In this document: positions 1 through 64,000 of the stretch, piece by piece
Numbering within the stretch: position 1 is the stretch's first letter
How the letters are laid out: each line of letters begins with the position of its first letter
Assembly: GCA_973895155.1 (NCBI GenBank)
Contig: OZ316899.1
Coordinates: forward strand, 10,877,135-10,941,134
From: Marsupella aquatica
Lineage: Eukaryota > Plantae > Marchantiophyta
Direction: 5' to 3'
Length of the DNA: 64,000 bases
The notes under the pieces: generated by a model
The model's input: only the letters and a program-made list of their open reading frames with translations
The model's database searches: none
Told to the model about the DNA's origin: nothing
Position numbers and translations under genes: made by a program

Positions 1-1295
1 CTGATAAGAACGAAAAGAGCACCTTCAACCACACCAACGTGGCGGTACTACACAAAATAGCAAAATCAATTGCACTGGGAGCTTCTTTAAAGCAAGAGCT
101 GCAAAAGAAAAATCTGACCACACAAACTCGTTTTGCAGTACAAGTGCTTCGCTCGATGTATGGCCTGAAACAAAGCGGATTAACTTGGTATAAAAGATTT
201 AAATCCGAAATGCTAGCAATGGGATTTACGAATGCTGACATAACACCATGCATATTCATAAAAAAAGAAGGACAATAACTCATAATCATCGCCATATACG
301 TGGATGATCTAAACCTATTTGGGACCAGCCGAATCATGCTGGAAACTATTAAATTACTGAAACGGGCATTCAAGGTGAGAGATTTGGGGCAGACTACATT
401 CCGCCTCGGATTGCAATTCGAACACTTGCCCACTGGAATTCTCCTACATCAATCTACATACACTAGAAAGATATTGAAACAATTTAACATGCACCAGGCA
501 AAACCAGTCCAATCCCCAATGGACATTCGCTCCTTGGATAAGGATAAGGACATCTTCTAGAAGAGAAACGAGAACGAGCCACTACTTGGCTCAGAAAAAC
601 CATACCTATCTGCTATAGGTGTGCTAATGTTCCTCGCCAACCAGACAAGACCTGATCTGGCATTCTCGGTGAACCTGCTGGCCCGCCACAGTGCAACATC
701 AACCATACGCCACTAGAACGGCATTAAGAGAATTTTCCGCTACCTCAAAGGTACCATAGATCTGGGATTATTCTACCCCAAGAACGCTACCTACTTACTC
801 ACTGGATATGCTGACATAGGATATTTGTCTGACCCTGAAGACGCCAAGTCACAGACCGGGTATGTGTTCTTGATGGGACAAACGGCGATCTTGTGGAGGA
901 GCAACAAGCAAACGCTCACCACGACTTCATCAAACCACTCTGAAATAATTGCATTATACGAAGCAAGCCGCGAGTGCATATGGTTATGGAACGTGATCAA
1001 CCACATACATCAGAACACAGGAACGCCAAGACTGACCGCACCTACACACATATACAAAGACAACCAACCATGCGTCAACCAAATTCAGGCAGGATTCATC
1101 AAGGGCAACAGGACAAAACATATTGCTCCTAAGTTCTTCACACACGAGTAGCAAAGCAAAAGCATCAAAGTACACTGGATTCCAAGCGAATCAAACTCTG
1201 CAGATATGTTCACGAAAGCTCTACCACCCACCCTCCACAGAAAACACGTCCATTCAATAGGGCTAAGGAGCTTATCTCAATTGCAATCAAACTAA
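1..1295 (+). pseudogene. Ty1/copia (Bianca-like) pol: reverse transcriptase + RNase H, disrupted by in-frame stops
   Basis: Motifs MYGLKQSG..WY, IYVDD, RPDLAF, GYAD..YLSD...KSQTGY, SSNHSEI and RTKHIAPKFF. Stops fragment the frame, and the 5' part lies outside the window. Confidence 0.93.
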
Positions 1296-1869
1296 CATAA
1301 CTCGGGATTGCAGCTGATGCGCTCCCATACCTTTCAATGGGAGATCCGCCTGACCGCCTCCCGATGTACCCCTACATTATTCAGGGGGAGACCCGCCCGA
1401 TGATAAATAATAACCAGCAACCTGGGAGCAGAAGCGCATTCCCAACCAACGAGGCACCTCCACACAAGAACACGTCAAGAACATCAAAATTACCAAGCAT
1501 CGACGATAACACACGCACCAGAAGAAGCCTCCGCCACTACAAACTCCACACTACCAATACATTACGCAACACAGAACGACAACAATACACGACATTCCAT
1601 CAAAAGACACCAACACCAATTAGAATTGATATTATACATTAGCATATAAGACTACATTAGCCAACTACAACAATACTCTTAAGTTCAATTACAAATTACA
1701 TCACTCATACATTATGGAGGGAATGGTAATACTCTTTCCCCCCATAAGAAAGGAGGGGGGGGGGTTTAATGAGATTACATTCCCCCATAATACAAACCCT
1801 AAAAGATCAACAAGAATCATTCAAGTAGGCTTTAGTTGGTTGCAACATTTCCTCAAACCATGTTACACC

Positions 1870-1882
1870 CAAGGGGGAGTGT
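1870..1882 (+). promoter_or_regulatory. Copia polypurine tract followed by TGT (probable start of 3' LTR)
   Basis: CAAGGGGGAG|TGT about 580 bp after the RNase H stop. Confidence 0.7.
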
Positions 1883-2020
1883 TGTAACCCGAGTAACCTG
1901 AGTTAACTCTAGCTTACCTAGAACTAAGCCTACCACGGTTAGGCTCAAGACCAACTGCCCAACCGCCTTACCTACCTAAGGGACTATATGTATCGGATGA
2001 GGAATGAATGGAAGAACTGA

Positions 2021-2724
2021 TTGTCAATGAGCTATAACAATAATCAGATTATCAAGGATAAACTGACTCGGACCCAAGGGGAGTTGGCCGATGCGGTCAA
2101 GGAAAGGGAGAAGTGGAAGCAAGAACTAAGGCACGCAGAGGAGGCCCACATAGCAACCAACAATTGGGCCATGGCGGAGACCCAGAGGAGGGAGAGGGCG
2201 TTGAAGGGGGAGCTTGAGGATATCCGAGGAGCCCTTGAGCAGAAGGAGGCCGAGTTAGGGAAATCCTATCAAGGGATTATTGTGCTACAGCAGGAGCTTG
2301 CATCGCTGACGGCCAGCTTCAAGGCCAACCTGCGTGAGAAAGACAACCAGCTCGATCAGACTTATACCAAGATGAATAAAATGGAGTCTGAGGTCGTAAC
2401 GGAGCTCAACAAGGAGCTAAGAGCAACCCAGGAGGAGAGGGCTACCTTAAAGAAGGAATTGGAGTAAGCCTAGAAGGAATTGGAGGAAGCCCAAAAGGAG
2501 CTGGAGGAGGCACGAAAGGACCTGGACGAAACACAGGAGGAGTTGGAAGAAAGCATGAGGAAGATGGAGAACTTACAGCGGCGGGCCGACAACCAAACGG
2601 AGCGGCTAAAGAAACAGGCCGCAGTATTTAAGTGCTTGGCTTCATCAGTTCCAACTCCAATTGGAGCAACCAAGTTGCCAGGAGTAGTATTGGCCGAAGG
2701 ACAAGCCGCAACACTCGCACCAGT
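2021..2724 (+). pseudogene. 5' half of a coiled-coil ORF, probably within a long gypsy LTR (family C); split by the solo LTR inserted at 2725
   Basis: Heptad-rich E/K/L/Q ORFs 2021..2467 and 2480... Removing 2725-14561 plus one CCAGT copy rejoins ATLAP|VPEVSGKGKG. Confidence 0.7.
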
Positions 2725-2981
2725 TGTGATGCCGCTGGTACGATGGGTAATGAGTGATTCGGCCTAATGACGCTTAGCACGTGCATTAGGGGTATCTTAG
2801 GCCGTAATTATTAGCATAACGATACTATTTAGGTAGCCATTATGAGTAGGAAATCATTAGTCAATAAGGGGCGTTCGTGTTTGGGCTGGCGGCGGGTTTC
2901 CATTCGCACGCCCGGGTTGCGAGCATGTGATGGGCCCTCACCTTTCACCCTCGGGTCCGTATAACAAATTTTGGGAGGCAG

Positions 2982-3755
2982 TGTTGCGAGGACTTAAAGT
3001 TAGGGGCTCCTCGGGAAAACTGCGCGTTTCTGGCTGCGATTGGGATAGGTGACAAACACTTTTCGGAGCAAACTCTCACTCCTTTATATTTTTTACTTTT
3101 CTCACAAAGGTTACAATAGGTGCCCTCGAGTAAGCTTGCCCGCAAGAGTCTGGTAGCTGGCCCTACGGCGGGCCGCTACCTCTAACTTGTCGAGTAGAAC
3201 TCCTCGAGTGACTAACTACTCAAAATCTGACAGAAAAACTATCCTCCTTAGCTCACAAAACCAAAACTCGACTAGCTACTCCACTAGTCTAAAACAGCTC
3301 ACACGGAACTCGGGCCTAGACCAACAAGGCTCCAAACTCGAGAAATCCCCGCCTGGATCGAAAACTCCACACCTGGATCCAACACTTGCCCAGAACTCCA
3401 AAACCGCCGCACAACAGTCGAGTTCCGCAAAATGGAGCGGAACTCATAGAACGCAACTCAACGGATCTCAATAGACAACCGCCAACCTCAATGAGCCGAG
3501 GCTCAAGTCTTAAGTAGCATCGGAAACCCAACCATCCAGCCTGAGCCAGCTGCCATCAGCAAGGCTCATCCAAACTCCAAGCATGGTGACTCACCCAAAC
3601 ACCAAACCTGGTGACGACGAGTCACCCAATCACTAAACCTCAATCCATCCAACTAAGCAGCCCCTCCGAGTCAGCATGCACGCAACCCAACCGGGGGGCC
3701 TCGCCCATCATCCCCTATAAAAGCCATTCCTGAGCCGAAATCTTTCGACACGACA
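2982..3755 (-). repeat. 3' LTR of gypsy A
   Basis: TGTTGCGAGG...CACGACA, a direct repeat of 9601-10375. PPT (minus TTTACTGGGGGAGGA) at 3756-3770. Confidence 0.93.
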
Positions 3756-3800
3756 TCCTCCCCCAGTAAACCTGAGCAGCCTCCGATCTGCTCCAATCCA

Positions 3801-6800
3801 TCAGATTTCCTCTAAGTCTAAGTCCAAACTTGAGCCATGCGCCTGGACCAGCGCCTCGTCTTCAAATTCACTCAAGTCGAAACTTGAGTCCATTCCCTTC
3901 TTGGTCCTCCTCTTGAAGATCTTCACCCTTTTCCCTACGTAAGGTACTTGGTGAACTGTTCCATCCAACTCCCGAATAATGTAGGTCGCATTTGCATGAA
4001 TAGCAACCACCACATACGGACCTTGCCACCTCCGAGCAAACTTGTTTCGGCTCAAGTGTTGCTCGTCCAACTTACTTTTGTAAACCAGAACCCAATCCCC
4101 TTCCTTAACCAAGACAGCCCTCAACCGATGAGTCTTGTCGAACCTGCCCTTGTTCCTTAACCTTGCCATCTTCAATTGCTTCCGAGCCACCTCAATCTTT
4201 GCGGGTAACAATGAAGTGTTTGATCCTTTGAGCCAGCAACTCCTCTTTCAAAACTTCATCTTTCCATCCAATCAGTTGCCAGCTACAAACATCTTCCTCG
4301 AGTGGCATCATTGGCAAGTGCCCAGTAAGTAGCTCAGCCGGAACGTATCCGGCCACTGAGCTACAAGTCATCTGATCCGCTAACAGAGCAAGTGGAAGGA
4401 GACTCGACCACCTGCCCAAGTCCCCATCACAAGCCTTAGCCAAAGCGCTCACAATCTGGATGTGCCCCCTTTCAGATTTCCCATTCCCTTCCGGATTGTA
4501 ACTCGAAGTCAACTTCAGTTTGATGCGGTATTGGTCAAAAAACTCTTGCGCTTCCTTGGAGCTGAGCTCCCCCCTATCAGCTCTGATCCTTGTAAAGCAC
4601 CCATGCCTTGCAATGATATCCTCAAAACTCTTGCGCTTCCTTGGAGCTAAGCTCCCACTATCAGCTCTGATCCTTGTAAAGCACCCATGCCTTGCAATGA
4701 TATCCTCAAGTATGAACTGGCAAACGGCAGCAGTAGTGTTCGAAACCAACGCTCTCCCTTCCACATAAGAAGACAAGTCTTCTCTCGCCAAAACCAAGTA
4801 TCTTGCCCCATTGCTCTCTCTCGGCATGTACACCACATCAACAGACTATTGAAAGTGTAGAGCCATGGGGTAAGTCGGAACCAATCCATCCCTATGTTGG
4901 ATCCTCGAGTAAAACTGGCAAATCTCGCAAGTCTCAACATAGTCTCGAACGGCCAAGTATAAACCTGGCCACCAGTATAGCTTCCAAACCCTCTCGTAAG
5001 TCAAATGCACCCCTTTGTGTCCAGCCATGTCAGCATCATGACACTCTTTGAGAATTTGGTCTTTCTCATCCTTAGTATCCACAACCCTCTGCAACAACTG
5101 ACTTGGGTCCTTATGCCTTCGCCACAAGTAGCCCTCCCTCAATAGGAACTTGTAAGATCTCTTCCGGATCTTGATGAACTCCTGGTAACTCCACTCTGGT
5201 TGCTTCTCCAAAGTGCTAATGTAACGCCCAATATCCAGCAACTCTCCCGAGTAGAGTTCTTCCTTGAACTCTAGACTTCCAACACTTTTGGTTCCGGTCA
5301 CCTCGCCAACTCTCGTTTCTACCTCATTTCCAAATCTCGCCCTTGACAGCATGTCGGCAACCAGATTATCCTTTCCTGCAATGTGACTTAGCTCAGGGTT
5401 GAACATCCGAATGAAAGCGATCCACCTGAGCATTGCTATGTCAAGCATGTCACAATTTGCAATCATCCCCAGCAGCGATTGGCAATCAGTCTCAACCACC
5501 ATCGGCGCCCCAATCAAATAGTTCCTCTCCTGATGGAATGCCACTTTGGCACCCCAAAGCTCCCTCTTAACTTGGGCATATCTCCTTTGCCTTTCCGTAA
5601 ATTTTTTTGCCCCAAATCTGATCGCATACCTTTCCCCATTCTCGTCATCTTGCCCAACAGCCCACCCGGTTGCGAACGGACTCGCATCAACAGTCATGAT
5701 CAGTGGTCGCTCGCTCTCATAGTCCGCAGCTTGGAGAACTGGCAGGCTCATGAGAGCGCTCTTAAGCTTAGCCATTGCTTCACTATGCTCGGGTAGCCAT
5801 CTCCACTTAACCTTTTTCCTCAACAGCTCATAGAGCGGGTCCGCCAAGTGCAAGAAGTGAGGGATCCAGATCTTGTAAAAGACACAAGCACCCAGAAACC
5901 TCCAAACTTCTGGCACCAATTTGCAATCCTTCATCTTGCTAGTAGCTCTCACCTTATCCATGTTCGGCTTCCTTCCATAAGATCCGCACATTTGCCCAAC
6001 AACTTTCACCTCTTTCATCCCGAATTCAGACTTCTCCCCCGAAAGAGTGACTCCCACATCAATCAGCTTCTCGAGAATCGCCTTAACATCAGCAATGTGA
6101 TCCCACACAAACTGCCGGATCCCATCACTCCTCAAGGTCTTATCCTTCCCTTCAGCCAAGCACCCCTTTATCGAGACATCATCAATGAACGGTCTTGCTT
6201 TTTCCAGAATGAACGACTCCAAGATTTTACTCATCGCATTTTGCATGTGCGCTACTGAGTTTGTCGCCCCTTGAGGAAGAGTGCACATCCTCAAGAGGCA
6301 CAGCGGGTCCTCATAGTCATAATGTCTCGGCTCTCTTGCGCCAACTGGAACTGGTCGTAACCCGAAAACAAATCACCCATGGAGTAGATCGCCCTCCTAG
6401 CGAACTCCTCCGCAAACTCATCCACAAGTGGCCCAACTCCCACATTCCTGATGGTCACCTTGTTTGGAGGTTGCATATCCTAAATGAACCTCAAGCTTCC
6501 ATTCTTCTTTCTCACTATAAACCATCTGTTCGAGTAGGGAGCATCAGACCTCTCAAGAATCCTAGCACTTAACTTCTCCTTAAGCAGTTCTGCAAGCTTC
6601 GGAGCTAAAGCCCGTGGAACGGAAATTGGTTTCAGATCCCACAAAACATGAGGGACAGTAAAGATGACCATTGGTGTCACCTTACTTGGATCCGCACAAC
6701 CAATCTCCTCAATCAAAAATGAGAATGCCTTGCCATGCTCCATTATCATCTTTCAAAATGCCACTTGCTCCACCTCTGTAAGTAACCCATCCAAACCAAT

Positions 6801-9560
6801 CTTAAGCTTTGCCAAACTCTCTTGAGTAAACTTATGCCCTATCCGATCAGTTGGCCTCAGCCTTGGTTCCAATCTTGCTGGATCCATAACCTCCATCGCA
6901 TCGTCCGGCAAAGGTATCGCCACCGGCCTCATCTTCTTGTCAACCGTCTTGTATTTGGTACTTGAGTATACAAGCACGGCCATAGACGAGTACTGCCTTT
7001 CCAACTCCTTCTCCAGCTTGTCCCTTCCCAAGTTAGACTCCGCACATTTGAGTGGCTCATCCTCTCCATTATCCATCGTGTTTTCCCCTTCACAAGGAGC
7101 TAAGGAACGAGCACTCCGCCAATCCACTCTTTTCAGCGAAGTGCCAAGTCGTTTTCTGGACCTGGACCAGAGTTGGCACTCTCAGTCCTCAACCCTTTCC
7201 TATTCCTCTCGTTTCCAGGTAAAACAGCCGGAAATTGAACCACCTCTTTTCCCATCTTTGCTCCAAACCTTCACCATGAAGGTAGTATCATCCAGAACCT
7301 TTGTCTCTATCCTCCATTCAGTGATGAACGGCATGCCCAGTATCACCGAAAATGACAAGTGCTCATGAACAAAAATGTTACAAGCCTGCTTGACATTCCC
7401 GAACTTCACCATCACATTCGGACATCCGCCCCAAAGATAGTCCTTCATTGAACTCACCGAGTTCACACTCCAAAGCAACTCATTATCCACCGGCCAATTC
7501 CCCTTTTGAAACACCTTTGGATCCATCAAGTTGATCTCCGAGCTAGTATCAATGAGCGCCCGCACCTTGCCTTCCATTCCTTCCAACTGGCACTCGCTCT
7601 CCGGACTTGCTCAAGCCCAGTATCCATCTCGGTAAGCATAACCGTTTCCTTTCATTGAGCCCATGACATGAATGGTCCTTGATTGCGCGGTAATGCCTTC
7701 TCACTCTTTCCCTTTAGTTGGGTCCCTGTTTGCCATAGACTCAGCTTTGCTTTTGGTTCCCATGAGCTCCTCTTCTGCATCGAAGAACTCATCGTCCAAG
7801 TCCATGAGCTCCTCTTCAAGGGACTTGACCCTCTTCGGTTTCCCCAAGTCTTACTCTTCGGGGCCAGCAAGCTTACTACTTGAACCCATGGACGCCCCAG
7901 CAATGTAAGTTTGGAAACTCCCAATTTCTGTCTCGCCAGCCTCCCCCATCAAGGTGTGAGGGCCCTCTTTGTAAATCCGTTTCCTCTTGGATCTCTCCCA
8001 GATCGCTTCCTGGATCTCCCGCCTCATACTGCCAAAGAACTTGGCATTGGTAAACCCTTGAGCCTGTTGGCTCCAGAACTTCTCAGCTACAACCTCCAGG
8101 TACATGGCCTGGTCCACATCCCTGCCAAGCACCCAGCCCGGGTCCATCCTGATCGGTTTCCCTTTCTCTGGCTCTTTCTCGCTCATTTCCTCTTCTTCAA
8201 ACCTAACCCTTCTTTCCTTGTCTCAAGTATCCCACCTCTCTCGTTCCCCTGATTGAGACAGAGTGTCATCCTCGTCAATTTTCTTCCTTTTTGACTCTAC
8301 CGAGGCATCCCCACTAGCCCCAACCTCAACCGTTATCGCATTGATCAGCACCGGGTCACTCCATCCGGATCTCTCTTGCACCAGATCCACCAAGCGCTTG
8401 TAAAACTTGTCCGTTTTCGTCAGGGGCCATCCAACTCCACATTGTAAACATTCGCTTCGAGGTGCAAAGAGGATGCCTCTTCGACTCGCTTCCCAACTCG
8501 CTTCTCAGCCAAAGCCTTCATGCCTCCCTTGTTGGAGTTGAATGGAATTGGCTCTTTAGTATTGGCAAACGATATCTTTTTTTGACCAACTTCACCGATG
8601 AACTTGATCAGCCCTTTATCCACAGCTTCCCTCAGGTCCAGGCACTCTTGTTTGTCATGCTCTTTGCTGTCGCACCACATGCATGGCCAACTCTGCATCT
8701 CTCGCTTCCTCTCGGGAGCACTTGCAACCCTTGGTTTTGGATTCTTGACCGCATGTGCCACCAAGATCTTTAGGTTCTGCATCATTTCCGCAAGATCATC
8801 CATCGATGGTTTGATCTCATCCTTCGCTGGTTCTCGCTTCCCTTTCCTCAATATCGGTTCCTGCAGCCTTAGGTCGAGAGTGGTAGCCTCGTTGTCTAGC
8901 TCTCACCGCCGGTGTCGATTGCTCACTTTTGACATCGCTTTCTCAACTTGGTTCCAGTCATTAGACAAGGTAACTCTCAAAGGTTCCAGCAGATCCATTG
9001 CATTCTCAAGCTCCTCTTGAAGGTCCTCATCGGCTGCCCTCAAGAAGAGCGTCGAGCGCTGCAACTCGATGATTCCCACATCCCGCTTTGGTAACTGAGA
9101 CACCATTCTCTTGAACTCCCTTAGGAGCTCTTGCGGTCCCTTTAGCTTCTTGTTCCTGTCATTCACCCAATCCAAGAAGGTAGCATGCGTGACCCGATGA
9201 GCATCCTCCGCTTGGAACTCCTCTTTCATCTTCTGGCCAAAGTCATCCTAGCCCTCAGCTGACTCAACGATGGTCCGCACCGTCGAACACAACTCCTTCT
9301 CAACCAGCACCATGAACTCTTTCACCGCCGTCCCTTTGTCCAACTTGTAGACAACTGCTTCTGTCAAGTAAGACTTAAGGTAGCTTGTCACATTTCTCCC
9401 ATCAAACTGCCCATTCTCCTTCAGAACCTCTTGGAGACACCGAGTAGTTCTATTCGCTTCCCTGTTTGCCCTTTCCGCCTCAAGCTCTTCCTTCCTTATG
9501 GTTCTCATCATCGACATGACGATGCTCGAGATCCGATCGACTTCGTCATAGTCACCCATC
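3801..9560 (-). pseudogene. gypsy A gag-pol, frameshifted
   Basis: gag zinc knuckle CMWCDSKEHDKQEC; protease LIDTSSEIN; RT DLFSGY, LPQGATNS, FIDD; RNase H TVDAS..KREL..VETD; integrase HHCC, IRAD, YNPEGNGKSER, RRWQGPY. Confidence 0.93.
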
Positions 9561-9600
9561 TCATCCAATTGCCCCAAGGAATTCCCAGTATGGTCGCCAA

Positions 9601-10375
9601 TGTCGCGAGGACTTAAAGTTCTAGGGGCTCCTTGGGCAAACTGCGTGTTTCTGGCTACAATTGGGACAGGCGACAAGCACTTTTTGGAGCAAACTCTCAC
9701 TCCTTTATATTTTTTACTTTTCTCACAAAGGTTACAATAGGTGCCCTTGAGTAAGCTTGCCTGCAAGAGTCTGGTAGTTGGCCCTACGGCGGGCCGCTAC
9801 CTCTAACTTGTCGAGTAGAACTCCTCAAGTGACTAACTACTCAAAATCTGACGGAAAAACTACCTCCTTAGCTCACAAAACCAAAACTCGACTAGCTACT
9901 CCACTAGTCTAAAACAACTCACACGGAACTCGGGCCTGGACCAACAAGGCTCCAAACTTGAGAAATCCCCGCCTGGATCAAAAACTTCACACCTGGATCC
10001 AACAATTGCCCAGAACTCCAAAACTGTCGCACAACAGTCGAGTTCCATAGAACAGAGCGGAACTCACAGAATGCAACTCAACAGATCTCAATAGACAACC
10101 GCCAACCTCAATGAGCCGAGACTCAAGTCTTAAGTAGCATCGAAAACCCAACCATCTAGCCTGAGCCAGTTGCCATCAACGAGGCTCATCCAAACTCCAA
10201 GCCTGGTGACTCACCCAAACACCAAACTTGGTGACGACGAGTCACCCAATCACCAAACCTAAATCCATCCAACCAAGCAGCCCGTCCGAGTCAGCATGCA
10301 CGCAACCCAACCAAGAGGCCTTGCCCATCATCCCCTATAAAAGCCATTCCTGAGCCAAAATCTTTTGGCACGACA
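9601..10375 (-). repeat. 5' LTR of gypsy A; PBS at ~9584-9599
   Basis: TGTCGCGAGG...CACGACA. Minus-strand TGGCGACCATACTGGG follows the LTR almost immediately. Confidence 0.93.
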
Positions 10376-11169
10376 ACGGCCATTGACACGAGCAGACCCG
10401 GACCGGCGGAGTGGCCGGTACACTGCAAGCGTGAAAGGCTTGGCCTATAAGCGACGAGGAGGCGTCGGGCGATCGACGAGCTTTCAGGGTGTAAAAAGGG
10501 GGCCGATCCTTTGCAGTGCACCAGTTCTTCAGTCCACGCGCTAGCTTCGACCCCAGTTCTCTTGCTTATCCTTAGTGGCCTTCTATCTCCTCTGAATATC
10601 GCACACAATCCTTTCCAATTCGGCCATACGATTCTGGACGCAGTTCCTGTCTATCGGAGGGCACTTGGCCGACTCATTAAAACACGCCAACCCATGCCGA
10701 TAAGAAATCAAACGCAAATACGAGAGAGTCATCCGCCTAGCAGGCCGCCACCACTATCTCCTTAACTTTGATTACCCGTCCCAGAGCAAGCTTTACCGAC
10801 CCGAAGAGATATCAGGGTACTTCTTTGACGAAGGCAAATATATTGGATTCTGGGAGGCACTGCTTTGGCTTTCGGACGAGGTCTTCAATATCCCGGGCAC
10901 GATTGACTTACAGCGGCACCACTTTGACTTGTCCCCGCTCGGGTCCGGGACATCATCAACAGTGAGTCCAACACTACCCAGTCTACAAGGGCGTCTACAC
11001 TTGCTTCAGAAAACCTCTACCGGCACCTGCAGAATTTCATGGCAACCGTACCATCGACCACTGATGCCAGCCTACCGTGCCCGTGCCCGCACCAGCACCA
11101 GCTTAGGCTCAGGCTCTGGCTCCGCCTCAGCCTAGCCAAACCCCGCCACCAGTCGCCCCGCCCATACAG

Positions 11170-13240
11170 GTGAGATCCGTCGTCAACGCCGTAGATCTCA
11201 GTGACGACAAAGAGGCTGCGTTACCCCTGTTTAGGCGGCCCAGAGGAGCAAGCACTCAGGGAGCTGGGACTACATCGCCCCCTCCCCAGGCCCGGACCCG
11301 AGTAGCAGCTCCAGTGGATAACACGGTGATTGTAGCCGCCCCGGCCCCAATACTAACGGCGGTATCACTACCTATACCTGATCAAGAAGATGGGGAGGTG
11401 TCACCCTCCCCAAGCCAGTCTCAGGGAAAGAAGAGGAAGGAACCCGCAGCCGTATCCAGGTTACCCATGGCCACGGTAGCCGCGGCCAAGGTGACAATGC
11501 ACCGCATGGGGGAGAACGTGCATAAGAACATCCTCCACCCCAAACATGCGGTGTACTTGAAGACTCAAGGGTTTAAGCACCTCGCCTCTCTCCCCTAGAA
11601 CTCCTGCAGGTACTACAGGGAGGATATGACGGAGTTCGTCAAGACTTATGACGATGTCCGTCAGCATACTTGGCTGCGGGGGAGGAATATGTCCCTCACA
11701 GAAGAGCGGCTCAGGATGATCTTTGGGCTACCCGAGGGTGATCATCGGGTCAAATCACGGGCTCCTGGAGGCAAAGGAGCCAAGTACCAATCCTTGAGTT
11801 TTCCCTCCGAGGGGTCAGTGGACAACGGGTTCGTGATGAGGACCTGCCTCATCCCCAAAATAGCCGAGCAGCTGGAGTTCCAAAGGTACGCCCTCCACAT
11901 GATGGAAACCCGGGGCAAGATCTCCGTTGCCCAGGTTATCCAGGTCGAGAACTATCGACCTAGGAAGTGGGCGTCGTACTTTGCTAAGAAGTTCCATGAA
12001 GAGATGGAGCGGCGAAGGAAGGTGCTATACATCGGCAGGAAGGCATATTTTGCGAGCCACATCAAGATAATTCTTGAGTGGTACGCCCGGTTTGATCGAC
12101 GAACCCTTCCCCAGATCAACGTAACTAAGTTGGTCCTAGCTAGGTGGGTCTTCCCGGCCCTGGATAGACGGCCCCAACCCGAGGCCCGAAGTCTGGCGGC
12201 CACGCAGGCCTCACCCACCCCACCTCCACAAGTAGCCATAGCCGTAGCCGTGGCCGAAGTGGTACCAGACGAGGCAGTAATCATGACCTTAGACACGATC
12301 AACCAGACCGGGCCGAGAGCAGAAGTTGAAGCGATAGAAGACTTGGCTGAGCCCGAGGGTCCAGAAGACCCACCGGTGGCTATTTCGGAGGACAAGACGA
12401 TGATGGAGGAAGACACTCTAGCCCCTTCCAACCCTACATCCCCGGAACTGGATGTCACTACCCCGGCCCCCGCGCAAGTTAACGTCTGCCCGTGCCCAAA
12501 TCCGGACGGGCACAAATTGGACCACTCGGAACTCTTCGTACTGGGTACAATTTCTGAATGGGCTTTTGGGAGATTTCTCCCAATAGATTGCCCGGGATAT
12601 CGGGGATTTCATGGACCGGAAGGTAGCCTACTTCTTCAATCAGGAGTTGGTTACCGCAGTAAAGGTAGGTAAGGCCCAGTCAGAGGCCTCTCAGAGGATA
12701 GAGCGGTACCGGGTTGAGTCCATGTACCTAAAGGACAAAGTTGCGGCTCAAGAGGCTGAGCTTCTGCAACTACAACCCAAGGTTGCAACCGCCGATGAGT
12801 TGTTAGCAAATGCGCACGCCCTTACTGCCCTAGATGAACAGGCCAAAGCTGGGAAGGAGGCCGAGATTGCACGGCTCCGGACCCAGGTTGACAGTTTGAA
12901 GAACCAAACTGTCATCTGGCAGAAAGACTTGGAGGAGGCCGAAGAGCGGGCCCAGCGTGACACTGCGAAGATAGCCGCCCTACAGGCCGAGGTAGAGCGG
13001 CTTCAAACCAAAGCCGAGAAGCAGAGCCAGATGGTGGACAAGCTGACGAGCAATGCCCAGCAGCTAGAAGAGGCATGCCAAGAGGCAGTTGAGGAGACGG
13101 AGGCGGCGAAGCAAGAGAACAAATCTCTGCTAGACCAAGTCCAACTCCTCAAGATGAACAACGACAGACTCCGTAGGCAAGGATGGTCGCTCCCACTTGG
13201 ACGAGTCTGGCAAGCGCACCAGGCATTAGCGGAGGGTTAG
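11170..13240 (+). pseudogene. LTR-embedded ORF of family B, disrupted copy
   Basis: ORFs 11170..11598, 11626..12672 and 12611..13240 together closely match the open 670-aa ORF at 30732..32744. Confidence 0.85.
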
Positions 13241-13335
13241 GCTTAGAATAGAACTAGGAGTAGCTAAAACAGGCTGTTAGGACAAGCGCCGGCCAAAAGA
13301 TAGCGGCGCTGACACATTAGCCAACGTGTGTAGAA

Positions 13336-13776
13336 CTCGGGGGGGTCACTATATGAAGGGTCTCTTTACCGGGGTGCAAGCCAAGCACATTGACAAAGGA
13401 GAAGGGTACTGTAAACTGTGCAGTGGAACAGTAGAAACTATCCCCCATCTTTTCTCCCAATGTACTCATGCCAAGAGATGTTGGTCATTAGCTACAGCGT
13501 GTTTCGTAGGTACCTTTACTGATTATGCGGATCTCGGGGGGGTCACTATATGAAGGGTCATACATCACGTGCGACGATTGGGTCATTTATGACCCCCCTA
13601 AGTCACTTTCTAGAAAGTTGTACGGCACCAATCATGTGATGACACGTATGCATTTTGCAATTAAACAACCCTATATTTCCATAGAAGACTTAATAAGTCT
13701 TCCGCCAAAACCATTTAAATGGCCCTATACTTCGTCGCACATGATATGCCACTTCCATGGAAGTGACCCCCCCAAG
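13336..13776. mobile_element. Composite MITE with 8-bp TSD GTGTAGAA and a captured LINE zf-RVT fragment
   Basis: TIRs CTCGGGGGGGTCACT...AGTGACCCCCCCAAG. TSD at 13328-13335 and 13777-13784. Second left end at 13533. Peptide CKLC..ETIPHLFSQC..A..CW lies between the two left ends. Confidence 0.85.
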
Positions 13777-14566
13777 GTGTAGAATAGGTTAGACTAATAG
13801 GACAAGCCGTAACCAGCTTAGCAAGGATATAAGTCAGCGTAGATTCGGGCATGAGACCAGGCTGGTCCTCAGCCCTTAGTATTTAGCAGCCCCCTGGTAG
13901 AGGCAAGGGGGGGATTTTAGACTCAGAAATTGGCCATTCGCGGTACGCGTGGGGAGTCCCAAACTTGGTGAAGTACCGGAGTGCCAAGGGGAGGGTATAT
14001 GACTAAGCTCGCTGGCAAGTGCGGAGCCGGGCTCCGTTGTAACGTATACTCCTCGGTCTTGGGCCCGTTCGTTCACGAGGTGTCGGGTCAACCAATCGTA
14101 AGTGTATGATCATAAATGAATGAAATCCTTTCCCCTCAATTCCTTCATGTAAATCAAGATTTATGTTTATGTGTAAATGCATGTATGAGTCTTGTGTGCA
14201 AGTATCAATGTCGGGCCAAACACGTTATGCCAAGCATGCACGGGGTGCAGGTTACGGATACGGGGTTGCGAGCCGGGGTTGAGCACTTGTACTAATGGAT
14301 CCAGATCGAAGGCGGTAACACGAAGGCTTAGAAGTCAGTAAGCCGGGGTCGACCCCGTCTTGACTAAGGTACATTCCGGCGGCGGAACACAAACTATACC
14401 TAGGAGGTGTCTATACATAACAGTAAGCGCACTTAGCACTAGTTTACGTGAGTTAGGAGCATTCCGTGCGTCCCTCCCTGCCCGAACCCTCATATTTACG
14501 AACGATGTGCCTGTCTAAGCCAAAGCCTGGGTTAAGGCCTAGCTAGGCTGACGACGTGACACCAGT

Positions 14567-15898
14567 GCCAGAGGTAAGTGGCAAGGGGAAGGGGAAGGGA
14601 CCAGCTACCGAACCAGGAAAGAAGAAGAAGCAAAAACCTTATGGGTCAGGGAGTAACACGACTTCTCAAGCAGTCGTGACCACGGAGGAGAACCCAGCAC
14701 CAACCTTAGGCAGGCTCATGGTAGAGGATCCAACTGCCCTAGAAGGCGGGGATGGCAAAGCCGAGGCCAGGATACTCAGTGATGAAGCCGGGGTACCGGA
14801 TCCACCACTTGAGCATGTCGGGGAGGCCGTAGCCATATTAGAGGCCATGGCCAATGCTGAGGCCAAAGCCGAGAGTGGACCCGGTCAGGCCGCGGGTGAG
14901 TTGACTGGGTCTAGGGCAGGTAATCTGTCAGAAGACGGACCTATGGCAGTGGCTGTGGAGGAAGCGTTGGGGGCGTCCATTGAGGATCAGCCACCGCTAC
15001 CATGACGGTGGTAAAGGGCCGCTCCTTTTAAGGAGGGCGGACATGGAGGGAGGAGGCATGAGTGGGCAGGGCGGGCTCAGATCTCCAAGTTTAGAATTAC
15101 GATCAAGACCAAGAGGCGGCCTTGACACTTAGATTAGTGGGATTGCAGATCCATTGGTAAGAGCAACACTTGTGCTCTTGCCTCGTTGTACATAGGTAGA
15201 TTACAGATAGGATAGATTACGCTTACGCTGCAAGGAATTAGGCGGATCCACTGCCAGGATAAGTACCTGGGCAGCAGGGAGTTCAGGGCCTTCTTCCTTA
15301 GCAAGTTTTTAGTGCACCAGCAGGGCTGGGATCAAGTAGTAAAAGAAGCTCTCGGTTAGTTATATTGTGACCCTTGTGTATATTCATGTTTCCTCATGCC
15401 TAAGAGATGAATAGAGTTGGCCTCACGGCTTAGTTCGCAAATCTTGTGTATGAGAAGTACTGTTTGTATGCAAGTGCATGGTATAACTCAGTCAAAAGGA
15501 GTCATTTTGCTATTTGTGTGTCGCATTAACTTGTTTGAAGATTGCCCACATCAACCAAGAGAAGGGAGTAAGCAAGGTAGTAAGAGTTGGATGTGTCGAG
15601 TTGAGAGAGGTCTTAGCGGCTTACCCAAGCCAGTTGGGGATCATTTCGGCGGCGGAATCCAAACATACCTAAAGGAAGACCACGAGAGGAAGACAAGGGA
15701 AGGCATAGAATAGGCCGACTACGTATCTCATGACCCGATGAAGGATCTGTCTAGTATATGTGTGTAAAATGTTAGTAGAGAGTTAGCAGCGTCCCATGCT
15801 GCTAAGCCGCAAAACCGGCCTCACCGAGAGCGAAACCTGTGGGAATCGGCTTGTGTAGGGGGGTTTCTTGGGTTTAGGAAGCCATGGGACGCATCACA
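14567..15898 (+). mobile_element. 3' part of family C long LTR (end of coiled-coil ORF plus LTR end)
   Basis: Reverse-complement match to 44028-~45100. Ends GGGACGCATCACA. Confidence 0.85.
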
Positions 15899-17523
15899 TG
15901 TACTAGCTTTGTCCCACTTTGGGTGACTTAACGGCTCACTCAAACGGTAAGGCTAAGTGGCTCCCCTTAATGACTTAAGTCCCCTAATTTGGTAAAGTGG
16001 CACTAAACTTCACTTTGGGAGTGACTTTGGAGTGTTTGCCATCGTCATTGGACTTAGAATGTGAGGGGTCCAAGGTTTGGGGTTTTACATAGGGTTTTCC
16101 TATTTCGTGTTGCCCACTTTTGCCACCATTGCAAACTTCCCTTCTCTCGCGTAATGTGCTTGTTTTCTCTCAAGGAGCAGAGTTCACGCAATTGCAGTGA
16201 TCGCTCCTTGGGCTTGCAATCTACATTGTGAAGCTGCATTCTTGCTTGATCTGTTTAAGGACATTTAGGTTTTGGCTGGTAGGGCAAAGAAGGGCGTGGC
16301 TGCTGCAACCTTTGTGAGGAGCTGGTTGGAGTTTGAGGAGTCGGAGGTTGGGGTTTCTTCAAGGTGACGGATGACAGTCTTGGTTGTGGTCTTTTCCCTT
16401 TTGCTGCACCCACACCCAGCATTGGGAGGCCATGAGGATTGCTGGGAGGTCCTTCAGTTGTCAAGAGGTCATCAAGTTGAGTGCCTACCATTGTTGGCTG
16501 GAGAAGCGAATGGTTTTTGTGGAACGACGGTGATAGCTTGCGGATAGATTTTTCTGGCTAGTGATCGAAGCACTTGCATTTGGACCCACTCTTTTCCGTC
16601 CCACAACTTCGAAGAGCACGGAGGACTTTAGCTATGGCAGTATTCACTGTACCTCCTAACACGATTGCATTTGTTTTGCAGGCTACTCGTGCAGGAGCAA
16701 AAATTGGTACATAGTTGAAACCCTGTGACTACGACTAAGCCTTTTTCATTGTGGCTAAGACCTGTGACTAATTGTATATACACTATGATACATGTTCCCA
16801 ACAAGGAATTACAATAGAACTCGTAGGATTTGTAGAGTCCGCATGTGTGCTCACTATGTGGGTTGTTTGCATTGCTATACATAGGTCGGGTGTCCCAACG
16901 TGATCGACATCAGTTGCGGCTTAGTCCACCTCAAGTGCTTGCGGACTTCATGTAAGTTGGGCTGCTGTTGTAAGCAATTGGTGTTTGGTTGATTGATTAG
17001 TGGCTAGGCTTTTCAGTTCCGGACTTGGATTAGCTACGGTAGCTGCGGAATCATCATAATCTTTCCACACAAGCTCCTTGCTTTTGCACAATGTGGGAAT
17101 CCATATTTTCATAGTGCTTGCTCTTGCAAACTGGGAGCCAAGAGTTTGGAGTCGGGAGCTGAGAAGGGTATTGTTAGGCTTCAATTACTCTATATAAGTG
17201 ATTTCACTAATTCTGGAAATTCTTTTTTCCAAAGTGGCTTGGTAAAATTTCCAAATTAAATAAATACATTATCCAACAACCTTAAATGAAGTTTCCAAAA
17301 CTTGGAACTGGAATTTCTAGAACACTCTTTCAAGTTTCCTAAACACCAGTTGAAATTTCCAAATCCATGTCAAATACATTTTTGGCGTACAAATTTGGTG
17401 GAGAATAGTCACATGAGTAATGTCACATTTTCATTGTCACCCACTAACGGGAACCATACAGAAGTCCATATCAATTGTTTACTTGTAATAGGCCTCCCCT
17501 CAATGTTACAAGTCTCCAAATTT

Positions 17524-18591
17524 TTAAATAACGATCATTGAATGTGTGTTGCTACAAAACATATTTGAGCAAGTAAGTCTACTTCCTGACTTATCAACCT
17601 TTCTATCTCGGTTGCAAGCGTCTTTAGGATACAAGTTTTTAAACTTAGAAGTAAGGTCCCTAGTTTTTAGGACTTCCCAAACAAATTGCCGCTTATTTTG
17701 CAAATATGGGCCGGAATAACCATCTCCAAGTAGACCTTTAGCAATTGAATTGATGTCACGGTCACTCATATCTTGCACCGGTGGCAAACTTTGCACGGTA
17801 TGATTCACTTCCCAGGAAATCTTGTCTGCTGTGTGATCAAGGACAGTGAAATTATCGACGATGCCAGCAACACGGTGCCCCCAGGCTTGAGTGAGTCCTG
17901 CAAAGATATCACCATGCCTCCTTTGGGCTTCACCCTTATTGTAGGTGGACCATTTTGGGTAGTTAACATTCAGAAAGTGTCTTACATCAAAAGCATTGTG
18001 CATTCTTTGAAGAAGTGGAAGCAATATCTCCATCAAAAAAGTGTCGCCTCCCATTTTGTGAACAAATGGAACTGGAAACAATGTGTTAACATTTGGATTT
18101 GCAAAACACTTCAGAGGAGAGTCATCGATGAGAATAGTATTTGTCGGACCATATCTATTGCCAAAACAATCCCAAACAGTTTGGATTTCCTTGAGAAGTA
18201 TGTTTGCCTTCCCATCCATAATATCCGACCTCAAAAAGCCAGTGTCAAACGTTTCTTCTTGGGTGAATACAAACTTGAACTGCTTTTGTTCAACATTGTT
18301 GAAAACAAGATCCATCATTTCATTTGTTCTCGGCCTTCCCGCGCAAGTCCAAATCGTGACATCGTAATACCTGAAAATCACTTGTAAAAATTTGTGAAGT
18401 CCTAGACGCTCCACATACATAAATGTGTTCCCGCCCCGTCTTCCCCAGTGAACGTCCCTCATAGATGTGAGCCTCCGAAATGGTCCGGAGCTTTTACTCT
18501 TTACGGAATCAAAACAAACCTTATTAAGGTCAAAAATCAAGAGCTTTCGCTTGATCTCTGAGTGGAGTTTGGGAACAAACTCTGCAAACAT
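17524..18591 (-). CDS. FCP1/NIF-like HAD phosphatase domain, probably the C-terminal module of the cargo polyprotein
   Basis: LLIFDLN, ER.GLHKFL, VTIWTCA and NTILIDDSPLKC.ANP motifs in a 355-aa open frame. Confidence 0.85.
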   Translation of the reverse strand: MFAEFVPKLHSEIKRKLLIFDLNKVCFDSVKSKSSGPFRRLTSMRDVHWGRRGGNTFMYVERLGLHKFLQVIFRYYDVTIWTCAGRPRTNEMMDLVFNNVEQKQFKFVFTQEETFDTGFLRSDIMDGKANILLKEIQTVWDCFGNRYGPTNTILIDDSPLKCFANPNVNTLFPVPFVHKMGGDTFLMEILLPLLQRMHNAFDVRHFLNVNYPKWSTYNKGEAQRRHGDIFAGLTQAWGHRVAGIVDNFTVLDHTADKISWEVNHTVQSLPPVQDMSDRDINSIAKGLLGDGYSGPYLQNKRQFVWEVLKTRDLTSKFKNLYPKDACNRDRKVDKSGSRLTCSNMFCSNTHSMIVI

Positions 18592-18692
18592 AAAAATATT
18601 GAATCCGGATGGTTAGTCATTGGAACAGTCTTGACCAAAGACCATTTGAAGTCAAGTCAGTCCTTGAAATCAAATACCCCGTCTATCACCCT

Positions 18693-19916
18693 CTACACGC
18701 GTCTTGTGCAGAAATCACTGTATTGTGGAGGAAAGCTCAATCTATTCCTGAATAGACTTAAAATGAATTCTCTCCTCTCCAAATCTATGTCCTCTGCTGT
18801 GAAATCAAAAGGAAAGTCCAAACTATGGTAGTTCGCAAACTTCATAATGAACACACCACAATTATAGTAATCAGTTTGTCTTGGGATGTCCTTGGGACTA
18901 TGTTTTGGCCATAGAGTAGCTAAGACTTGCTTGTGACTTCTGCTTTGAATTTCATCCTTGACATATTTGGCTAAGTTTTCAAGAACCTCTGGCCTGTTGT
19001 TATGCAGAGAATCGAGATATTCTAAATACTTGTGTTCCATGTCAATCACAACTAACGCCCAATGATCGCCACCTTCGTGAATGGGGACAAATATTCGATG
19101 ACAATCAATTAAGAAATATTTCAGTCGTGAAGTCCAAGCCTCCACGGATCGGTAAGAGTAGCCATTCGACATCAGTGCAGTATAGAACCAAGTGTCAAAC
19201 ACATGGCACTTCAGAAGCTCCCTGTTGGAATGTTCATTCCTCTCCACTATGAGACTTAAGTAGGCATTTAGAATATCGGAACTTATCCAATTTCTAGGAC
19301 TCAGGCACCTCATCTGTCCATGAGTTATTAGGCACCCATTAGTCCTGACTAGAACCGCATCCTGATCCAACAGATCACTGAGGCAATTGTCAATCCTCGT
19401 TTTGTTATCCATTGGATCCGGAGACGGGAGAGGACATTTGTTTATGTTTAGAACTTTATGACTTGAGACAAGAGAGAGAAAATTGGCACCTGCCTCATTG
19501 GTTGCCTCCGCACGATCGACTCGCCTCTCTGACACCTCAGGAAGATTTGCTGTGAGAGAAAATGAGTTATCATTCTCTCCTATTACTTCAGTGCTACGAG
19601 AGTTAACATTGTCATCACATTGAAATTCAATCGGAGTGTGATCTTTTTCCACAATCCCAACCTCCTCCACAACAATCTCTTTTAAGGATCCACAATCCAC
19701 CACCCCCTTCTCGACATCCTCAAGTGTAGTTTTTGCCTCACAATCATAAAAAACTGGGCCACTTGGAAGAACTGAACCATCAACCAGAAGAGATTGCTCA
19801 ACACCTCTGTTGCACTCTAACCCTGGAGGGTCAAACAAATTTTGAGGATCTACACGATACGTGTGTAGGGAGACATCATCCACAACATCTTTCAGAGTTT
19901 CGTTGAACGCAATCAA
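18693..19916 (-). CDS. Ulp1/SENP (peptidase C48) SUMO protease domain with acidic linker
   Basis: WISSDILNAYL, VPIH...HWALVVID, YLDSL and PRQTDYYNCGVF. Catalytic H, D, Q and C are all present. Confidence 0.93.
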   Translation of the reverse strand: MIAFNETLKDVVDDVSLHTYRVDPQNLFDPPGLECNRGVEQSLLVDGSVLPSGPVFYDCEAKTTLEDVEKGVVDCGSLKEIVVEEVGIVEKDHTPIEFQCDDNVNSRSTEVIGENDNSFSLTANLPEVSERRVDRAEATNEAGANFLSLVSSHKVLNINKCPLPSPDPMDNKTRIDNCLSDLLDQDAVLVRTNGCLITHGQMRCLSPRNWISSDILNAYLSLIVERNEHSNRELLKCHVFDTWFYTALMSNGYSYRSVEAWTSRLKYFLIDCHRIFVPIHEGGDHWALVVIDMEHKYLEYLDSLHNNRPEVLENLAKYVKDEIQSRSHKQVLATLWPKHSPKDIPRQTDYYNCGVFIMKFANYHSLDFPFDFTAEDIDLERREFILSLFRNRLSFPPQYSDFCTRRV

Positions 19917-21010
19917 CCCGTGCCCGCCTGTAAGTTTTCAGAATTATCTGCCAAACCATACCCTCCTTTAGCCATTAGAAGAGGAAATCCTTCACGACTT
20001 GCAATTGGAACGACTGATGGACCAATTCTCATCTCCCCAATGGAACTTAGAAACTTTTCCTCCGCTTCCACCCCGGCGTAATGTAAAACTGTACCGGCAA
20101 TCTGATAATGCTGGCCCTCTTTTGCTCCACTAGCATTGGAGTTCTGAGTCGAACTCCCTTCAAGGCCAGGAGGTTTCCACAATGATTTGGCAAACTGTGC
20201 AACCGGAACTAACAATTTAAGATTCTCTGCATAAGCCGTGAGGTCAGAGACATCCTCACGGTCAGAGCAGAATGAAAAACACTCACGCTCAAGCATCAAT
20301 GCATTCTTCAGTACCTGCCCTCCTGTGAAAAAATCCAGGACAATTTCCTCCCTCAAAGAAAATGCATGAATAAAGCTCTATAGGATGCGACTGGGCTTAA
20401 TATTCAATGTGAATGGCCGTCCAGTCGTCAATTTGAAAGGAACAAGGCCTTCAAGTCGTGAGATCAATGTGTCCCTTTTTTTCTCTTGCATATCTTCCTT
20501 TTGAAATATTGGAATAATCCTCTCGACTTGGCTGGATTGTCTCCTCGAGGTCGGACTCCTCCAACACAAAGTGACCGGTAAAATCCTTGAAATGCTTTTC
20601 CCAATCAGGAACCCAATCTTGGGAGACGCCAAGGAAAAGAACCATGTCCGCATTGCCTCTCATGTGTTGCGAAGGAGCATTAACCAAAGAACTCCTCATG
20701 AACAAACCATATTCAAGGTGCGCATTATAGTTCTCCGGGAGATCTCGAACAGCTTCAATTATTCTTGCAAGAATAATACTAGGACGAACAAAAAAACAAC
20801 TGTTACCAGATCATTTGTTGGGATATTCACGACGATCTTCAAGAAGTTCAAGATTTTGGACTGCGTCCAAACCGGTTTTCCAATATGGGTCAAATCAACA
20901 ATCGCTAGAGATGCCAATATTGACTCCTTGCAGCTAGCCGAATCAAAAGGAGGATCAGCAGATGCGAGCAAATTTCCAGTATAGAAAACTCGGTAAGGAT
21001 CCATCCTTGC
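19913..21010 (-). pseudogene. Beta-class N4/N6 DNA methyltransferase-like domain, degenerate
   Basis: Reading through the TAG at 20378-20380 gives IKPSRIL*SFIHAFSLREEIVLDFFTGGQVLKNALMLERECFSF, resembling motif X-I-II (KP..L...I..FS..GD.VLDPF.GSG). Upstream is RVFYTGNLL..ADPPF..ASLAIVDLT. Confidence 0.62.
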
Positions 21011-24000
21011 GCGGAGATGGCCACCAAACCTCTTTTGGTGAATATTTCTCAACCTATTTTTCAGTGGCTCCGACATCTCTGCTTTTAATGACACCTTCAC
21101 AAGGCTCTTGAAATATCCAGTGTCCTCATCAGTGAAATCATATTGCTGAACTACATCACCCCAAGTTGATCCTTGCGAGAAAACCCCGTCGTACTTCTCC
21201 CGATAGAATTGAAGTATTGCCCCCTTAAGTTTGTCAGTATACTTTGCTTTTCTTGCCAATCCTGACATGGCGGGAAGATCAGTCAAAGCATGTTTCTTTT
21301 TCATCAAAAGCGCCTTTCCCAAATTCACTTTGTGGAGGATTTCCAAGATTTTGGATACTACGGCACCCTCAAAAACCCGGAATGTTGTCCCTGTCAACCG
21401 TTTTGCTTCTTTCAATTTTCGTGTCATTTGTCCGGTTGAATCCAAAAGATTACCCTTGAGCCAATTATTGCAAACCTCTCTCCATAAAGAGTAGAGCTTC
21501 TCTGGAGCAAACAAAATCCAATTGTACTCGCTGATGCTATTCACCTTTAACGTAACTTTTGCAAGTGTTTCATACTCCTGGGAGGAAAGACCAAACAACT
21601 TAAAGTTAGCCAGCTCATAGTTTCGAATCCCAAAATACTGGAAAGGCTCTACACGACTCTCGCGTAGAAAGGAGAGAAGGACAAACTGTCTGAATTTTGT
21701 TCACAACTCTCATGGAGAACCTACCTGAAATTCTGGAGATTTCCGACCCGATGGAAGTGGACGAGTTGGTCGCCCCATATCATTGTATTGCATTCTTGCA
21801 TGTTTCACTTGATCAATAAATGGAGATGAAAACCAATGTGCCTCCGCTTGAAGGTTGTTCGCATGTGAAATTTCCACAAGAACTTTCATCGGAGTTGACC
21901 CTTTGAGAATTTGCGCTCAACGATATCTGAGCAAATTGGCTGTTTGCATGAGAGATGGTTGGGTCTTTGAACTCCGGATAATTTCTTGGCGGCCATTGTG
22001 GAATGTTGACCACTGATGGCAAAGAACTTGAATTCCGCAAGCTTCTTGGTGTCAATATCCTTTCCCGCAAGGTCAATTAAACTTGGTACTCCGTCGATCA
22101 TCTTGTAAGGAACCAAATCTGCAGGTAAAGGTTCTTGCCCTGCATTTGTCATCATCAATTGCGCAAGATGGTTGACATGCTCCTCATTAAGGAGTCTTTC
22201 ATTCATCTTTGCAGGAGGGGGATGGATGTTTTCAACCGGGACAGAAAAAAATTTGGATATCCCGAAACAATACCAAGACTTATTCAACTCCAATGTTTTT
22301 TCTGCAGTCTCCAGACGAGCACGGTCGACAACTAGCTTCGCGGAACTAGGGTTCTTGTCAATATCCACAGCTTCTTGATTTTTCTTTGCTTTCTTGGGCT
22401 TGCGAACGACAGCTTGAGAGGTGATGACAACCTTCTTCTCAACGTTTGGGGCCTTCTTCTCCACGGCTCTGACCATGGGAGTTTTCACAACAATTTCAGC
22501 CGACTCTGTGGTCGTTCCCCTTCGCTTAGGAGGCTTTGCCCTTGATTCCACACCTACTGATTCAACTTCAAGTTTTGCTTTTTTCTTTCCTTTTGGTGAA
22601 GAATCTTTTATGACTCCCTTTCGCTTCAGCGTCCTGATCTCCGGTTCGACCTTTTCAACTTTCTTCCTGACCGACGCAGATTTTTGTCCAACCCGAGACT
22701 TTTGAGACGGTTTCTCCTCCTCAGGTTTTGTTGGTGAAGCAACTTTCTTTGCTTTGCTTGATTTTCGTATTTTGTCCTTGATTCCTTGCGCTTCCTCGAC
22801 AACTTGAATTCTCTTTCGAGAAGACGTTGCCTCTTCTTGTTTATCAATCGGAGATACGTTTTTCCACCTTTCACTTGAGGCACAACTTCGCACTGGTCAG
22901 AAACAAGAACTCTCTTTCGAGATGGTTTCTTGTCTTCTTTTTGTTCTTCCCGTTGAACCTTCTTGCGGCCTGTTTTTGCCGTAGGCGGCTCATCTGCTTG
23001 ATCAACGATCCTCACTCTCTTCCGAGGTAGTTTAGCTTCTTCTTTTGTTTTCTCAAAATCAACCTTCTTCGGGCCTAGTTTCCCTGATGGTGATTTTTTG
23101 TCCACTGCTTTTTTCTTCCAACTGGGTGTGGATGACTCTGACACGACACCAGCTTTCCCCTTCTTGGGCAAAACTCCCTTTGAAGTCTTTGCGTATCGCT
23201 TCTCTGTTGGAGGCTTTGTTGGGGGGATGACCTCATTTTGTTGAATTTCCCCACTCTCAACATCATCGTTGGTTGGTTCAACTCCACCTTCTAAACTTGT
23301 TGACTCTGACTCATTCTCTGACCCCGCCCGATTCTGAAAAGTCTTCTTGCTCTCTTCTTGGACACTTCCCTCCTCTCCGTCATCCTCATTTTTGGACTCA
23401 TAGACTGATATTGTTTCATGGGACTTTCTCTCTCCAGAGGCGGACGAGTCATCGTCGAAGGAGTCATCCTTGTCCTTTCCCTCCCCATCATCATCGTCAA
23501 TCTCTTTTCCACCAGCTTCTTTCTTCTTTGGGCGTACCAAGTCTTGGATTACTGGATGTCCTCGAATCCATTCCTCCACCTTTGTCTCAGTGAAGTGTTT
23601 CATGAACACAACATTCGGAGAAATAGTCATCTTTCTCCTCCAATCATCGTCTGGGATCTTCATCCGCATTATGTGATCCACCTCTTGTGTCTGAGAGATA
23701 AAATATTCCGACTACTTCATGACATAGGACACCCGTCCAAGCCCCATAATTATTTCATCAGCCGTAAAGACCCGATCAGGTGAGAGCCATCTATCCGCCA
23801 AAGGATCAAAGAAACCGCATGAGACAACATTTGTGTCCTGGTTGTAAGGTTCAAGACAATGTGCTGAGAAAAACCCATGAAGTGGAGCAACCATCTGCTT
23901 GAAATTCCAAGAACTCTCAGACTCCAATGTCAGCAGAAGAGATGGGTTGTCCTTTGGGGACGCAAATCTCGTACAGTCTGCGAGAGTGCCAAAACTCACA

Positions 24001-24176
24001 AAGTTTCTTCGTCCATTTTCTATTTTAACTCCCCTCACAATCAAACGGTAGTTGCCTTTGACTGGTTGCAATTCAAAAGACCATGAATTCAGTCGCCAAA
24101 ATATTCTCAAGTTTTGCGACCGTTGGAGTTTCAATCCGAAGCCTATCAAAACGGAAATAAACAGAGCAAACTCCTA
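21010..24176 (-). pseudogene. N-terminal part of cargo gene: acidic/basic linker, ParB/Srx-like domain and helical region; intron 21638-21724
   Basis: NERLLNEEHVNHLAQLM..EPLPA..FFAISGQHSTMAAK resembles the ParB GxxR box. The GT-AG intron joins SPEFQ|YFGIRN in frame with 20759..21598. Several frameshifts. Confidence 0.6.
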
Positions 24177-25387
24177 GAAGACAAGGAGAAATATGTCAAA
24201 CATCTACACGACACTCGCGTAGAAAACAAAGTGAGCCGACAAACTGTTGATTCATTATAAACAAAATGATGTGAAAACATCCTTTACAAAATGGCCTCTT
24301 TGGCGTGTAAACGGTCCCGCAAAAGATGACTATTAGAACTTTGGAGATAGTCTTATGAGCCATTTGAGCTCATCATGATTTGGAGTCAAGACATTGTCCA
24401 GATTTAAGAAAACAATCCGATCCGATAGAAACATAAGAGAACCCTAACTCAAAGTATGCGCACACATGTGGCCATGAAGGCAACAATTTATTTTTTCCAA
24501 TTCAATCCATCGCACTTTGGTATCCAATTGTCTTTCCCTCTCTCGGCCATCGGCCAGTTCCTGTTGCAAGTCATGAACTTGATGATCTCAGAACTTCTCC
24601 ATCTCAAGAGAAGCTTTCATGGACTTTGCCGCTACGTCGCAAGTAGTCAAATGCTGGATCTGTGCCCATCGATACTTTGCAAACATCTGCTCCTGCTCGT
24701 ATTCTATTGCTTCCTTTTCATCCTCCAACGCTTTTTGGAGAATGGAATTCTCCATCAAACTCATATCAAAAGCATAAATACTTTTTTGTAACAATCCCTC
24801 AATCTTCTCAAAATCGTCCTTGCGATGAGCGCCTTTCTCTAGAAAAGTTGAACAAACAAAGTCACATGAACAATGTTTTGATTCCATATGGTACTATCTC
24901 CGAACGAGGATTCTACACGACAGTCGCGTAGAAAACCTGAGTTTCTACACGATAGTCGTGTAAAAATCCATTATCTTCCAAGATTGGAGAAACGGTTCCA
25001 CGCAAGACTCGCGTAGAACTAAACAGGAAATTCTAAATTCTGACATAAGGGCTCTCAAATAGAGATTATGGGTCAATGAAAGAGACCCATTCTACATGAC
25101 TCTCGTGTAGAGCAGACTCAAGTTTAGTACAATCCATAGAAAACAGAGAAATGTAGGTCAGAATTACCTTTGAGCTTCCTCAATGCATCCAGAGCAAGTA
25201 ATCCGGCGTCATTTTCTACCAAAGAAGTCGTCATTCCCTTCGCACGTGCAAACTCCTCCATGACAATGTCAAGGACCGACGAGTTGAGCAAAAACAAATA
25301 GAAAACACAAATGATCCAAGGCCCGAGGTCCAAGGTCCTTTTATAGTCCGAGACGAGCGTGAAAGAGCGTATCGTCCGAGGCGAGTG

Positions 25388-25545
25388 TGAAAGAGCGTGA
25401 AACAATCTGAGGGCCAAGCATGAAAGAGCGTGAAACAATCTGAGGGCCAAGCGTGAGAGAGAGAGAGAGAGCAAGAGAGAAAGAGAGAGAACGAGAGAGA
25501 AAGAGAGAGAGAGCGCGTGATTGAGAGAGAAAGAGAATGAGAGCG
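25388..25545. repeat. ~33-bp tandem duplication followed by an imperfect (GA)n tract
   Basis: GAAAGAGCGTGAAACAATCTGAGGGCCAAGC twice, then a GAGAGA run. Confidence 0.85.
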
Positions 25546-26448
25546 GCAGCGAGCTGGAAAGCAACATATACCCCTTCTGGGTGGAATACTGTCAAACAAT
25601 GATTGCGGTTGCTACCCGGCTGCCAAACCTGACACTCGGGATCTGGTGGAGGACGTGTCACTAACATGGCGAACCACCGCCCGCCACCAAACCAATCTGC
25701 ATTTATGGAAACGGCTGCTCACCACACACCATGCCGCCACAAAATTCTACCAGGTATTATGGGTTTAGAGTGATCGTAATAATAATGCCTGAAATGAGTA
25801 GTCGAGAGCATTTAGGTACTAGGGAAAATCTGAGAGTTTGCGTAGGCCTATTCCTGTCGAATGTGCTTCGTGCAGGACACGAGGTAAGGGCTTCGTGAAT
25901 AGATCAGCGTGATTGTCTTTAGAAGGTATCCATTGAACGTTAATCTGATCGCCGTGCTGTTCATGTGTATGGAAGAATTTAGGTGCTATGTGCTTAATTC
26001 GATCTCCCTTGATAAATCCTTTAGCAATTTGGTCAACGCAGGGTCTGTTATCTTCGTAGATGATTGTTGGTTTGGTGAGGACTTCTTGACCGGTGGAGAT
26101 CTTGTATGGTTATAGTTCATACACCAACAACACAAGGATAATCTTTTCATGAGCCAATGTGGCTTATAAGGTGTTACACATTGGATGGTTATAACTACCT
26201 TCTCCTAGTCTCATGACTCTCTATATCTAGTCCCTATATACCCCTTTGTATCACTCTATGAGTTAGGGTTAAGTGTATTCTAACACATTCAACTTTTTAG
26301 ATGACTGTCTTCATTTCTTGTTTAAACTGGATTTGAATTTTCAGTTCTGTGATATTTGCTTACATTAGAGTTAGAGATTTTCACATGAGCCTCGTGTAGG
26401 ATGTTTTAAAAGATGTTTTTGTTGCAAATGTTTTTCCTCAGATCCAAA

Positions 26449-29400
26449 ATGGCTTCAAGAACGCAGCTTCTACCTGGAGAAGTCGTTCACCTGCTTATCA
26501 ATGAACAACTAGTTGCTGGTGGAAAGGTTTTTTGTGTTCTACCTTCCAACACCTGCCACTCTGTGTTGCTTGGAGCAGAACGGATAAGTGTGGCGGTATA
26601 CAATGCTTTCTTTCACCTCGCACAACTACCGTATCCACATCCGGGAGCTGATCTAGTAGGAGAGTCGGTGAACTCCGTTGTTTTGTGGGATCGGCAAGAT
26701 GTCCGCCATGCAAATGACATGAATCTTGGAGGTCAAACTTAGTCAACTTATGTCATTGATGACCCAGACAATATTCAAGGTAATTCTGAATCAGCCACCG
26801 GACTGGAGGGGACAGAGGTTTTTGCGGAGGATCTGAAAGATCGTAGCACATGGTTCAAAAAGTTTGCCCTTCTCTATGCCGACAATGGAGAAACCTTGCT
26901 CGCAAGAGGTTGCATCATAAACCCACATCCTCTCGCGTCCATTAACAATGAGCGAGTTGGGGAAGATCATGTCGGTGTGAATATTTTGAGTCTAGCTATT
27001 GAAGCTGGCTTGGGAAAAGTTTTGTTCCTCAATTTGTTGATGGATCACCATGCACAGTTCGATGGCCAATCAACAAAACTAGGATTGAGCCTGGAATGGA
27101 ATGTTTGAGTGATCTTTTAGATCAGAACGATGGTAACAATGAGGGAGTTAGAATTCTCTCATATATCAAGCCAAAAAGGGGCTATAACAATCAACGAAGA
27201 AATCCTCAAGATTCAAACCAGAAGGAGAGAAAATGACTCAAGAAAAGACGCAATCAAAAGATGTCTCGGGTGTCCATAGATACTCTTTATCGGGTTGATT
27301 GTTGCTCACAGAGTTGTTATCGATGACAACTCCGTGAGACCGTCACTGACATTAGGGAAGAGTACTATGGTCTATCTCATGTTGAGCAACATACTTACAT
27401 GCTCAATCATCTTCACTGTTGTGACAATGAAACCATCGCCTCAGGCATGATTGTATTCAAGGGAAGCAGGATTTGCAAAGAAGCTTTCTGGAATATTCGT
27501 GGATTTTCTCAAGGAACATTTTACACAATGTATTCACGATACATGGAGGGGGAAAAAGTTGGTGTTCATGGGAATGAAGGGACCATCAAGACCAAAGACT
27601 ACGTTGTGTTGTTCATAGAATCAATTCAAAGTATCCTGTAGAAATGTGCTGAACCAATGCCACATCTTCACAAAATTGGTGTTTCAGGCAAGCAGGAAGT
27701 TGTTTTCAGGGTTCCAATAAGTTTTGGGAGAAAAGATGTTTTTGAAGAGGCTTGCGAGCTTAACAAAAACCTGGGTATTCACTTGCCCTCTCTCCCAACC
27801 TTCTACAAGCTTTTGGATAAATATTTCCCCAATTTCCAATTCCAAGATCGGAGCAACTTTGCAAAATGCGATCTCTGCACGACCATTAAAGAAACACTTC
27901 GGGGGGAGAAACGGGTGGATAAGATTTTAGAAATCAAGGCAAAGCGCGAACGGCATATGTTGGAACAACAATCACGTAGGAGTATGTACTATGCAGCAAA
28001 ACTTGCGGCGGACCAAGAGCCCGACAAATATTTGTCTGTGATTCACGATAAAATGGATCAAGCCAAGACCGGAATCCCTAAAATGACTTCTACACTCAAG
28101 AGCCAAGGAGGCAAATCAACCTTGCTACCAATGATGCTGATGGGGATGTTAACGCATGGACGGGAGCCTGGAATTTATGCACATTTTGCCCTTTCTGGTT
28201 TGTGGGCAAGCGATCCTGATTTTACAATCTCTTCGCTTGCAAAGTTATTTCGTGATCTTGAATCATTTGTAGGAGATAAGACCGGCAATCTAGCTCTCAA
28301 CACCTCTGACGTCATAGATCCAATCTTTGTATCCCTCTTGGATAGGCGTGCCTTTGAGGTAGGATACCTCGAAACCAAAAAGATCTCTCTCGCTCACTTC
28401 GCAGGGCTTGGTGATAATGTGCCACACGAGAGTCACGTAGAGCCTTCAACATCGCTACCCTTCAAGGCGCTTCCTCAACACCTCCACCTTCAACTTGATA
28501 ACTTGGGAAAGGATAACAAGAACCAAACACTTCTGGCTTTCTGTAGCGACCTTGTTCTAAGAGGAGTGTTTGAGTCAGTAACTCTTTCTTTTTTGCTGGT
28601 GGGGCACACTCATGAGGATGTGGATGCATTCTTCTCTAGAGTCGGGATAAGGATCTACAATCAAGAGCTTACCACATTTTTTGGTTTGATGGCGGAGGTT
28701 TGGGAGTGCGAGAAGAAACATCTGGTTCCCAGGTTCATCCGCGAAGTTGCATCTTACAAAGCTTATGTAGGACCATTTGTCAAAAGGATCCAGGGTCAAT
28801 CAGCACCTGTTCAATTCTTGTTCTCAATGAAGGAGAATGTCCCAGTCTACCAATATTGAGAGAAAGTTGATACGCCTTGGCTACCGACAAAGGGTCAAAC
28901 AATTTGGTTGTTTGACTTAGAGAGAAACCAATACAAATTTCCAATTGGAAGTCCTTATTCCAAGCGGATGGAGTCTTCTCACAAGCAGGCGAATGACATT
29001 TTGGAATACTTGATTCATTATATCTCATGGCTGAAGACTGCATGGAAGGATGTTACATTGGAGGGATATCGTCTCCGAAGTCCAGAGATTCAATACTGGG
29101 AAAGCATTGTTTCTATGTTTCAGGACACACTTTGCTCTCCTTCGCTAGCAGGGGTAGATTATCCATTACTTGATGGATTCTGGCCTCGAACAAACCATGG
29201 AACTGGGTATCGTCAGGATGGTCAGAACGTGGATACCAACCCAAGCGAAGACAATGGGGTGATGCATAAACTGGAAAGAGAGCTTTCAAGAAGATGAAGA
29301 ACAAAGGCAAACAATCTTTGTCGGACACCCTTCTCAGCGTGAGAGGTCAAGATTTACTCCTCTAGAAGATATTAAAAAGAATATATTTGTTATTATTCGA

Positions 29401-29757
29401 CCCATCGATGAATTTGAAACCAGAATTCCGCAACGATTTTGGCTTGCAAAAGCAATCGATTGTGTCATAAGAGATCCCGACAATGCGCATGTTGGAGAGT
29501 TCCAAGTTGAATGGTGGCGCCCTCTTAATCGCAAGAGTTTTGCAACCAAATCAGAAAGATATCAGGACTGCTTTAATTCAAAGCAAACGTGGGAAAGGGA
29601 TCCCAATTACCTCATTCCCCCAATCACGAATGATTGGATCCTAGCAACTTCAACCATCACCGGATGGACATCAAAAGCAAAAGCAAAGGTAAAAGTTCCA
29701 GCGAGAGTTTTGGAAAGTGTGAAGGTTTACATTACAAAAACGATTGAGGAGAACTAA
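26449..29757 (+). pseudogene. Sola/DUF7869-type DDD transposase with N-terminal Tnp1/En-Spm-like domains
   Basis: ICKEAFWNIRG, AKCDLC, HDKMDQ, LQLDNLGKDNKN and FLLVGHTHEDVDAFFS. Core 27657..28859 is open; the flanks carry stops and frameshifts. Confidence 0.8.
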
Positions 29758-29837
29758 AATCCTTTTTCGATGCGAGACTCGCGTGGAAAACACTTGGTGA
29801 TGCACGGCACGTCCTAATTGTCAAGTTCAGGATTGTG

Positions 29838-32800
29838 TGTCACATCGTCAGCCTTGGCCTTACTCCGGGCTTCGGCTTAAATAGGCACATCCTTTGTCAA
29901 AATGAGGGTTCGGGTAGGGAGGGAGGCACAGAATGCACCCAACTTACATAAAATAGCGCTAAGTGCGCCTATCATCATATACGGACACCTCCTAGGTATG
30001 ATTTGTGTTCCGCCGCCGGAACGTACCTCAATCGATAGCAGGATTGACCCTGGCTTAAGGGCTTCTAAGCCTTCGTATTGTCCGCCTTCGATCCGGATTT
30101 TGGTGGTATGGGTGCTCAACCTGGGCTCGCAACCACGTACACGCAAGCTGCACCCCGTGCACTACTTGGGTAGTGCGTTCGGCCAAGCGTTGGCACCTAT
30201 ACACAAGATTCACACACATACATACGCACAAGCATAAAATCTTGATTTATACAAAGGAAATAACGGGAAGGGATTTTACTCCATAAGAGACATATGCGTA
30301 CACTTAGTTGACCCGAATGCTCTGGAGTGAACAGGTCCGAGGCCGAGGGTGTACACTACAACGGAGCCCGGCTCCGCACTCGCCCAGCAAGCTTAGTCTT
30401 ACACCCTCCCCTTGGCACCCTTCCACTCCCAGAGGTCGGGACTCCCCGCACATACCGCAGATGTCCAATACTGAGACTAAAAACCCCCTGCCTCTACCGA
30501 GGGGTGCACTAAATACTAAGGGCCGAGGAACGGAGTGTCCTCCCGCCCAAAGATTCGCTGACTTAGTTCCTAACTAATCTGACTGTCAGGCCAAAAAACG
30601 GCTGTGTCTTATTAGAAGATCCTAACCTACGCAGGCTGGACAGCATGGCGGTGCTGCTCTAACTAGGGCAGGTTCCTATCCCCATAGCCTGATTTAGCTA
30701 TTCCTAACCCTATTCTATTCCTACTCCGCCACTAATGCCTGGCACGCTTGCCAGAGCCGCCCGGGTGGGAGCGGCCATCCCACTGCTTACGAAGTCTGTC
30801 GTTGTCCGCCTTGAGGAGCTGGACCTGGTCTAGCAGAGATTTGTTCTCTCGCTTCGCCGCGTCCGTCTCCTCCGCTGCCTCCTGGCATGCCTCCTCCAGC
30901 TGCTGGACGTTGCTCGTCAGCTTGCCCGCCATCTGGTCCGGCTTCTTGGCTTCGGTTTGGAGCCGCACCACTTCGGCCTGTAGCGTGGCTATCTCCGCAG
31001 TGTCCCGCTGGGCCCGTTCTTCGGCCTCCTCCAGGTCTTTCTGCCAGATGACAGTTTGATTCTCGTGTCGTGCAATCTCGGCCTCGTTCCCAGCTTTGGC
31101 CTGTTCGGCTAGGGCGGTAAGGGCGTGCGCCTTCGCTAACAACTCATCGGCGGTTGCAACTTTGGGTCGTAGTTGCAGAAGCTCAGCCTCTTGAGCCGCA
31201 ACTTTGTTCTTTAAGTATACGGACTCCACCCGGTACCGCTCTATCCTCTGAAGGGCCTCTAACTGGGCCCAACCTGCCTTTACTGCGGCAACCAACTCCT
31301 GATTGAAGAAACAAGCTACCTTCTGGGCCATGAACTCCCCGGTATCCCGAGCAATTTGATGAGAGAAATCTCCTAGAAGCCCGTTCAAAAATGTACCCGG
31401 TACGAAGAGTTCCGGGTGGTCCAGGTTGTGCCTATCCGGAGTTGGGCACGGGCAGACGTCAACACGCGCGGGGGCTGGGGCAGTGACATCCAGCCCTGGG
31501 GACGTAGTGTTGGAAGGGGTTGGAGTGTCCTCCTGCAACAATGTCCGGTTCTCCAGAATAGCCACTGATGGGTCTTTGGGAGACCCGGGCTCGAGTAAGG
31601 CCTCCGCTGTACCGACTTCTGTACTTGGCCCGGCCTGTTGGATCGCATCTATGGTTGCAATTACCGACCCATCCGGTACCTCCTCGGTCATGACTATAGC
31701 TACTTGTGGAGGTGGGGTGGGTGAAGCCTGTGTGTCCGCTGGACTTCGGGCCTCGGGTTGGGGCCGTCTCTCCAAGGCCGGGAAAACCCACCTAGCTGGG
31801 ACCAGCTTTGTAACGTTGACACGAGGAAGGGTTCCTCGATCAAACCGAGCGTACCACTCGAGAATGATCTCGATGTGGCTAGCGAAATACGCCTTCCCGC
31901 CAATGTATAGCGTCTTTCTTCGCCGCTCCATCTCTTCATGGAATTTCTTAGCAAAGTACGATGCCCACTTCCTAGGTCGATAGTTCTCGACCTGGATAAC
32001 CTGGGCCGCGGAGATCTCCCCCCGGGGTTCCATCATGTGGAGGGCGTACCTTTGGAACTCCAGTCGCTCAGCTATCTCGGGGATGAGGCAGGTCCTCATC
32101 ACGAACCCGTTGTCCACTGCTCGCTCTGAGGGAAAACTTGAGGATTGGTACTTGGCTCCCTTGCCCTCGGGAGCCCGTGATTCGACTCGGTGGTCACCTT
32201 CGGGTAACCCGAAGATTATCTTGAGCCGTTCTTCCGTGAGGGACATATTCCTTCCCCGCAGCCGAGTATGTTGACGTGCATCATCATAATTCTTGACGAA
32301 TTCCGTCATGTCCTTCTTGTAGTACCTGCAAGTGTTCCAGGGGAGAGAGGCGAGGTGCTCAAATCCCTGAGTCTTCAGGTACACCGCATGTTTGGGATGG
32401 AGGATGTTTTTATGCACGTTTTCCCCCATGCGGTGCATTGTCACCTTGGCCGCGGCTACCGTGGCCAATGGTAACCCGGATGCAGCGGTGGGTTCCTTCC
32501 TCTTCTTCCCCCGTGATTGGCTCGGGGAGGGTGACACCTCCCCATCCTCTCGATCGGGCATAGGTAGTGCTACCGCCGTTAGTATTGGGCCCGGGGCGGC
32601 CACGGTCACCGTGTTGTCTGCTGGAGCCACTCCTTGGGTCCGAGCATGGGGAGGGGACGATGTAGTGTCGTCCCCCTGAGTGTTTGCTCCTCTGGGCCGC
32701 CTGAGCAAGGGTGGGGTAGCCTCGTCGTCGTCGCTAAGGTCCACAGCGTTGATGACGGAGCGTACTTGTACTGGCGGGCGATCGGCGGTGGGGGTTGGCT

Positions 32801-33818
32801 AGGCTGAGGCTGAGACTGAGACTGAAGCTGAGCCTGAGTCTGCGTTGGTGCGGGTAAGGGTATGGGGTCGACTGGGCCGGCGCAGGCGGTTGAGGGTCTA
32901 GTTCCCATGAAGCTCTGCAGGTGCTGGTAGAAGTTCTCCGAAGCAAGTGCAGATGGCCTTGTCGAACGGGTAGTGTTGGACTCACTGTTGATGATAGCCC
33001 AAACCTGAGCAGGGATGTGGTCAAAGTGATGTCGTTGCAAGTCGATCGTACCCGGGATATTGAAGACCTCGTCCGGAAGCCGAAGCAATGCTTCCCAGAA
33101 ACCGATATATTTGTCTCCGTTGAAGAAGTACCCGGATACCTCTGCTGGTCGGTAAAGCTCGCTCTGAGACGGGTAATCAAAGTTAAGGATATATTGGTGT
33201 CGTCCTGCTAGGCGGATGGCTCTCTCGTACTCGCGTTTGATTTCGTATCGGCGCGGGTTGGTGTGTTTCAATGAGTCGGCCAAGTGTCTTTTGGTAGATA
33301 GGAATTGCGTCCAGAATTGAATGGCCGAGCTGGAGAGGATCGTGTGCGACATTCAGAGGAGATAGCAGTGGCGACTAAGAGAGAATGAGAGAGTTGGGGT
33401 CGAAGCTGGCACGTGGACTGATGGACTGGTGCACTACAAAGGGTCGGCTCCCTTTTTATACCTTGAGGGCTTGTCGATCACCCGACGTCTCCTCGTTGCC
33501 TATAGGCTGAACCGTTCATGCTTGTAGTGTACTGGCCACTCCGCCGGTCTGAGTCAGCACGTGTCAGTGGCCGCTTCCCTAAGTTTGTTATACGGACCCG
33601 ATGGAGGGGCCCCTCCACGCTCGCAACCCGGGCGTGCGAATGGTGACACGCCGCCAGTCCGAACATGAATTCCCCTTATTGACTAATGATTTCCTACTCA
33701 TAATGGTTACCTAAATACTGTCATTATGCTAATAATAGCGGCCTAAGATACCCCTAACGCGCGTGCTAAGCGCGGTCCAGACTGAATTACTCATACTTGC
33801 CGTACCGGCGACGTCACA
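29838..33818 (-). repeat. 3' LTR of gypsy family B (3981 bp)
   Basis: Minus strand reads TGTGAC...TGACA. It directly follows PPT AGTAGGGAGCTA and an integrase, and matches the solo LTR 2725-14561. Confidence 0.88.
30732..32744 (-). CDS. LTR-embedded ORF: Athila extra-ORF/Transposase_32-like segment plus C-terminal coiled coil
   Basis: 670-aa open frame with EFVKNYD..LRGRNMSLT...IIFGLP and a long heptad C-terminus. Upstream frame 32606..33352 is probably a frameshifted N-terminus. Confidence 0.7.
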   Translation of the reverse strand: MDLSDDDEATPPLLRRPRGANTQGDDTTSSPPHARTQGVAPADNTVTVAAPGPILTAVALPMPDREDGEVSPSPSQSRGKKRKEPTAASGLPLATVAAAKVTMHRMGENVHKNILHPKHAVYLKTQGFEHLASLPWNTCRYYKKDMTEFVKNYDDARQHTRLRGRNMSLTEERLKIIFGLPEGDHRVESRAPEGKGAKYQSSSFPSERAVDNGFVMRTCLIPEIAERLEFQRYALHMMEPRGEISAAQVIQVENYRPRKWASYFAKKFHEEMERRRKTLYIGGKAYFASHIEIILEWYARFDRGTLPRVNVTKLVPARWVFPALERRPQPEARSPADTQASPTPPPQVAIVMTEEVPDGSVIATIDAIQQAGPSTEVGTAEALLEPGSPKDPSVAILENRTLLQEDTPTPSNTTSPGLDVTAPAPARVDVCPCPTPDRHNLDHPELFVPGTFLNGLLGDFSHQIARDTGEFMAQKVACFFNQELVAAVKAGWAQLEALQRIERYRVESVYLKNKVAAQEAELLQLRPKVATADELLAKAHALTALAEQAKAGNEAEIARHENQTVIWQKDLEEAEERAQRDTAEIATLQAEVVRLQTEAKKPDQMAGKLTSNVQQLEEACQEAAEETDAAKRENKSLLDQVQLLKADNDRLRKQWDGRSHPGGSGKRARH

Positions 33819-34490
33819 TAGCTCCCTACTTAACTGTGAAGCGTCCTCGCGAACATCACTTTCGGCGTTGTCATCTTGATGGTGGTACTTCTTTACACGA
33901 TCGTAACTGACTCGCGTGGGGAGTAAATCGCCGGCGTACGTTGCAAGCTCCAAAGATCCGTTGGGGTAGATCTGATTGACTAGGAAGGGCCCTAACCAAC
34001 GGGTATGAAGCTTCCCTGGAAACTGCATGTACCTACTATCGTACAGAAGGACCAGATCGCCTGTCACGACATCGACCTTCCGTAGTCCTTTGTCGCGCTG
34101 CTTCTTAAAAGTTGCTTGCTGGTGTACGGCGTGTCGAGATGCTAGTAGCCGTGCCTCTTCTAAGGCTTCAATCTGATAAGCTCGGTCTGACAAACTTTCA
34201 GGTTTGGGCAAGCGATCCCAAATGCTGACCCGTGGAGTGTGTACTTCAAACTCGACGGGCACCAACAAATGTTGGCCGAACATGAGAAAGTACGGGCTGT
34301 GACTCGTAGTAGTTTTGTAAGCTAGATTATACGAGTACACCGCTGCGTACAACTTATTATCCCAATCCGTTTTGTGCACAGCTACAGTTTTGTTGAGGAT
34401 CTTCCTAATGATACCATTGGCTCTCTCTACCATCCCTTTGGCTTTAGGATGATACGGGGTAGTCTAGCGGTGCTTGACTAGGTAACGCTC
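33729..34490 (-). pseudogene. gypsy B integrase C-terminal fragment, 5'-truncated
   Basis: TTPYHPK, VERAN and GKLHTRWLGPF. The frame reads through the PPT into the LTR. Confidence 0.9.
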
Positions 34491-37311
34491 CGTAAGCTGG
34501 GCTCCAGTATCGTACTCTTCATTGAAGCTTTGAGTGCACCTTTTGTTTGGTCGTGCCCCTTAGGTGTCAGGGCGACTCTTGTTTTTGAGCTTTTACTCTT
34601 TACTCTTGTGCGACTCTCTGGCCCTCTTCTTTTGGGGGCTTTTAGGGGTATGCTGTGCATGTTCTTTGTTGTGTGTGAGGTTGCTTGTTCCCCCTTGTCG
34701 TGTGGCTTTTCGTGGCTGGTCTCTATCTATTAAAAAACTCATTGGGATGAAGTTAACAACGTGTGAACCTAAGCCCTTTTTCTTATGTTATGTCTCAAAA
34801 GTTTGTACCAAATCACAACTTGAAGTTTCCAAAATTGGTGTTGAAGTATCCGGAAGAAAATTGGAATTGTTCAGAACCCTTATTTAAAACTCAAAAAGTA
34901 TGTTTTCAAATTTCTAAAAAGTAACATTCAATTTTCCAAAAGTACACTGTCAAAATTCCAAGTGGACTATAATATTCCAGAGTTAGTGAAAGTATTGATG
35001 TATGTTTTTCTCCAGCTCCATGGTATAGTTTCAATGTTAATGCTTTGTCCCTGTGCTGGTCTAGCGTTGTCCTATGATGATTGAAACAAACCTCTTACCG
35101 TTTACCACCATTGCTAAAGAGTGATCAACCCGGACATAGCACTTGTGCATTTGCGGTGGGAAATCTAACCCAGTAGTTGTGCAAGGGGGATCATTGAGCT
35201 GAAAGGGCAATCAGAACATTTTTTTGTTGCCCCGAGCAAGTGTGATTGAGGTCGGTTCAGCTGTTGGTGCCCGAATGTTCCACTGCCATCATTTGTGACC
35301 ACAAGCAATGGAGTTTAGAGTGGGGATTTTCTCGGGGATTTTTGCTAAACCCTTTGCTCTGGTTTTCTTCTCGGAGGTAAGCTTGCTGCTACCACAAGGT
35401 GGGGACTGAGGGCTGGACGCAGGATCAAGTTCACAAGTGCAACCTTGGAGCTACCCACGCAACTTGGTATTTGGTGTTGCATTGCAACACCCACCAGGTG
35501 AGGTCGAGACTGCCACTATTTGCGTTGTGGCTGATTCACTTGGTTAACAACTGGCTCTTCACATTCGTAGTCAACAATCTCTATTGCACTCTCTCCTATT
35601 TTGCTTCTGCTTCATTTTGCCAAAGCAATCCAGGTTTTGTCAATCAGGTTTTGCTGCTGATTTGCCATGGAGCTCGCAGTAAGGGTATTATTAGGCCCAT
35701 TGAGGTATTTTTTGGATTGAGTGGTCTGTTGGTGAGTTTGAGGCCCCCTCTGTAGTTTGTAGACCTGCTGTCAGAATGTTTTCATTCCTTGCTGATCAGA
35801 GAATCAGGTTTCCTGCTCATTTGCTATGGAGGTTGCCAAAGGGTATTCTTATGCTTCAATTACTCTGTGTTTTTTTCCAGCTCCACGGTACAGTTTCAAT
35901 GTTAATGCTTTATCCCGTGTGCGATGGCGTCTTCAATTGTCTATTTCCTTCTTTGTAGAAGCTTGCTTTGTTGACTACTTGTCTATTTCAGCTTTCAGAC
36001 ACTCTCCATCAATCTTCTTGTCTTTCCCATCTTCTTCCTGCTATCAAAGATTTTGCAAACAAAATAAGAGATTTTTCTTGGCATCTCTGAGTGTGAATTT
36101 AGGAGAATTTGTGTGGCTCTACAAAGATTTGGAATTTGACACTAGGTCAATGTTGAGTTTTTGTTTATTGAAAGAATGTGACAGTGTAAGATAGGGTGAT
36201 AGATAGGACTCAAGTAGCGGGGCTCTTTCTGAGTGTATTAAGTCATAGATGTTTGGGTTACAGCAGTTAAGTTTGCTCTTAATTGAGCCCACATATAACC
36301 CTTACTGCATTGCAACATCCATCAGGTCAGGCCGAGACTCTCACTGTGCAACTGCCAGTCTTCCTCTCCATTGCTAGAGCATAGGTATGCCCTATATTAT
36401 GATTTGTCCTTTGAGCTTTTCCTGTTAAACGAGACTGTAGGAGCGGGATGGTACAATTTCAGATATGGGATGGTACAATATTGTTGTCTGCTTTGTTGGG
36501 GATCCTCATGTGTATGTCATTGCATACACCTTCTACCTTAGGGGAGTATGACTGTACACCTTAGGTAGAACCGAGTCCTATTCTTAACCCTAGTCCCAGT
36601 GATCCCTAATCCTCCAATCAAGAGAGTGAGACAGTGAGAGACAGATGTAAAAGAATCTGTGGATTGCATTATATGCTATTTGGCACTGTGCTTTGGTTGT
36701 TTACAGGGCAAATAAATGTTTTCATAAAGTTGTGAATTCGTGAGATTTGGTGAAGCAAAAGTAGTTTTTCTTGCATTGTCGTCAACAACCTTTCTGTACT
36801 CACATCGAGACGACCAACATCCTCTCCACAACCCATTCTGTAAGTATATATCTCCTATCATTTAATTGCAGTTCAACAGAACAGAACTTAAGTTGTCCGC
36901 ATTGTTTCATTACTGATGGGCAGACTAAAATTATGTTGCATTGTGGACATTGTACAACTCCAACACATTGAATTGGTACATGCTAGAAATATTGCTCCAC
37001 CAGGTCAGCCAAGTGTATCCGGCAATACAATCATATTCATGATCTTCATTGGATGATCGTAGGAAGGACCTCAGGGTTTGCTTCTGTCCAATCTGGTTAG
37101 TAGCTCTTCAGAGCTAAAACCAATGCACAAGAACACTACTCTGCACTATCTCATACTTTATGGTGCATGAGCGCTAGTTTTACGGAGACGATGGCAGATG
37201 ATAGTAGTCTACAAGTGAGTGTGCACCTAAAGTAGTGTTTGAATTTGGGTATCAATTTAGTTGATCGTACTCTCTCCCCTACAAAAGAGTATTGGCTTGG
37301 GCTTGGCTTTG

Positions 37312-40300
37312 CACTAGTACATTTTTGGGCCTTTATTCGATAGGATTTACATCGGATCCCTTCAGGAAAATTGACGCAAAAATTTCTATCATCCGATGCA
37401 ATTCCCAACGCACTTTATGATGCCCAAACCATCGCATATCGACCATCGGACTTCCATTGGACTTTCCGATATTTTGGGCAACGGAAGTTCCATTGTAATG
37501 TGTTACGGATATTTTAGATCCGATGTAAAATGAATTGGATAACTAACACGCAATGGCACACGATGATTTCCTATGTCCGATCCTATTTAAATCAGGATGT
37601 CCGATAGATTTTATATGGCAATTTGCGAAGTAATTTGTATCGGACATTGCGTTATTTATCAAAATGGAAAGTGCGTTATTTTTTGTATCAGACTATCCGA
37701 TAGATTTAAGATGGGAACCTTGAAGGAGGGGTCCGATGCGTTGGGGATGGGAAAGTTCGAAGGCAGCAGCATCAGACACTGCTATATTACCGATACGGAT
37801 GGTAACGGACTTGCAATGGATTATCAAATGTTCTGGGGGTGGAATACAGGGTTTCATGGGTGGTTTTTGGGGGTTTGGGTATTGGTTTGGGGTTGAAGGT
37901 GACATACACCAATTAGGAACCAAAGATAATGCTATAAACACGAGGTCAAAATATCATATTCAAAAAGGGGATCACCCCAATATGTACAAAATGGATTAGG
38001 CCTACCGGGTAGACCCCTCCTGGTCGTGATGGCACGATAGAAGATGTAAAGAGAGCTTTGACTAGAGACTACACTAGCTATATACAAGGTACCTCCTAGT
38101 GAGTGTCTAATCAAAGCTGTCTAGCACTAGATACCCACCTAAATGCAACTAACCTCTAAAAAGGTGTGTTGTGTCCCTTCTTCTTCTTTGGGCGAGAACG
38201 AAGGGTGGGTACAGGTCTAGCATCATGAGAGCCCTCCTCCCTCTGGCTGCCCACAACCATGGCAGCCACCTGCTCACCAGATGGCATGGGTTGGCCTGAT
38301 GCAGGCCTAGACCTTGACCCACTAGATGCACCGCTAGGGTGGTCAGGCAAGGTAGATGTCCCACCAACCCCCGACATGACAGAGTGAAAGGAGGCCTCAA
38401 CTCCTCCCGCCTACCTGCTAGAGTGATGGGATGGTGCACCGACAGATCCTGTGGGTGGCCCATGTCGTGCTATACTCCCACCAGACTCACGAGATGGTGC
38501 GCGCCCTCTAGATCCACCATCCGGCACGTCGCCACTACCTCGTCGGGAAGGGCCACCTACACCAGATACCCCTATGCGATGGCCTTGTCCCATGCCATCA
38601 CCTCTACTACCCCCTGAGTGCCTGGGCCCCGCACCCCGTGATGCTCCAGAGCGATGGGAGCCCACACCATCAGCAGCATGTGACCCACCCCTCCCTGCTG
38701 ATGGGGCAACGGCACCAGATGGGGCAACAACACCTCGGACCTGAGGAGTAGGGGTGACTGTGGGCACCCTCCCCAACCCTGCCTCAGCATCCTGCTCAGA
38801 ATCTGAGTCTAACTCCTCCGACCCAGACCCCTCCTCATCCTGCGCAATACGGTTTAATTGCAGTTAGAATGAATGGTCATGACCATAACTCTAACAAATT
38901 TGTGACAACCTTAAACATTATGTCACCCTAGGGTGAACACTTACCTCTCCCAACTCATCCTCAAGGTGGCGCTTTAGAGTGCGGGGTCCATCCGTCTTTG
39001 CCAAATTCCTCTCCAACGGCGCAATAGGGCGACCATACTCCCGCTCCTGAAATTTAAAGATCCAAACCATAGAGGCCAGGTTAATATCAAATCTAGTATT
39101 AGCGTGCCCTACCCTAAACCAAGCCACCCTACATAGCCCTAATGTAACCTTAAACCATAGTTCACCCTAACTTATACTCTACCCTAGTAAAAAATTAACA
39201 TTAAGTATGTTCATTCAAAAATTTAAATGTTTGCCGAGGGGTCCGATGCAGAGTCCGATACAGCCTGCATCGGACGTATATCGGATGCATAACAGGCAAA
39301 ATGGCATGACACGGTGTCTGATGCTGCTTTCGATGCAAAACCTATCGGATGAGTATCGGAAAGAACAGGCCCAAGAGCAAAAACGAGTTTTGCAAAGGGT
39401 TTAAACAAAAAACATAAGGCACAAACAACTCATTCTTTGTGCGAGGAGTCAGGTGATCAGGGAGTCGAGGTGGGGAGGAGAGGGAGGGCACTTACAAATT
39501 CAGCCTTCAATCGATTAGAGCCACCTTGCCCCATCCAGTGAGTGATGGTAGGCCTCCCCTGCACTCTCTCCAATGCTGCTATGATGTGCCTTGGTGGTTT
39601 GGGGAGTCTTGTTGCCTGAGCTGCCCATTGTTGCAGGTTCTGTTGAAGGGGGAGGATATCAACATTCTCCCCAGCCTTTCGCTTCTCCTCTGCCAGCCTA
39701 ATTTCGTTGTCCCAATGTCTTCTTTTCAGCCAGGCACGGACTGAGAGTTCCTCCTCAAGCCAAGCCGCCCACTCATCGGGGGAAACATCGTCTAGACAAC
39801 CCTCCTCCCTGATCACCTCTGCATCCACTGCCATATCTCCAAGGTACTTTCTGAATTTCTCTCGCTGATGATTGCGCATGTCTGAGAGTGATGCTGAAAT
39901 TTGTTTGTTTAGGAACCTGTCATCAATGTAGGCCCTGTTCCTCAACCGTTCCTTCACCTGCTCTTTGATTCTCAATCTCTCTTCCTGCTTCTTCTTGCCC
40001 CAGTAATCCAGTGGCCCCAAATTGGCCCTCAGCACCTGCTTGAATTGGCTTCAAAATAGATGGTAGCTCTTAGGCAATGGACCACCACCCGAATTGAGAG
40101 CTAGCTCAGGCCTGAGAGCTCTCTCTGCCTCCTTTCGCCTCTGCTCCTCCAATCGCACCTTCTCAATTGCCCTAGCTTCTTTTCAAAGCTTTTTCTCTTG
40201 TTTTCTTGGAGACAGTGTCTCCTCTGCATCCCCCTTGCCTCTCTTTGCCTCTTTCTTCCTCTTCTTTTCCTCCTTCTCACTTGCAATGCTTGCAGCAGCA

Positions 40301-41004
40301 GTCTTCTCTGCCTCACGCCGAGAGGCATCAATCAGCGTTTGGAGGAGTGGGACTACTCTCTCCGTGTCCTCCACACTCAGCCCTGCCTTGGCCACGAAAA
40401 TGTCCCTCATAACTTCATTGTATGGCTGGGACGGTCCCCCTTGCTCTCCACCACCACCTGATCCCCCTTGGTCTCCCCCACCACCTGATCCCCCGACCCC
40501 CTCCATCTCTCCTCCTCCTTCAAGCTCTCCTCCTTGATCCAGCTTCAAAAAATTTGAAAAACACCAAGTGCAAAACGGGGCTCGACGCGCGGGTCTTCGC
40601 ACCTGCATCGATTCATTTTTCCGAAACAAAACCTTCTACTTCCAATTCTTTTTGTTTTGGACTTTGCAAACCCAAAGGTATCGGACACGCAATCGGACTT
40701 TCCAAAACTATCTGCTTCAGACCCCTCGTCCTTTTCTTGTGGCCGTGTATTTACCAAGTGTGGCCCGACTCCTATTGCATCGGACCCCTCATGAAGTTAT
40801 ATCGGATACCTCTTGGCTTTCCCAAAGGGGGTCCAATATAATGTTTTGAATTTGGGTTGGGTATGGTATTGGAGGGTTTAGAGTATAATTTAGGATATTT
40901 AGGTTTTGTATGGGGTAAGGGCACATGGTTGGAGTTATCATTTGCTTTCATATTTGAATCCGCGTTTTGTAGGGCTCTACATATGTGAACGGGACAGTGA
41001 ACGT
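37312..41004 (-). mobile_element. CACTA-like DNA transposon remnant with TnpA-like fragments
   Basis: CACTAGTACA at 37312. Dense ATCGGA/TCCGAT motifs at 37350-37740, 39240-39360 and 40680-40810. ORF 39457..40035 contains DDVSPDEWAAWL. The other end is not seen. Confidence 0.55.
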
Positions 41005-41390
41005 TGTCACGTGGACTTTAAGTTAGGGGCTCCTCGGGCAAACTACACGCTTCTGGCTACGATCAGGACAAGTGACAAGCACTTTTTGGAGCGAACTCTC
41101 ACTCCTTTATATTTTTTACTTTTCTCACAAAGTTTACAATAGGTGCCCTTGAGTAAGCTTGCCCACAAGAGTGTGGTAGCTGGCCCTACGACGGGCCGCT
41201 ACCTCTAACTTATCGGGTAGAACTCCTCGAGTGACTAACTACTCGAAATTTGACGGAAAAACTATCCTCCTTAGTTCACAAAACCAAAGCTCGACTAGCT
41301 ACTCCACTAGTCTAAAACAGCTCACACGGAACTCAGGCCTGGACCAACGAGGCTCCAGACTCGAGAAAACTCCCCGCCTTGATCAACGAG
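41005..41390 (-). repeat. Half of a gypsy A LTR, cut at the inversion breakpoint
   Basis: Matches 2982-~3360. Confidence 0.88.
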
Positions 41391-44027
41391 CAAGCCACTT
41401 AAGACTCGGTACTTAAATCACTATAATCCCCGTATCCTATTAATGGGAAGAACTACAACTAAGATTTGATCACATGCGCACCATCTCCCTCCCAACAGCC
41501 CGCCACAACTGGATTAATCTGCGAGTACAAGATCACACCACAATTGCAAATAATAACAGTGAATTATTCAGGATCACTTCACAACTGGCAGTTTGTGGCA
41601 GCCCTGTAGATGATGCTGAGAAAATCGAAAAGACTTTATCTACGTTTCATGTTACCAATCTGGTACTGGCAGCCTAGTATCGTAACATGAACTTTACTAG
41701 ATATTCACAGCTAATCTCACATATGCTACTCGCGGAGAAGCACCAAATGTTATTGATGCAGAATGCAAAGATGAGGCCACCAGGAACCGCACCCCTACCA
41801 CCAAAACCAGAGACCCACCTATATGAGCCAGCAAATAGACAACGGGGACACGGTTGTGGGAGCTTTAGGGGGAGCAGAGGCCGACCATTTGGTCGAGGTC
41901 GCTACAAAGGCCGTGGAAGAGGCCGAACTGAATTTAATGAAATAGCACAAGACCCTTGGAATAGAAATGGTTTTTGAGGACGAAGCTCTGGCCAAGGATT
42001 CCAACACCAGAGACGAGATAAGTTTCCTCCACTCTTATGTTTTTGCTATGGCACAAAAGGACACATCCAAAAGGCATGCAGAGCAACAACACATCTAGTC
42101 AAGCTCTATAAAGAAAGCTTAAACAAGCAAACACCAGAGGCACAAGGGAGTTATATGGAAATACCAGAGAGTATAAACACACATATAACGGACACAGAGA
42201 TGCCTGAAGCTCACATAGTTCACTATGAATCTGAGATTACACACAACTCAGATCCCTCTGATTGCATTGTCGATTGCGGAACTTCCCATTCGATCCTTAG
42301 GTCAAGGCAATTCTTCAAAAATATTTCCCAGTCCAATAGAGCAATTACAACAATAACAGGTCAGAACCAAATCGAGGAAGGAAATGGCCCAGCTACTGTC
42401 GAATTCCCTGGAGGGACAGTCATTCATATCCGCTCAGCCATTTATGCACCCAAGGCCACACAAAACTTGGTCAGTTTCCAAGACATCACAGCCAACCAAC
42501 TTCATATACATACAAACAGAACTGAAAAAGGGGTAGTCCTCCAAATACTAGAGAAGACACACAAGGGAATGCAAGTCAGGGAGATCTTACTGATTTCCCC
42601 ACCAGGCTTATATATTACAAAATACAAGCATTCCACACTGAAAGAACAGTCCCCACATTAACAGAAACATGGCACAATTGACTCGGGCACCCCGGTACTA
42701 CGATGTATCATCGTATAATCCGGGACACCGTAGGAATACCTAGGGGAGTACACCCTTCCACTTTGAAACAACCATGCCTGGCTTGCGCTCAAGGCAAACT
42801 GATAATCAGACCTGTTGTATCAAAAACTACACATGTAATACCAAGATTCCTCGAAAGAATCCACGCCAATGTATGTGGACCCATAGACCCACCTTCAGGC
42901 CCCTTCAGGTTTTTCCTTGCCATTATTGATGCTTCATCAAAATGGTCTTAGGTTTCATTGCTATCAACAAGAAACTTAGTTTTTCCTTGAATACTATCAC
43001 ACATTTTGAAGCTGAAATCACAATTTCCAAATAACCCAATTAAAACATTAAGGGTAGACAATGCAGGGGAGTTCACCTCGAAGACTTTTGATGAATTCTG
43101 TGAGACAGCTGGCATAGACACCGAGTACCCAGTTCCCCACGTTCATTTCCAAAATGGAATAGCAGAGTCATTAATCAAAAGACTACAGCTAATTGCTAGG
43201 GCCTTGCTAATGCAAACCCAATTGCCAATTACAGCCTAGGGCCATGCAATCCTACATGCTGCGTCATTGCTCAAATACCGACCATTTGCATTCAATTCAC
43301 ATACCCCACATTACTTGGCATTTGGACTTCCACCAAACATCTCACATCTTCGTACATTTGGATGTTTGGTCCTTGTTCTGATCATGGGCCCTAGACGAAC
43401 CAAAATGGGACCCCAAAGACAAAGAGGGATATATATAGGATATGACTCACCATCAATTATACATTTTCTTGAACCGACAACAACAGATGTATATACGGCC
43501 AGATTTATAGACTGCAGTTTTTTTGAGGATGTGTTCCCTCGACTAACAAATCCAGAAAACATCGAGGCTACATTAAAGACATAGATCCTACAATGGCAAT
43601 CTCCAAATCCATTTCAAAATGATCCAAGGACCAGGCAAGCAGATGAGGAAGTAAGACAAATTATCCATCTTCACCAGATGCTCGAGAAGCTACCTGATGC
43701 ATTTAATGATGCAGCAGCTGTAACACATTCACATATAGAGGCAGGAAATGTACCTGCCAGAATAGCTGCACCAAGCCGGTTAGCTTCAAAAGCAGCTCCA
43801 AGAGCTAAGCGCGGTCGACCACCAGGTTCAAAAGACAATCAACCTTGACAAAGAAGATCACAGGCTAACACAGTAAATACATCAATACCTGTGGTACACA
43901 CTGCCCTACCACCCACAACGACTGTTGAAAATGAGGAAATTACCATAAATTACATGCATACTAGCAGAATATGGCATACAAACAATACAATAATAGATGA
44001 TATTTTTGCCTATGCAATTGCACAAGA
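41391..44027 (+). pseudogene. Bianca-like copia gag-PR-INT, disrupted
   Basis: WINLRVQD, EKTLSTFH, IVDCGTSHSIL, WH..LGHPG, C..C.QGKL, FLERIH, LRVDNAGEF, QNGIAES and RTKMGPQR. Confidence 0.92.
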
Positions 44028-45223
44028 TGTGGTGCGTCCCATGGGTCCCTAAACCCAAGAAACCCCTCTCACATGCCGATTCCCGCAGGTTTCGCTCTTG
44101 GCGAGGCCAATTTTGCGGCTTTAGCGGCATGGGACGCTGCTAACTTCCTTCTACTACTATTGCTATTAACATTTTACTCACATATACTAGACAGATCCTT
44201 CATCGGGTAATGAGATACGTAGCCGGCCTATTCTCGGCCTTCCCTTGTCCTCCTCTCTTGGTTTTCTTTTAGGTATCTTTGGATTCCGCCGCCGGAATGA
44301 TCCCCAACTGGCTTGGATAAGCCGCTAAGACCTCTCTCAGCTCGACACATCCAACTCTTACTACCTTGCTTACTCCCTTCTTGGTTGATGTGGGCAGTCT
44401 TCAAACAAGTTAATGCGACACACAAATAGCAAAATGACTCCTTCTAACTGAGTTATACCATGCACTTGCCATACAAACAGTACTTCTCATATACAAGATT
44501 TGCGAACTAAGCCGTGAGGCCAACTCTATTCATTTCTTAGGTATGAGGAAACATGAATATACACAAGGGTCACAGTATAACTAACCGAGAGATTCTTTAA
44601 CTACTTGATCCCAGCCCTGTTGGTGCACTAAAAACTTGCTAAGGAAGAAGGCCTCGAACTCCCCGCAGCCCAGGTACTTATCCTGGTAGTGGATCCGCCT
44701 AATTCCTTGTAGCGTAAGCCTAATCTACCTAACTGTAATCTACCTATGTACAGCGAGGCAGGAGCACAAGTGTTGCTCTTACCAGTGGATCCGCAATCCC
44801 ACTAAGCTAAGTGTCAGGGCCGCCCCTTGGTCCTGATCCTAATTCTAAACTTGGAGATCTGAGCCTGCCCTGCCCACTCACGCCTCCTCCCTCCACGTCC
44901 GCCCTCCTTAAAAGGAGCGGTCCTCCACCACCGCCATGGCAGCAGTGTCTGGTCCTTAATGGACGCCCCCAACACTTCCTTCACAGCCACTACTGTAGGT
45001 CCGTCCTCTGATAGATTACCTGCTCCTGACCGAATCAACTCTCCATTGGCCTGACTGGGTCCACCCTCGGCTTCGGCCTCAGCATTGGCCACGGCCATGG
45101 TTCCATAGTCACCCTTAATTGTTTATATTTCCCTATTTTTGTTACTATACTAAGGTGTTTCCTAGGATACACTCCTGATTTTACTAATTAAACTGGCCTA
45201 ATGATTCCTGGCTAGGCATCACA
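44028..45223 (-). repeat. 3' LTR of gypsy family C, probably internally deleted
   Basis: Minus strand reads TGTGATG...CACCACA, with PPT AAGTGGGGAGCTA at 45224-45236. Matches 14850-15898. Confidence 0.85.
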
Positions 45224-48200
45224 TAGCTCCCCACTTAATTGTGAAGCGTCCTCGCGAACAACTTCATCTTTGTCCATATAGTATTTCTTGAGGCGATCGT
45301 AATGAATGCGAATGGGGTATATTTCTCCAGTAATGTTGGCCAATTGCACGGAGCCATTGGAGAACCTCATGTTTACTCTGAAGGGTCCTAACCAGCGAGT
45401 GTAAAGTTTACCCGGGAACCTACTATACCTACTATCATAAAGTAATACAAGATCTCCTGTGTGGATACTAACTGGTTTCAATATTTTATCGTATTGCTGC
45501 TTCATGGTATTCTGTCTATATTCTACTCTCTTGGCTGAAATCATTCTTGCTTCCTCTAAAGCTTCTAATCTATATTCTCGCTCCTTTAGGCTTTCCTCCT
45601 CAGAGACTCTTTCCTCAATTGTAATTTGAAATGTGGGTATCTCAAGTTGCATGGGTACTAGAGCTTCTTGCCCAAAGGTTAAGAAAAAAGGTGTATGACC
45701 GGTAGTGGATTTATAGGCTAAATTGTAAGCAAAAACAACAGCAAACAATTTATCATCCCAATCGAGTTTGTTCTGAGCTATAGTTTTGTTTAATATTTTT
45801 CCTATAATCCCATTGGCTCGTTCTGTCAACCCATTTGCCTTTGGGTGGTAAGGAGTAGTAGGTCTATGTCTAACTAAATACTGCTTATTTAAACGACTAA
45901 TTATATCATTCAGAAAATGGGTTCCTCTATCACTAACTAATTCTAAGGGTGCTCCATACCTGGTGAAGATCTGCTCATACATGAATCGAGCCGTAGTAAT
46001 TGCGTCATCCTTCGTCGTCGGCCTGGCCTCCACCCACTTAGTTGCAAAGTCCGTGGCCAGGATTATGTACTTGTTTCTCCGAGGATGGGTCAATGGTTTC
46101 AGAGGTCCCATGAAATCAATACCCCACTTCTCGAATGGTGCCAGAGGTAGAATAGGGTGCAGAGGATGTCTTGTGGACGCCCTTGGTCCTCCCGCTCGTT
46201 GACAAGGATCGCATTGTTTGATAAACTGATAGACATCTTTGTGCAGGGTGGGCCACCAGTAACCGGCGTTTAATATCTTTTTAGACGTGGTCCGCCGGCC
46301 TCCTCCCCATTCATAGCCCGTAAGACTCATTTTACCTCTCCCTTCTCCAAACACCTTTGAATCGTGCCACTGATTCCATACCTATGTAGCACACCTTTAA
46401 TGTACTGATATTGTCTGATCTTCCGCAGAAAGACTGCGGCTTGTTCTCGGGTTAGCCCTGGCTGTAATCTGGACGTGCTAAGAAATTGCAAAATCTCAGG
46501 GTACCATGTATCAGCTATTTCCACAACAAATAGCTCTTTGTCGGGAAATCGGTCATCGATGCAATCTGTGGCAGGTTCACCTGTGATTCTTGAAAAGAAG
46601 TCGGCATTGGCGTGTAGCTTTCCCGACTTGATTTTTAGCTTGTAGTCAAATTCTTGTAATAACAAAATCCATCTTGCTACCCTGCCTGTAAGGTCCGGCT
46701 TATTTACTAGGTATTTCAAACTTTCATGATCGGTATGAAAGATTACTTTGTACCCTAGCAAATAATGCCTAAACTTTTTACATGAATAAATGACTCCTAA
46801 AGCTTCTCTTTCTGTGGTGGAGTAGTTTCGTTCAGCATCGGCAAGCTGGCCGCTTGCAAAGTATATGGGATGGTCCCTTCCTTTCTCATCTAATTGATTT
46901 AGTACTGAGCCGATACAGAAGCCTGAGACATCTACGAAGACATGAAAATCCTTGTTCCAGTCTGGTGCTATCATGACTGGGGCCTCTACTAACTTTTGTT
47001 TTAATTCCACCACAGCTGTTACTCTTTCTGCTGTGGGTTCAAAGTCTGCGCCTGCCTTGAGCATGTTGGTTAATGGTAAAGCTAGCTTGGCAAAATCTTT
47101 GATGAACTGGCGATAATACCCAATGCACCCCAAGAAGGATCTCACATCTTTTATGTTTTTAGGTTGCATGATATCAAGCCATACTGCTAGCTTACCCTTG
47201 TCAATCTCAATGCCCTTCTTCGATACTTTGTGCCCTAGCAGCACACCTTCTGTTACTCCAAAGAAACATTTATTTGGGTGTAACTTGAGACCTACCTCTC
47301 TGCATCTCATGAAGGTCTTCCTTAGGTATTTAGCATGCTTCGATGCTTTCCCAAATACTGCAAAGTCATCAATGAAGATTTCCATGAACTTTCTCAAGTA
47401 GTCATGGAAAATGTTCACCATTAATCGTTGGAACATAGCTGGTGCGTTGCAGAGTCCAAACGACATACGATTGAAGACATAGATCCCCCATTCCGTGACG
47501 AAGGCCGTCTTGATTTGGTCCTCCTGCCTAATCTTGATTTGGTTATAACCAGAGTACCCATCCATGAATGAGTATAATTCATGACTGGCTACCATGTCTA
47601 GTACCATATCAGTAAAGGGTAAGGGAAAATGGTACTTTAATGTAGCCTCATTCAACTTCCTGTAATCCTGACAAACCCGGATCTTGGGTTTACCATCGGG
47701 TCCAGCCTTCTTGGGAACTATCACAATTGGAGACACCCAGTCTGAATGTAGGACTGGAGTGATGAATCCGGCTTCCACTAGTTTGTCGATTTCAGTTTTG
47801 ACCATTAGGGAATACTTAGGGTTCATCCTTCGAATTGGTTGTCAAAATGATTTGGCCCCTAACATGAGATCAATTCGATGTTCTCCTAATTTTGGGTCTA
47901 CTCCCTTCAGGTCTTGGTGACTCCATGCAAACACATCCTGAAATTCAATCAGTAATTCATTGATTTCTTTCTCAAGCTCAGGTGCTAGGTCCCGTCCCAA
48001 GTTCAGTTCCCTTCCTTCTCCTAAGTCGAGCTTTCGGTATTGCCATGCTTGGATCATATTAATCTGCTTCTTTAAGTTTGGGTCCAATTTGGCTTCCAGC
48101 CTCTCCAGTCTCATACCTCCATAAATTGGAATCTTGGCCGTACTAGCCGAGTCGGTTTCTACCTGGTTATCCGCAGAATGTCCCCTCGCCGGACTATTCG

Positions 48201-49687
48201 GTTTTGAATTGGTGATCGGCTTCCCTTCCGGCCTTGGCTCTAGCTTATTTTTGTGTATCTCATCCATTCCTGCCTCCTGAGAATCAGGTCGCTGTGCTCG
48301 TCCGGCTTCTAATAGGGCCTCAATTTGTTCTGCCCTTGTAATCGGCTTGTATGCCGATTCCATGGTATTTACTTTATTGTCGATGATAGACGGCATTGTG
48401 GATCCTGTCGGCTCTGCCACAACGCTTGAGGAAAATCCACTAGCTCGGGTGCAGCTCCCCACTTAGCCGTTTCATCCAACTGGTCCACTTTTTGTGCTTC
48501 CTCCGGAATTGAAGCTAAAAAGGTGGACTCTATGGCAAAGCAGTCCTCAGTTTCGTCTTCATATTCCTCCAAGTCACTCTCCATAGGTTCTTGCCATAGT
48601 CTGCTGGGGGATACCTCTGGTCCAAAGATGCTTTCTTCGGTCAGGTTAGTGAGGCATTCTAGCCAACGTACCTCATCTGCTGACTCTAGTCCACTGTCAT
48701 ACCTGTCTACCTCCCTGATGCTTCTCCTTCGGTCATCCTTAGTGTCCCAAGATACCGTGATAGTAGGGTTTCCAAAAGTGAACTCCTTCTTCCCCCAATC
48801 CTCTATTACCTTGGCTAGATACAGCCATGGCCTGCCAATCAATAGCCGAAATGACGTAGGGTTTACCAGCTTCATTACTACATAGTTAATGCTAAAGAAG
48901 ATCCCTCCTATCTCAGTCTTGATGCCAGTTAACACTCCCATGGGAATGACCTGATACCCATTGGCCATGTTCAACACTCTTCCAGTCATCTTCGGCGTTA
49001 GTCCCCATCCTTTTGTTGTTGAATCAATCATAATACATACCCCTGATCCTCCATCGATGGGTACCCTTAGTAATATTTCTCCTTGAATCATTAATGGTAG
49101 TGCTGGGGCTCCTTGATCTTCTTCTATCATCAGCACGTCGGATCTAGTTGCTACCTTGGGTAACCTCGGCTTGCCGAGAATGGCCTTTCTTAACTGCTTC
49201 CGAAAGTACGGGCTATTTTTCAATAGTTGACCTACTATTGCCGAGACTCTAGATTCTAGTACATCTTTAGCCAAGTCATAGGGGACTATCGGCTTCTTTT
49301 CTGTCGGTGTCTCTGTATGGGCTTCTGCCGGTTTTTTCATGCTAGTTTCCACAGCCCTCGGATCCTCCGAAGCGAACAACGCTTTTGATCATTTCACATC
49401 CTTAGCTATGGCTTCGGTATTCTCCAGGGTTTCCAATTCTTGCAGTTGTTCCTTAACACTAGCCGTAATAGAGGGGTAAAACAACTTAGGGTGATCTCGA
49501 TTGAAGTCGCTGTCCTGTGAAGGATTGGGCTCACTAGTGGGCTCATGGCTTACCTGTGTTGCCGACGCCCTTCCTTCTCCTTCTGTTGATGTTGATGAAG
49601 AGTCGATCTTTTCTTCTTTAACCTTCCCCTTATTTTTGGCCAGCCCATCCCACCTTTCCTTCCTTCTGGTGGATCGAGTAGAGACCT
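45212..49687 (-). pseudogene. gypsy C pol (PR-RT-RH-INT), non-chromovirus/Athila-like
   Basis: PIDGGSG, DYRKLN, MDGYSGYNQI, FGLCNAP, FIDD, VDVS..EREAL, WGIDF, SDRG and RWLGPF. Few frameshifts. Confidence 0.93.
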
Positions 49688-51300
49688 TGTCACGCGATTG
49701 ACATGGGTCTTAACACCAAAAACGTCACTATGGGTGCCAAAACCATCTCCTTGTACCTGAGGATCACGAAGGGATGTTGTGAAGGCCGGTAAACACCAAT
49801 TTATGCCCTTAACACCAGACTATCATAGCAAGACTCTATCACACATCACCCAAGCTCAATCCCAAGGTTGGGGATCAGATCTGCGCTCATGATAGTTCTG
49901 GTGAGAAGGGGTCTTCATATCGGGCCCGTACACACAGGGCCTAGCGCTACGGTGCACATAGGTCTATACGTATGCTTACTGTCATAGGTATGTTTCTATT
50001 CCGCCGCCGGAATGTACCCATAAACCAGTGACTCCTGACTGATTCCCGGCTTAGGGACTTCTAAGCCATTGCCCCACCACTCTGCCATTCCACTCTCAGC
50101 AATCAGAGCTATGACAGTCCTCACCCAGCCCGCTTCAATGCACCCTGTACACCTCTCAGTGGCACTGCTAGTCCCATCATACACTCAGATTGCCTCACAC
50201 ACACACACACATCCATGAGAGAAATGAGGCCTGAGAGGAAAACTCAATTAGATTCAAAGATGTGCACAATAGTTCACTGAGAACACTTGATCCAAACACT
50301 AGGGCCGAAGGCTGTCTCCTCCAGATTGTGACGTGCTTGCCCCGCAAGCCCCATGCTTGCCATGCAAGCTCAATCCTGAACCTGAGCCCGGCTCACTCCA
50401 GATTGCGACGGCAGATTGGACTCAAACCAATCCCGTACTTGCCTTGCAAACTCAATCCTGAACTCAACCTCCTTCACTGCACTTCATTCTTGGGGGCACA
50501 TACAGATCTCACACCTCCAATTCAGAACGTCAAGTTACGCATGCATAGTTGACTCAACTTCAAAGCTGGTACCAGGCCTAACGGCAATCTACCCCAGATT
50601 GCAATGAGGCCCGGCCTCATGCTTGCCTTGCAAGCTCAGCTCTGGCCATAAATCCCTTAGTACTCTCTACCAGACAAAGGCCGGGACTCCCCGTGGATCA
50701 CGTAGCCTTGCCAGACCAAACTGTAAATGCTCCTTCTGCTACCCCTCAATCCGTATCTCAGCCTCCCGAATGTGCTCACCACAAATCAAATTGACATCCT
50801 CCCCACAGTTTACAATCACCAATACATCACCTATCACCAAGGCTCTGTATCGGGGGAAAAGAACCCAGTTGTGCTGCCCACTAGAAAGAGCCACAATCCA
50901 GCTTGCAAACCTAGCAACCCGTTGCAGCTGTGAAGCTTGGCTGATTACTCCCTGAGTAATAGCACAACCAAGCTCTCCCCAACACGCAATGTCCAAGTCC
51001 AGCCTTGCTTGCACAGAGCTCCTCCGTGCTGCTCAGTCTAAGTGAGATCACACAACTGAAGTCCCCCCCCCCTTGCCTCTACCGGGGGGCTGCTCTATAT
51101 ACTCTCATACTGAGCCCAAATGGGTGGATACTACGCTGCTGGAGCCCCATCCCAGCCCTAATAGAGCCGCCACAATCTCTAACTATTGAACCCTAACTCG
51201 TAACTTTATTTCTATCTCGAATTGGCTATGTACTTTGGATTTGGCCCTCCTCCATGGTTTTCGCGAGCTTGCGCCTCCTCTCCTGATTTCTCTATTCAAC
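49688..51300 (-). repeat. LTR fragment of a related family (D) interrupting gypsy C; right boundary approximate
   Basis: TGTCAC end at 49688. Shares TTCCGCCGCCGGAA and CCCCCCTTGCCTCTACCGGGGGGCTGC motifs with the family B LTR. Confidence 0.6.
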
Positions 51301-51309
51301 GTGGCTCTA

Positions 51310-52428
51310 CACTTTCAATGGGCTGTTGATGTGGTGTACATGCCAAGAGAGAGCAATGGGGCAAGATACTTGGTTTTGGCAAGAGAAGACTTGTCTTCTT
51401 ATGTGGAAGGGAGAGCACTGGTTTCGAACACTACTGCTGCCGTTTGCCAGTTCATACTTGAGGATATCATTGCAAGGCATGGGTGCTTTACAAGGATCAG
51501 GGCTGATAGGGGGGAGCTCAGCTCTAAGGAAGCGCAAGAGTTTTTCGACCAATACCGCATCAAACTGAAGCTGACTTCAAGTTATAATCCGGAAGGCAAT
51601 GGGAAGTCTGAAAGGGGGCACATCCAGATTGTGGGCGCTTTGGCTAAGGCTTGTGATGGGGACTTGGGCAGGTGGTCGAGTCTCCTTCCACTTGCTCTGC
51701 TAGCGGATCGGATGACATGTAGCTCAGTGACCGGATACATTCCGGCTGAGCTACTTACTGGGCACTTGCCGATGATGCCACTCGAAGAAGATGTTTGCAG
51801 CTGGCGACTGATTGGTTGGAAAGATGAAGTTTCAAGAGAGGAGTTGCTGGCTCGAAGAATCAAACACTTCAACTTGTTACTCGCAAAGATTGAGGTGGCT
51901 CGGAAGCAATTGAAGATGGCAAGGTTAAGGAACAAGGGCAGGTTCGATAGGACTCATCGGTTGAGACCTGTCTTGGTTAAGGAAGGGGATTGGGTTCTGG
52001 TTTACGAAAGTAAGTTGGACGAGCAATACTTGAGCCGAAACAAGTTTGCTCGGAGGTGGCAAGGTCCGTATGTGGTGGTTGTTGTTCATGCAAATGCGAC
52101 CTACACTATTCGGGAGTTGGATGGGACGGTTCACCAAGTACCTTACGTAGGGAAAAGGGTGAAGATCTTCAAGAGGAGGACCGAGAAGGGAATGGACTCA
52201 AGTTCCAACTTGAGTGAGTTGGAAGACGAGGCGCTGGTCCAGGCACATCCGATGGACTTGAGTTTCAGAAGTGACTTGACTGGTTCCGATTCGGATGAGT
52301 TGGATTTCAGGTTTCTGGAAAGTGGAGTGCCTAAGGCCGAGTTTGAAGGCTTTGGGTTTAAGTTTCTTGAGGAGGAAGTGGTCCAGGCGCATGGCTCGAG
52401 TTTAGACTCAGACTTGGAGGAAATATGA
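51310..52428 (+). CDS. gypsy A integrase core and C-terminus, open frame, 5'-truncated
   Basis: Closely matches 3801-4860 but lacks its duplication and deletion. Confidence 0.9.
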   Translation, partial: HFQWAVDVVYMPRESNGARYLVLAREDLSSYVEGRALVSNTTAAVCQFILEDIIARHGCFTRIRADRGELSSKEAQEFFDQYRIKLKLTSSYNPEGNGKSERGHIQIVGALAKACDGDLGRWSSLLPLALLADRMTCSSVTGYIPAELLTGHLPMMPLEEDVCSWRLIGWKDEVSREELLARRIKHFNLLLAKIEVARKQLKMARLRNKGRFDRTHRLRPVLVKEGDWVLVYESKLDEQYLSRNKFARRWQGPYVVVVVHANATYTIRELDGTVHQVPYVGKRVKIFKRRTEKGMDSSSNLSELEDEALVQAHPMDLSFRSDLTGSDSDELDFRFLESGVPKAEFEGFGFKFLEEEVVQAHGSSLDSDLEEI

Positions 52429-52473
52429 AGGATTGGAGCAGACCAGAGGCTGCTCAGGTTTAGTGGGGCAGGA

Positions 52474-52957
52474 TGTCGTGCCGAATGCTTTCGGCTCAGG
52501 AATGGCTTTTATAGGGGATGATGGACGAGGCTTCCCGATTGGGTTGCATGCATGCTGACTCGGAGGGGCTGCTTGGTTGGATGGATTGAGGTTTGGTGAT
52601 TGGGTGACTCGTCGTCACCAGGTTTGGTGTTTGGGTGAGTCACCAGGCTTGGAGTTTGGATGAGCCTCGCTGATGGCAGCTAGCTCAGGCTGGATGGTTG
52701 GGTTTCTGATGCTACTTAAGACTTGAGCCTCGGCTCATTGAGGTTGCCGGTTGTCTATTCAGGTCGGTTGAATTACGTTCTTTGAGTTCCGCTCCGTTCT
52801 GCGGGACTCGGCTGTTGTGCGTCGGTTTTGGAGTTCTGAGCGAGTTTTTGATCCAGGCGGGAAGTTTCTCGAGTCTGGAGTCTCGTTGATCCAGGCGGGG
52901 AGTCTCTCGAGTCTGGAGTCTCGTTGATCCAGGCGGGAAGTTTCTCGAGTCTGGAAT
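52474..52957 (+). repeat. Other half of a gypsy A 3' LTR, with a ~38-bp unit repeated about three times (52848-52955)
   Basis: PPT GGGGCAGGA|TGTCG. Repeat unit TTGATCCAGGCGGGAAGTTTCTCGAGTCTGGAGTCTCG. Confidence 0.88.
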
Positions 52958-53737
52958 GGCTATATGATGTCTTATAAGAACCAGGGCTCTAGCTTTTTGT
53001 TGGAGGGTGGAGCCTGCATCTGTCAATATCGTGTCTTGTAGATCTTTGGACGTGAGATGTGCCTCAACGTCCAACGACCAAGATAGATAATTAAGTCCAT
53101 CTATTGACAATGCTTGGAAATGCAATTTCTCCATGGAATTAATTGGATGAAATTTTGTTTGTGCTTTATGGAGGGTTGGCCGTATCCTTGCAATTTCCGT
53201 TGGGAAGTGATACAAATAAGAAGTAATTTGTAATTTGATTGCGATTGAAAATGCATGTAAGGGTGATCAAATCCCTTGCCTTGTTGCACGTGCTTTATCA
53301 AATTGCTATCGTCTTGAGGCTTGGATCTGCAAATTTCCCGTGGGTGGGGCTGCTGTGGATTGAATTAATTGCCCCACTATGGGAAACTTTTTGCCTTCCT
53401 TGATTCTAGTGATCCAATTTAATGAATCCCTCGTAACCCAATCAACTGCAAATCGTTGGTTCGGCTACAAGAAAACAAAAATCATGTTGGATTTGATCAA
53501 TCCAAAATTAATTGGGTTCGCTACCATCTCTAAAAAGAAAATCTAATGCCCTCCACCAGCTCGTGCTGATAACGTGTTCTACTCCATAGATTACACCAAC
53601 ATCAATATCTCTTCTATTAGGGATGAAAGCCTTTATGTGTTACATGATGAGGCGGTTAGGTAACTACCTTAACCTCTAAGTATTACATTAGGGTCTAATG
53701 TAATGGTCACTTATAGTGTAATCTACATGTCATAACA
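52958..53737 (-). mobile_element. 5' end of a Bianca-like copia: short LTR (~53575-53737), PBS and gag N-terminus
   Basis: PBS CGTTATCAGCACGA at 53561-53574 (minus). gag MEKLHFQALSIDGLNYLSWSLDVEAHL starts at 53134. Confidence 0.85.
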
Positions 53738-53879
53738 AAAATATCTTTAATTTTGTATTTTTGTAGATTTGCAATGGTAAGTTTATCTTTTCTAATCATC
53801 TGATCTTGGATTTTTTTGCTGGGTCTTGTCACCTCTACTCTATCCTTAATTGTGTCCGGAGAACTTACCCCCCCCAACT

Positions 53880-55312
53880 CTAGTGAATTAAATTCAAAAC
53901 AAAAAGATGTTCTGTAGAGTTGTTTCCACTCTCCACATTTTCTGTAATTATTTCATGAACACCCTCACATCCCAGGATCTCTTCAACAACATTTGAGATT
54001 ACAACAGTCTCTCTATCATTTGCAGCCTCTGATCTCTCTTCAGAGTCTTTCGGAAATGCAATCAGTGTTTGGAGATTTCTAGTTTGAAATCTTCTAATGG
54101 TATTCACAACTTCAGTCGGAGTACCGCCCACTTGTCTCTGAGATTGTAATCCTAGCCTAGGTGATTCTTCTCGACTTGAGGGCTCATCTTGACCATTGAA
54201 TAATCTTTGGACAAGCTTCAATTTGCCATGTACCTTTGAATTATCAAGCCCTCTCTCCGGCAACTCACTTCGCAACAATCTCCGAGGAATTTGCTAGACA
54301 CTAGATCTCTTCCCTCTTTTGTTCTGCACTTGTCGTCCAGTGGAAGATCCAAAAACCTCACACTACATCCTTGCCAAAGGGCTCCAAAGCCCCAAGATGT
54401 TGTTTGTTTGACCACTTGGTAAAATAACTGATGGGAATAACGACTGGGATCCCAACTCGTATTCATCCTTCAGGACTTCAAAGTGAAAACTGCCCGACTT
54501 GCTGTTCTACGTCATAACTCGGTAATTTTCCGTTGCGCAATACAAATTGGGATCCTTGTATCCCATATATTTTGCATTCCACCATTGGAACTCGGGTTAG
54601 AATTCCGCAAGACTGGTGAATCGGGCACAACATTCTGCAAAATACCACTAGGGAATACTAAGTGGGATCCATGGATCCCACTTGGTATTTGACCCATGGA
54701 ATTTGGTACTAAAGGAGACGAGATAGGCAATTTGCGTTCACCATTTCTCAACTTTCAAGAAGGGAATACCAAGTGGATCCCACTTGGTATTTGACCCACC
54801 AAATTTGGCTTGGAGGCTGCCCCTCCATGCAATTCTGACACATTTGGACTCCTCATTTGCTCAAACTGTGATTGAACACTGGACACAACTATCTTCTCTC
54901 CCGGAGAACGTGACATTGGAAAAACCAACGGAGATCTTCGGACGGGCCTACATGGTAACATTGTTTTTGGTATTAAAAATTGGGGCCTTTGTCTTCGAAG
55001 ATCTGTCAGGGTTTGAGGAGAACCACTTGTCTCTGTCGTAGGAATTACATTAGGCTTCTTCACAAGTAGACGGCGTTTAAGAGGTTTACTTGGAGAGACA
55101 TAGTATGATGTCGGAGCACCCACAACACTCCTACAAGACTCTGAATCAGACTCTGATTTCTCAAATTTTGAGGAAAATGAAATCTTTGGCACTACTCTTT
55201 GTGAGGTTGGTAATTCATTCATCAAACGAGATGGAATAAATTTGCGAACAAAATCTGGCGAAGATGCATCTGAACTGTAAATTGACTCATCACTTGAAGA
55301 CGCCATAGACAA
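53880..55312 (-). pseudogene. Decayed Ser/Pro-rich ORF of unknown function
   Basis: Consecutive minus-strand ORFs 54755..55312, 54512..54751, 54218..54466 and 53880..54278. Confidence 0.4.
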
Positions 55313-55860
55313 GCAAACAAGGTTGTATAGGGGTAGGTATTCCTATCCAACAAAGATAATTCAGATTACAATATTCTATGAAAACAACTACTCAACACTA
55401 AACAAACCTCAAAGTAATTGCAAGAAATGAAGTTAAAAACAATTGCGAGCTCTTCCTTTCATAGATTTTGGGGAGGATTGGTCCATACAAGGGTCGTGGA
55501 AATTTAAAATTTAGATTTTCTAGGAAGTCGTCATGCTTGGTTTTATTCAGTCGCATGTTTTTTGGACTTGTACAAAGAAGTGGGATCCGTGGATCCCTCC
55601 TCGTATTCAAACTAGAATATCAAGGCATGCAATGCAAAAAGTTTAAATTGTAGAGGTCGAATACTAGATGGGATCCATGGATCCCATCTGGTATTCATCC
55701 TTGTGTTTTCCAGATCTGTTTTTGGACTTGCAAAAATAAATGGGATCCATGGATCTCAGTTGGTATTCATGTCAAAAAATCTCCTGATGCAGAGTTGGAG
55801 GTGGAAATGATTGAGGTTGAATACGAGAGTGGATACTTGGATCCTGTCACATATTTATCA
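54437..55860. repeat. Dispersed palindrome GAATAC-N4-TGGGATCCATGGATCCCA-N4-GTATTC, about eight variants
   Basis: Near-perfect copies at 54653-54690 and 55659-55696. Variants near 54437, 54539, 54763, 55575, 55734 and 55820. Confidence 0.85.
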
Positions 55861-56434
55861 TGCGTTATGGGCTAGAATATTTTTGGAGACGTCGTCAGGT
55901 TAACTTAACTAATTGTGTGGGTGGACTATAGTCCACGGTTAGTATTTCACAATTTTTGGTTTTACCTCAGTTAAAAATTCAAATATTGTTTACCCTTGAG
56001 GTTAAGTGGAAGCGTCAAGAGAATGATTCAGTGCGGTTTTGGTTCACATTCAATTGTTGAATCCAAAATGGGATACTCCATATCCCATTTTCAGTTTCAA
56101 TATGCCATTTTGATTGCAAAATGAAAACTTATATTTTCCTGGTTTTGTTTGACGCTCGGATTTAGATTTTGAAGGGATGACGTGAAAAACATTGGTTTTC
56201 CTGGTTTTGGTTTTTTGCCCTTTTTACAAGTGAAGTGTCTCAAAATTCTAGATTGTGACAATTGTTTGTTTTTGGGTCGACAGTATCTCAACTTCAAATC
56301 CGATGTTGGATGCAATTTTGGATTCATCTTGAAAATAGCATTTTTGATATTAATTTATGTGATGTTTTGCAATTTTTTGCGAAATCAAAAACACACTTCT
56401 TGTTTAGTGATCATACTTCTTTTTTGGTTCGTCA

Positions 56435-57246
56435 CTATGTTTGAGTCAACCTGAATCAAAGAAACAAGTCAGCGAGATCGCTAACCAGAGGAACAAAAAG
56501 AAGTTATCTTTCAATTGAGTGCTTGAGGGAATCGAAACAAACCTATTCAACGCATGCATGGCCGAATCAATCTGCACGAATGAGTTCTTGTCACCCTTGA
56601 AAATTTGGCAAACAACTCAAGGATGGTACTTGAGATCATGTGGATTCTCCTCTGCAAGCTACATCCACAAATAGAGATGATGGTTTCCATCAAAAACACA
56701 AAACATTTTGTCTTTCAAAATTTGAAAAGCCTCGTGAGAATCACATTCCCTCTTGAATTCATTGTTTTGAAGAATCCACATGTCATCCCATGACTCCCAA
56801 ATTACATCGTTGCACATTTGGACATGACCCTCTTTGTTTGTCATCTGAACATAAAATTGAGGAGCATCCTTGATGTATCCTTGCATCTAGAATCCAGTCT
56901 TGAGGGTCTCAATCACAGTCGAGTTTGTCTGCAAGGACCAAACAATCTGTATATTTTGCATTCTGCAAAGCAGAATCCTCAGAGGAGCGAGGGGGAATCC
57001 AAATTCATCAACTCCAAAAGGAAAAAGATGTTGATTGATGACAACAGAATAGGGTTCTAAAGCGCCTGGTTGAAACATTGGATTCACAACATCCACTTGG
57101 TTCACCATCTTTGGTCTCTTTGGTATTTTCAAACCCACCTCAAGCGCCTTCTTGTTTGTAGTAGACCTTGTCTCCCTTTGGCTTGACTCGACTGACTTGA
57201 ACGATCCTATTGATGAGAAGCTCTTGGGTGAAGACATTGGTTCCAT
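56435..57246 (-). pseudogene. Short ParB/Srx-like paralogue
   Basis: GYIKDAPQFYV..MFCVFDGNHHL..AMHALNR is homologous to exon 1 of the 59-62.6 kb gene. It has an intron at the same position, then a stop. Confidence 0.7.
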
Positions 57247-59059
57247 CAGCGGGCCCGTAACGTGATAAGGGTATGAACACCTTCAAGGAGGAGGGCGACA
57301 CGCTTTGAGAATGAAAAGAAACCCTCCAAACTTTGGAATCAATCATCCAATTAAGGACAAAATTGTACCCGCCTCTGTTGCTTTCACTTGAATGCAAGAC
57401 CCGGTCGCAAAAAGAGATACAAATATTCTAGACGATGCTCATCACAATCATTTTTCATACACCGTCGGGGATACATGTACTTCCAAAAATACAATCAACC
57501 AAACTCATGATTGAAGCAAAAGTATCGAATAACATAGAGACAGGTGTCCTTTAATCCATTGTACCGTTGACATCTAGGTACCCGTTGACCAATTCCAACG
57601 AATATAGACGGTCATAATGGACACATTTAAGAAACTGTTTTTTCTAGCAACATTGCTAGCCAAAAATTGGTCATTAATTCCACCAGGTTGTGGAGGGTGT
57701 TTTATACGTTTTTGAACCATTTTACGTGGTTGTTTGAGCTAGCAATCTTGCTAGCTTTACCATTCCTTAAATAGTTGCATATAAGACAAAATAACAGTCA
57801 GGTAACGGGCAGATGGGTCATTTATTAAATAAAGACGTTTAGCCAAATCCCTAGATGAGAACATTTTCCCATATGTATATTGGGAACTAGGAGGACAACA
57901 TATCTCGCAATTGAGGATTGTTGGAGATTCTCATACTCAAAACTGTTGACATGTCTTCTCTGGAATCGAAGGTTGTGGTTGAGAGAAAGAAGACGGGTGA
58001 TGTTGTTGTTCTGGATGATCCGACAATAATGTGATCTCCGTGAAGGAGTCTTTCCTGTTATCAAGGTTTGGGCTTTTGGAAGATGATTTCATCTGGAAGT
58101 TGTTCCTTCTTTATTCTAGGAATGGGTCCAAAAATCACGAGTTGCCGAATAATGAGGTATTCTATTGTGCGAGCAAACAGGAGTTTTGCTAGCGAGGACA
58201 ACAAGGGGTTTGTATGGTGCGAGGAAACATGAGATATTGACAACAAGGTTAATGGTTGCTAGCGAGGTAAAACTAATGGTCAGAGTGGCAAATTGGGAGT
58301 ATAGTGAGACTTCTACAACAGAAATGAACCTTTTTTCCATAATGGGATCATACAATTTTATGTCCAGCGAGGTCGCTAGCCTTCAATCATTGACAAACCA
58401 TATGAATAAACACAAGCTAGTAAAACACCAGGCGGATATGAAAAGGCATAGTCAATGAATCAACTCAAATTTCAAACCCGTTTCAAAGTCATATTTCCAA
58501 AAAGTGTACTGCCTCCAATACTTTGTCAAAACTGACAGTAAGTGAGTAAACTGTCTAGGGATATCGTTCTATTCCCTCAGAAAATCATAAGTCACTTGAA
58601 TGACTTTTATCCGACTCTATATCATTCCTACTACTAGTATTGCTTTGGTCACTACTGAAATCCCGATCAGTTGACTTAGCAGACTCATCAACATATTGCT
58701 TAACAAGGCATGCCTCATCATCAACAAAAGGCAAGCAATATAATTTTTGTCTGGCGCCACGATGTGACCTACGACCTTTGCCTTCCCAGGAGATTACAAA
58801 AGCATCATCCGATTGAATTGCCGACTTCTCTGCATAGCAAGGCAGAGTAAACGTCTTCTGAGGAGAAACAATGCAAGATTCTTCAATCTTCCTTCGAAGC
58901 CAAAATCTCTCTTCAGAAAACCAGTCGACACGAGAATCTCTGAAATCATGAAAACAATGAGAGCACTATCAATGAAATATCCAACAAAAGACAATAGCAA
59001 GCTTCACCAACCAATTGATTAAAGCAAAGGGATCTGGTATAAGCGAGAGGACCAATACA

Positions 59060-62000
59060 TTACTCCAGGTCAAATTCATCATCCCCATCTTTTGCATCAG
59101 GAACATTAGGAGCCCCATCTTTGTTTTTTCCACTCTTTGATCCTGCAAGAGAAAATTCATCCTCTGAATCAAAGTCCTCCAATGTTTCAGTGAGGTCTTC
59201 AATTTTCTTGTGTCTCTCAAGAACACTCTTCAATGCCTTCTCTGCAGCACCATGGAGAACATCCCTATCCTCGACCCCAACAACGAACCTCCCGGAGAGT
59301 TCTCCAGCTGAAAATGAACTGCCGTCTCCAATATTCCAATCAAGCACAATGTCTCTAGGCTTTGTGAGAAGCTCCATCACAGCCTGCATGAATCCAACAG
59401 ACAACCAAGAGGAACCAGAAAAAGCTAACTCTGCCTTGGTATCCCTTTTTGGATAACAAAGACTCAACATCGTCTTATGTGATGCATCTTCAGACGTTCC
59501 CAAAGGGACATACTTCAGGTCTTTTGGGATCTTCCCATTGAATTCCACTCGACAAAAGACATCCAGGCTTAAGTTGCAAACCTGGAAAAGAACAAAAAAC
59601 GTCAATTAATGAATCCAGGAAGGCCAGCGAGATCGCTGTCAAAAAAAACATACTAAACCATGCATATTTTACACAAATCTCACCTCAATGTTCATGTCTG
59701 GCATCCACATTGGGGACCCCAATAAAACGTGGTACTTCCGAAGGTGTTTAAATTTGTTCCTCTGTTCAAAAGCAGCAAAAATTTGCTTTGTGTGGTTAAA
59801 TTCTCCACTATGGAGAACGGCCACATACCCATCATCGGCCAACATGGGCCTCATCACTCCAAAGAAATAGTAAGGGAGCTTCTCAACCCAGACATTCCAT
59901 GGGGGAACGTCCACATCGGTAACACGAGGCCTCAGCCCAGTCGGAAGAGCTATGAACCCCAGATGGGCACTGGTCCCAGTGTAAGGCTTCCCGTTGATTT
60001 TTAAGGGATTCGGGTGTTCGGAAGAACTTGAAATCTCCGAAAGCCATTGATCCCCCTCCCCCATCCAAGAAGGTCGAACCTTCTTCATACTTATCGAGTC
60101 AGCCATCAAGCGCAGATTACTCTTTGCAAGGAAATGTTGCCTTCCATCCAACTGGAGTCCACAGAGCCTGGTGACACCCTCTTGGATTGAAATTTCTTCC
60201 TCATCAGAATCTGACAACACTTGAACCTTTCGCTTCTTCTTCAACCTCTGGGACCCTGACTTATCACCTCCCGGCTTAGTCACAATTTCAAAATCGGGAG
60301 ACTCAGGCTCAACAAGATCCTCCTGGCGACCATTAGTCATAGTCTGAACACTCTCGGAACCCAAAGACTTCCTCCTTTTTGGATACAAAAAGCAACCTAA
60401 GAGCCTCAGGATATGTCATAAACTTAATCAGAATAGCAGCTTGGGAGAGGTAATAGAAGTAAGCTTCAGAGAGATAAGGATATACTTACTTCTCTTTCCA
60501 GAAATCATAGAGCCATCTTTTGATACCTCCTTGGCAACATCCCTCTTCAATTTCCGAGGGCGGCTCCTATCAACAGTTGGTGCCACCCCGAGGCATGCCT
60601 GCTCCATCGACACACAGCCAGCAATTTCTACTTCCGGGTTGCACAATTTAGATTCACTAATAAAGAATTCTGGGACCAAGCCATGATTGATCTTTTGAAG
60701 CGCAACTTTCTCTGTCACATCAAATGTCAGTGACCAATTTTCCGAATCTAAATACCAGGGACAATGCAACACCTCCCATTCACTTATCTTCCGCAAGGGT
60801 TCAATGTCCTCAATAGGGTACATCGAGTACTCCCCAAACTTCTCACAACCGGAATCATCTCTTGCATATTGCGCCCATTGAGAGAAACATGCAGGATCAC
60901 ACCACCAAAAAGATCTATTTGCTACCTCCCGATCAACAAAAAACCTGTAAACATATCTTTTTGCCCTCCGTCGAAAAGCAACAATGCCAATCTTCTCCCC
61001 AACTTTCGGGTTCCAGATGCTCTTAAAGAACCTTACCTTAACCCGCTGCAGGAAATCCTCAAACTCATCATCAATTTCAACAAGGAGGGATGCCTGACTA
61101 TTCTCTGGGGAAGAAAGAATTCTAGATTTAGGGACAATGAGAATAATATCAGAGATTGCTTCACTTAATAAGCACCTCGCAATGGACTCTACCTGTTCCC
61201 AGCTGGTTGCCCATCGATGCAAGCAGAGCTTGGTCTCACTATCCAAAAATTGAGATGGGTGGAAATATTGTTTACGCAACTCTGGTCTACACTGTGCTTC
61301 GAGAAGAGCGCAACGGAGTTGTGGACTCAGAGAAGTTACCCCGGTAAAAAGCCTTGCATAATCAAGGCCACACGAAACATTCCCTCTCCCATTATCATCT
61401 GTCCGCTGAGCTTCCTTCCTTTCTTTCTCACAATAATTGTGCATCTCAACACATTTCTTGAAGAAATCCCCAAAGTCTAGATTCAGAAGCAGGGCAAACT
61501 TTGGAACTTTGACATTCCAGTCAGAGAGTTGCTCCTTCATCATATCTCAAATTGCAATGTCCTTCGCAGCTTTTGACAGAGGTTCACCAAGTTCCTCCTT
61601 TAGTGCAAACTTCTTGAGTAAGTCAGCAGTTTGCAAAGCTATGTTTGTTGCTGAAAGAATATAAATACATGCATCTAAGGTCATATGCTTCGAATACCAC
61701 GACGGCTTCTTCACATTTTGCATCTTCTGCTGAAATAACTTGAAATTCTCTGGATCAATTAAATCTTTGTAAACTAAGAGGTTGGTGCACAAAATCTTTT
61801 GGACCCGATCAGCTTCCAGCACCCACAAATTTTTGACATGGCATTGTGACAACCTGACAATGAGGACAGAATTCAGAAAACAACAAGAACAAATCATGCA
61901 CGAAAGATGGAGGAAAAAGATCAAATGTGTCAAAGATCTTCTCACCGGTTGAGAGCATGCATTGCAAATTCAATCTGCATGAAAGTATCCTTCTCTCCTT

Positions 62001-62656
62001 TGAATATCTTCGAGACAACTCGAGGATGATATTTGACATCGTGAGGATTCTCAGCAGCAAGCAGGTTCCACGAATAGAGACGGTGATTGCCATCAAAAAC
62101 ACAAAACATTTTATCCTTGAGCACAGCAAAATCAGGATGCAAATCACACTCCCTCTCAAAAGCTTCATTCTGCGCCAACCACATTGGATCCCAGCCCTGT
62201 CTGATTGTGTCGTTGAGAAACTGCACGTCGCCATTCTCATTTGTCATTTGTACATAAAAACGAGGGTTTAGGGCGCGCGTCCTCAATGTACCCTTGAGCC
62301 CGGAACTCATTCTTCAAAGTCTCAATTGCATTCGAATCTGTCTGAAGAGACCTCACAAGCTGCATGTTCCGCATTCGACACAATGGAATTCGAGGGGGAA
62401 CCAGAGGATACCCACATTTGTCCGGCCCAAACTGGTAAAGATGGCGGTTAATGACAACTGAGAAAGGCTCGGACTTGGCAGAATCCATCGAAGGTGGCAC
62501 AATATCCATAGGATCAACAAGCTTTCGCCTCCTTGGAGTCTTCAGCCCCAAAGCAAGTGCTTTGTGGCTTGTAGAACTCCTGGTCTCTCAACGTTGAGAG
62601 GCAGCTGATTGTGAGGCAACGGATGAAATAGACTCAGGGGATGCAAAAGTTGCCAT
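59060..62656 (-). pseudogene. Spliced gene: ParB/Srx-like domain, helical region and beta-class DNA methyltransferase-like domain
   Basis: VFDGNHR; AHLGFIALPTG..DVPPWN..MRPMLADDGYVAVL; FMQAVMELLTKPRDIVLDWNIGDGSSFSAGELSGRFVVGVE. In-frame GT-AG introns at 61854-61945, 60397-60489 and 59582-59683. Two in-frame TGA stops and one frameshift. Confidence 0.7.
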
Positions 62657-63116
62657 CGACTGATAAGGAGAGGAGAACCGCGTAAACGGAATACAAGGAA
62701 TTGGTACGGTGATTTGCAAAGGAATCCAAAGTCACATGTGTTAGGAATCCTAAGCAAGATATCGGGGGAATCCAAAGTAACCTACAGTGTATCTAACATT
62801 GATAGGGAATATCAGTATTTAACACCTTCATGCCAAAGATCCCGCTGGTGCTAACTAACGTTAACAAAGCATCAGTTAACGTTAAGAATGAGTCTAATTA
62901 CTGCTTAACAACAACTCGTTTGGATGAAATGTACATTTGACTCCAACGGTTTGAGTCAATTACTCTATAGTTGACCAACTTGGGTTGGGTGTCCGTTGAA
63001 AATAACTTGGGTTGGGTGTCATACAAAATATGCCGATGGATGTAGAAAAGGAAGTTTTTATGAAATTTACTCTTCAAAATGAAGTTAACCCTTCCAACGG
63101 TAATATAATTTTGTCG

Positions 63117-63152
63117 TTAGATGACTGATTAGATGACTGATTAGATGACTGA
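63117..63152. repeat. 12-bp tandem repeat, three copies
   Basis: TTAGATGACTGA x3. Confidence 0.9.
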
Positions 63153-64000
63153 TAAGGAAAAATAGGCAAACTCCGTACTTTGTTTAAGACATGTATTTAG
63201 ACAGTTTTTTGCCAGCAACATCGCTGGCCAAATTAGTGTCAATGGGGTAGGTTAAAAGTGATGTATTGTAGAGTAGGGTTTAAGGAAATATGAATTACTT
63301 TCCTCTTAAACAACCAGAATTCGTTCTCGTTAAGAGCTTGTGAGACCTAAAAGATTGTATTAACATACTTTGAGATAGTTAAGCTAACCTATCTCAGATT
63401 TTAAGCCTTTACCGACATGCTTAGGTCAGGTGGAAGGAGTTTTTAATACATCCTCAGGTATTGTGATGTTTGCATCATCAACAGTGCAATAATTAATTCT
63501 AAAACTATAACAAAACAACCAAAAGCCGGAGGCGTAAAGAGAGGATTAGGCGAGCCTTAAATGTCTCATCTCCTCTCGCCACTTAGCAATCTATGACTAA
63601 GTTAGGCACGATTAATAGTCAACAGAGAGTCTGACTAAATTAGGCTGATGCCTAAAGCTCATCCTTAAAGCCAACCATCTAAGAATTTGTAAAAGATGTA
63701 TATAAAATAGCCCGTATTAACTTTCTGACCTATGTCAAGGCAAAGGTGGTACTGATTACTCCGAACTAACTTATTCTTCTATTCAATCCTTCAGATTGCT
63801 CTTTTAGGACTACGCAATTTGTGAGTTCTCGTATGGTGCTTCTTCCACTAATACTTAATAAGCCATAAGTATTCCATAGTCAACGTGAATCTTTAGACCT
63901 TTGCATGATCTCAGGCATGCATTTCCAGTCAGCCTAAAGGTTACCTATGACATTGCTAGTCACTTTCCATAGATTTTCTAGCAAGAATGGTCACACACTA

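Follow-up and report, generated by a model that had tools for sequence, protein, structure and literature searches.

The window, a 64,000-nucleotide stretch of Marsupella aquatica DNA, contains a dead copy of a large liverwort cut-and-paste transposon, a land-plant counterpart of the ParB-methyltransferase accessory genes in algal Sola1 and other giant transposons. As read from the sequence, three transcription units are predicted: a plus-strand transposase, a divergent ParB-methyltransferase-like accessory gene and a downstream NIF/FCP1-like gene. The explanation that we favor, and hold to be probable as a whole, combines a dead element and these three units with self-recognition of palindromes by a scaffold protein and a role in silencing or transcription.

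All of the features listed in a preliminary description of this DNA are present where it had placed them. The ORF pieces of the window, which on the minus strand run from 24149 to 17524, were searched one by one, and no joined or repaired ORF was used. The features, in window coordinates, are as follows.

17191-17222, no strand: candidate left terminus and terminal inverted repeat (TIR), ATAAGTGATTTCACTAATTCTGGAA from 17194
17524-18591, minus strand: NIF/FCP1-like HAD gene, an intact 355-aa ORF with its own ATG
18693-19916, minus strand: acidic linker (~200 aa) and Ulp1/C48 protease in one unbroken 407-aa ORF
19913-20705, minus strand: C-terminal half of a predicted beta-class amino-methyltransferase-like domain (HPTxKP-like box, motif I VLDFFTGG)
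20759-21598, minus strand: helical region and N-terminal half of the methyltransferase-like domain, catalytic position LAIVDLTH
21648-21668, no strand: a copy of the palindrome, located in a gap that is probably an intron and separates the ParB exon from the helical exon
21710-22350, minus strand: ParB/Srx-fold domain with the box FFAISGQHST, aligned with relatives; its C-terminal helices are in a shifted frame (21710-21889)
22351-24149, minus strand: K/E-rich linker in two overlapping frames and N-terminal exon of the ParB-methyltransferase-like gene (23712-24149)
24203-26400, no strand: divergent intergenic region with five of the ten palindrome copies
26413-29757, plus strand: pseudogene of a DUF7869 (Sola-like) transposase, interrupted by two in-frame stops and a frameshift
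29837-34700 (right edge approximate), no strand: nested insertion, foreign to the element
34740-34999, no strand: candidate right subterminal region and terminus

The element spans approximately 17194-34999, or ~12.9 kb after removal of ~4.9 kb of nested insertion. The 20-nt core of the left TIR matches the reverse complement of 34974-34993 at 19 positions, AT-rich TTTCCAAA-type motifs are common to the two ends, and the left terminus is similar to the TIRs of the Calypogeia fissa loci L003, L004 and L001. The preliminary description had looked to intact copies for the TIR and TSD and for a single ORF; the near-intact L003 supplies the former (TIR 27/29, TSD ATAA) but not the latter, as NIF is separate there. 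The nested insertion, recognized by self-BLAST of the window and by reading of the sequence, consists of a 4-kb LTR-like repeat (29837-33818) and an integrase-like fragment. A reading of the 4-kb inverted arms (10377-14562 and 29837-33573) as giant TIRs was rejected, because the right arm is internal to the element, with the transposase on one side of it and the true right terminus on the other, and the integrase fragment comes after it. A TIR-like match at 43102 sits within a copia-type integrase and was discarded as due to chance.

The plus-strand transposase, which matches Pfam DUF7869 (5.2e-38 over 27657-28859), is head-to-head with the minus-strand cargo, as had been proposed. Its five pieces are all colinear with the L003 and L005 copies, to which it shows 50% amino-acid identity. 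Against L003 the in-frame stops fall at 27639-27641 and 28857-28859 and the frameshift near 29270-29335. The breaks in the window copy are thus real mutations, nonsense and frameshift, and not introns alone; comparison with relatives also bears out the claim that the minus-strand run is broken by stops and frameshifts, while the Ulp1 and NIF ORFs are unbroken. We call the predicted DDD/E transposase tentatively Sola-like, its one matched profile being Pfam DUF7869. Sola TSDs are reportedly 4 bp long, as Bao et al. are said to have described in 2009; a 4-bp TSD together with TIRs is found in L003, and the candidate window TSD (CTAT/GTAT) matches at three of four positions. No mention of DUF7869 was found in the literature.

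The domain with the FFAISGQHST box has the ParB/Srx superfamily fold, judging from a structural model, and the ParB-like assignment of the preliminary description is upheld on this basis. By sequence, the ParB-like domain gave no match in Pfam, NCBIfam or PDB profiles, the single trace being a faint PHROG ParB-like match (E 0.099). An AlphaFold2 model of the window's relative L004:9869-10468, built on a 29-sequence alignment that included the window piece, reached a pLDDT of 82, whereas an earlier model from six sequences (pLDDT 38) was not usable. Nearly all of the top Foldseek matches of the L004 model are of the ParB/Noc/Srx/PadC/KorB/SbnI type (best E 1.6e-3, probability 1.00), and it superposes on Myxococcus ParB with a VIA Z of 10.3 and an rmsd of 2.1 Å over 95 residues. 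The match is confined to the ParB N-domain and stops short of the ParB HTH domain; it shows no parS-type HTH. In the GERRxRA box, which serves CTP binding in ParB, the arginines are replaced in this family by (S/D)GQH(S/T). The N-terminal piece of the gene is similar by eye to L005:8748-9230, and K-rich linkers also occur in L003, L005 and P0055.

The element is marked by a palindrome, TCTACACGAnnnTCGTGTAGA, present in ten copies at ≤4 mismatches. At ≤3 mismatches there are seven in the window against 0.01 expected, all within the element. Each subfamily has its own 19-21-bp palindrome, and different ones occupy equivalent positions in L003/L004 and in L002; L003, for example, carries its own palindromes (10172-10242) at the gap after the ParB exon. 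The positions conserved are the divergent promoter region, this gap and the region upstream of NIF. The palindromes could instead be transposase sites. A broader version holds that they are transposase-binding or other cis elements and that the ParB-like domain is an NTP-binding or nuclease-type ParB/Srx module serving transposition, e.g. transpososome assembly or copy-number control, rather than chromatin regulation. The structural match to the ParB N-domain alone, the palindrome copies that fall within coding sequence and near one end, and the frequent occurrence of internal transposase sites in transposons are consistent with it. However, palindrome clusters are seen in the central divergent promoter and ahead of NIF and not at both termini, the terminal 500 bp of L003 are devoid of them, the Ulp1 and NIF partners suggest protein-modification roles, and the arginines of the GERRxRA box are replaced. 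We regard this alternative as unlikely, and prefer to think that the ParB-like protein recognizes its own element.

The next domain of the accessory protein is, from its beta-class motif order and its C-terminal HPTxKP box and motif I, methyltransferase-derived. Through the family profile, KPSRIL*SF..VLDFFTGG can be aligned with HPTxKP and motif I of M.RsrI, which that profile matched in the PDB at 4.5e-6 (region 19913-20705), in agreement with the methyltransferase motifs X-I noted previously. Pfam N6_N4_Mtase matches relatives at 1e-6 to 2e-4; P0057 exceeds the gathering cut-off (29.2 bits) and seven further relatives lie between 2.6e-5 and 9.7e-4. The Pfam matches anticipated for the cargo were thus obtained for Peptidase_C48 and NIF, but not for ParB, and for N6_N4_Mtase in the relatives only, the window methyltransferase pieces alone giving no match. 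A structure search of the ESM Atlas with the relative P0001 returned solely N6_N4_Mtase clusters, over P0001 residues ~204-520, and phmmer with the 20759-21598 region found 49 relatives among 1.84 billion representatives (best 8e-36). Read against relatives, the methyltransferase-like part of the window copy is broken by two frameshifts and by one or more nonsense codons.

A role as methyl writer, as the preliminary description had it, is nevertheless unlikely to judge from the motifs, since the catalytic DPPY is swapped for a conserved DF[SAG]R. The motif IV (D/N/S)PP(Y/F/W) is missing in every family member, including all 15 relatives that cover the site; the catalytic position reads DF[SAGT]R among the relatives, where the window has DLTH, with the Asp invariant. 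A DPPF in the window (~20960), 15 residues upstream of DLTH, was rejected as motif IV because its column is not conserved (DPPQ, KPEV and IPNL in relatives). The domain might still be an active non-canonical DNA methylase marking the element's own DNA, a hypothesis published for Ectocarpus (PMC12477816), given the conservation of the fold and of the SAM-binding C-terminal half, the unvarying Asp at the catalytic position and a dN/dS below 1. Together with the missing motif IV, the family motif I, which reads FFSGG and not FxGxG with both glycines in register, and the N-terminal catalytic half, which is covered by no Pfam match even in the relatives, make this quite improbable. It is also possible that the transposon domain has a beta-class ancestor in common with DN4MT1, the 4mC methylase of liverwort sperm, and that this ancestor was brought in by elements of this kind.

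The protease ORF matches Pfam Peptidase_C48 (1.7e-30 in 18693-19916) and retains the catalytic set, H (DHWALV), D (YLDSL), and Q and C (RQTDYYNCG), confirming an intact Ulp1; DHW, LDS, RQ and NCG are also present in L005. This ORF shares 4 nt with the one before it, which is in a different frame, and Ulp1 is found at the equivalent position in L001 and L005. From this arrangement Ulp1 is probably a subfamily-specific C-terminal fusion of the ParB-methyltransferase-like protein. In L005 a 355-nt gap and a frame change separate the linker ORF from Ulp1, which counts against fusion. An EAGAN motif in the linker, common to Ulp1-less relatives, was rejected as proof of fusion (E 0.65, not significant alone). 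The accessory protein, as predicted, would be of ~1,700 aa and would consist of an N-terminal domain, K/E-rich linker, ParB/Srx domain, helical region, methyltransferase-derived domain, acidic linker and Ulp1.

The phosphatase-like ORF matches Pfam NIF at 1.6e-15 (57.6 bits, cut-off 21.8) and shows 45-50% amino-acid identity to the L003 and L004 copies. The designation as FCP1-like phosphatase therefore stands for the domain but not for its catalytic motif: motif I is DxNx in place of DxDxT in every copy read (DLNKV in the window, DLNKI in L003 and L004, DMNHV in L001 and DLNHV in L005), so that the second Asp of DxDx(T/V), the general acid, is absent. Motif IV, IDDSP, is kept. From the reading frames we take NIF to be a separate downstream gene and not part of the accessory protein, because the Ulp1 ORF closes in a stop with the NIF ATG 100 nt further on, and because the annotated ParB-methyltransferase gene of L003 (818 aa) ends 1 kb ahead of NIF, a palindrome array lying in the interval. 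The preliminary description had instead joined ParB, methyltransferase, Ulp1 and NIF phosphatase into one giant polypeptide. The genes do lie on the same strand, tightly packed and in an order common to three loci, and an acceptor-like cag occurs just within the start of the NIF ORF. On the other hand, reading found no in-frame donor/acceptor pairing around the TAG that ends the Ulp1 ORF, in both the window and L005 NIF starts with an ATG or GTG of its own, and P0052 and P0055, two relatives derived from transcripts, terminate with no NIF domain. We consider a single polypeptide very unlikely.

The liverworts C. fissa and Riccia sorocarpa harbor relatives of the element, and a lycophyte has related genes. 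The order transposase, ParB-methyltransferase(-Ulp1), NIF is kept, with amino-acid identities of 30-50%, in L001, L003, L004 and L005 (three to four C. fissa loci); the lycophyte locus L006 has a ParB-like and NIF pair. The linkage of cargo and transposase in one element, as first described, accordingly recurs in C. fissa and in part in the lycophyte. Values of dN/dS were 0.12 for ParB, 0.45 for the helical and methyltransferase-like part and 0.31 for NIF (L003 versus L004). A tblastn search of phage and plasmid collections with the relative P0052 gave no match. Ulp1 capture is common in plant transposons and the window copy is a pseudogene, as would be expected if the cargo were host-gene debris captured passively (Pack-type) and without a role for the element. 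The multi-gene order held across subfamilies, genera and the lycophyte despite such divergence, the dN/dS range and the finding that every relative with a locus examined sits within an element of the same kind render passive capture extremely improbable.

Under the explanation that we favor, the ParB-like protein would recognize its own element through the subfamily-specific palindromes, and the ParB-methyltransferase-like protein seated on them would be a DNA-bound scaffold and not a methylase. The scaffold could bring the deSUMOylase activity of Ulp1 to the chromatin of the element, while the NIF-like protein might act on, or trap, a phosphorylated protein, for example the CTD of RNA polymerase II; as an outcome, transcription of the element would be regulated or host silencing countered. 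The anti-silencing function is an inference. Its most specific form is a self-addressed anti-silencing module, in which the dead ParB-methyltransferase reads its own palindromes and tethers the SUMO protease, and the DxNx NIF traps the phosphorylated CTD of the polymerase or acts on it, so that the element stays transcribed despite host heterochromatin; this we propose tentatively, as rather doubtful.

Mentions of eukaryotic transposons with ParB-methyltransferase accessory genes have hitherto been brief and confined to algae, and the present family extends the module to land plants. Two of its three "enzymes" have altered catalytic motifs and are still under constraint, and its palindromes differ between subfamilies while their positions stay. 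The family offers a testable case of transposon proteins that recognize the DNA of their own element and manipulate chromatin or transcription in the host, and a natural system for joint change of ParB-like domains and their sites in eukaryotes. No land-plant occurrence, Ulp1 fusion or NIF partner of ParB-methyltransferase transposon cargo was found in the literature. The earlier view that the architecture is undescribed needs qualification, as a ParB and methyltransferase gene opposite a Sola1 transposase has been published (PMC12477816); what seems new is the host, a land plant, together with the dead methylase motif, the fusion to Ulp1 and the partnership with NIF.

Phage and bacterial ParB_N and N6_N4_Mtase fusions (PF02195 and PF01555) have the same domain order and beta-class motif order, and phage clusters of this kind are among the Atlas structure neighbors of P0001; the prokaryotic fusions, however, keep DPPY and are of ~400 aa, whereas proteins of the eukaryotic family are extended by a long helical insert, by linkers and by additional domains. 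KI-MULEs and CACTA elements are Ulp1-carrying plant transposons. Like the present element, such transposons encode a C48 protease with an intact catalytic set, but their Ulp1 is alone or fused to the transposase and not to a ParB-methyltransferase-like protein. Zisupton or Ginger elements also carry Ulp1 (PMC2836005) and compare in the same way. In Bostrychia moritziana, the Plavaka proteins PAG2/PAG3 have an N-terminal ParB-like domain, and inverted-repeat arrays adjoin the gene, suggesting binding to the element itself (bioRxiv 10.1101/2025.02.11.637652). The likeness lies in a ParB-like accessory protein with such adjoining arrays; Plavaka (CACTA-like) differs in its transposase superfamily, in the fusion of its ParB to a 2OG oxygenase and in having its N6A methylase in a separate protein with a SET domain. 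Also close in description is Sola1-1_Ec32 of Ectocarpus, also a giant cut-and-paste element, a 21.5-kb Sola1 transposon with an 1104-aa ParB-like and N4C/N6A methyltransferase gene opposite the transposase, for which self-binding and self-modification have been proposed (PMC12477816); similar ParB-methyltransferase proteins are published for green and red algae. Compared by its published description, the element reported here differs from it in its land-plant host, in the family-wide loss of DPPY, in the Ulp1 appended in one subfamily and in the NIF/FCP1-like gene as a constant partner.

The transposase lies head-to-head with its cargo: it is encoded on the plus strand and faces a series of minus-strand ORF pieces running from ~24149 to 17524. 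The observations of the preliminary description are confirmed as a whole, including this arrangement, the three domain calls matched by Pfam below, and a cargo run broken by stops and frameshifts.

within 17524-18591, minus strand: NIF/FCP1-like phosphatase (Pfam, 1.6e-15)
within 18693-19916, minus strand: Peptidase_C48/Ulp1 (Pfam, 1.7e-30)
26413-29757, plus strand: transposase, facing the minus-strand cargo ORF pieces
27657-28859, plus strand: DUF7869 domain of the transposase (Pfam, 5.2e-38)
29837-33818: 4-kb LTR-like repeat, nested with an integrase fragment between the transposase stop (29757) and the right end of the element (34999)

Compared with the nearly continuous transposase of the Calypogeia fissa locus L003, the window transposase is interrupted by two in-frame stops (27639-27641 and 28857-28859) and shifts frame near 29270-29335. 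The methyltransferase-like (MT-like) part is broken by two frameshifts as well as one or more nonsense codons, and by its reading frames the window copy is dead. The preliminary description had proposed that terminal inverted repeats (TIR) and target site duplication (TSD) be sought in other copies; the L003 element is 13.9 kb long, with TIRs matching at 27/29 positions (1264-1292 and 15153-15181) and a 4-bp TSD, ATAA. A terminal sequence resembling the L003 TIR begins at 17194 in the window, and its inverted partner ends at 34999 (core 19/20). The last ~140 residues of the transposase (FWLAKA...VEWWRP; window 29335-29757, L003 1755-2201) form a conserved domain with no Pfam family, preceded by a segment with a faint chromo-like match (MSL3_chromo-like, E 0.055).

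An inverted copy of the 4-kb repeat, ~83% identical, occupies 2725-2979 and 10377-14562, split by a 7.4-kb LTR retrotransposon (LTRs 2979-3755 and 9598-10375, 93% identical); we read the part at 10377-14562 as an unrelated neighbour of the element. Within the nested repeat, on the minus strand, a 670-aa coiled-coil ORF (30732-32744) is intact and matches no Pfam family. A 1.07-kb segment present in inverted orientation at 14843-15899 and 44027-45096 (90% identical) adjoins a Gypsy-type integrase (45212-46354) and belongs to the nested retrotransposons among which the element lies.

The ParB-like and MT-like window pieces alone gave no Pfam match, so their identities were examined through relatives. 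Exons were neither joined nor repaired, every search being made with separate window pieces. A phmmer search of 1.84 billion representatives with the central 279-aa piece (20759-21598) found 49 relatives (best 8e-36), with the liverworts C. fissa and Riccia sorocarpa as named hosts; Diphasiastrum complanatum, a lycophyte, joined them in a further search. Two full-length, transcript-like members, P0052 (1009 aa) and P0055 (1219 aa), share the order K/S-rich N-terminus, FxAISGQHS box, helical region, MT-like domain, acidic linker and small C-terminal domain (HYVW...EYGSF).

When fetched loci were compared by tblastn with the window pieces, the linkage of cargo to transposase was found to be kept in four C. 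fissa loci. In L001 and L005 a minus-strand transposase lies opposite plus-strand ParB, helical/MT-like, Ulp1 and NIF; L003 and L004 lack Ulp1 but otherwise keep this order, the small C-terminal domain taking its place. Amino-acid identity of the relatives' loci to the window is 30-50%, and this is therefore a conserved architecture, not one locus duplicated. Between L003 and L004, dN/dS is 0.12 for ParB, 0.45 for the helical and MT-like parts and 0.31 for NIF. What is more, two decayed ParB-like(+MT)/NIF pairs with the ParB box VDGQHT in the D. complanatum locus L006 (on CM055109.1; locus positions 2141-5094 and 10001-12506) indicate that the module reaches vascular plants.

ParB was not matched by sequence methods (profile, Pfam and NCBIfam searches). 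A six-sequence AF2 model was unusable; 25 further domain fragments were gathered, and the resulting 29-sequence alignment gave a confident model (pLDDT 82) of the C. fissa homologue L004:9869-10468. With few exceptions, its top Foldseek ranks were ParB, Noc, sulfiredoxin, PadC, KorB or SbnI (best match E 1.6e-3, prob 1.00). VIA-align superposed 95 residues on Myxococcus ParB residues 37-132 (Z 10.3, rmsd 2.1 Å), and 21 chains reached Z ≥ 8. On the strength of this modelling, which corresponds to the AlphaFold/Foldseek check that had been proposed, the domain has the ParB/Srx fold. The structural match is limited to the ParB N-domain, and the position of ParB's GERRxRA box reads (S/D)GQH(S/T) in the family.

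For the MT-like domain, an 18-member family profile matched M.RsrI, a beta-class N6-adenine methylase, at 4.5e-6, over VNPxxKP...VLDFFSGGQVLK..REC, the counterpart of HPTQKP...VLDFFAGSG. N6_N4_Mtase was the top Pfam match in eight relatives (1e-6 to 1e-3) and the sole match in seven, one of the eight passing the gathering cut-off. As a lead, the low-confidence model of the relative P0001 had only N6_N4_Mtase clusters as Atlas neighbours, two of them phage ParB_N fusions. Where DPPY should follow a hydrophobic strand, the family carries an invariant Asp and then F[SAGT]R (LAIVDFSRR; LAIVDLTH in the window). A DPPF that precedes this site by a few residues in the window was rejected as motif IV, the column being variable. 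The domain is thus derived from a methyltransferase, but it most likely does not methylate bases.

A second, strongly diverged gene family, ParB-like (box FDGNHR) and MT-like, has two window copies (56552-57174 and 59060-62587; 65% DNA identity), of which the piece 59060-59605 matches N6_N4_Mtase at E 0.006. BLAST found no similarity between it and the ParB-MT-like family of the element.

NIF is a gene in its own right: the Ulp1 ORF ends in TAG, NIF has its own ATG 100 nt downstream, and the annotated L003 gene stops 1 kb before NIF. In the window's subfamily, Ulp1 probably forms the C-terminal part of the ParB-MT-like protein. It sits together with a 200-aa acidic linker in a single unbroken ORF, whose overlap with the MT-like ORF before it is 4 nt, in a different frame. 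The fusion is not proven: the EAGAN linker motif common to relatives is not significant and L005 has a 355-nt gap and a frame change ahead of Ulp1.

Ulp1 retains H, D, Q and C, in agreement with the intact triad described. The NIF domain keeps motif IV, IDDSP, while motif I reads DLNKV in the window, DLNKI in L003 and L004, DMNHV in L001 and DLNHV in L005; the second Asp of DxDxT is Asn in every copy read. In SCP/FCP phosphatases this Asp is the general acid, and its replacement would be expected to slow or block turnover. The proposal of a single chromatin or anti-silencing protein is partly right: the domains and their linkage to the transposase stand, the phosphatase-like domain belongs to a separate gene, and a base-methylating role is unlikely.

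A palindrome, TCTACACGAnnnTCGTGTAGA, occurs seven times in the window at ≤3 mismatches (0.01 expected), always within the element. A threshold of ≤4 mismatches gives ten copies, of which five fall within the divergent promoter region, one occupies the gap that follows the ParB exon and one sits at the stop of Ulp1, upstream of NIF. In L003 and L004 there is another palindrome, GCCTCGAGAnnnTCTCGAGGC, in 15 or more copies at equivalent positions (L003 6490-8450, 10172-10242 and 13051-13420), and the Riccia locus L002 a third, CCTCACGCnnnnGCGTGAGG (504-12973). In L003 and L002 the palindromes are in part arranged in tandem arrays (35 and 70 bp), and their relative positions match those of the window palindrome. 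The sequence differs by subfamily while the positions are equivalent, a pattern that fits co-evolution of the sites with a protein, whichever of the proteins binds them.

Our literature search found no paper mentioning DUF7869, and none on ParB-MT-like cargo in land plants or with Ulp1 or NIF. To this extent the architecture is, as had been suggested, absent from described plant transposons, but an algal version is published: a 21.5-kb Sola1 element of Ectocarpus carries, opposite its transposase as in the window element, a gene for a 1104-aa ParB-like and N4C/N6A methyltransferase protein (PMC12477816). In Bostrychia, accessory genes with adjoining inverted-repeat arrays, for which self-binding was proposed (10.1101/2025.02.11.637652), fuse ParB to a 2OG-oxygenase, whereas in the window element the ParB-like domain is accompanied by the MT-like domain.
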